This document shows, piece by piece, positions 1-31,627 of a stretch of 31,627 bases of DNA. The notes beneath the pieces are model-generated. The model ran no database searches. It was not told where the DNA came from and worked only from the letters and a program-made list of their open reading frames with translations. Location of the stretch: the NCBI GenBank assembly GCA_964619145.1, contig CAZUCG010000001.1, positions 1 to 31,627 on the forward strand, given 5' to 3'. The translations under genes and the position numbers were made by a program. Position 1 is the first letter of the stretch. Each line of letters starts with the position of its first letter. Source of the stretch: an uncultured Lentisphaeraceae bacterium (GTDB taxonomy: Bacteria > Verrucomicrobiota > Lentisphaeria > Oligosphaerales > Oligosphaeraceae).

Positions 1-2
1 CA

Positions 3-34
3 CTGGGAAAACCTCAGCCCGGAGATTTTCCCAG
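3..34. other. Hairpin/inverted repeat upstream of secA (end of upstream transcript or leader structure)
   Basis: CTGGGAAAA (3-11) is the exact reverse complement of TTTTCCCAG (26-34); inner CTC/GAG can extend it. No clear U-tract follows. Confidence 0.4.
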
Positions 35-83
35 GCAGATGAATTTTGTTGCGCGTTAAACTTAAATCACGAGAATTGGCAAT

Positions 84-3080
84 ATGTTGCAATGGCTGGC
101 TAAAAAAATATTTGGAAATCGTAATGCCCGGGCGCTCAAGAAGATGCAGCCCCTGGTGGACGAGATAAATGAGTGTTTTGCCTCTTACAGTGCTCTGACT
201 GACGAGCAGTTGAAGAGCAAGACTCAGGAATTCAAAGACCGCATCCAGGCCGGTGAAACAACCGATGATATCCTTTGCGAGGCCTTTGCGGTGGTCAAGG
301 ATGCTTGCCGGCGTTTGCAGGCGAGTAAGAACCCTGAAGAGAATAGCGTCTTGGTCACCGGTCACGTCATTCCGTGGGATATGGTGCCGTTTGATGTGCA
401 GCTCTTGGGTGGCATCGCCTTGCATCAAGGCAATATTGCTGAGATGGCTACCGGTGAAGGTAAAACCCTGGTGGCGACTATGCCATTGTATTTAAATGCC
501 TTGACTGGCCACAATGTGCAATTGGTAACCGTCAACGATTACTTGGCGCGGCGTGACTCGGAATGGATGGGGCACGTCTTTAAATGGCTAGGGCTTACGG
601 TTGGCTGCATTCAGAACAATATGTCGCCGCGCCAGCGCCGTGAACAGTATGCCTGTGATATCACTTATGGCACTAATAGTGAGTTCGGCTTTGACTATTT
701 GCGTGATATGGGTATGGCCAACAGCAAAGACGAATTGGTCCAGCGTGACTATTATTATGCGATCATTGATGAAATTGACAGCATCCTGATTGACGAAGCC
801 AGGACGCCGTTGATTATTGCTGGCCCGGCCAAAGTCAGCACACATCAGTTTGACAAGGTCAAGCCAATCGTCTCACAATTGTACCACCGGCAGTTCCAGT
901 TGATGGCGGATTTGCTCCAAGATGCGAAAACGACTCTGGCTGATGAGTTAGCCACCCCTGAACAAATTGATGACGCCTATCTGAAGTTGGCGAGAGTCCA
1001 ACTAGGAATGCCTAAGCATAAACAGATGATGCGCTTGATGGAAGACCCGAAAATTCGCAAGGCATTGGGGCAGAAAGACCTCGAATTACACAACGACAAC
1101 AACCGCGGCTATTTACAAAAAGTCAAAGAGACACTCTATTTCACTATTAGCGAGCGTGAGCACGAGGCTGACTTGAGCGAAATGGGGCGGGAGTTCTTGC
1201 GTCCCGGCGACCCCGAGGCATTTGTTATCCCAGACCTGCCTACTATCTTCAGCGATATCGATGCTGACCAGAGCCTGGACGAGACTGAGAAAATGGAAAA
1301 ACGCAAGACAGCGCAAGTTGAATACGATAGTAAATCCGAGGTGATTCATAATATCTCGCAGTTGTTGCGGGCATACTGCCTGTTTGAAAAAGACGTCCAG
1401 TACGTTGTGCAAGACAATAAGGTCATCATCGTTGATGAATTCACCGGTCGGCCACAACCGGGCCGGCGCTTCAGTGAAGGGCTGCATCAGGCCTTAGAAG
1501 CTAAGGAAGGCGTGCAGATTGAGCGCGAGACCCAGACCTTGGCGTCCATCACTATCCAGAATTATTTCCGGATGTATGAGAAATTGGCAGGTATGACCGG
1601 TACTGCGGAGACCGAAGCCAACGAATTCAAGTCTATCTACAAACTCGATGTGATTGTAGTACCCACCAATCGTCCTTGTCAGCGCATTGACAACAATGAC
1701 CGAGTTTACAAGACTCAGCGTGAGAAGTACAACGCTATCATCAATGAGATTGCTGATTGCAACAAGCGTGGTCAGCCAGTGCTGGTGGGTACGATTTCAG
1801 TTGAAGTCTCCGAGCTCCTGGGACGGCTATTGAATCGCCGGAATATCATCCACAACGTCTTGAATGCCAAACATCATCAAAGCGAGGCTGAAATTGTGAC
1901 CCGAGCCGGGCAGTTCAGCGCGGTGACCATCGCTACCAATATGGCCGGCCGCGGTACAGATATCAAGCTAGGAGCAGGCGTCAAGGAGGCAGGTGGCTTA
2001 CACGTCATCGGCAGCGAACGACACGACTCACGGCGTATTGACCGGCAGCTGCGTGGCCGCTGTGCGCGCCAAGGAGACCCCGGTTCGTCGCGCTTCTATG
2101 TCTCCTTTGAAGATAATTTGATGCGGCTGTTCGGCTCCGACCGAATGACCTCGATTATGGAAAGTATGGGCCTGGAAGAAGGCGAAGAGCTGTCCCACAG
2201 TTTGTTGAACCGGACTATTGAGGGTGCCCAAAAGAGAGTGGAACAACAGCATTTCGCTACTCGGAAACGCACCTTGGAATACGATGACGTGATGAACAAA
2301 CAGCGGGCCACAATTTATGAATTGCGGCGCAATATCTTGTTGACCGAGGATTCCCGAGAGATGCTCCTGGATTACATCTATACTGCGGTGTTCGAGCGTG
2401 TCGAGAGTGCTTTCGCAGCACGACCACGCAACGAGAGCTTGGACTTGAGCGAAGTGCGCTCGTGGTTGTCCCGAACGATTCCGATTGGTTTCCCGGCGAA
2501 GATTTTTTCCCACGATGAGTCTCAGGAGGTATTGAGCAAGGCCATAATGACCCGCATTGAGGAGGCCTACCAAATCAAGGAGCAAATTGAGGGTGCCGAG
2601 TCATTACGATGGCTGGAACGCTACATTATGCTGAATGCCCTCGATAACCTCTACCAAACGCACTTGTACGCGATGGACTCCTTGCGTCAGGGAGTGCAAT
2701 TGCGCTCGTATGGCCAACGCGACCCGCTGGTTGAATACAAGCAAGAGGCCTATACTCTGTTTGCCAATCTGATGGATGCCATCAAAGATGATATCTGTTC
2801 TAATATATTCCGGATGAGTACTATGACCTCTGCCCAAGCAGAGATATTGCGAGTCGCAGCCGACCGGGAAAATGCCGATCGCGGCAAGCCAGCTGGGACA
2901 ATGGAGATCCACCAGAGGTTAAATGCCTTTGAGGGATTGGATGGCAATGCCGGTGCCCAACATAATCTTGGGGGGGCGACTGGGCCGCAGACAGTTCGGC
3001 GAGAGCAGCCGAAAGTTGGCCGCAATGACCCCTGTCCTTGCGGCAGCGGCAAGAAATACAAGTCTTGTCACGGGCGTTAA
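84..3080 (+). CDS. secA: Preprotein translocase subunit SecA (998 aa)
   Basis: MATGEGKT Walker [77 protein letters not shown] and C-terminal [22 protein letters not shown]. Confidence 0.98.
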
Positions 3081-3126
3081 GAAAAATTATTAAATACATC
3101 AGTTAGCATTAGGAAGGCACAAAACA

Positions 3127-4023
3127 ATGAAGCAAGACATTTTGATTGGTACCTTGGTGCAGGGGAAACCCGGTGCGGACAAGTACATCCAACAGATTAT
3201 CCCGCACGGTTTCGAGAGCTTTGCTATTACTTTCGGAAATTCTTTTAAAATTGATCCCGCCGAGCTGGCTGAGAAGATTATGCCTGAGCTTGAGTCTCGG
3301 CAGCTCAAGATAGGCGCTATATCTCTGTATTGCAATCCTTTGAAGACAGACGAAGTGGCTGAACTCGCACGGCAGCAATTCCGTCGTTTGATCGACTGTG
3401 CGCCGTTATACAAGACCGACATCGTCACTGGCTTTACTGGCCGCGTGCCTGGCGTGCCCTTGCCCGAATCCATCGATCGTTTCCGGGAAGTGTGGACACC
3501 GTTGGCGGAGTATGCCGGCGAACGCGGCATCAGAATCGCCTGGGAGAATTGCCCGATGGGTGGTAATTGGCGTACTGGCGACCATAATATCGCGCATAAC
3601 CCCGCGGCGTGGGAATTGATGTTCGAGGCCATCCCCTTGCCCAATATTGGCTTGGAATGGGAGCCGTGCCATCAGATGTTGCAATTGATTGACCCGTTGC
3701 CGCAATTGCGCCAGTGGGTCAATAAGATTTTCCATGTCCACGGTAAAGACGCGACCATCCTCCAGGATGTCATCGCTCAATATGGCATCGCCAGTAGCAA
3801 GACTTTCGCTTATCACCGGGTGCCGGGCTTCGGCGATTGCAATTGGGCAGACATCATCTCAGAGTTGCGGCGGGGTAAATTCCGGGGTTGCATCGATATC
3901 GAAGGCTGGCACGACACGGTCTATAATGACACTTTGGAAATGACTGGACAAGTACACGGCCTCAAATACTTGCAGTTCTGTCGAGGTGGAGACATTGTTC
4001 CCAATCCGGTGCTGGAAAATTGA
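3127..4023 (+). CDS. Sugar-phosphate isomerase/epimerase family (xylose-isomerase-like TIM barrel, AP_endonuc_2), 298 aa
   Basis: Family metal-ligand pattern WENCP, GLEWEPCH, FHVHGKD, IDIEG. AGGAAGG RBS-like sequence upstream; 46 nt after secA. Confidence 0.85.
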   Translation: MKQDILIGTLVQGKPGADKYIQQIIPHGFESFAITFGNSFKIDPAELAEKIMPELESRQLKIGAISLYCNPLKTDEVAELARQQFRRLIDCAPLYKTDIVTGFTGRVPGVPLPESIDRFREVWTPLAEYAGERGIRIAWENCPMGGNWRTGDHNIAHNPAAWELMFEAIPLPNIGLEWEPCHQMLQLIDPLPQLRQWVNKIFHVHGKDATILQDVIAQYGIASSKTFAYHRVPGFGDCNWADIISELRRGKFRGCIDIEGWHDTVYNDTLEMTGQVHGLKYLQFCRGGDIVPNPVLEN

Positions 4024-4214
4024 TGCCCTGCCAGCGAATCACCGGCCGGGGCTAGCGTAGCCGGCCTCCCTGCTGAATAGAGCGCCGTTCTTAGCAGGGC
4101 AATAGCGCTTGTGAATGTCGGCTTTGGGTCCCTGGAATTCAGCAGGCCACAAAAGGCAATGGCAGTTTACCGAATGATGGGAGTGGGATAGGTTTTTTGG
4201 ATTTGGAGCACATT

Positions 4215-7200
4215 GTGGTGTCAGAAAATAAAGAAAAGAGTATTAAGGAAGCCGCTGAGCAATTGCGCTCAGTGCTATTGTTACTTACAGCCCCAGCTAG
4301 CATCAAAGAAATCGAGAGGGTCTTGTTTTTGGCCTCCCGCTGCTTGCCGAGACTGTCGCGGATGCCGCTAGTCAAGCTCGAGAAATTTGCCAACTATCTG
4401 ACCCGTAATGGAATCTTGCTGTGTGAAGATAATAAGTGGACGGCAGCCGGTAGCAGCCCCGCCGAAGTCAGGCGAGTGTTGACCGATAGCCGCTATGCTA
4501 CCTTGGCAGATTGCATCTCCCGAGCAATACCAGCCATCGGCAATCGCGGCACACCGGATTTGCAGTATCTGAAGCGTGATATCCGGAACGCTTTCTATTC
4601 TTGCGATTGGAAATTGCTGAACGCCAGCTTGACTAATTTACACGACTATTTCCCGGCCGAGGACGAAGACGGCCAAGGCGTGGCGTTCTTGTTGGAAGAG
4701 CCGGATTGGGAGAACTTGATTGCCCTGCCGGAGCCGCTGCTGCCTATCTGCGCTTGGCAAATCCTACCGGTGGCCATCAATAAACTACTCGATGTCCGGA
4801 TAATCGAAAATAAATTTATGGAGCTGCACAAGCGCTTCCCGTTGCGGCCCATTTTGTATATGATCGACTATGAGTTGTTACGTGGTAATTTTGCCGATGC
4901 TATGGTGTTAATTAAGCACGTTCAAAAGACGACTAATAACAACGTGCTGAAACTGCGCAAGGCTTGGTTCTTCAGTGTGTTGGGCAAGGATGAGCGGGCT
5001 GTGAGCCTGTTCACCGACTCCTTGCACGAAGTCCGACAAGAAGGCGAACACGATTTTTATTTCCAGACTATCGGTGGGATATTTTTCCTGTTTTCCCAAT
5101 TGCGCACTGGCACGCCGTCAGCGTTGCTGACAGCCGAGGCTAATGCCGAACTCGCGACCCAGAATCCGAGTTGGGGGATGGTCTATCAGATGCTCCTAGG
5201 AGTCATTCGTTACCGCCGGACCCAGGAGCTGCCAGAACAACTCCCCGAACCGGAGGACCTCAACCCGTTGCAGGAATTTTTCTGGATTCTGGGAGCTTAC
5301 TGGCTAGCTTCGGATTTGACTGACGAGCAGCACGAGAGTATCCAACGAATTTGTCAGTTGGCCAAATCTTCCGGTTTTGACTGGCTGGCACAGGAGTGTG
5401 AGGAGTTGCTGCTCCGCACCGGTGAGCACAAAGACACGTATTCACCAAAGGAATTCCACGAAAACTTCGGCAAGTTCAAGGGCGTGCCCTTCCTCTTGAA
5501 TTGCGTCCAGACGGAAAATAGCTGGATGACTAGACTGAAAAATTTCCGTGGTTTTTTGGAGAGCTTGCCTGATCGCCATGTCCGTCGTTTAGTCTGGCTG
5601 GTGGACGCCAATGATGCCGCCAGTGGCTTGTTGACTGTCCGGCCGATGGAACAGCACGCGACCCGCAGCGGCAAATGGAGCAAGGGCCGGAAGTTCACCG
5701 CCTTCCGCAATCAGAATTACAGCCGCATTGAGCAAGACTTGGATTCTTATATGTCCGGCTATCAGTTGACCCCACAGGATAAGTTCGCTTGCTCTATCCT
5801 GCGCGAGGCCATCAGCAAGATTGAGGAGGATAGCAGCAACATTATTCCGGCCTGGGGCTCAGTCTTCCTGTCCTTGGTCGGCCATTCACGGATCTTGCTG
5901 GAAGCGCAGGTCCAACGCCATTTGCAATGTCTGACCGCTACGCCATATATCCGCTTGCTCTGCCACGATAATTATTATGAATTCCAATTGTGGCCGCCGG
6001 CGCAAGACGATGAGCCGATCGTCTTGCGGCTGAACCACGGCGATGTGGTCACCGTGTATATTTTTGACAATGAGTACCTGCAGCTGCGGCAATTGATCGG
6101 TAAGGAATTACGCTTGCCTTGCGATGCCCAGGATCAGCTCGAGGAATTCTTGGGGAATCTCTGCAAACGCTACCAAATACTCTCCGATTGCCCGTTAACA
6201 GCCGTGAAATTACTCGGCGAAGCAGCTGAGAGCAAGCCGGAATTCCGCCTGATCCCTGAAGATCAGGGCCTGCGGGTGGAGTTGTTTGTGACCCCATTCG
6301 GGGTGGCGAATGGCTATTTCAAGCCTGGCAAAGGGCCACTGGAGATGATTACTCATCAGGACAATAGCCACCACCGTTTGGTCCGGGATTTCTCTTGTGA
6401 ACTCGCTCGAGCAGAGACGGCGGTGGAGGCCTGCCCGGCGCTTACCCCGGAAAGGGCCCAGGATAACTGGATCTGGATTTTGGAAAACTCCGAGGATTGC
6501 TATGAGTTCACCTTACAACTACAGGAGATACTGAATCTTTGTACTGTGCAGTGGCCGGAAAATCACAAATTCTCGACTACCAAGACCATCGGCCTGGGAA
6601 ATCTCTCTTTGCGTACCCAGAATTATAAAGACTGGTTTGGTTTGCAGGGCACAGTGACAATTGACGAGAACAAAACTATCTCGCTGCAAGAATTGCTGAA
6701 GCGCAGTAAGGGCGAGCGGGGCCGTTTTATCGTCCTAGATGACGGACAAGTCATCGCTCTGAGCGAGAATTTCCGCCAACGCCTTGATGAATTCAATCGC
6801 CTCGGCGAGCCACAGAATGATATTTTTCGCATCCATCCGTTGCTGCAGCCGCTGCTCAATGCCTTGACTGGCGATGTCGGCAAAGTGGAGCACGCGAAGG
6901 AATGGCACGAACAGCTCGCCCGGATGGAACAATCGATGCAGCTTACCCCTGAGATCCCGAAGGAGTTCCAAGGGACTCTGCGGCAATATCAGGTCGATGG
7001 TTTCGTCTGGATGTATCGCTTGGACGGCTTTGGTGCCGGAGCTTGTCTGGCAGATGATATGGGCCTCGGCAAGACTATCCAAGCTATTGTTCTTATCCTC
7101 AGCAAGGCCTCTGAGGGGCCCACACTAGTCATTGCGCCGACCTCGGTCTGCGCCAATTGGCAAGCGGAATTAGCTAAATTCGCACCATCTTTGAAGGTCG

Positions 7201-8354
7201 TCACTTTAGGCACCAACGACCGGCTTGAGACTCTGACCAGTATGGGCCCGCATTCGGTCCTGGTCACCAGCTATGGCTTGTTGCAGAGCGAAAATGAAAA
7301 ATTCGCCAAGATCACCTGGCGAGTCGCGGTTTTAGATGAAGCGCAAGCAATCAAGAATTGCCATGCTAAGCGTTCCCGGGCGGCGTTGAATATCAACGCC
7401 ACTTTCCGGCTGGTAACGACGGGCACACCCGTCGAGAATAACTTGAATGAGCTATGGTCGGTCTTCCAGTTTATAAACCCGGGCTTGCTAGGCTCACGCG
7501 AGCTGTTTCAGCAGCGCTTTGCTATCCCCATTGAGCGGGAAGACAATCGTGATGCGCTGCAACGTCTCAATAGCCTGATTAAACCGTTTTTATTGCGTCG
7601 TCGCAAAGACCAGGTGCTACTCGAATTGCCGCCCAAGACAGACATCAACCATATTGTCGAATTGTCCAGCCCAGAACGGCAGTTCTACGAGGCCTTGCGC
7701 CGGGAAATTCTCGCCGAATTAGAAGAACGTCGTGATGGCGAAGGGCAGATGCGAATCCGAGTCTTGGCCGGTATCACTAAACTGCGCTTGGCGACTTGCC
7801 ATCCGAGCTTGGCCGGAGCCGGCCCGGAAATCCCCTCCGCCAAGTTAGATACCTTCTTGGAATTGCTAGAAGAGCTCTTGGATGGCGGGCACCGGACACT
7901 GGTCTTCAGTCAGTTCGTGAAATTCCTTACGATTGTTCGGGAAGCCCTGGATGAGCGGCAAATCCCCTATCAATATTTAGACGGCAGCCTTTCCGCGAAA
8001 GAGCGCTCGGCCGGTGTACGAGTCTTCCAGAGTGGCTCTTGTCCCGTTTTTCTGATCAGCCTGAAAGCCGGCGGTGTGGGGCTGAATTTGACCAAGGCCG
8101 ATTACGTGATTCATCTTGATTCTTGGTGGAATCCCGCCGTGGAGAATCAGGCCTCCGACCGTGCCCACCGCATTGGCCAGAACAAGCCAGTGACTATTTA
8201 TCATTTGCTGACCAAAAATACCATCGAAGACAAAATTCAAAATTTGCATCAATGGAAGCGCGATCTCGCCGATCAGATTCTCAGTGGCAATGATAAAATT
8301 TCCACTATTAGCGTTGATGAATTGCTAAAACTCTTGGCGGAAGAGACTGGCTAG
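4215..8354 (+). CDS. SNF2/Swi2-family SF2 ATPase with ~900-aa N-terminal region (alternative start TTG 4197)
   Basis: LRQYQ Q-motif, LADDMGLGKT, DEAQAIKN, TGTPVENNLNELWS, LRRRKDQV, VFSQF, SLKAGGVGLNLT, WWNPAVENQASDRAHRIGQ. GGAG at 4205-4208 lies 6 nt before GTG 4215. Confidence 0.92.
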   Translation: MVSENKEKSIKEAAEQLRSVLLLLTAPASIKEIERVLFLASRCLPRLSRMPLVKLEKFANYLTRNGILLCEDNKWTAAGSSPAEVRRVLTDSRYATLADCISRAIPAIGNRGTPDLQYLKRDIRNAFYSCDWKLLNASLTNLHDYFPAEDEDGQGVAFLLEEPDWENLIALPEPLLPICAWQILPVAINKLLDVRIIENKFMELHKRFPLRPILYMIDYELLRGNFADAMVLIKHVQKTTNNNVLKLRKAWFFSVLGKDERAVSLFTDSLHEVRQEGEHDFYFQTIGGIFFLFSQLRTGTPSALLTAEANAELATQNPSWGMVYQMLLGVIRYRRTQELPEQLPEPEDLNPLQEFFWILGAYWLASDLTDEQHESIQRICQLAKSSGFDWLAQECEELLLRTGEHKDTYSPKEFHENFGKFKGVPFLLNCVQTENSWMTRLKNFRGFLESLPDRHVRRLVWLVDANDAASGLLTVRPMEQHATRSGKWSKGRKFTAFRNQNYSRIEQDLDSYMSGYQLTPQDKFACSILREAISKIEEDSSNIIPAWGSVFLSLVGHSRILLEAQVQRHLQCLTATPYIRLLCHDNYYEFQLWPPAQDDEPIVLRLNHGDVVTVYIFDNEYLQLRQLIGKELRLPCDAQDQLEEFLGNLCKRYQILSDCPLTAVKLLGEAAESKPEFRLIPEDQGLRVELFVTPFGVANGYFKPGKGPLEMITHQDNSHHRLVRDFSCELARAETAVEACPALTPERAQDNWIWILENSEDCYEFTLQLQEILNLCTVQWPENHKFSTTKTIGLGNLSLRTQNYKDWFGLQGTVTIDENKTISLQELLKRSKGERGRFIVLDDGQVIALSENFRQRLDEFNRLGEPQNDIFRIHPLLQPLLNALTGDVGKVEHAKEWHEQLARMEQSMQLTPEIPKEFQGTLRQYQVDGFVWMYRLDGFGAGACLADDMGLGKTIQAIVLILSKASEGPTLVIAPTSVCANWQAELAKFAPSLKVVTLGTNDRLETLTSMGPHSVLVTSYGLLQSENEKFAKITWRVAVLDEAQAIKNCHAKRSRAALNINATFRLVTTGTPVENNLNELWSVFQFINPGLLGSRELFQQRFAIPIEREDNRDALQRLNSLIKPFLLRRRKDQVLLELPPKTDINHIVELSSPERQFYEALRREILAELEERRDGEGQMRIRVLAGITKLRLATCHPSLAGAGPEIPSAKLDTFLELLEELLDGGHRTLVFSQFVKFLTIVREALDERQIPYQYLDGSLSAKERSAGVRVFQSGSCPVFLISLKAGGVGLNLTKADYVIHLDSWWNPAVENQASDRAHRIGQNKPVTIYHLLTKNTIEDKIQNLHQWKRDLADQILSGNDKISTISVDELLKLLAEETG

Positions 8355-8487
8355 AGCAAAGTACTGCGCTATGTATAATGCGACTTCTTTTGAGTAGCTC
8401 CCCCCTCGCGGGCGTGACTTCTTTGGCCGTAAGACGCTGGATTGTGTCTTCTTTTGCCCGACTTTTGCTGTTTTCGCAGAATGGGCC

Positions 8488-8515
8488 TTGACAGGCAGGC
8501 TAAAGGCACTAAATT
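8488..8515 (+). promoter_or_regulatory. Putative sigma70 promoter for the nagB-like/PIG-L pair
   Basis: TTGACA (8488-8493), 16-nt spacer, TAAATT (8510-8515). Confidence 0.45.
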
Positions 8516-8649
8516 TTACCTAGGCCACGACCTGCTGACGGACGCTTGCGCACCCCCTACAGGGAGGCTTGCTGGCGATATTGTGGTGCTCGGCGATGCC
8601 GGTCATTGATATCCTCCTCAACGCTGTCTTACGGCTAGCGCCAGTGAGG

Positions 8650-8665
8650 ATTGGTATATAAACTG
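8650..8665 (+). promoter_or_regulatory. dre-like (GntR/HutC, NagR/DasR-type) operator, left half intact
   Basis: ATTGGTATATAAACTG matches the left 11 positions of AnTGGTnTAnACCAnT; the right end is degenerate. It lies ~60 nt upstream of an amino-sugar deaminase-like gene. Confidence 0.3.
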
Positions 8666-8722
8666 AATTTTTTTGCCCGGACTGTCAGTCCTCTTGTTCC
8701 TAAAACCATCTAACAAAGGGAA

Positions 8723-9661
8723 ATGAGTATGAGAAAGCACAGCGTTGTTGCTCCGGATTGGTGGGATTATACCACTATTGCTGATGACTTGGTGGCCGAA
8801 ACCGCCCGGCTGACCGTGAAAGACATGGAGAACTTGAGCCGTCCTGGCTTCAAGGTCGTGATGTACGATACCATCGAAGAATTCTACTTGGCCGAAGCTC
8901 TGGAATATATCGAGGCTTGGCGGCACTCCACCCCCGATAACCCTTGCGGCATCTGCGGACCCATCGGCCCCACTGAGCAGCTGCCACTCGTTGCACGACT
9001 GGTCAATGCATTGGACCTGAATCTCGCGAAACTCGAAGCCCAATTCTGGGGTATGGACGAATGGGTGCAGAATGGCGTGGCAGTAGGCACTGATCACCCG
9101 CTGTCGTTTTCCAAATGCGTTAAAGGACTTTGCTTCGACCATATCCGCCCAGAACTACGGATGCCAGATAAAAATATGCATTTCCCCTCCGGTGACCTCT
9201 CGGCTTATAGCCGCACTTATGACCAATTCAGCTGTAAATTGATGCAGGGCGGGCAAGGCGACACCAAGCACTGGGCTTTCAACGACCCGCTGAAACGCGA
9301 GGGAAAATACGCGGATAACCCGCCGACTCCGGCTGAATTTCGGCAGCTGGGGACTCGTATTGTGGATTTGCACCCGATGACAGTGATGCAGAATGCCCGC
9401 ACTTCTGGTGGTGGCAATATTGCTTTGGTGCCGACCACTGCCGCCACAGTCGGACCAATCGAGACTTGGAAGTCTGAGAAGGTCTCGATCTGGCAAGCCG
9501 GTAACCACGATAACGCATTTGGAATGCGTTTGACCACACTGATGATCAGTAAGCGTATCCCGGATGCCGCTGTGCCGATGTCGTTGTTGGCGGACCACCC
9601 CAATGTCCAATTCAACTTCTATCGTCCCGGCATCGGCAAATGCGAAGTGGAAATGCACTAG
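8723..9661 (+). CDS. Divergent glucosamine-6-phosphate deaminase (NagB)-like protein, 312 aa (alternative start 8729)
   Basis: GPIGPTEQ phosphate-loop equivalent, [21 protein letters not shown] (cf. NagB GxGxxGHIAFNEP), terminal LLADHPNV. No signal peptide. Confidence 0.8.
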
Positions 9662-9681
9662 AGATAGGGAGATACACCTAA

Positions 9682-10464
9682 ATGAGTAAACCAGCAGTAT
9701 TAGCCTTAGTGGCGCATCCCGATGACATTGAATTTATGTCGATGGGCGCAATGCTGATGTTGCAGAAGCGCGGCTGGGCAGTCCATTATATGACTATCGC
9801 CAACGGCTGTTGCGGTACCGCGGTTGATGACATCGAGACAATCTCGCGTAAACGCGAGGCCGAGTGCCAGGACGCTTGTCAGCTGGTTGGCGCCACTTGG
9901 CACCCTTCGGTCTGTAACGACTTGGAAATCTTCCATAATTGGGACGTGATCAGCAAGGTCCTCAGCGTGATTCGTAAAGTCCGCCCCCGGATCATCTTCA
10001 CCCAATCGCTGGATGACTATATGGAAGACCACATCAACTCCTGCCGGGTGGCGGTGACCGCAGCTTTTGCCCGCGGGATGCTGAATGCGAAATGCGACCC
10101 GCCGCGGCCGCCGATTCAGGATGACGTGACCATCTATCATAGCACACCGCACGGATTGATGGACGCCCTCCGTCGCAAAATTGAGCCGGAGGTCTTCGTC
10201 AACGTCGAGCCGGTTATTGATCTGAAGTGGGATATGCTGGCCTGTCACAAGTCACAGAAGGAGTGGCTCGATGTCAGCCAGGGTATGAATGCATACCTGA
10301 AGGTGATGAAGGACTTCGCTGCCGAACTCGGAGAACGCTCCGGGAAATTCAAGTACGCGGAAGGCTTCCGCCGCCATTCTTGGCTGGGCTTCTCCGGTAC
10401 TGAGATCGACCCGCTGGGCGAGGTCCTCGGCGATGATGTCTGCGCGAATCAACGCTACGTCTGA
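9682..10464 (+). CDS. PIG-L/LmbE-family N-acetyl-sugar deacetylase, 260 aa
   Basis: AHPDDIE zinc motif, RKREAECQDACQLVG, IRKVRPRIIFT, EDH second motif, LACHKSQ, AEGF. GGGAG RBS. Confidence 0.9.
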   Translation: MSKPAVLALVAHPDDIEFMSMGAMLMLQKRGWAVHYMTIANGCCGTAVDDIETISRKREAECQDACQLVGATWHPSVCNDLEIFHNWDVISKVLSVIRKVRPRIIFTQSLDDYMEDHINSCRVAVTAAFARGMLNAKCDPPRPPIQDDVTIYHSTPHGLMDALRRKIEPEVFVNVEPVIDLKWDMLACHKSQKEWLDVSQGMNAYLKVMKDFAAELGERSGKFKYAEGFRRHSWLGFSGTEIDPLGEVLGDDVCANQRYV

Positions 10465-10502
10465 GAAGCGCGACTTCCTTAGAGATCGCCCGTGAGACAA
10501 TG

Positions 10503-10544
10503 CCGCTCCGCCTCTTCCAAAAGAATTGCCGGAGCGGTTTTTTT
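10503..10544 (+). terminator. Rho-independent terminator after the PIG-L gene
   Basis: Stem CCGCTCCG (10503-10510)/CGGAGCGG (10530-10537) followed by TTTTTTT; the loop is long (19 nt). Confidence 0.7.
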
Positions 10545-10629
10545 GTCTGGCAGTCGAACTGTTGCGATTGTTGGCTGAATCTTCCCAGGATTGACAACCC
10601 CTCGAGAATGATCTTGTCAGCAGCGTAAA

Positions 10630-10657
10630 TTGTCTCGACAGACTGGGCTGCTATAGT
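10630..10657 (+). promoter_or_regulatory. Putative sigma70 promoter for the FAD oxidoreductase
   Basis: TTGTCT, 16-nt spacer, TATAGT. Confidence 0.35.
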
Positions 10658-10778
10658 TGATATTTACTTTTTCGGCAATATATTTAGTTTAAGACCCGTA
10701 AGTCAACTTAGGCTGATTGTCTGGCGATCTTGACCTTAGCGCGCGAGCATTTTCGGATTATCTATTTGCACCAATGTT

Positions 10779-12215
10779 ATGAATACCATCGTTTCTGAAA
10801 AATATCAGCGCCTGACTCCGGCCAGCATCACTGCCCTGCAGCAGATTGTGGGGAAATCACAGGTGCTTTACCAGAACCCAGATAAATTAGCGGAGTTTTC
10901 CCACGACGAAATCCCCGGCACGCATTACCGGGCGATGCCGGAAGCAGTCGTCTTCCCGGCCACAACCGCCGAAGTCGCCGCCATTGTGCAGTTAGCCAAT
11001 CAGCAGAAGATTCCTCTGACGCCGCGCGGGGCCGGCTCCGGCCTGTCTGGCGGCGCGGTGCCGATTTACGGCGGAATAGTGGTCAGCACCAATCGCTTGA
11101 ACCGTATTTTGGAAACCGACTGCGAGAATATGATGATCACCGTCGAACCCGGGGTTATTGCCAATGACCTCAATGAGCATCTGAGACCGTATGGCCTGTT
11201 CTATGCCGGTTATCCAATGAGTATGGAGACCTGCTATATCGGCGGCAATGTCGCCGAGAATGCCGGCGGTGGCAAAGCCATTAAATACGGGGTGACTGGT
11301 CGCTATGTCTTGGGGCTCGAGGTCGTTCTGCCCAATGGCAGCATCGTGGAAATGGGCGGTAAGCTGCTCAAGGATGTAACTGGCTACAACTTGGTGCAGT
11401 TGCTAGTCGGCTCAGAGGGTACCCTCGGCATTGTGACCAAGGTCATTCTTAAGCTATTGCCCCGGCCAAAATACCAGGCCGATTTGCTTTGCCTGTTCTA
11501 CAGCAGCGAGCAGGCAATCGCTGCTGTGCCCAAAATCTTGACCGAATCCGGAGTCCTGCCGACTTCGCTGGAATTTATGGACCGCAGCGGGTTTTTGGCG
11601 GCTTGCGCTTACCTGAATGAGTCCCTGCCCTGCCAGGATTGTGGCGCGATGCTGCTGATCAGCGTGGATGGCTTTGAGCAAGAACAAGTCGAGAAGGATT
11701 ACGATAAGATCGGCACTTACTGTCAGGAGGCCGGCGCGAGCGAAATCTACGTCGCCGATAACAGCGCCGATTCTGAGCGCTTATGGAAGATCCGCCGCAG
11801 TATCCCAGAGGCTTTCAGCCTGGCGAATAAGTTGCAGAGTGGCGAAGATGTGGTGGTGCCCCCGACAAAAATTCCGCTATTGGCAGATACTTTCCAGAAA
11901 ATTGCGAAAAAATACGGCGTATCCATCCCCTGTTATGGGCACGCTGGTGATGGTAACTTGCACGCCCGAGTGACACCGCCGGCCGACTGGTGTGAAGAAA
12001 AATGGCAGGCGATAATCCCCGCTATCCTGCGAGAAATCTATGCAGTGGTAAAAAGTGTCGGCGGGAGAATTTCCGGCGAACACGGAATTGGCCACAAACG
12101 CAAGCCCTATCTGGAGTGCGTGCTCTCGCCAGAATATCTCGAACTGCTGAGGGCAGTTAAATTGGCCTTCGACCCTAATAACATTATGAACCCAGGAAAA
12201 ATTTTCGATTGCTGA
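10779..12215 (+). CDS. FAD-binding oxidoreductase, GlcD / D-lactate (D-2-hydroxyacid) dehydrogenase family, 478 aa
   Basis: TPRGAGSGLSGG, IGGNVAENAGG, GSEGTLGIVT, GHAGDGNLH, GEHGIG, DPNNIMNPGK. Confidence 0.9.
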   Translation: MNTIVSEKYQRLTPASITALQQIVGKSQVLYQNPDKLAEFSHDEIPGTHYRAMPEAVVFPATTAEVAAIVQLANQQKIPLTPRGAGSGLSGGAVPIYGGIVVSTNRLNRILETDCENMMITVEPGVIANDLNEHLRPYGLFYAGYPMSMETCYIGGNVAENAGGGKAIKYGVTGRYVLGLEVVLPNGSIVEMGGKLLKDVTGYNLVQLLVGSEGTLGIVTKVILKLLPRPKYQADLLCLFYSSEQAIAAVPKILTESGVLPTSLEFMDRSGFLAACAYLNESLPCQDCGAMLLISVDGFEQEQVEKDYDKIGTYCQEAGASEIYVADNSADSERLWKIRRSIPEAFSLANKLQSGEDVVVPPTKIPLLADTFQKIAKKYGVSIPCYGHAGDGNLHARVTPPADWCEEKWQAIIPAILREIYAVVKSVGGRISGEHGIGHKRKPYLECVLSPEYLELLRAVKLAFDPNNIMNPGKIFDC

Positions 12216-12371
12216 TGCGATTACACTCTCGCTGTGACTCCGCGGTGCGAGGCATAATCGCCGGTACTGGCGATTCCGCACGATGCCGGCCATACTTACG
12301 AAATGCTGTAACCCCAGCCGAACAATCTTTTGCGCAAATACGACATTTCTCTAAACCAAAAACAAAGACCA

Positions 12372-13202
12372 GTGTTGCAAGTATTGCCATTTAAATTTCC
12401 TGCTGGACAAATAGCCTTGGGCGCATCGCCCAAGGTTATGGGCATCCTCAATGTCACGCCAGATTCCTTTTCTGATGGCGGGCATTACCAACTTGTGGAT
12501 CAGGCGCTCGTACACGCTCGGCAAATGTTGGAAGAGGGGGCCGATTTCCTGGATATCGGCGGCGAATCTACTCGACCAGGCTTTACAACTGTACCTGTCG
12601 AAGAGGAAATCCGCCGAGTGCTGCCGGTTATCCAGGCAGTGCGAGCATTCAGCGACGTGCCGATCAGTATCGATACCAATAAGGCTGAAGTTGCGAATGC
12701 CGCCTTAGCGGCTGGCGCAGACATTATCAATGATGTCACAGCTTGGGAAGACCCCGCGATGCCGGCCGTGGCCCGAAAATATCGAGCCGGGACAATCCTG
12801 ATGCATAATCAGCCCCTGCCAAAAAACAGCAATACCATCGAAGCAGTGAAAAAATTTTTATTGGCTCGTCGAGAGTGGGCTTGTCAGCAATCTGGTTTAG
12901 GACCGGAGTACTTCGTTTTCGACCCCGGCATCGGCTTCCAAAAAGATTTGTCTCAGAATCTCTCGCTACTGCGGCATTGCGGTGACTTGCGCCAAGCCGG
13001 CGCGCCGGTGATGATAGCGATGTCCAATAAATCCTGTCTGGGGCTGGTCACCGGTATCACCCAGCCGTCGCAGCGTACCTACGCTACCGTCGCCGCAGCA
13101 GTTTGCTGCCTGCTGTACGGCGGCGACATCTGGCGGGTACATAATGTCGCCGCCACCCGACAGGCACTACAGGTCGGGCAGGCAATTATGGCTGCCGAAT
13201 GA
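12372..13202 (+). CDS. folP: Dihydropteroate synthase (start GTG 12372 or TTG 12330)
   Basis: MGILNVTPDSFSDGG, DIGGESTRPG, SIDT, INDV, DPGIGF, SNKS (canonical SRKS), RVHNV. Confidence 0.93.
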   Translation: MLQVLPFKFPAGQIALGASPKVMGILNVTPDSFSDGGHYQLVDQALVHARQMLEEGADFLDIGGESTRPGFTTVPVEEEIRRVLPVIQAVRAFSDVPISIDTNKAEVANAALAAGADIINDVTAWEDPAMPAVARKYRAGTILMHNQPLPKNSNTIEAVKKFLLARREWACQQSGLGPEYFVFDPGIGFQKDLSQNLSLLRHCGDLRQAGAPVMIAMSNKSCLGLVTGITQPSQRTYATVAAAVCCLLYGGDIWRVHNVAATRQALQVGQAIMAAE

Positions 13203-13216
13203 AAAGCCAGCCAATC

Positions 13217-13245
13217 TTGCCCTGATAAGACCACCGAGGCATAAT
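13217..13245 (+). promoter_or_regulatory. Putative internal sigma70 promoter for cdaA-cdaR-miaA
   Basis: TTGCCC, 17-nt spacer, CATAAT in the folP-cdaA gap. Confidence 0.45.
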
Positions 13246-13283
13246 CAAGCAACAATAGCAACTCTCAGTAGGAACAGCCTTAA

Positions 13284-14201
13284 ATGTGGGAAGTTTTCGC
13301 GAACATCTTTCAGATCGTGATATTGGCCTTGTTCTTCTATATGGTCATGCGACTGTTGCGGGGCACGCCGGGATTATTGATGCTTGGCGTAGTCGTGGTG
13401 GTTATCCCAACCCTGAGTTTGGCGGCGAACTTCTTCCAGTTGGAAGTCCTGCAATGGCTCCTGCAGAATATTAGCGAGAGCCTGCCGATAATGCTGATTA
13501 TCATCTTCCATTCCGAGATCCGCCGGCTGCTGGCCTTCGTTGGCAGACATCGCTTGCGGGTCTTTCAACGCTTGCTGTCGGAGAAGAAGAAACAGCGCGC
13601 TATTGATATGATCGAGGAGATCGTGGATGCCGTCTGTGCCTTCACCACCCGACCGAATTGGCGCTCCCCAAAGACACCGAATAAACTCAAGAATGTCTTC
13701 CAGAATACTGGCGCGTTGATTGCCATAGAATTGGCACCACGCTTAAATGAGTATATTGAGAAGGGGGTGGAAATCAACGCCAAGGTCAACAGCTTGCTGT
13801 TGCAGACGATTTTTTACAATGGTACGCCTTTTCACGACGGCGGGATCATCATCCGCAATGAGCAGGTCGCGGCTGCGGCCTGTCAATTCCCACTTTCCAG
13901 CAGCGCCAGAAATCAGTCGGTCCACACGCGTCATAGTGCCGCGATTGGCCTCTCTGAGCAGGTCGCTGATGCAGTCGTTATCGTTGTTTCAGAGGAAACC
14001 GGCACAGTTAGCGCTACCTTCAAGCAAGGCGAATTGCAAGTTATGGATACGCCACGGCAACTCGATAAGCTCCTGCGCCAGAAATTACACGTCCTCCCCG
14101 GTGACGAAGGCCAAATCGGACTCTGGGAAAAGTTAGCCGACAAGTTTTTACAGTTGGTTGCCAAGTTCAAGACTCGCAAACAAACTACGAGCAAAGAATA
14201 G
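13284..14201 (+). CDS. cdaA: Membrane-anchored diadenylate cyclase CdaA/DacA (DisA_N domain), variant motifs, 305 aa
   Basis: Three N-terminal hydrophobic segments, IIIFHSEIRR, TGALIAIE, TPFHDGGIII, TRHSAAIGLSE, IVVSEETGTVS. Classic position between folP and a ybbR gene. Confidence 0.88.
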   Translation: MWEVFANIFQIVILALFFYMVMRLLRGTPGLLMLGVVVVVIPTLSLAANFFQLEVLQWLLQNISESLPIMLIIIFHSEIRRLLAFVGRHRLRVFQRLLSEKKKQRAIDMIEEIVDAVCAFTTRPNWRSPKTPNKLKNVFQNTGALIAIELAPRLNEYIEKGVEINAKVNSLLLQTIFYNGTPFHDGGIIIRNEQVAAAACQFPLSSSARNQSVHTRHSAAIGLSEQVADAVVIVVSEETGTVSATFKQGELQVMDTPRQLDKLLRQKLHVLPGDEGQIGLWEKLADKFLQLVAKFKTRKQTTSKE

Positions 14202-14259
14202 TACCGGCAAGTGGACCATTTCCTTTTTCTTAACCTCAGCAAACAAGCAGTAATTCGCA

Positions 14260-15363
14260 ATGAGTTGGTCGAATTTCAGTCACAAGCTCCGCTATTATTT
14301 CCAGCCCATCTGGCTAAGCATCTGCACCGATATCTGGCGCAAATCCTTCGCCTTGCTGCTGGGATTTATTTGTTGGTATTACATCTATATTGGTTTCCGC
14401 GAGAAGGATAACGAATGGCGGACTTTCGCGAAGGTCCCGGTGAGCTTACAAAAACACCCCGAATTCTACTTGCCTCGACAGGAGAACTTGACTGTCGAGC
14501 TGAAGATCGCGGTCGAGAGCTCAGCTCGGAAGGGGAGCATTGCCCCAGATGATTTTTTGATCGAGATTAATCCCGCCCGACTGAAGTTGCCATCACTCGA
14601 AGATAGCAATTTTTTGCGGCGGCCCTACAAAGTTACTTTGAACGTAGACGAGCATATTAAACAGAAGCCGCCGGGAGTGAAAGTCTTGCGCTTCGACCCG
14701 CCCGAAGTGGAAATCTATTTTGATCGTCGTTTGCAAGTGCAAAAGAAAGTCTATGTGACTATCCAAGGGCGTTTGCGAGAAGGCTTCGATTATCGCTACG
14801 AATTAAGTCAAGATACAGTTACCGTGGAAGGGCCGGCTTCAGAGTTGGCCAATTTGCTGGTGATATACAGCGCCCCACTGCTGTTGAATGAAACTATGCA
14901 ACACGATTTTTCCACCAAACTGGGCGTCGCCAGCCCAGATGGCAGTAAATTCAATGTCTTCCCCGATACTGTCGAAGTCAAGGTTAATATTGAAGACAAA
15001 AAAAGCGTCATCAGCCAGAAATTCGCGGCGGTGAAATTGGCCCTGCTGTTCCCCAGCCGCAGCCATTTGCGAGTGACTAATCAGTTGCCCGATAGCGTGG
15101 AGGTGATCTTACGGGGTCAAAGGGAATTGATGAACGCTATCAAACCGGAACAATTTACCGCATTTTTGGACCTGACCCACCTTACCACACCTGGGACGTA
15201 TGACGAACTGGCAGTGCAATTCGTCGGCTTGCCCGCTGAAATCAAGCCATTCTTTATCAAGCCAGATAAATTTATCGTCACTTTAGCTGCGAGAATGCCA
15301 GCCGGTGGCAGCAGCGATGCGGCTAAGGCTTCAACAGATATCCCCGGCAATAATGGCAATTAA
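14260..15363 (+). CDS. cdaR: CdaR/YbbR-like regulator of diadenylate cyclase, 367 aa
   Basis: N-terminal TM (KSFALLLGFICWYYI) then repeated beta-rich units ending P..V.V (PPEVEI, QDTVTVEGPASEL, PDTVEV, PDSVEVILRG). Directly after cdaA. Confidence 0.8.
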   Translation: MSWSNFSHKLRYYFQPIWLSICTDIWRKSFALLLGFICWYYIYIGFREKDNEWRTFAKVPVSLQKHPEFYLPRQENLTVELKIAVESSARKGSIAPDDFLIEINPARLKLPSLEDSNFLRRPYKVTLNVDEHIKQKPPGVKVLRFDPPEVEIYFDRRLQVQKKVYVTIQGRLREGFDYRYELSQDTVTVEGPASELANLLVIYSAPLLLNETMQHDFSTKLGVASPDGSKFNVFPDTVEVKVNIEDKKSVISQKFAAVKLALLFPSRSHLRVTNQLPDSVEVILRGQRELMNAIKPEQFTAFLDLTHLTTPGTYDELAVQFVGLPAEIKPFFIKPDKFIVTLAARMPAGGSSDAAKASTDIPGNNGN

Positions 15364-16306
15364 TACCCAACCTTGTTTGATTGTTACTGGGCCGACTGCT
15401 ACCGGGAAGACACACTTGGCGGTAGCGCTGGCTAGAAAATTCCAGGGTGAGATTATCAGCGCTGATTCGCGCCAAGTCTATCGCGGGCTCGATATCGGCA
15501 CCGGCAAAGACTTGCAGGAATATGGTAGCGATAATGACCGCATCCCCGCGCATTTGCTCGATGTGGTTGAGCCAGGGGAGGAGTTCCATCTCTTCCGCTT
15601 TGTCCAGCTGGCCAGAGATGCTATCCAGGATATCGGTCAGCGTCAGCGACTGCCGATTATCGCCGGTGGCTCGCCGTTGTATCTGCGGGCGTTGCTCGAT
15701 GGTTATGAGTTGCAGGGTCCCCCGCCTGATACCGCCTATCGGCAGCAACTCTCGACACTGTCGGAGCAGGAGCTGATTGGGATGCTGCAACGCCAGGCTA
15801 CACCAGCGCTCTTTGCCCGCACTGACTTGACGCAACGGCGGCGGTTGATCCGGGCTTTGGAGATTGCCCGCTCCGGCGGCGACGGAAATTTCCCACCTGT
15901 CGGCCTGGAGAATACCTTGATTCTCGCTCCTAAGTATCCGCGGCCAGTTTGTCATCAGCGCATCGAACAGCGCTTGGATGAACGCCTGGCGCACGGCTTG
16001 CCGGAGGAAGTCGAGCGCTTGCATCAACAGGGGCTATCTTGGGAGAAATTGGAATGGCTCGGTTTGGAATATCGCTATCTGGCCCAATATTGGCAAGGGC
16101 AGCTGACTTGGGCGGAAATGCGTCAGGCACTCTTGGCCCGGATCCGGCAGTTCTGCAAGCGCCAGGATATCTGGTTCCGGAAAATGGAACGCGAGGGCAA
16201 GAAGATCCACTGGCTGCCTGAAGGAGATTTCACACTTGCCTGCCGCTTGACCGAAGAATGGCTGGCCCAACAACGCAATGCCAAAACTTCAGCCCCACTT
16301 GGTTGA
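15353..16306 (+). CDS. miaA: tRNA dimethylallyltransferase (MiaA), 317 aa; overlaps the cdaR stop by 11 nt
   Basis: GPTATGKT P-loop, SADSRQVYRGLDIGTGK, HLLDVV, GGSPLY, RRLIRALEI, RQFCKRQDIWFR. The ORF-track GTG 15305 extension looks non-coding for this gene. Confidence 0.93.
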   Translation: MAINTQPCLIVTGPTATGKTHLAVALARKFQGEIISADSRQVYRGLDIGTGKDLQEYGSDNDRIPAHLLDVVEPGEEFHLFRFVQLARDAIQDIGQRQRLPIIAGGSPLYLRALLDGYELQGPPPDTAYRQQLSTLSEQELIGMLQRQATPALFARTDLTQRRRLIRALEIARSGGDGNFPPVGLENTLILAPKYPRPVCHQRIEQRLDERLAHGLPEEVERLHQQGLSWEKLEWLGLEYRYLAQYWQGQLTWAEMRQALLARIRQFCKRQDIWFRKMEREGKKIHWLPEGDFTLACRLTEEWLAQQRNAKTSAPLG

Positions 16307-16505
16307 TTTATGCCAGCGGTTAACATAACTAGGATCGCTTGCCCGCCGGTAAGATGGAACTGGGTAGCAGCGGCTCGTAATCCGCCCCGTTTGGGACCCG
16401 CGTGCGCGTTTGAAATTCTCCTCCTGCCGCTGTTGACGGTTAATTCACAAGACTGCAGGATTGCTAAGCAAGAATGCCAATTCTGACAAATGCCGCTGGA
16501 CGAAT

Positions 16506-16523
16506 TGCATTTCGTGAAATGCA
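16506..16523. promoter_or_regulatory. 18-bp palindrome, candidate transcription-factor operator
   Basis: TGCATTTC-GT-GAAATGCA, perfect 8-bp arms, ~110 nt upstream of the six-gene cluster. Confidence 0.45.
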
Positions 16524-16634
16524 GAATAGATTTTCAAATGCCTGCTGTTTGCTGTAGCTTAAATCCACTTCTCTCCAATTATCAATAAGAACAATTATCT
16601 TTGCCAATATTCATTATTAAAGAGGAATTGCAGA

Positions 16635-18992
16635 ATGCTCAAAAAGCTCTTAACTTGTTTGTTGCTCTGCTCTGTTGCTTGTTTTGCCCAGCGTTTCGTA
16701 CCGGATTGGCCTAATGCCGCTATCATACTACCTGAGAAGCCTAGTATCGTCCAAGGTTTTGCCGCGGAAGAGCTACAGAAGCACTTAACGTTGCTTGGCG
16801 GGCTGACAGTTAAGATTCAGCGCGGCGGCGACTCGGCCTTCCCACTCTATGTCGGCACAAAACCGCCTGATTCAAATAAAGAGCTGACCCAGGAAGAGGC
16901 CGTCTGGCAGATTACCCCACAGGGCTGCTGGTTCTATGGCGATGACACACCCAGCTCAGAAATGCGAGACCGCGTGCCGTTGATGGCTATCTGCCGGTTG
17001 AATAAATTGGGCACCCTGACTGCTGTCTATGATTTCTTGGAACAGCAATTCCAGGTCCATTGGATTGAACCCGGCGCTGGCGGCATCGCCTTCCCGCCAG
17101 TCAAAGAGCTGTCTTTGCAAGCCGGTCAGGGCGGTTGGCAGCCAGCTATCCCCAAGCGGGGGATGCGCTTGGGAATTTCGCCTTACAAGAGCTATAACGA
17201 TGATCTGCCAGAGGGCTTTCAGCTTACTCAGGAGGAATGGGAGAAAAAATACACCGATGTCGCCATTTGGAGCAAGCGGATGCGGATGGGCTCGCATTTG
17301 CCGATGCAGTACGGGCACGCATTTACCACCTGGTGGAATAAATATGGAGAGGATCATCCCGAGTATTTTGCCCAGGTCAAAGGTAAACGCGCTCCCACCC
17401 GCCCGAAGATGCCTGACACCATTAAAATGTGTGTTAGCAACCCCGGCCTGCAGCAGCAGATTGTCAATAACTGGCTGGCTGGCAATCCGCGTTCGAAGTT
17501 CATCAATGTCTGTGAAAATGACTGGGGGGATTTTTGTGAGTGCGATGACTGCCGTAAACTAGACCTGCCGCCGCCGGAAGGCAAGGATTGGGATTATGAC
17601 CTTAGCGACCGCTATCTGCATTTCGCCAATCAAGTCCAGAAATTGGCGGCTGCGCACGATCCAGAGGTCACCGTCTGCACCTACGCGTATAGCGTCTATA
17701 AATTTCCGCCTCGTCGCGAGAAGGCTGACCCGCGGCTGATCATTGGCTTCGTGCCCAGTATGTTTGCTTTCACAGAAACCGATAAGATGTACAAAGCCTG
17801 GAATGCTGCCGGTGCCCGTAAGATATTCCTGCGCCCGAATTGCCAGCACAGCAATACCAGCTTACCGATGGGCTTCGAGAAGTTGATGTTCGATTTCTTT
17901 CAGTTGGGTGTCCAGAACGGCATCGTCGGGACCGACTATGACTCAATCCACAATTTCTGGGCCAATACCGGTATCACGGATTACATCCTGGCGCGAGCCC
18001 ACTGTTATCCCGAAAAGACCTTCCAGGAATTGGAGAACGAATACTATTCCGCTTTTGGCGCCGCCGCAGCAGATATGCGCGAATATTACCAGTACTGGCG
18101 CACTGAAGTCTGGGAAAAAAGACTGCTGCCCAACCGAGAAACCATCAGTGCCCGAGGCCGCTATGGCAATTTCCGCCGCGGACTGATGTGGGATTTACAT
18201 AAATATTACTCCGAAAAAGATTTTGCCTTGATGAGCAGTATCTTGGAGCGCGCCGTTACTCGCGCTGACCTTGACCCACAAGTCCGCGAGCGCTTGCAGC
18301 GCTTGCAGTTGAGTAACCAACACAACTTGTTGACCTATAAGGCGATCACTGCACCCGTAGAGGAGAGATTCAGCAATTCTCGCGAGTTGCTGGCTTTCCG
18401 ACTGGGCAATCGGGATAACCTGAATATCGACTGGCGAAGACAGCTCCATATCGAACGCGGTTTCGGCGATTTAGCCGGTATCTATGCAGTCTGGAATTTT
18501 CGCGACTATGCGGCTTTCAAGACTATCCCAGAACGCTGGTTCTTCAAAATCGACAGCGCCGAGGTGGGTCTGGCAGAGCAATGGGAAAAGCTACCCGGGG
18601 CCCAAATCCTGGCGACTTGGGAGCCTATCAAGGTCACCGCCGGCTGGGAACAGCAGGCAGGTTCCGGGATGCACCCGAAATTACTCGAGTTGTTAAAGGA
18701 ATACGACGGCTATGGCTATTATGGCCAGACAGTCAAAATCGACCCCAGCTGGAAAGGAAAAGAAATTGCGCTGCTCTTCGGCGCAGTCGATGAATCTTGC
18801 TGGGTCTGGCTGAATGGAAAATTGGCCGGAGAGAGAATTTTTCAGGGCGGTGACGAATGGAAGTTGCCTTTTAGCATTCGTATCGATCAATGTATCGATT
18901 GGGAATTGCCACAACAGACTATCGTGGTGAGAGTACACGACAGCGGTGGCCAGGGCGGAATCTGGAAACCAGTGTCAGTGGTGATGAAATAA
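16635..18992 (+). CDS. Secreted DUF4838-domain protein with N-terminal GH67/GH20-like domain and C-terminal GH2-type sugar-binding jelly-roll, 785 aa
   Basis: Sec signal MLKKLLTCLLLCSVACFA; AAEELQKHL; GTLTAVYDFLEQ; GHAF..PEYFA..CVSNP..NDWGDFCECDDC; YAYSVY; C-terminal YDGYGYY..LLFGAVDE..VWLNG..VRVHD.GG.GGIWKPV. AGAGGA RBS. Confidence 0.75.
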   Translation: MLKKLLTCLLLCSVACFAQRFVPDWPNAAIILPEKPSIVQGFAAEELQKHLTLLGGLTVKIQRGGDSAFPLYVGTKPPDSNKELTQEEAVWQITPQGCWFYGDDTPSSEMRDRVPLMAICRLNKLGTLTAVYDFLEQQFQVHWIEPGAGGIAFPPVKELSLQAGQGGWQPAIPKRGMRLGISPYKSYNDDLPEGFQLTQEEWEKKYTDVAIWSKRMRMGSHLPMQYGHAFTTWWNKYGEDHPEYFAQVKGKRAPTRPKMPDTIKMCVSNPGLQQQIVNNWLAGNPRSKFINVCENDWGDFCECDDCRKLDLPPPEGKDWDYDLSDRYLHFANQVQKLAAAHDPEVTVCTYAYSVYKFPPRREKADPRLIIGFVPSMFAFTETDKMYKAWNAAGARKIFLRPNCQHSNTSLPMGFEKLMFDFFQLGVQNGIVGTDYDSIHNFWANTGITDYILARAHCYPEKTFQELENEYYSAFGAAAADMREYYQYWRTEVWEKRLLPNRETISARGRYGNFRRGLMWDLHKYYSEKDFALMSSILERAVTRADLDPQVRERLQRLQLSNQHNLLTYKAITAPVEERFSNSRELLAFRLGNRDNLNIDWRRQLHIERGFGDLAGIYAVWNFRDYAAFKTIPERWFFKIDSAEVGLAEQWEKLPGAQILATWEPIKVTAGWEQQAGSGMHPKLLELLKEYDGYGYYGQTVKIDPSWKGKEIALLFGAVDESCWVWLNGKLAGERIFQGGDEWKLPFSIRIDQCIDWELPQQTIVVRVHDSGGQGGIWKPVSVVMK

Positions 18993-19060
18993 AACATTTT
19001 TTTGCCGGGCGGCTGCACGCTTGCTCAGGCTGATTACTAAATCTAATATCAGGAGTGGAT

Positions 19061-19858
19061 ATGAATATCGCATTATCGGCCTTAATCGCCGGAAATCTCC
19101 CAATGCCGGAATTCTTGCAGCAAGCCAAAGATAGCGGCTACGACGAAGTCGAGCTGTCCTTGCGGCCGACGCTGGAATCGCCGTTGAATTATTCCAGCAC
19201 GGATGCCCAGCTGACCGAATATAAGGCTCTGGCCACGGCTTTGGCAGTGCCCATTACCTCGCTGGCGATGGCCGGTAAGTCCGGCAATTTGCTGGAAGCC
19301 GGTCAGGGTGGCGCGGAGGGCATTGAGTCGGCTGTCTGGGGCCTGGAGTGCGCCGCTAAACTTGGCGCAAAAGTCTGCTTGCATACCCTGGGCAGGCTGT
19401 CAGCCGAACTCTATTACGAAGACGCCTATAATAATGCCATCACGGCATTGCAGAAAATCGCCCGCGCGGCTGAGAAAATCGGCGTGACTTTCGCAGTCGA
19501 GTTTGTCTGGAATGGATTCTTGTTCAGCCCCCTGGAAATGCGGAATTTCCTGGATAGCGTCGGCAGCCCACGGGTCGGATTCTATTTTGACCCCGGCAAT
19601 ATGGCCGTCTTCCAATACCCCCAGCATTGGGTCCGGGCCCTTGGACAGCGCATTAAGCGCGTCCATTTGAAAGACTGGAAAGGCAAGGCCTTGAATGGCA
19701 CTTGGACGCCGTTGCTGGCTGGCGAGGTCGATTTCCCAGTCGTGATGCAGGAGTTGCGCCGGGCTGGCTATGCCGGGCCGCTCGTCTCAGAAGTCTCGCC
19801 GGCTTTGGCATCATTCGCGGAGACGGCTAAAGTTATGCGCAAAATTGCGGAAATGTAA
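19061..19858 (+). CDS. Sugar-phosphate isomerase/epimerase family TIM barrel, 265 aa
   Basis: VEFVWNGFLFSPLE, YFDPGN, VHLKD, LVSEV metal ligands. AGGAG RBS 5 nt before ATG 19061. Confidence 0.85.
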   Translation: MNIALSALIAGNLPMPEFLQQAKDSGYDEVELSLRPTLESPLNYSSTDAQLTEYKALATALAVPITSLAMAGKSGNLLEAGQGGAEGIESAVWGLECAAKLGAKVCLHTLGRLSAELYYEDAYNNAITALQKIARAAEKIGVTFAVEFVWNGFLFSPLEMRNFLDSVGSPRVGFYFDPGNMAVFQYPQHWVRALGQRIKRVHLKDWKGKALNGTWTPLLAGEVDFPVVMQELRRAGYAGPLVSEVSPALASFAETAKVMRKIAEM

Positions 19859-19879
19859 GTTATTAGAGGAACCGACTAG

Positions 19880-20965
19880 ATGCTGAAAATTCTTTTCCCC
19901 TTCCACGGGGCTGTACTGAATCGCTGCCACGGCCAGCAAAATACCGCGGGCTTGACAATTGAGGTCACCGGCACCGCACCAATTTGCAGTGAAGTCACGG
20001 TCAATGGGCGGCTCGCCCGGCGCAAGGGCGAATTGTTCTGTGCCGATATCTTGCTAGATCGTTTCAGCAATGCCATTACCGCCAGTTGCTCTGGCGTGAC
20101 TGGCACGAGCGAGCAATCCATCAAAGTCATTTGGGATAAGAACTCCCGTCGCCGCTACCGCGTCGCCATCGATGATAATTCCTTCTTCCTTAGGGACCTC
20201 TACCAAAAGCGCCCAGCTGACTTGTTCAGTAACCACTATTTGGCCATCCTGAAACGCTTGCACGCTGAATTCGGGGCTAAATACACCCTGAATCTCTTCT
20301 TCTCTACACCGGAGAAGGATTTCGATTTATCGCTGCTGCCTGATACCTGGAAATCGCAGTTTGCTGATAACAGCGACTGGCTGAAGATGACCTGGCACGC
20401 CGATAACGAATTCCCCGACCGGCCATACCAATACGCCACCCCGGAAAAAGTCGCCGCCGACTTCGATAAAGTCCAGACCGAGGTCGTGCGCTTTGCCGGC
20501 GAGAGCTGCTTCTGCCCGGCGACCATCGTGCATTGGGGCGAAATCCTGCCCTCGGCCCTACCGGCGCTCTATCAGCGTGGCGTGCGCGCCCTCAGCGGCT
20601 ATTTTAACCGCGACGAGCAGCGTTACAATGTCAGCAACGGCCTCGATGAAGTGCGTTGTCATTATCTGAATAGCCACGACGCGCTAATGGATTTCGAGAG
20701 CGGCATCGTGTTCAGTCATATCGATATCGTAGTCAATTGCACGCCAATAGAGCAAATCGTCCCGACACTCAGTAAATACGTTGACGACCCCGATAACTCG
20801 GAAGTAATGGATATCTTGACCCACGAACAGTACTTCTGGCCATTCTATTTCAATTACATCCCGGACCACGAGCAGCGGATGGCGACGGCATTGCGCTTCC
20901 TCCACGAGAACGGCTATGAGCCAATCTGGCTGCATGAGGGGCTGCTCGGCGTCGAACCAGCGTAG
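19880..20965 (+). CDS. Hypothetical protein: N-terminal Ig-like beta domain + NodB/polysaccharide-deacetylase-like barrel, 361 aa
   Basis: The ORF has an RBS (AGAGGA) and is tightly packed in the cluster. Motifs AIDDN, TWHADNEFP and ILTHE are spaced like CE4 motifs 1, 2 and 5. The fold call is inference. Confidence 0.6.
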   Translation: MLKILFPFHGAVLNRCHGQQNTAGLTIEVTGTAPICSEVTVNGRLARRKGELFCADILLDRFSNAITASCSGVTGTSEQSIKVIWDKNSRRRYRVAIDDNSFFLRDLYQKRPADLFSNHYLAILKRLHAEFGAKYTLNLFFSTPEKDFDLSLLPDTWKSQFADNSDWLKMTWHADNEFPDRPYQYATPEKVAADFDKVQTEVVRFAGESCFCPATIVHWGEILPSALPALYQRGVRALSGYFNRDEQRYNVSNGLDEVRCHYLNSHDALMDFESGIVFSHIDIVVNCTPIEQIVPTLSKYVDDPDNSEVMDILTHEQYFWPFYFNYIPDHEQRMATALRFLHENGYEPIWLHEGLLGVEPA

Positions 20966-21000
20966 GCTGCTTATAGCTTGGGATTACTCCCTCTTGCCTT

Positions 21001-21972
21001 ATGCACATAAAAATCAGCCATCTCAGCCGATCTTTCAAGAAAGTCAAGGCGGTCAGTGACCTCACCTTCGAATTCGCGTCTGGCAATATCTTTGGCTTTA
21101 TTGGCCCTAATGGCGCTGGCAAGACCACCACCATCAAGATTATGGCCAGTATGGATATGCCAGATGCCGGCGATGTCTTCTTCGACGGTGTATCGGTCGT
21201 TAACTATCCGGAAAAAGTCCGGCAGCTGGTCGGCTATATGCCTGATACACTGCCGGGCTACAAGGATATCCACGTCTGGGAGTACCTCGATTTCTTTGCC
21301 CGCAGTTTTGGCTTACAGGGACAGCAGCGGCGACAGACATTGGCCGAAATCGAAGAATTCACCTCCTTGGGTGATCTGCGGGAGAAGCAAATCTCGACTT
21401 TGTCCAAGGGGATGAAGCAACGCGTCAGCTTGGCTCGCGCCTTGGTGCATAATCCGCAAGTGCTGATTATGGATGAGCCGGCGGCCGGGCTCGACCCCCG
21501 CAGCCGGCGCGAATTGCGGAGCCTGCTGAAAATTTTAGCTGGTCAGGGTAAGGCGATCTTGCTTAGCAGCCATATCTTGACTGAGTTGCAGGATATCTGT
21601 GACGGAGCAGTCATTATCGAGCAAGGGCGATTACTCTCGGCTGGTACTATCCCGCAATTGCTGGCTCAGAGCCGGCAGAAACAGCAACTCGAAGATGCGA
21701 ATGCCAATGCTGACGAAACTGTGCAGCTGCTCATCCAGTGCTTGCGTGATGGCGAGGCAGTGCGCCTCAAGCTGCTCGAGCACCCGGCTGTACTTGAGGT
21801 CCAACTGACGCTGAACAATACCGTCCGGGCTCAGCTCAAATGTCAGGACGAAGAAATACCTGCCATTATGGCCACGCTATTTGCCGCTGGACTGCCGATT
21901 GTCGGCTTCGCCAAGCAGGAACTCGGCTTGGAGGAACTTTTTATGCGTATCACCTCCGGGAAAGTGCAATGA
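21001..21972 (+). CDS. ABC transporter ATP-binding protein (ABC-2/exporter type), 323 aa
   Basis: GPNGAGKTT, LSKGMKQR, LIMDEPAAGLDP, SSHILTE. Confidence 0.93.
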   Translation: MHIKISHLSRSFKKVKAVSDLTFEFASGNIFGFIGPNGAGKTTTIKIMASMDMPDAGDVFFDGVSVVNYPEKVRQLVGYMPDTLPGYKDIHVWEYLDFFARSFGLQGQQRRQTLAEIEEFTSLGDLREKQISTLSKGMKQRVSLARALVHNPQVLIMDEPAAGLDPRSRRELRSLLKILAGQGKAILLSSHILTELQDICDGAVIIEQGRLLSAGTIPQLLAQSRQKQQLEDANANADETVQLLIQCLRDGEAVRLKLLEHPAVLEVQLTLNNTVRAQLKCQDEEIPAIMATLFAAGLPIVGFAKQELGLEELFMRITSGKVQ

Positions 21973-23402
21973 AGATTGCGGCCAGGGACCTCAGTGACTG
22001 GTTCAACCCAGTGTTTATCAAGGAATTGCGGCAATTCTTCCACAATTACCTGATCCTGGCTGTGATGGCATTGCTGCTCATCGGGCAGCAACTTATTTTG
22101 CTCTTTGTGCATTTAGCATATACTAGCAGCGGGAATCTCAATGACAATACCGGCCGAGTGGTCTTTACCTTTATTGTCGTTGGCCTAGTGTGTTGTATCT
22201 TCGTTGTCTGCGGGGTGGGTGCCGCGCAGCGATTCTTGCTTGAAAGACAGAACGAAGAACTCGATTTCTGCAAACTGACCGCAATCTCGCCAACTCGTAT
22301 TATTTGGGGGAAGTTATGCAGTTCGCTGGTGCTATTGGTCTTTATTACCTCGCTCTGCCTGCCCTTTATCGGCATAGCGTATTTCCTGCGAGGAATAGCT
22401 ATCCTGCAAATGCTGAAGGTAATGCTGCTGTTATTGCCTGTAACCTTGGCGATTATTTTTTCGGCCATTTTAGTTGGCGCGATAGGCAAGAAGGGCCTCG
22501 CCGGGCTGTTGAGCATCGGCGGATCAATTTATGGCATTACCGTGCTGACGCTCATTTTTAATGATACCCAGGTCTGGACTTCGAGCTCCGGAGCCGATTT
22601 GCCATTGTTGTTGTTCGCAATTATTATCCCGTTATTCTGGAGTGGCTTATGCTATGTTCTCAGCGTGGCCAGCGTCAGCCATTCCCTGGCCAACAGGATG
22701 TTGCCAGTCAGAATTTATCTGTTGACACTGTTAGCGGCCTGCCCCCTGGCAATGGCCGCGCTGGCTGCCTTGACCGACGAACACGTACTCGATTTTTTGC
22801 AGATTAGTTTCAGCCTTACTGCCAGTATCGTGGTGGGCATTGTCGCAGCCCTGGCCGCCTGCGAACGCTCGCGGCCTAGTCTGCATATCCAGAACCAATG
22901 CCCGCGTAACATCTTTTTGCGCAGTGGCTTCTTTTTACTCTCCAGCGGCTCAGGCGGTGGCATCACGCTGGCGGCCTTAATCTTGCTGCTGCTGGTTGCT
23001 CTGCCGGTGCGACTGGCCTCCGGCAGTTCAGACTTATATTTGATCTATACCTTCACTGATATCGCCATCTATCTGCTGTTCTATGCCGCCCTGGCGATCT
23101 TTTTGCAGGAGTGGATGCCCAGATTATCTGGCCTTGCTTGGTTTTGCCTGAATCTCATTGTGCTATTGTTGCTGCCAGGCATTGTCAGCGGCTTTATCGG
23201 GGTGACTGAGGCCAAAACATTTAATTACCTGACGATTACCAGCCCATTTTTTCTGTTTGCGGTCGATTACCCCGAGCATTTTGGGCAATTCAAGCACAGC
23301 ACTAGCTTGCCGTTCGCGACCGCGGGGTTGTTTCTGGCTAGCCGGAGTATTAGCCTGCAATGGCGGGCATTACGACTGAATACTGCCGACGCGGCTAAAT
23401 AA
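21969..23402 (+). CDS. ABC-2-type permease / polytopic membrane protein, 477 aa
   Basis: ATGA overlap with the ATPase stop; NPVFIKELRQ; ER..EELD..LT.ISP..IIWGKL; about a dozen hydrophobic segments. Confidence 0.8.
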   Translation: MKIAARDLSDWFNPVFIKELRQFFHNYLILAVMALLLIGQQLILLFVHLAYTSSGNLNDNTGRVVFTFIVVGLVCCIFVVCGVGAAQRFLLERQNEELDFCKLTAISPTRIIWGKLCSSLVLLVFITSLCLPFIGIAYFLRGIAILQMLKVMLLLLPVTLAIIFSAILVGAIGKKGLAGLLSIGGSIYGITVLTLIFNDTQVWTSSSGADLPLLLFAIIIPLFWSGLCYVLSVASVSHSLANRMLPVRIYLLTLLAACPLAMAALAALTDEHVLDFLQISFSLTASIVVGIVAALAACERSRPSLHIQNQCPRNIFLRSGFFLLSSGSGGGITLAALILLLLVALPVRLASGSSDLYLIYTFTDIAIYLLFYAALAIFLQEWMPRLSGLAWFCLNLIVLLLLPGIVSGFIGVTEAKTFNYLTITSPFFLFAVDYPEHFGQFKHSTSLPFATAGLFLASRSISLQWRALRLNTADAAK

Positions 23403-23437
23403 TAGCCGTCATAGTGACTGAAAGAAAGAGGAATACC

Positions 23438-25333
23438 ATGAATCTGACGTACCAGCCTGACCGAGTTAAACCGGAAATCGCCGCCCTGCTGCAGGAACTG
23501 GCGGTCGAGTACCCTATCGCACCTAATGCCGCTGGATTGATGCTGGATTTTGTCCCGGCTGCTGAGCCCTCGACGCTGCGGGTTACCCGTACTACCACCG
23601 GTCTGAAAATCGAATACGGTAAGACAGCCGCGGCCGCTCGCGGCATCGGCTATGCTTTGTCGGGGACAGAAACGACGGAAGACCTCTGCTTCGAGACTTA
23701 TGCCATACTCTACGATTGCTCCCGCAATCCCGTGTTGACGGTTAAGCACGCTCAACATTGGCTGCGCCGAATGGCGCTGCTAGGCTATGATATGATGATG
23801 CTCTATACCAAAGACGCCTATCAATTGCCCGGTGAGACCTACTTCGGATATATGCGCGGCGCTTACAGCATCGAGGAAATCCAGGCTATGGACAAGGTGG
23901 CGCAGCGCCTGGGCGTGCAGATGTCCGCCTCAATCCAAGCTCTCGGGCATCTGGAGCCGATTCTGCGCTGGCCGGCCTACGCTGGCGTCAAGGACACCGA
24001 TAACGTGATTATGGTCGATAACGAAGACAGCTACCAGCTGATCCGCAAGATGCTGACCTTCTGGAGTGAGGCGCTCTCCTCTCGTCGTATCCACATCGGG
24101 ATGGATGAGACGCACGACTTGGGCCGCGGCCGCTTCCAGGACCTGCACGGCAAGCAAGATGCCTTCGAGCTCTATAATCGTCATTTGCAACGCGTCTGCG
24201 CTATCTGCAACGAACTACAGCTGCAGCCGATGATCTGGAGCGATATGTACTTCCGCTTGGGGAACAAGAATCTTAGCTACTATGATTTGCAGAGCAAAAT
24301 CCCGCAGTCGGTCAAAGACGCCATCGCCCCTGAAGCGCAGTTGGTCTATTGGGACTATTATCACCGCGACGAAGAATTCTATCGCAAGATGCTGCAACTG
24401 CACCGTGACCTGGGGAAAAAGCCAGTCGTGATGGCTTCTGGTATCTGGACTTGGGTGAAGCTCTGGTACGACCACGAAATCACCACCGCGACAGTGCGGC
24501 CTTGCCTGCAGGCCTGCCGCAAAGAGGGCGTGAAAGAAGTAATCTATACTCTCTGGGGTGATGACGGCGGCTATTGCGAGTTCGATTCGGCTTTCGCAGG
24601 AATGGCCTGGGCCGCGGATGAGGCCTTTAATGGACATAGCGACGACGAGAGATTGGAGAAGTTTTTCGCAGGCGTCTTTGGCACCAGCTACCGCCGGCAG
24701 CTCCTGGCTTCCGATTTGACCATCACCGTCCGGGATACCGATATGAGCCCCGAAATGGCGAAACGGCACGGCTCGCCACCCTGGCGATTGCACGCGCCTT
24801 GCGCACTCTGGGATGACCCCCTGATGGGCATCGTCTGGCACGAATATAAGGCCTATAATTCCAAAGTCTGGGAGAATTATGCCGCCGACTTACACCTGCT
24901 ACGCGAGCAACTCAGCCCCTACCGGATTACTGACCGTAGTGCCGGCTATATTGACCACGCTTGGCATTGTGCTAATGCCTTGCTGCAAAAAGTGGAATTG
25001 CGCCTGCAGTTGCTCAAAGCCTATAAAAAGCGTGACCGTAATGCCCTGAAAGCCATTCGCGGGGCCAAGATCGATGCCGTAATCTCGGCCTTGGACGGCC
25101 TGAATGATTCATTTCGCCGCCAGTGGCTGCGAAGCTATAAATATTATGGCCTGGAAGTTATGCAAATAAAATTGGCTGGCCTGAAAGAGCGCTATCGTGA
25201 GACCAGCCGCCGGATCGGCGAGTTGTTATCTGGCGAAATCGCCTCGATCCCCGAGCTCGAGCTGAATCCCGAGACACTCGGCTCAACCGACACCCGCTAC
25301 CGGATGGCGGTTACCGGCGGCTGGTTTATTTGA
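23438..25333 (+). CDS. GH20 beta-N-acetylhexosaminidase, GcnA-like, cytoplasmic, 631 aa
   Basis: YDCSRNPV, MALLGY, YFGYMRGAYS.EE, IQALGHL, catalytic HIGMDET, MIWSDMYF, YWDYYH, WGDDG all follow streptococcal GcnA. No signal peptide. AGAGGA RBS before ATG 23438. Confidence 0.9.
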   Translation: MNLTYQPDRVKPEIAALLQELAVEYPIAPNAAGLMLDFVPAAEPSTLRVTRTTTGLKIEYGKTAAAARGIGYALSGTETTEDLCFETYAILYDCSRNPVLTVKHAQHWLRRMALLGYDMMMLYTKDAYQLPGETYFGYMRGAYSIEEIQAMDKVAQRLGVQMSASIQALGHLEPILRWPAYAGVKDTDNVIMVDNEDSYQLIRKMLTFWSEALSSRRIHIGMDETHDLGRGRFQDLHGKQDAFELYNRHLQRVCAICNELQLQPMIWSDMYFRLGNKNLSYYDLQSKIPQSVKDAIAPEAQLVYWDYYHRDEEFYRKMLQLHRDLGKKPVVMASGIWTWVKLWYDHEITTATVRPCLQACRKEGVKEVIYTLWGDDGGYCEFDSAFAGMAWAADEAFNGHSDDERLEKFFAGVFGTSYRRQLLASDLTITVRDTDMSPEMAKRHGSPPWRLHAPCALWDDPLMGIVWHEYKAYNSKVWENYAADLHLLREQLSPYRITDRSAGYIDHAWHCANALLQKVELRLQLLKAYKKRDRNALKAIRGAKIDAVISALDGLNDSFRRQWLRSYKYYGLEVMQIKLAGLKERYRETSRRIGELLSGEIASIPELELNPETLGSTDTRYRMAVTGGWFI

Positions 25334-25347
25334 GCCCGCCCAAGGCT

Positions 25348-25389
25348 AAGAGCTGCCGTTGGCCGCTATCCTGATCAACGCCAGCTCTT
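25348..25389. terminator. Strong hairpin between convergent genes (possible bidirectional terminator or stabiliser)
   Basis: AAGAGCTGCCGTTG (25348-25361) pairs with CAACGCCAGCTCTT (25376-25389) at 13/14 positions; no U-tract on either side. Confidence 0.5.
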
Positions 25390-25401
25390 GCTAAGAACAG
25401 A

Positions 25402-26388
25402 TTAATTTTCGGTTTGAGCCGGCATCTTCCAGGCCGGCTTGCGCCGGAACGGCTTCTCAAAAGTATTATTGATGCGCCCAGTTTGTTCTAAATGCATCAT
25501 ACAAGCACGGATGCAGCCAGCCGCGCCTTCTAACGCCCGCGAATAAAAATATTGCGGAGGCAGTTTGTAGTTCTGGGAGCGAGCGACCGGCTCGGTAAAT
25601 TTTTCCTTGTCCTCGGGTGTGACGCTAAAGGGATTGTGTTTTGACGATGCGCCGCAGAAGTATCGGCTACAGAGCGAGTAGTCGATGTCGGCCCATTCAA
25701 TCGGCACGCCATCGATGACTACTCGAACACACTTGTTGTCATCTGTGGGGATGGCATTGCCAGTGCAAGCCTTGGCACAGAGCTTGCAACGGTCGCAAAT
25801 CGTGCCCGGTTTGACAATGGGGTCGTAGTCGAATTCAGCATCTGTCAACAGCAGCGCGATGCGCTGCCGGGGGCCGAATTCTTTGGTCAGGAAGATTTTG
25901 CTCCAGCCTATCTCGCCCAAGCCGGAAATTACTGCGCCGAGGCGCATATGGACGGATAGGTTAGGGTGGGGCAGCCCCTCTCGCAGCGGTCGGCTGCTGG
26001 CCGGATGGGGTATTTGCTCCTGGCCGTGCGGGAGTTGTCCAGAGGTATTTGTCGCTCCCCAGGCGAAGTGATTGGGGATGGGCATTGTATCGTAGCCTTG
26101 GTCCTCAATCCAGCCGCAGATTTCTCGCAACACCATTGGTTGGCGGATGCAGTTGATGCTGGCATACGCCACCCCCGAGTAGTTGGTGAAAAATGTCCCC
26201 TCTTCAATGCCACGAAAGGACCCACGCAGGTGACGGAAAGCCAAGCCGATAATCGACTTGCAACCAGGAAGGATGTAACGGACATCGAATTGCTTGGGCG
26301 CGCCCTCATAACGACTGACTGGACCGATCGACACGGCGTCTGCACCTGCTTCTAAGGCGCATTGTTTCAGCAATTTTGCGCTTAGCAT
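25402..26388 (-). CDS. Cobalamin/4Fe-4S protein of the QueG/reductive-dehalogenase superfamily, paralog B, 328 aa
   Basis: GADAVSIG, SGLGEIG....LTKEFGPRQR...LTD, CDRCKLCAKAC, DYSLC, GCIRAC. GGAG RBS 7 nt before ATG 26388. Confidence 0.8.
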   Translation of the reverse strand: MLSAKLLKQCALEAGADAVSIGPVSRYEGAPKQFDVRYILPGCKSIIGLAFRHLRGSFRGIEEGTFFTNYSGVAYASINCIRQPMVLREICGWIEDQGYDTMPIPNHFAWGATNTSGQLPHGQEQIPHPASSRPLREGLPHPNLSVHMRLGAVISGLGEIGWSKIFLTKEFGPRQRIALLLTDAEFDYDPIVKPGTICDRCKLCAKACTGNAIPTDDNKCVRVVIDGVPIEWADIDYSLCSRYFCGASSKHNPFSVTPEDKEKFTEPVARSQNYKLPPQYFYSRALEGAAGCIRACMMHLEQTGRINNTFEKPFRRKPAWKMPAQTEN

Positions 26389-27365
26389 TGGCAATCTCCA
26401 AAGCGAGTTTTGAATTTGTTCTTCAGCACGCCGCGTTCTTCGAGGTGCTCCATACAGGCGATATGGCAGCCGCGCCAGGCGCCGACCTGCCGGCCGCTCC
26501 AGACGACCGGCCCCAACTTGTAATTGCGGGCCTCGGTGTAAGGCTGTTGATTGAAACCGACTTTGTCCGCCTCACTAACAATAAATGGATTGCACGACTT
26601 CTCGCCGCCGCCATGCAGCGCCACGCTGCATTTGGCAAAGTCCAGCTTGTGCCAACTTATTTCCCGGCCGGCAATCTTGACGCTGACCTTCTCACTGCGA
26701 GAAATGGCGCAGCCCGGGCATTGTTCTATACACTTGCCGCAGTGGTCGCAGAGACCACCAGAGAAAATTGGGTCTGGGTCGAGTTCGGCATCAGTCAGGA
26801 CTACCGCGAACATCTGTCGCGGGCCGTATTCCGGGGTCAAGAAAGTGCCGCTGTCACCAATCTCACCTAAACCAGCGCAGTAGGCCGCCAGGCGCATCTG
26901 GAAGTAGATGTCTGGCGCAGGGCGGTCATCACTGACCGGGCGGCTGTAGTCGCTGCTGTCTTTGCCGAAGAAAGCTGGGTTCACGTCGATGAAATCCTGG
27001 CCCATCTCGTCTGGATTGATGCCGTCCAGGTTACTCCAAGGGAAGGCGTCGGGGATGGGCACGGCCTCATAACCGATATCTTCGAAGATATTGCAGAATC
27101 GCCACAGCGTCACGGGTTGGAAGACCCATTTATTGCAGGCGTAGCCCATCATACTGAGTGGCGCATAGAAGGTCCCGGCTTGCACCCCGCGGTATAAACC
27201 GCGGAACATCCGGAAGCCTAACACGATTACCGATTTCGCTTCTGGGAAGATCGACATCGGGTTGTAGCGGGCAGGTAGCTCGGCAAAGCGATCTGGCGAT
27301 GCAATGCCCACTAAATCCGCGCCAGAATTAATGGCCTGTGCTTTGACTTGGGTACTGGTCAGCAT
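26382..27365 (-). CDS. Cobalamin/4Fe-4S protein of the QueG/reductive-dehalogenase superfamily, paralog A, 327 aa (alternative start 27371)
   Basis: GADLVGIA, AGLGEIG....LTPEYGPRQ....LTD, CDHCGKCIEQCP, DFAKC, GCHIAC. AAGGA RBS; its stop overlaps the paralog B start by 7 nt. Confidence 0.8.
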   Translation of the reverse strand: MLTSTQVKAQAINSGADLVGIASPDRFAELPARYNPMSIFPEAKSVIVLGFRMFRGLYRGVQAGTFYAPLSMMGYACNKWVFQPVTLWRFCNIFEDIGYEAVPIPDAFPWSNLDGINPDEMGQDFIDVNPAFFGKDSSDYSRPVSDDRPAPDIYFQMRLAAYCAGLGEIGDSGTFLTPEYGPRQMFAVVLTDAELDPDPIFSGGLCDHCGKCIEQCPGCAISRSEKVSVKIAGREISWHKLDFAKCSVALHGGGEKSCNPFIVSEADKVGFNQQPYTEARNYKLGPVVWSGRQVGAWRGCHIACMEHLEERGVLKNKFKTRFGDCQC

Positions 27366-27502
27366 AATCATTCCTTTGTCTGCAATAGTATATTACTCAA
27401 GCATTGATACCTGAAAAAGCTAACAATAAGAAAATAATTTAACTGCCATCGCCGAAATTACAACCGCGGAGAGGCGTGATTGGAAAAATAAGATCGCCCG
27501 AT

Positions 27503-27530
27503 TTGCGCTTGCCTGAAACTAGAATATATT
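27503..27530 (+). promoter_or_regulatory. Putative sigma70 promoter for the vWA/TPR gene
   Basis: TTGCGC, 16-nt spacer, TATATT. Confidence 0.35.
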
Positions 27531-27541
27531 CAGACTAATAA

Positions 27542-27634
27542 ATGGAGACCTGCTGGACGTTGTGGACCTTGTGTTGGCAATCGCTGAAATTAATTGCCTG
27601 CTGTGCATTTGCTCATACTATACTTCTTTGCTAA
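27542..27634 (+). CDS. Candidate 30-aa Trp/Cys-rich upstream ORF (METCWTLWTLCWQSLKLIACCAFAHTILLC)
   Basis: Open frame from ATG 27542 to TAA 27632-27634, which overlaps the next ATG (TAATG). No homology evidence. Confidence 0.2.
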   Translation: METCWTLWTLCWQSLKLIACCAFAHTILLC

Positions 27635-29094
27635 TGAATATTTTCTTGCTGACTATTACTGCCTTGGCTTTGGCTTTTTTGTTCTTGGCGGAAAAACGTA
27701 ACCGAGCAGGACAAAAGAAGCTCTTGGCCGCGGGCTATACTGCTTTCGCGCCTACCAAGTGGAGCAACACCCGTAGTCTCTTGCTGGCCTTGGGCATCAT
27801 CCTGCTTCCAATCGGCTTCCTGCTCCTGCCCCTGGAAACGGACACAGCCGGGCAGGAACAGCCAGTGCTATTCTGCATCCTGGATGGCTCTCTCAGTATG
27901 CTGGCTGAATCCAGCCCAGATCGGACTCGCCTGGCAGAAGCCAAGGAATATTTGCAGGACATCGCTAGCGCCTTGCCCGATTGGGAATTGGCGCTGCTGT
28001 CTTTTGCCGGCAGCGCTTTCCTGGATTTCCCGCCCAGCATCGACCACCAGGGTTGGCAGGAGGCGCTGGCTGCAGTGCAGCCCGACTTCGGCTATTCCCC
28101 CGGCTCCGTACCTGGTGAAGCCCTGAGATTGGCGCAAGATACGGCCGCTAGCCTGAAGATCGACAACGCAGTGCTGCTACTGCTCAGCGATGGTGAAATC
28201 AATGCAGAAAACCCTGCCGCCGAGCAGTCCTTCTGGACGCAACGGCGATTCCCTTGCCTGTATATACTGTTTGGCAAAGAGGGCGAAAAAAAACCAGTTC
28301 CTGGTCCAGCCGACTGGCTGCGGACTGGCGACGGCAGCATCGCTATGAGTGTTCCCGATAGCATAGCCTTGGCCCAACGCCTGGCTGTAGTAGATAGGCC
28401 CGGTCAGATGTTGTCAGCCGCCGCAGGCAGTGCTCAAGCTCTAAGCATAATTCGGCGCTTCTGGGGGCAGGGGGATGCACCGTGGCGGCAAGAAACCGCG
28501 TCCGAGCAGGGCAGTGCCTTCTGGGCTTCATTGCTGCTATTGCTGGCTTGGATGTTCTTGCTGGTTAGTTTGCCGGTCCAGTGGCAGCGGAAACGGCACC
28601 TGACGCTGCTGTTGGTAGGACTTAGCGCTGTCGGTTGGGCGGCTGAGGACACCTCGCCAGTCGCTCTGGCTCAACGCGGGTATGCATTATGCCAGCAGGC
28701 CCAGAATGACTCGACGCCAGAAAAATGGCAGGCCGCGGCAGATTGTTTCCGGCAGGCGCTGCTATTACGGCCCGGTTTTCTGCCAGCTGCTTATAACTTG
28801 GAATATGCTCTCCAGGGATTGGCGAAGACTGCAGTTGCGCCGACGCAGAAAAAAAACATCGCCTCGCGGGACCTCGCTTCGCCTCGTCAGTTAACCCAAT
28901 CTGGTAGCGCGGCGCAATCTGGCAGCAGTGTTGAGCAGCAAGATATCGCCCCGATGGATGCTAACGCGCGCGATTCCAGAGCAGCTGAGACATCGTCTTC
29001 TGACCGCAGCCGCCCAGGCAGCGGCACCTGGCGAGCATTGCGACAACGTCGGCCGCGGCGGCAGACTGCACCATCCAGTTGCCCGCCTTGGTAG
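27634..29094 (+). CDS. vWA-domain + TPR membrane protein, BatB-BatC-like fusion, 486 aa (alternative start GTG 27562)
   Basis: N-terminal TMs, MIDAS DGSLS, RLAEAK, FAG, LSDGE, further TM segments, TPR-like YNLEYAL, low-complexity tail, terminal Trp. Confidence 0.75.
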   Translation: MNIFLLTITALALAFLFLAEKRNRAGQKKLLAAGYTAFAPTKWSNTRSLLLALGIILLPIGFLLLPLETDTAGQEQPVLFCILDGSLSMLAESSPDRTRLAEAKEYLQDIASALPDWELALLSFAGSAFLDFPPSIDHQGWQEALAAVQPDFGYSPGSVPGEALRLAQDTAASLKIDNAVLLLLSDGEINAENPAAEQSFWTQRRFPCLYILFGKEGEKKPVPGPADWLRTGDGSIAMSVPDSIALAQRLAVVDRPGQMLSAAAGSAQALSIIRRFWGQGDAPWRQETASEQGSAFWASLLLLLAWMFLLVSLPVQWQRKRHLTLLLVGLSAVGWAAEDTSPVALAQRGYALCQQAQNDSTPEKWQAAADCFRQALLLRPGFLPAAYNLEYALQGLAKTAVAPTQKKNIASRDLASPRQLTQSGSAAQSGSSVEQQDIAPMDANARDSRAAETSSSDRSRPGSGTWRALRQRRPRRQTAPSSCPPW

Positions 29095-29115
29095 AAAGGC
29101 AGGCGATCCGAATCT

Positions 29116-29853
29116 TTAATAACTGTCTTTCCAGTATTTAGTGAATTCGTCGTATACTTTGTAAGCGCCTATAGGTATTTGCTCGTATGACAAAGCTTTC
29201 GCGTGGCCATCGACAAAAGCCTGATTTGCTTTGCGCTCGTGTCGAAAAGCCATAACTGCACGTGATTCACAATAACCGCCCCGACGAGTGCTCAGATTAT
29301 AGAGGTTGTCGATGCCAGCTGCGCTGACCAGCATCCGCCCCGAGGGGTTGCTCACGTTCAGCATAGCGTGCGAATAGTCGTGCCGCAAATAAGAATTCAG
29401 GCCATAGCTGGTATTTGGGTTCGGGTTGATGGTCCCGCTACCATATTCAGGCGTAGTATTGCCATACCCGCCACCAGCTCGGCAAAGCGCTTGCGGCGGG
29501 GTGATGTTATTCGAATAATTATGCATACTGACACCGAGATAACTGCCGATTACACCGGTGGCATTTCTATGACAATCACTTGGCGCATACAGAGAATTGG
29601 CCGTAAAACTCCCGTGTGGTCCAAAACCGTGGTTATCATCGGCATACATTTGCACAGCGGTGGCAATCGCGCGGACCTTGCTCAGGCACTCGATCTGGTT
29701 GGCTTTGGCCCGGGCTTTCGCTAATGCCGGCAACAACATTGAGGCCAGTACCGCAATAATGGCAATGACTACCAGCAATTCTATCAGCGTAAAAAACGCC
29801 CGCCAGTCACAAAGACAAGAGGATATGTTGAGAGGGTGGTTTTTGCAGCGCAT
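29116..29853 (-). CDS. Prepilin-type N-terminal cleavage/methylation domain protein with H-x9-DG C-terminal motif (DUF1559-like), 245 aa
   Basis: [29 protein letters not shown]....[36 protein letters not shown] 8 nt before ATG 29853. Confidence 0.88.
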
Positions 29854-29902
29854 AGCTTCTTTCCTTTTTAAGGTTGGGACGTGCTGATAATACAACCGCA
29901 GA

Positions 29903-31627
29903 CTATTGTTTGACTGGCTGGGCACCGACATCAGTCAAGGTGGTGGCAAAATATTCCAGAGTCGGCAAAATTTTTCCTTCGCCGAATGGCGCGGAGACCT
30001 CCTGCTGATATTTTGCGGTATCCATCGGGTTGATAAACGGGTGCTCGCGGAACGTGAACTCTGAAAGCTCACGGCCATTCTTTTCGTGCCCGGTGACTTT
30101 TCGCACGCGCGCCAAGCCGGCCGGAAATTCGCAGTCTTCAGGAGGATACTGCCCTTCCAAGCCAACATAGCGCATAGTATCTTCGGGCGGGAAGTACCAG
30201 GCGTTGGCATCAAAATCCAGCTCGATATCACTATCAAACAGGCAGCGGCCGACTTTTCCCAATGCCTTCTGGGCGAGCTGCGCTAAGAAGAGGTTGTTGC
30301 GGACTGTGACCTTGCCCCCCGGGGCCGGATAATTAAAGGTGAAATGGTAGATGTTAGGCACAAAGAAGGTGTTGTTTAGTATGGCTAGGTCGCCATTGCC
30401 GGCGCCAGTTATCGAATTCACACCATCAGCGAAGACGTTGTTCTGAATCAATACATCGCTGCAGCATTTGATGGTAATCAAGTACTGATATACACCAAAG
30501 CCGGAAAAAACGCAGTTGCGGATAGTCAGGTCGTGGCAGGAAAACACCTGCAATTGCCCATATTCCTGGCCGGCCCGGCTGGCGAAGGTTTTGTTGCTGA
30601 AATTGCGGATAATCAACCCGTCAATGATATAATGGTCGCAGTTGTAAAGATGCACTGCGGCCGGTCGCAAGAAGTCCGAACCGTCCAAGATGACCGTGCC
30701 GGGTTGGTCAGCCTTCAAAGTGATGGGCTGACCAGGTAACCCGGAGACCAAGCCGTAGTAGGTCTCATAGTAGGTGCCCGGCAAAAGAATCAGTGTGTCG
30801 CCAGGACGGGCTTGCTGGCTGGCCGCCCGCAGTCCGTTTAACGGCTGGTCCGGGCGGCTGCCATCGCCTTGGCCGTCAGGTGAGACATATAGCTCGCGGG
30901 AGGCGAAGGTGATCTCGTTTGGGGTAACGAAACTCTGCGGTGCGCTCTCGTGTCGCCCTTGCCAGTCCTGCCGCATCCCGACGCCGGTAAAGGGCACGAC
31001 TTCGCCTTGATGATTCAAGCCGAGCATTTTTTCTGGTACGACTACTCGGTAAAAGTACCGGGTGCCGGGCTTGAGATTCTTGAGGTTGCAGTAATGCAAC
31101 AGATCGCCGATAGAGACGCTGCGTTCACGGCATTCTTCAGTCTCGCCATATTCCAGCAGTGACAACACCGGTCGGCTATTCCACCAAGCATCCCGTACTC
31201 GCCATTGGTCGGTATTAAGGTTGGGAATTTCCCAGGTGAAAGTCGCGCTGGTCGGCGTGATGGTTAGCGCCTTTATATTTTCAATACTGGGCCGCACGCT
31301 GGCCTGCACTGCTTGTCGCGCGCCTGTAGCTTGGGCCTGTCTGCCCAACGGGAATGACGGCTGGGCGCTGTTGTAGCCGCGCACTAGGTCAGTACAGGCG
31401 TCATAAGTTGCGTCTTGTGGGACGACTGAGAACAGTACCTCGCCTGACTCGATATCCTGCCAGCGCAGGGCGGCGAATTCGCACTGCTTTACCCGTAGGT
31501 TCTTGCTCTGTTGAGCGCTGAAAGACGCGGCGATGACACGGCGTAAATCCGTCTCCCGGCAATCGCGGACAGTCAACTCCTCGCAGTTGAGATTCTCCAG
31601 CAGCAACTGCTGGCAGTTCAGCAAAGT
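29903..31627 (-). CDS. 5'-truncated protein with FN3/purple-acid-phosphatase-N-like domain and right-handed parallel beta-helix (polysaccharide lyase/hydrolase-like)
   Basis: The frame stays open to the window edge. [28 protein letters not shown] (FN3); LYVSPDG..GDGS...P...L..A...[19 protein letters not shown]...G.V.LDG (beta-helix cap); repeated I.NC.F/I.NN.F rungs. Confidence 0.8.

Follow-up and report, generated by a model that had tools for sequence, protein, structure and literature searches.

Do the six genes at 16635–25333 of the window (the whole 31,627-nucleotide stretch of DNA analysed here; Table 1) form one pathway? A first-pass annotation had proposed that their products make up a single N-acetylhexosamine (HexNAc) route. 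We favour, with a rough probability of 0.6, the reading that the genes are a genus-specific mixed string and not an evolved single pathway. The proposed route, read as a genuine catabolic operon for HexNAc glycans that came together recently in the genus, appears unlikely. In it, g1 would cut an extracellular HexNAc-containing glycan and the fragments would enter through an importer encoded elsewhere; g6 would then cleave off terminal beta-HexNAc and g3 the N-acetyl group, leaving a product for g2 to isomerise or epimerise.

Table 1. Genes of the string and flanking sequence elements, in window coordinates.
Feature	Position	Strand	Description
g1	16635-18992	+	785-aa DUF4838 glycosidase; signal-like N-terminus; C-terminal GH2_N-like sugar-binding sandwich
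g2	19061-19858	+	265-aa TIM barrel, xylose-isomerase-like; epimerase/isomerase type for sugars or sugar phosphates
g3	19880-20965	+	361-aa protein of an unnamed family; Ig-like sandwich and NodB-like barrel
g4	21001-21972	+	323-aa ABC ATPase of ABC-2 (GldA/DrrA-like) type
g5	21969-23402	+	477-aa membrane protein; ABC-2-type permease partner of g4
g6	23438-25333	+	631-aa GH20C/GcnA-type beta-N-acetylhexosaminidase
Palindrome	16506-16523		TGCATTTC-GT-GAAATGCA; in the 328-nt miaA-g1 spacer
Hairpin	25348-25389		between convergent g6 and Fe-S gene 25402-26394 (- strand)

Gene spacing and flanking elements

With the chosen starts, the spacing from g1 to g6 is 68, 21, 35, –4 and 35 nt, and recomputing the shared orientation and these gaps returned the values first annotated. 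Alternative start codons lie in the same frames for g2 (GTG, 19055), g5 (ATG, 21840) and g6 (GTG, 23414); the starts of g6 and g3 are supported because the matches of relatives begin at residue 1 of each. The tight gaps speak for a catabolic operon, and the junctions of 21–35 nt are compatible with selection for co-expression. Every one of the 16 genes between 84 and 25333 is on the + strand, and the spacing between unrelated housekeeping neighbours is likewise short (81, 58 and –59 nt); thus neither co-orientation nor tight spacing singles out the six genes. Judging from the short gaps, g2 to g6 are likely co-transcribed, but this would follow from their packing and is therefore no evidence for a common substrate. 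Among the RNA runs listed, none contains the locus.

Both of the flanking elements annotated at first pass were found. The upstream palindrome occurs once in the genome; when the miaA-g1 spacer was shuffled 2000 times by mononucleotide, 83 of the shuffled sequences had at least one perfect inverted repeat of 8 nt whose halves were no more than 10 nt apart. We did not find the palindrome upstream of g1 in two same-genus genomes (L020 and L025), where only about 45 nt separate miaA from g1, and an Rfam search of 16200–16700 gave no match. The arms of the downstream hairpin (25348–25361 and 25376–25389) are 14 nt each and 93% complementary, with a free energy of –23 kcal/mol (z = –2.44; 2 of 200 shuffles were equal or better); the hairpin has no T-run and is not among the terminator-like sites listed for the window.

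The predicted glycan-active proteins

In g1, residues 202–485 match PF16126 (106.1 bits, cut-off 26.6), the DUF4838 catalytic domain looked for in a GH163 enzyme, and residues 633–734 match PF02837. By eye, the hydropathy profile has a hydrophobic segment at 5–23 followed by CFA-Q, and from this N-terminus g1 appears to be secreted. The GH163 founder, BT1035 of Bacteroides thetaiotaomicron, is indeed a DUF4838 protein, as the first-pass annotation had it, and is described in PMC10570127 as an endo-beta-N-acetylglucosaminidase acting on complex N-glycans. According to that paper, DUF4838 also holds GH185, an exo-acting 6-sulfo-GlcNAcase, and much uncharacterised diversity, such that PF16126 takes in two or more CAZy families and many clusters; both characterised DUF4838 enzymes cut beta-GlcNAc linkages, which favours the HexNAc operon. 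Of the 'secreted endo-acting DUF4838 enzyme' first annotated, the domain and the signal-like N-terminus therefore stand, while 'endo' cannot be read from DUF4838, since GH185 is exo-acting (PMC10570127).

Compared by domain description with the account of BT1035 (PMC10570127), g1 has the same DUF4838 catalytic domain with a beta-sandwich of sugar-binding type C-terminal to it, and is likewise probably non-cytoplasmic; in contrast, the C-terminal domain is GH2_N-like in g1 and F5/8 type C in BT1035. With GH185, g1 shares the DUF4838 domain, but the GH185 cluster (cluster 3) is described in that account as cytoplasmic and essentially without signal peptides, whereas the g1 N-terminus is signal-like by inspection. 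In the g1 structure model (pLDDT 90.0), the best PDB folds are GH115 alpha-glucuronidases (E 2e-15); GH84 ranks next and GH2 beta-glucuronidases after that, the latter matching through the C-terminal sandwich alone. A chain with the title BT0459 (6q63) is also among the matches. Because the top matches are GH115 and not HexNAc enzymes, HexNAc specificity of g1 is at most putative, which weighs against the operon. At least 120 full-length relatives have at least 42% identity; few of them are named, and those few mostly as 'DUF4838 domain-containing protein'. PF16126 has 36 matches over 32 contigs in this genome, and so a single DUF4838 copy near by is weak evidence. g1 would be a secreted DUF4838-family glycosidase, in a genome with about 33 such copies.

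The GcnA-type GH20 call for g6 held up: g6 aligns with PDB 5a69 (GH20C; E 4.6e-71) and, over residues 77–609, with 2epk (E 5.1e-69). Its HIGMDETH aligns with NIGMDEAH of 5a69, so that the catalytic Asp-Glu pair is present, the D-E signature of GH20 given in PMC10570127. The GH20C C-terminal domain PF18088 scores 92.8 bits (cut-off 27); the generic GH20 model PF00728 gives 18.3 bits, under its cut-off of 22.3, as the subgroup diverges from the generic model, and membership in the GH20C/GcnA subgroup rests on the PDB alignment. Hydropathy shows neither a hydrophobic N-terminal segment nor a signal peptide. In all of this g6 resembles GH20C (SP_2141) of Streptococcus pneumoniae and GcnA of S. gordonii: catalytic and C-terminal helical domains align, and the D-E pair, length class and lack of a signal peptide are shared. 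From its family and catalytic pair, g6 may be an exo-beta-N-acetylhexosaminidase that works in the cytoplasm and trims HexNAc-terminated oligosaccharides after their import. This identity speaks for the HexNAc operon, as does the setting of the S. pneumoniae GH20C gene, a locus for N-glycan processing that also holds a ROK kinase, GH38, GH125, GH92 and GH29 (PMC5215778, Table 1); in contrast to that locus, g6 has no such neighbours here.

The g3 model (pLDDT 91.8) has an N-terminal Ig-like sandwich (1–88) and a NodB-like (beta/alpha)7 barrel (90–360); this copy has no signal peptide. VIA-align matched it to chitin deacetylase 5z34 (Z 15.3, rmsd 3.8, 239 aligned), HP0310 (3qbu; Z 14.7), ArnD (8t0j; Z 14.1), GH57 1k1w (Z 14.1) and the exopolysaccharide deacetylases Agd3 (6nwz) and PelA (9cgy), both at Z 13.3, and Foldseek gave probability 1.00 to several CE4 chains. 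The sequence of g3 gave no Pfam, NCBIfam or PDB match, and none to PF01522 (Polysacc_deac_1) even at E<=10; a profile of 36 homologs reached a CE4 chain in the PDB at E 1.8 only, and hhalign against one CE4 sequence gave a probability of 4%. Homologs number 1196 at E<=1e-5, and none of the 120 listed carries a Pfam domain. Invariant in the homolog alignment are D98, D99, H173, H218, H315, E316, H352 and E353; the Asp-Asp and the His residues may correspond to the CE4 metal and catalytic motifs. Thus g3 is like CE4/NodB deacetylases (5z34, 3qbu, 8t0j) in its barrel and its invariant Asp-Asp and several His, which favours the operon, and unlike them in sequence, where the missing CE4 signal counts against it. 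Since GH57 glycosidases score as well as ArnD, the fold does not fix the chemistry. 'NodB-like' is consequently sound in the earlier name 'NodB-like deacetylase', and 'deacetylase' is not secured; g3 may be an enzyme of NodB fold that resembles metal hydrolases, located in the cytoplasm and possibly acting as a de-N-acetylase.

The TIM-barrel isomerase annotated for g2 was borne out as a xylose-isomerase-like barrel (PF01261, 126.4 bits) whose best PDB match is UlaE (3cqh, E 4.3e-9). The closest NCBIfam models are for L-ribulose-5-P 3-epimerase, all under their cut-offs; from its family, g2 would be a sugar or sugar-phosphate epimerase or isomerase.

An exporter-type pair within the string

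g4 matches PF00005 and a DrrA1-3_C domain, with best NCBIfam scores under the cut-offs for TIGR03522 (GldA, 233.7 bits) and TIGR01188 (DrrA, 218.4 bits). g5 has about 10–12 hydrophobic segments and overlaps g4 by 4 nt; it has no Pfam match even at E<=10, and its atlas clusters are labelled 'ABC transporter permease family protein', some with ABC2_membrane_2/3 on 11–22% of members, which we treat as no more than a lead. g4-g5 thus appear to be an ABC-2-type ATPase and multi-pass permease, the permease family resting on these atlas leads, with no solute-binding protein in the string. The single-route model omits both genes.

The g4-g5 adjacency is kept in all five loci from other genera and is the only adjacency conserved outside the genus. 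MoxR adjoins the orthologs in 3 of 4 Pfam-scanned loci, and DUF58-BatA-VWA comes next in one (L026). The pair is thus like members of the MoxR-DUF58-BatA-VWA ('Bat'-like) strings of PVC bacteria, in which its orthologs (55–59% and 30–33% identity) are embedded in other genera; unlike them, the window pair is detached, with MoxR and its 569-aa neighbour on contig C129. The pair would be of ABC-2 exporter type with these genes as usual partners, probably unrelated to glycan uptake, and its place in the string counts against a catabolic operon.

PNAG- and Pel-type systems have deacetylase and hydrolase steps. By analogy, the string could be a cell-envelope or exopolysaccharide module in which the ABC-2 pair exports a HexNAc polymer, the NodB-fold protein deacetylates it and the glycosidases trim it; the GldA/DrrA-like ATPase, the Agd3 and PelA fold matches and the apparent secretion of g1 point this way, but we consider it very improbable, as the string has no glycosyltransferase or polymerase, g3 and g6 cannot act on an exported polymer because both lack signal peptides here, and the conserved partners of the ABC pair are MoxR/DUF58/BatA/VWA and not polysaccharide synthesis genes.

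Gene neighbourhoods within and outside the genus

The six-gene order is kept only in the two same-genus genomes, at 77–90% identity (59–63% for g5). In L020, all 15 window genes spanned are syntenic, including the unrelated FolP, CdaA, YbbR, MiaA, Fe-S and VWA genes; because these flanking genes are kept too, order within the genus says nothing specific about the six. The g3|g4 junction varies, from 35 nt here to a non-coding stretch of about 500 nt in L025.

At 13 g3-ortholog loci outside the genus, we found no ortholog of g1, g2, g4 or g5, and a g6 ortholog at one, 7.5 kb away on the opposite strand. Among 80 species-level loci that carry a homolog of g3, orthologs of g2, g5 and g6 are present in the two same-genus loci only, DUF4838 is present in 4 and a beta-CASP RNase in 17, the latter Pfam-confirmed in 6. 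An aldose 1-epimerase adjoins the g2 ortholog in 4 of 10 loci, and in 2 of 10 a DUF4838 gene is no more than two genes away from it. No cluster partner was found near orthologs outside the genus for g1 (5 loci) or g6 (9 loci). The window's genome itself has contexts without these genes, with a 664-aa gene and an aldose epimerase on contig C238 and the MoxR pair on C129, and a g3 paralog lies on contig C40 with two DUF4838 genes. In genome G012, orthologs of g1, g2, g3, g5 and g6 are on five contigs of 19.6–115 kb; shuffled neighbours in relatives are what the first-pass annotation itself had named as evidence against its model. Orthology here means best hits only, and many relatives' assemblies are fragmented.

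One loose link recurs: in another genus, g3 and g6 orthologs are 7.5 kb (G006) and 5.2 kb (G017) apart, a proximity that favours the HexNAc operon. Of 41 genomes, 20 have a g3 ortholog, 19 a g6 ortholog and 12 both, as compared to about 9 expected to have both; at the thresholds we set, the two presence profiles are near independent, and this, together with the lack of any other conserved adjacency among g1, g2, g3 and g6 outside the genus, argues against the operon.

Uptake functions and the PIG-L/NagB-like pair

Pfam found no TonB receptor, solute-binding protein, PTS component or kinase among the six proteins (g3 and g5 matched no family), in agreement with the first annotation; a string without importer or kinase is a further point against the operon. 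The PIG-L/NagB-like pair at 8723–10464, which the first annotation supposed the route might feed, is 6.2 kb from the string with five housekeeping genes between, and the NagB similarity of its NagB-like protein is marginal (E 0.013 to PDB). The NagB that passes its curated cut-off is on another contig and ROK kinases are also on other contigs, which again counts against the operon. The string has no SusC/SusD adjacency of the kind that marks a SusC/D-type polysaccharide utilisation locus. In the whole 82%-complete genome there is no match to SusD (PF07980), a difference from BT1035, and no TonB-dependent receptor (PF00593) over cut-off; 'SusC/D-independent' thus describes the organism.

Discussion

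Three of the six products belong to folds or families with characterised members that act on HexNAc substrates (GH20C; DUF4838 with GH163/GH185; NodB/CE4-like), which makes a suggestive set. The single HexNAc route is nevertheless not upheld, because the gene order is limited to the genus and the parts have other company elsewhere: g3 with a beta-CASP RNase, g2 with an aldose 1-epimerase, g4-g5 with MoxR-DUF58-BatA-VWA, and g1 and g6 alone. Taken together, these data favour a genus-specific mixed string, which would have drawn its genes from at least four separate ancestral neighbourhoods, in a Lentisphaerota genome (Oligosphaeraceae-like) that is rich in CAZymes. Because relatives of its genes are scattered in other genera, the string looks ordinary and recently shuffled, and not like a dedicated new sugar-uptake system.

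Gene content of the g1-g6 string

The window carries 16 genes on one strand, from SecA (84-3080) through g6, and the six co-directional genes g1-g6 are its last members. All six are real open reading frames; the gaps reported for them in the first-pass annotation (68, 21, 35, -4 and 35 nt) were reproduced, and its descriptions of the individual genes were mostly right. Further upstream, at 13284-16306, miaA comes directly after a DAC (c-di-AMP cyclase) gene and a YbbR-domain gene. On the minus strand, two tandem paralogous genes (25402-27371) converge on g6; they are ~39% identical to each other's orthologs and weakly resemble Fe-S proteins of the reductive dehalogenase and QueG types.

Positions and properties of the six genes and of associated features in the window
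Feature	Position	Strand	Description
NagB-like gene	8723-9661		312 aa; marginal match, E 0.013
Palindrome TGCATTTC-GT-GAAATGCA	16506-16523		miaA-g1 spacer
g1	16635-18992	+	785 aa; DUF4838 (PF16126, 106.1 bits); C-terminal GH2_N-like sugar-binding domain; hydrophobic signal-like N-terminus
g2	19061-19858	+	xylose-isomerase-like TIM barrel; closest to L-ribulose-5-phosphate 3-epimerases, under all curated cut-offs
g3	19880-20965	+	361 aa; no Pfam, NCBIfam model or PDB sequence matched
g4	21001-21972	+	ABC ATPase, GldA/DrrA (ABC-2) type
g5	21969-23402	+	~10-12 hydrophobic segments; 4-nt overlap with g4; no Pfam family
g6	23438-25333	+	GcnA/GH20C-type GH20; 5a69 E 4.6e-71, 2epk E 5.1e-69
Hairpin	25348-25389		between convergent genes; -23 kcal/mol, z -2.44; without T-run

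The model of g1 (pLDDT 90.0) has an alpha/beta domain at the N-terminus and a sandwich at the C-terminus, with a TIM barrel and a helical bundle between them. In the PDB, it is closest to GH115 alpha-glucuronidases (E 2e-15), then to GH84; GH2 beta-glucuronidases match only its C-terminal sandwich, and a chain titled BT0459 is also among the matches. The first-pass annotation had correctly named the GH163 founder as a DUF4838 protein: it is BT1035, whose endo cleavage of GlcNAc-beta1,2-Man is described in the excerpted text of PMC10570127. According to the same excerpts, the DUF4838 Pfam domain also includes GH185 (Sp_0475), an exo-acting 6-sulfo-GlcNAcase, and a 3826-sequence similarity network of DUF4838 displays 'vast diversity' (PMC10570127). 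Thus, the domain by itself reveals neither an endo action nor a specificity for HexNAc, and the description of g1 as an endo-acting HexNAc enzyme does not follow from it. A literature search on DUF4838 in PVC taxa found no paper that mentions DUF4838. Within the DUF4838 barrel, g1 residues 293-306 (window 17511-17552) form a cysteine motif, C-E-N-D...C-x-C-x-x-C, in which C293, C301, C303 and C306 are invariant in 30 g1-subfamily sequences; the four cysteines could be a metal site beside candidate acidic catalytic residues.

In the g3 model, built from a 36-sequence alignment (pLDDT 91.8), residues 1-88 form an Ig-like sandwich and residues 90-360 a NodB-like (beta/alpha)7 barrel. The barrel matches Bombyx chitin deacetylase (Z 15.3), HP0310 (Z 14.7) and ArnD (Z 14.1), and Foldseek concurs; a GH57 4-alpha-glucanotransferase fits equally well (Z 14.1). 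The residues D98, D99, H173, H218, H315, E316, H352 and E353 are invariant and suggest a metal hydrolase. Like CE4 deacetylases in its barrel fold, g3 is unlike them in having no sequence-level CE4 signal: hhalign against one CE4 sequence gave a probability of 4%, and sequence searches (Pfam, NCBIfam, phmmer and the 36-sequence profile against PDB) returned nothing significant. Therefore, 'NodB-like' holds for the fold of g3, while 'deacetylase', the other half of the earlier description, is at most a candidate activity, because GH57 fits equally well and the CE4 signal is absent. In the atlas, links scoring 0.78-0.79 to clusters of DUF2334 and of Polysacc_deac_1 offer a lead only. The family has 1196 homologs at E<=1e-5, with a Pfam domain in 0 of the 120 listed; homologs more than 50% identical carry the titles Lentisphaerota, Planctomycetota, Kiritimatiellota, Aminicenantes and Omnitrophota. 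Longer forms go by the name of twin-arginine signal proteins in several sources; the window copy is without a signal.

The g6 protein is clearly of the GH20C/GcnA type (PDB chains 5a69 and 2epk), with which it shares the D-E pair and the GH20C C-terminal domain, and we found no signal peptide at its N-terminus. GH20C is an exo-beta-hexosaminidase of the pneumococcal N-glycan processing locus, as given in the excerpted text of PMC5215778. The g4 ATPase is like those of the GldA/DrrA-type ABC-2 group, and relatives of g5 are named ABC transporter permeases in atlas clusters.

Gene order within and beyond the genus

In two same-genus genomes (loci L020 and L025), all six genes are present in order. 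In L020, 15 of the 15 window genes spanned are kept, every flanking gene included; since the flanking genes are kept too, what the same-genus order shows is general synteny at that distance, with nothing specific to g1-g6. The g3-g4 junction measures 35 nt in the window, ~51 nt in L020 (judged by match ends) and ~500 nt in L025, where the gap (4784-5284) is non-coding, GC-rich and hairpin-forming.

Outside the genus, the neighbours are shuffled, which the first-pass annotation had itself named as a refutation of its proposal of a single HexNAc route, and such a route is not supported. Orthologs of g3 (47-68% identity) occupy 13 loci in other genera, none of them near a g1, g2, g4 or g5 ortholog; at 6 Pfam-scanned loci, the genes after g3 encode a beta-CASP metallo-beta-lactamase RNase and a ~760-aa protein. 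For L023 and L027, which the Pfam scans omit, the beta-CASP/MoxR contexts are assigned from ORF sizes only. Across 80 species-level loci with a g3 homolog, a beta-CASP homolog lies beside it in 17, orthologs of g2, g5 and g6 occur only at the 2 same-genus loci, and DUF4838 occurs in 4. At 22 loci beyond the Oligosphaeraceae group, the g3 neighbours include sulfatase, beta-helix, GHL10, heparinase-like, GH43 and one DUF4838 protein, and also GyrA, helicase and peptidases; no recurring HexNAc-specific partner was found among the 44 of 88 neighbour ORFs scanned there.

The other genes have contexts of their own. Among 10 loci with a g2 ortholog (55-74% identity), 4 have an aldose 1-epimerase in front of it, and 2 have a DUF4838 gene at most 2 genes away. 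The g4-g5 adjacency is kept in 5 of 5 loci of other genera, with MoxR adjoining in 3 of the 4 scanned; at L026, the pair sits inside MoxR-569aa-ABC-permease-DUF58-BatA-VWA. The full string at L026 (2563-14393), found also at L028 and L030, reads 452aa-MoxR-569aa-ABC ATPase-permease-DUF58-BatA-VWA. No cluster partners were found near g1 (5 loci) or g6 (9 loci). In one relative's genome (G012), orthologs of g1, g2, g3, g5 and g6 lie on five separate contigs of 19.6-115 kb; in another, a single contig (G011), g2 and g3 are ~310 kb apart, and these queries found no g1, g5 or g6 ortholog.

Some observations favour a HexNAc-glycan catabolic operon. Orthologs of g3 and g6 lie 7.5 and 5.2 kb apart in two genomes of another genus (G006 and G017), on opposite strands and separated by unrelated genes. 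In addition, 3 of the 6 products have folds tied to N-acetylhexosamine chemistry, and on contig C40 of the window's genome a g3 paralog occurs together with two DUF4838 genes. However, g3 and g6 orthologs lie on different contigs in 7 of the 12 genomes having both, and their presence profiles are near independent: among 41 genomes, with our own thresholds (g3 E<=1e-115, g6 E<=1e-100), 20 have a g3 ortholog, 19 a g6 ortholog and 12 the two together, as compared to ~9 expected, relatives being non-independent samples. We consider such an operon unlikely.

Background in the window's own genome

The window's genome (3.43 Mb, 82% complete) has 36 PF16126 matches on 32 contigs (e.g. C28, C55, C40 and C313), or ~33 DUF4838 genes, and many relatives likewise have at least 20 matches to g1. 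With ~33 such genes, we estimate that about 1 gene in 10 would have one of them no more than 5 kb away. We found 0 SusD matches and no TonB-dependent receptor above cut-off in this 82%-complete genome, so that 'SusC/D-independent' applies to the organism as a whole and does not set the string apart. Given the ~33 DUF4838 genes and no SusC/D-type genes found, a tight co-directional string with two glycosidases is what chance and ordinary packing would lead one to expect.

Other contigs carry a NagB above cut-off (302 bits), a NagA-like gene under cut-off (145.5 vs 225.65 bits), three ROK-family genes and four further GH20 genes. In the window, a PIG-L/LmbE gene begins 20 nt after the NagB-like gene (together 8723-10464), and its best PDB match is a diacetylchitobiose deacetylase (E 2.9e-10).

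The genome retains the alternative contexts of g2, g3 and g4-g5 without those genes: C238 has a 664-aa gene and an aldose epimerase with no g2 behind, C508 has a homolog of the 760-aa protein, and C129 has MoxR and its 569-aa neighbour, the contig ending 349 nt later. At least 12 contigs (C129, in its first 58 bases, and C596, C314, C3, C715, C623 and others) have at or close to one end a sequence of 52-58 nt, 98-100% identical; the C129 copy is immediately 3' of the MoxR-569aa pair, in the place that the ABC pair takes in relatives. This sequence may be a repeat or a mobile-element end that breaks the assembly. Window DNA is present in landfill and wastewater metagenomes.

Sequences flanking the string

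Support for the palindrome upstream of g1 as an operator is weak. A comparable repeat arises in 83 of 2000 shuffles (4%) of its spacer, and the genome holds one exact copy, with one further site, on C124, when up to 2 substitutions are allowed. As a regulon motif, we rejected it, since there is a single exact copy and it is missing 5' of g1 in both L020 and L025. The miaA-g1 spacer is 328 nt in the window as compared to ~45 nt in the same-genus relatives; with the palindrome also missing there, the upstream boundary of the supposed cluster is not conserved even inside the genus. Rfam gave nothing in this spacer at E<=1 and nothing across the whole window at gathering score. Scans of 16000-26000 found 12 promoter-like sites (7.5 expected in shuffles) and 12 terminator-like sites (10.3 expected), and gave no useful mark at the cluster ends.

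Interpretation

Taken together, these data suggest, with a probability of roughly 0.6, that g1-g6 is a genus-specific, mixed and recently shuffled gene string that is probably partly co-transcribed, in which conservation as a functional pair is confined to g4-g5, and g1, g2, g3 and g6 are each a carbohydrate-active enzyme in its own right. It is quite improbable that the genus ancestor built a new operon from four unrelated loci, in which a secreted DUF4838 glycosidase, a sugar epimerase, a protein of the highly conserved NodB-fold family, GH20C and a MoxR/BatA-derived ABC-2 pair would make a working HexNAc-glycan route in an organism for which we found no SusC/D-type genes, the exporter-type ABC pair being re-used for glycan traffic. 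We also rejected, as the less parsimonious reading, an ancestral cluster that was dispersed in every other genus, since the alternative context of each gene turns up repeatedly in several genera.

Were g1-g6 a HexNAc operon after all, it would provide the little-studied Lentisphaerota with a compact and testable route of glycan degradation and would give a first physiological setting to one of many uncharacterised DUF4838 enzymes. For the mixed string that we favour, the result is mainly a caution that same-genus conservation is no proof of shared function. It also yields three useful leads: the large DUF4838 expansion, the ABC-2 pair set in MoxR-DUF58-BatA-VWA strings, where it is paired with a Bat-like module, and the unnamed NodB-fold family of g3, which spans several phyla at more than 50% identity.

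Follow-up and report, generated by a model that had tools for sequence, protein, structure and literature searches.

Two overlapping genes in a 31,627-nt stretch of DNA from an uncultured Lentisphaeraceae bacterium (contig CAZUCG010000001.1, assembly GCA_964619145.1; hereafter the window) encode proteins A and B, which, judging from their sequences and the predicted structure of A, are members of the RdhA/QueG (class III cobalamin plus iron-sulfur) superfamily. Sequence comparison places them in a third family within this superfamily, one that belongs to neither RdhA nor QueG and of which no member has been characterised. The explanation that we favour, with modest confidence, is that A and B are subunits of a cytoplasmic class III cobamide plus iron-sulfur reductase, in which B is catalytic and A auxiliary and whose substrate is probably derived from carbohydrate. 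To our knowledge, only two chemistries of class III B12 enzymes are known, namely dehalogenation and the reduction of an epoxide on tRNA. The existence of a third family that is large, broad and cytoplasmic and that occupies loci for sugar utilisation in anaerobes from gut, sludge and sediment suggests an unrecognised cobamide chemistry, as well as an unrecognised B12 demand among glycan-degrading communities.

Organization of the gene pair

The tandem ORFs at 25402-27365 that had been noted in a preliminary description of the window were both present there, on the minus strand. Gene A (26382..27365 including the stop codon at 26382-26384; coding 26385-27365, minus strand) encodes an A-type superfamily protein of 327 amino acids, recognised from its ORF, AF2 and Foldseek results and a G173/M185/I302 signature. 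Gene B (25402..26388 including the stop codon at 25402-25404; coding 25405-26388, minus strand) encodes a canonical family member of 328 amino acids, recognised from its ORF, its identity to A and the residue pattern AEEYYKRR. The two proteins showed 39% identity over 325 residues (E = 2e-71), far beyond chance, and all of the shared blocks listed earlier (GAD, RG..RG...GTF, ED.GY..PIP, NPF, NYKL and GC..ACM.HLE) were found in both. Direct reading confirmed the 7-nt overlap between the genes exactly as described: ATGCTAA (26382..26388, minus strand; context ..gccaATGcTAA) contains the ATG of B (26388-26386) and the TAA of A (26384-26382). This overlap, which suggests translational coupling of A and B, is identical at the closest ortholog locus (L001).

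Shine-Dalgarno-like sequences were read directly upstream of both starts on the minus strand, namely GGAG (26396..26399) within the 3′ end of A, 7 nt upstream of the B ATG, and AGGA (27372..27375), 6 nt upstream of the A ATG at 27365. The latter ATG is most likely the true start of A, and N-termini across the family begin with MLTS. The promoter of the two-gene operon is presumably located in the intergenic region between A and a divergent VWA-domain gene (27366..27561, as delimited by ORF positions), where only weak consensus matches were found; scanning for promoters and terminators yielded nothing beyond consensus-level matches, which were no better than those in shuffled sequences. No riboswitch, including the cobalamin riboswitch, and no other RNA was detected by Rfam in the whole window. 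A single 252-nt metatranscriptome contig (25320-25570) reaches into the 3′ end of B; it may derive from either strand.

Placement within the RdhA/QueG superfamily

Against the NCBIfam RDH model (TIGR02486; curated cut-off 160.35), A scored 50.3 bits and B 33.9 bits, the match being a single stretch that covers only residues ~152-228. Against the QueG model (TIGR00276; curated equivalog cut-off 200), the scores were 30.8 and 18.5 bits. Both proteins are thus far below the RdhA and QueG cut-offs and score higher for RdhA, and a profile of the family matched PceA (1.5e-19) better than NpRdhA (1e-11) and QueG (7e-9) in the PDB. These scores uphold the earlier view that the pair is nearer to RdhA than to QueG. 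In phmmer and profile alignments, the A/B core matched 8q4h, 4uqu, 4ras, 5d08 and 5d6s. In the AF2 model obtained for A (pLDDT 88.2), an alpha/beta core of the corrinoid-binding type precedes a ferredoxin-like domain, which is the RdhA/QueG-type arrangement. Searching with this model, Foldseek returned 46 hits with E ≤ 0.001, all of them PceA, NpRdhA or QueG (E-values 8e-9 to 1e-6; TM 0.40-0.50); the next hits were above E 0.03, with weak matches to CblC and CblD (E 0.04-0.06).

The core segment of A (residues 161-198, AYCAGLGEIG..LTPEYGPRQMFAVVLTDAELDPD; 26772..26885, minus strand) is, according to alignments with 8q4h, 4uqu, 4ras, 6zy0 and 5d08, a homolog of the segment that binds the corrinoid in RdhA and QueG. 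The corresponding segment of B (residues 152-190, AVISGLGEIGWSKIFLTKEFGPRQRIALLLTDAEFDYDP; 25819..25935, minus strand) keeps K164 and R176, which are equivalent to positions 173 and 185 of A. GLGEIG, GPR and T191 are invariant across the family. The GLGEIG/T.E.GPRQ/TD motif that had been reported for both proteins is present, although its spacers are of six residues (GLGEIG-x6-T.E.GPRQ and GPRQ-x6-TD) and not of five. By homology to these enzymes, A and B would be expected to bind a cobamide.

The core is followed by two iron-sulfur motifs. The first, C206-x2-C209-x2-C212-x3-C216-P in A (26718..26750, minus strand), is invariant in the family and coincides with a sub-threshold Fer4 match; its counterpart in B, C198-x2-C201-x2-C204-x3-C208 (25765..25797, minus strand), was identified by comparison with A and by Fer4. 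The second motif is incomplete. In A it consists of three invariant cysteines, C246 ... C300-x3-C304 (26452..26630, minus strand), with C258 as a non-conserved candidate fourth ligand; in B it reads C240 ... C291-I-R293-A-C295 (25504..25671, minus strand), where R293 is a family-invariant Arg that is missing from A and C245 is the one additional, non-conserved Cys. Only seven cysteines are invariant in the family, position 297, the site of the missing eighth, being Ala or Gly in 86% of members, and in 31 of 99 members the stretch from C246 to C300 contains no further Cys.

Pfam searches with A and B gave only the sub-threshold Fer4 match and no DUF1730. As had been observed before, neither protein carries a TAT signal: no RRxFLK motif and no hydrophobic or transmembrane segment was found in either (maximum Kyte-Doolittle 19-residue mean ~1), which predicts a cytoplasmic location for both.

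Asymmetry between A and B

None of the family-invariant residues is lost in B, which also has the Arg (R176) at the site of PceA Arg305 and NpRdhA Lys488. In A, three invariant basic residues are replaced (K173G, R185M and R302I), and the cofactor-binding and Cys motifs are retained. The family consensus GPRQR aligns R185 with PceA Arg305 and NpRdhA Lys488, in a register that is seen in the K488Q variant 6zy0, and M185 of A (codon 26811-26813, minus strand) occupies this position. PceA Arg305 and NpRdhA Lys488 have been implicated in proton transfer and have no equivalent in QueG (PMC4646009). R185, R302 and K173 are 97-100% conserved among the 93 canonical members including B, with R185 at 100%, and position 185 is M in six of six A-type members. 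All the A-type members from loci showed the changes R185 to M, R302 to M/I/Q and K173 to G, and in all of the 45 database clusters closest to A the residues at 185, 302 and 173 were non-basic or altered. Y70 and Y75 are invariant in the family and are candidates for an active-site Tyr; A carries L70. Since A has lost conserved active-site-type residues, A and B are not equivalent. Judging from the identities to the L001 orthologs (79.8% for A and 70.0% for B, with dS saturated in both comparisons), A does not appear to be decaying and probably evolves more slowly than B.

An A-type gene followed by a canonical B-type gene was found in 12 of 12 loci from Lentisphaerota, Kiritimatiellia and other taxa, and the two genes overlapped in four of them; the tandem, whose conservation in relatives had been proposed as a check, is conserved in these loci. 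The A clade and the B clade are each monophyletic, and their branching orders match, indicating an ancient couple whose two halves have evolved together. Natural proteins with two or three fused modules exist among the relatives. A-type degeneration was not seen in fused relatives of 725-836 amino acids, in which both modules mostly keep R185. The strict order of A then B, the matching branching of the clades and the fused modules together provide indirect support for an A:B heterodimer.

Taken as subunits of one reductase, each protein would be a minimal module in which a base-off-type corrinoid-binding core leads directly into a ferredoxin-like domain, with no signal peptide, membrane anchor or tRNA-binding domain. 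B would be the canonical catalytic subunit, keeping the Arg of the proton-relay site and the other family-invariant polar residues, and A, an old specialised paralog, would most likely join it in an A:B heteromer as a partner that is non-catalytic or feeds electrons. Electrons may flow from a low-potential donor through the iron-sulfur clusters to the cobamide, whose Co(I) form could remove a leaving group by reductive elimination from a small, soluble and probably carbohydrate-derived substrate. In many relatives the module may work with a U32-family iron-sulfur TIM-barrel protein. Such an asymmetry would make A and B a natural pair of enzyme and pseudoenzyme, suitable for the study of assembly and electron supply in oxygen-sensitive enzymes.

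Alternatively, A and B may be independent enzymes, monomers or homodimers, that act on different substrates, for example in consecutive steps of a pathway, with the pocket of A retuned for a less polar substrate and not inactivated. The residues lost by A might bind substrate instead of taking part in catalysis, in which case A may be an enzyme in its own right with a different substrate. A keeps all the cofactor motifs and seems to be under stronger constraint than B, and the residues substituted in A are conserved in turn, with M185 and G173 present in nearly all of the 45 A-type clusters. Many members of the family occur singly, hence a partner is not generally required, and NpRdhA is a monomer. 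QueG is a monomer as well (PMC4646009). We nevertheless consider independent action unlikely, because no A-type gene among the 12 loci lacked a B-type gene directly downstream, A is without the sole residue aligned with the proton-relay Arg/Lys of RdhA, and the fused multi-module relatives suggest that modules act jointly.

The wider family and its U32-like partner

The A/B family comprises at least 1251 protein clusters from at least 589 GTDB species. Its carriers are mostly saccharolytic anaerobes, including gut Clostridia, and often have several copies per locus, with up to six paralogs in one locus; the organism studied here occurs in landfill and wastewater. A literature search revealed nothing relevant on the family, on a pairing of RDH-like and U32 proteins or on QueG-like enzymes in Lentisphaerae, and found no experiment on any family member. 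The genes recurring around family members encode regulators of the AraC, IclR, LacI or GntR type, ABC or SSF transporters for sugars, oxidoreductases of the GFO/IDH/MocA group, glycoside hydrolases and deacetylases. The commonest neighbour is a U32-family iron-sulfur TIM-barrel protein, which is absent from the window. A cultured carrier of the family, Oligosphaera ethanolica DSM 24202, has an R-U32 locus (L038). Beyond the U32-like gene and the AraC or IclR regulators, no third frequent neighbour emerged from clustering by BLAST or from a census of Pfam domains in 257 flanking proteins.

The AF2 model of the partner (pLDDT 88.7) matched 5d88 with an E-value of 5.9e-9, four orders of magnitude ahead of generic TIM barrels, and 14 of 38 partner sequences gave sub-threshold hits to PF01136. 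Alignment of the partner family with single E. coli UbiU/UbiV sequences by hhalign was not significant; its assignment to U32 is therefore based on the fold search and the weak Pfam hits. Like the U32 family (UbiU/UbiV, TrhP, RlhA; 5d88), the partner has four invariant cysteines in addition to the predicted fold, and it differs in an extra C-terminal CxxxCxxCxxC motif. U32 oxidases are known to bind a [4Fe-4S] cluster through four cysteines (PMC11574389).

A more far-reaching proposal, which we put forward tentatively, is that the A/B pair and the U32 protein of its relatives form a new cobamide enzyme system of anaerobic carbohydrate metabolism. This system would pair a catalytic subunit with a pseudo-enzyme, would contain a cluster held by three Cys (site-differentiated or 3Fe-4S), and would catalyse a reductive elimination, of C-O or another non-halide type, from a substrate derived from sugar. 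If true, the class III B12 enzymes would gain a fourth functional class, beside organohalide respiration, catabolic dehalogenation and queuosine synthesis. We know of no characterised U32 protein that pairs with a cobamide enzyme, and the recurrent partner provides a link to another poorly understood family of iron-sulfur enzymes.

In the window, the pair is separated by 68 bp from a convergent GH20C-like gene (23414-25333, encoding a GH20C C-terminal domain) and by about 190 bp from the divergent VWA gene, and it faces the glycan cluster as reported earlier. These flanks leave no room for rdhB; neither of them contains a small ORF, in line with the initial remark that no anchor gene is adjacent. 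The GH20C-like and VWA genes are not conserved at L001, an 80%-identical ortholog locus, and apart from the A/B pair itself (and the U32 gene in relatives) the genomic surroundings vary. No B12 genes were found in the window, and a CobA/BtuR gene is located 6 kb from one A-B pair. The preliminary description had mentioned neither the inequivalence of A and B, nor the usual U32 partner, nor the lack of conservation of the window neighbourhood.

Comparison with characterised enzymes

Among characterised enzymes, A and B most resemble RdhA/PceA (TIGR02486; 4uqu, 8q4h), with which they share the predicted fold, the first CX2CX2CX3CP motif, an N-terminal GADLVG(I/V)A strand and the core AGLGE.G....T.EFGPR.R....TD, where PceA of D. 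restrictus has GPRHR and the family GPRQR. They resemble NpRdhA/BhbA (4ras, 6zxu) in their predicted cytoplasmic location, in the lack of an anchor, in a core that aligns over profile positions 91-239 and in a basic residue, Lys488, at the site of the family R185. The pair might accordingly be a genuine cytosolic (catabolic-type) organohalide reductive dehalogenase: PceA enzymes are its best matches in both sequence and structure, an RdhA-type Arg is present at the Arg305 position of B, and landfill and wastewater are habitats of the organism. Cytosolic RdhAs that have neither TAT nor RdhB also form a recognised class (PMC12219181). However, the TIGR02486 scores (50 and 34 bits against 160) are a third or less of the cut-off, and the similarity is limited to the cofactor core. 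A and B are ~140-180 residues shorter than RdhA/PceA and have no TAT signal or RdhB; their distal cluster site, without the CxxC cysteine, has only three conserved Cys, and A is without the Arg. NpRdhA is a protein of ~700 amino acids with additional domains and is oxygen tolerant, whereas A and B are 327-aa minimal modules encoded by a gene pair in strict anaerobes. The family also differs in taxa and context, being found in saccharolytic organisms including gut Clostridia, often in several copies, beside sugar transporters, glycoside hydrolases, the U32 protein and AraC or IclR-type regulators. A role in dehalogenation is thus very unlikely.

More doubtful still is a loss of the corrinoid, by which A and B would have become electron-transfer or redox proteins, or site-differentiated [4Fe-4S] enzymes, on an RdhA-like scaffold. 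The seven invariant cysteines would allow an open Fe site, the window has no B12 riboswitch or B12 genes, and the usual partner is itself an iron-sulfur enzyme. Nevertheless, conservation within the family is highest in precisely the segment that it has in common with the corrinoid-binding core of RdhA and QueG, and the core fold is predicted with high confidence to be retained.

It is highly improbable that the pair processes corrinoids in a CblC-like manner, by decyanation, dealkylation or reductive activation of cobamides. This role, one of those initially proposed, would agree with the CobA/BtuR gene near one A-B pair and with the weak Foldseek hits to CblC and CblD, but these hits are marginal and reflect a fold common to the group. 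Multi-copy loci and sugar-type regulators misfit a housekeeping cofactor role, and cob or btu genes are not consistently nearby.

[quoted passage not shown] QueG of St has a strictly conserved D100-Y101-H102 motif and the catalytic Asp D130 (PMC4646009). The DYH motif, whose absence had been pointed out, is found in neither A nor B and in 5 of the 120 closest homologs. The A chain ends 23 residues beyond its last cluster Cys (C304 of 327) and Pfam detects only the weak Fer4, hence a QueG-type C-terminal domain is absent. That A and B are divergent QueG orthologs, as the shared superfamily and cofactors and the names given to several close relatives would have it, is therefore hardly credible in view of their TIGR00276 scores (30.8 and 18.5 bits against 200), lower than their similarity to RdhA, the missing D-Y-H/Asp motif (PMC4646009), the lack of a DUF1730 hit and of the helical-repeat tRNA-binding domain, the Arg305-type residue in B that QueG does not have, and the multi-copy genes (up to six paralogs in one locus) in an inducible-looking context with regulators to match.

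As had been anticipated, annotation pipelines do give this name to the family: it is often entered as 'epoxyqueuosine reductase', as are several close relatives at NCBI and JGI, a label that will mislead surveys of the queuosine pathway and of cobamide dependence.

Gene pair and its placement relative to RdhA and QueG

Two minus-strand ORFs of the window, A and B, lie head to tail. Gene A (26382-27365, stop included) runs from an ATG at 27365 to a TAA at 26384-26382 and encodes 327 aa, and gene B (25402-26388) runs from an ATG at 26388-26386 to a stop at 25404-25402 and encodes 328 aa. The ATG at 27365 is most likely the start of A, since an AGGA lies 6 nt upstream and the N-termini of the family (the uncharacterised RdhA/QueG-like proteins to which A and B belong) read MLTS. 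GGAG with a 7-nt spacer precedes the ATG of B. The ATGCTAA overlap of the genes is exactly as worded in the preliminary description, and all the sequence blocks quoted there were found in both proteins, which share 39% identity across 325 residues (E = 2e-71). The motif GLGEIG-x-T.E.GPRQ-x-TD was also found, with both spacers six residues long rather than five as had been stated. TAT motifs and hydrophobic segments are lacking from both proteins, in line with the reported lack of a TAT signal. With 68 bp between the pair and a convergent GH20C-like gene, and 190 bp between it and a VWA gene that is divergent, the flanks are too short for an rdhB-like gene, so that no rdhB adjoins the pair, as had been noted. 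One 252-nt sludge metatranscriptome contig matched window positions 25320-25570 (the 3′ end of B and the intergenic spacer) with 100% identity; it may stem from either B or the convergent GH20C-like gene.

Pfam searches of A and B returned sub-threshold ferredoxin motifs only. In NCBIfam, the reductive dehalogenase model TIGR02486 scored 50.3 bits for A and 33.9 bits for B (curated cut-off 160) and the QueG model TIGR00276 scored 30.8 and 18.5 bits (curated cut-off 200), the partial matches to both being confined to the central ~70 residues. PDB sequences ranked PceA > NpRdhA > QueG from a single sequence as well as from a profile of 37 family members, the latter with E-values of 1.5e-19, 1e-11 and 7e-9, respectively. 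The AlphaFold2 model of A (pLDDT 88.2, pTM 0.89) matched 46 PDB chains at E <= 0.001, all of them PceA, NpRdhA or QueG, followed by CblD and CblC at E > 0.03. These sequence and model matches place the pair in the class III cobalamin/Fe-S superfamily, closer to RdhA than to QueG. The NCBIfam scores and profile order bear out the resemblance to RdhA first proposed, and judged by its scores the pair falls outside the curated definitions of both. The QueG substrate motif is missing as described, no D-Y-H being present in A or B. QueG also has a C-terminal helical-repeat domain, whereas A and B have none, A ending 23 residues past the last cluster cysteine; both QueG features are defined in PMC4646009. 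A and B represent an uncharacterised family within a known enzyme kind.

Only seven cysteines are invariant in the family (C206, C209, C212, C216, C246, C300 and C304; numbering of A). Position 297, the first Cys of CxxCxxxC in RdhA and QueG, is instead Ala or Gly in 86% of the family, and 31 of 99 members have no further Cys between C246 and C300. In two-cluster ferredoxin domains, ligands are usually swapped between the motifs. With seven cysteines, this arrangement would leave one cluster with three (C216, C246 and C300), and this distal cluster may be of the [3Fe-4S] type, or of the [4Fe-4S] type with its remaining site open or bound by a ligand other than Cys.

Asymmetry and pairing of A and B

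We aligned 99 full-length family members from 86 distinct loci, comprising 93 canonical sequences, B among them, and six A-type sequences with altered basic residues. In the canonical members R185, R302, E62, Y70 and Y75 were 100% conserved, E63 99% and K173 97%. The six A-type locus sequences carry M185, M/I/Q302, G173 and L/I30, and A of the window further has Q62, A63 and L70. This signature is common to all 45 closest database clusters of A, with 185 being M and rarely K or L. In the profile-to-PDB alignment, R185 aligns with PceA Arg305 and NpRdhA Lys488, a register made explicit by the crystal variant K488Q (6zy0). The residue at this site is part of the RdhA Tyr-Arg proton-transfer motif and lacks a QueG counterpart (PMC4646009). 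A keeps GLGEIG, GPR, T191/D192 and all seven invariant cysteines, and against the closest ortholog locus it is better conserved than B (identity 79.8% and 70.0%; dN 0.178 and 0.259, respectively), so that A is a specialised paralog under constraint rather than a copy in decay.

In a neighbour-joining tree, A-type and B-type sequences formed two separate clades with matching internal order. In all 12 loci checkable by residue pattern (the window, L001, L004, L006, L011, L030, L091-L094, L096 and L097), the gene immediately after the A-type one was a canonical B-type gene, and two more cases are likely at L012 and at locus tags KKC91_04650/04645. The two genes overlap in four of the 12 loci and are spaced by 4-136 nt in the others. 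The pairing is both old and obligate. Multi-module proteins (519-836 aa, mostly 725-836 aa) made up 43 of the best 150 family representatives, each with two or three RDH-like modules (e.g. P0134, P0140, P0148 and P0193), showing that family modules do act side by side; A-type substitutions were looked for in the fused modules and not found. In L093 (4028-13066; GCA_029564245.1, JAKQQJ010000106.1), a fused double-module protein (4780-7014) lies directly upstream of the A-B pair, accompanied by an IclR regulator, a U32-like gene and three RDH-like genes of a single module each, so that 8 kb hold some eight RDH-like modules.

Distribution and genomic context

Homologs of A form at least 1251 clusters at 90% identity. 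Among 1.84 billion representatives searched with a profile, 331 matched at E < 1e-30 and 1859 at E < 1e-10, and GTDB species representatives contain at least 589 encoding stretches, the cultured Oligosphaera ethanolica DSM 24202 being one of the carriers. The matches listed come from, among others, Victivallales and other Lentisphaerota, Kiritimatiellia, Planctomycetota, Armatimonadota, Omnitrophota, Verrucomicrobiota, Spirochaetales, Anaerolineae and many gut or digester Clostridia. The window sequence itself was found again in landfill, wastewater and manure metagenomes. As predicted, relatives are named "epoxyqueuosine reductase" in databases, and also "ferredoxin" or "hypothetical". No study of the family came up in full-text literature searches. 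RdhA diversity surveys describe respiratory, transmembrane, cytosolic and "novel" clades with QueG as the outgroup (PMC12219181); such surveys would miss the present family, which scores 50 bits with the RDH model.

The window's neighbours are not kept at the 80%-identical ortholog locus, where ExbBD is encoded upstream and an M14 peptidase downstream. The sole recurrent neighbour across the 86 loci is a ~344-aa protein, present in 44 and mostly immediately downstream (L092:9182-10210, L006:6840-7865, L096:6922-7965 and 41 other loci), with four invariant Cys and a near-invariant C-terminal CxxxCxxCxxC. Its 2613 homologs, 58-71% identical across phyla, are sometimes called "collagenase-like PrtC family protease", and PF01136 matches were sub-threshold (14 of 38 members). 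Its AlphaFold2 model (pLDDT 88.7) best matched the U32 protein Mk0906 in the PDB (E = 5.9e-9), with generic TIM barrels at about 1e-4. Characterised U32 proteins are [4Fe-4S] O2-independent hydroxylases (PMC11574389). The U32-like gene lies beside A/B pairs in five of the 12 loci (L006, L030, L092, L093 and L096) and in the KKC91 case; it was not found in the 31.6-kb window. This Cys-rich family is more conserved than the adjoining RDH-like genes and has no close relative solved or characterised.

Among 257 proteins flanking family members, 14 were AraC and eight IclR regulators, with LacI and GntR types also present. Other variable neighbours were sugar ABC and SSF transporters, GFO/IDH/MocA oxidoreductases, glycoside hydrolases (GH3, GH4, GH28, GH42, GH123 and GH130), PIG-L and YdjC deacetylases, and GDSL esterases. 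This context points loosely to carbohydrate catabolism rather than tRNA modification or organohalide respiration. A CobA/CobO/BtuR corrinoid adenosyltransferase gene (L094:13922-14638) lies 6 kb from one A-B pair, and URO-D-family (PF01208) genes adjoin a family module in three loci; both may point to a link with corrinoid handling.

Proposed mechanism

The tandem pair of the preliminary description is real and its interpretation stands. New here are the difference between A and B, the evidence that their pairing is old and strict, the extent of the family and its spread among taxa, the partner of the U32 type and the pattern of seven invariant cysteines. The finding is relevant to B12 and Fe-S enzymology and to anaerobic glycan metabolism. 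On balance, we lean towards a cytoplasmic A:B cobamide heteromer with B catalytic and A auxiliary. A would serve as a structural or electron-entry module, given that its redox-cofactor motifs are kept and its polar active-site set is lost. Low-potential electrons would pass through the clusters and reduce the cobamide to Co(I). The Co(I) would act on a small soluble substrate by eliminating a leaving group, and R176 of B would take the proton-relay role of PceA Arg305. Any specific substrate is far more doubtful, the context favouring a carbohydrate-derived candidate over an organohalide or tRNA.

Other features of the window

Several ORFs of the window have no Pfam match. A 520-aa ORF (21840-23402) overlaps the preceding ABC ATPase ORF (21001-21972) by 133 nt. 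Translation of this ORF probably begins further downstream, and the product may be the permease partner of the ATPase. A 312-aa ORF (8723-9661) adjoins a PIG-L deacetylase gene and a 361-aa ORF (19880-20965) a xylose-isomerase-like TIM-barrel gene, while the first ~900 residues of a 1385-aa SNF2-family helicase (4197-8354) are likewise unmatched. Positions 13284-16306 hold a housekeeping block of diadenylate cyclase (DAC domain) and its YbbR-domain partner, then MiaA, which together with SecA and FolP elsewhere shows the window to be ordinary chromosome, not a mobile element.
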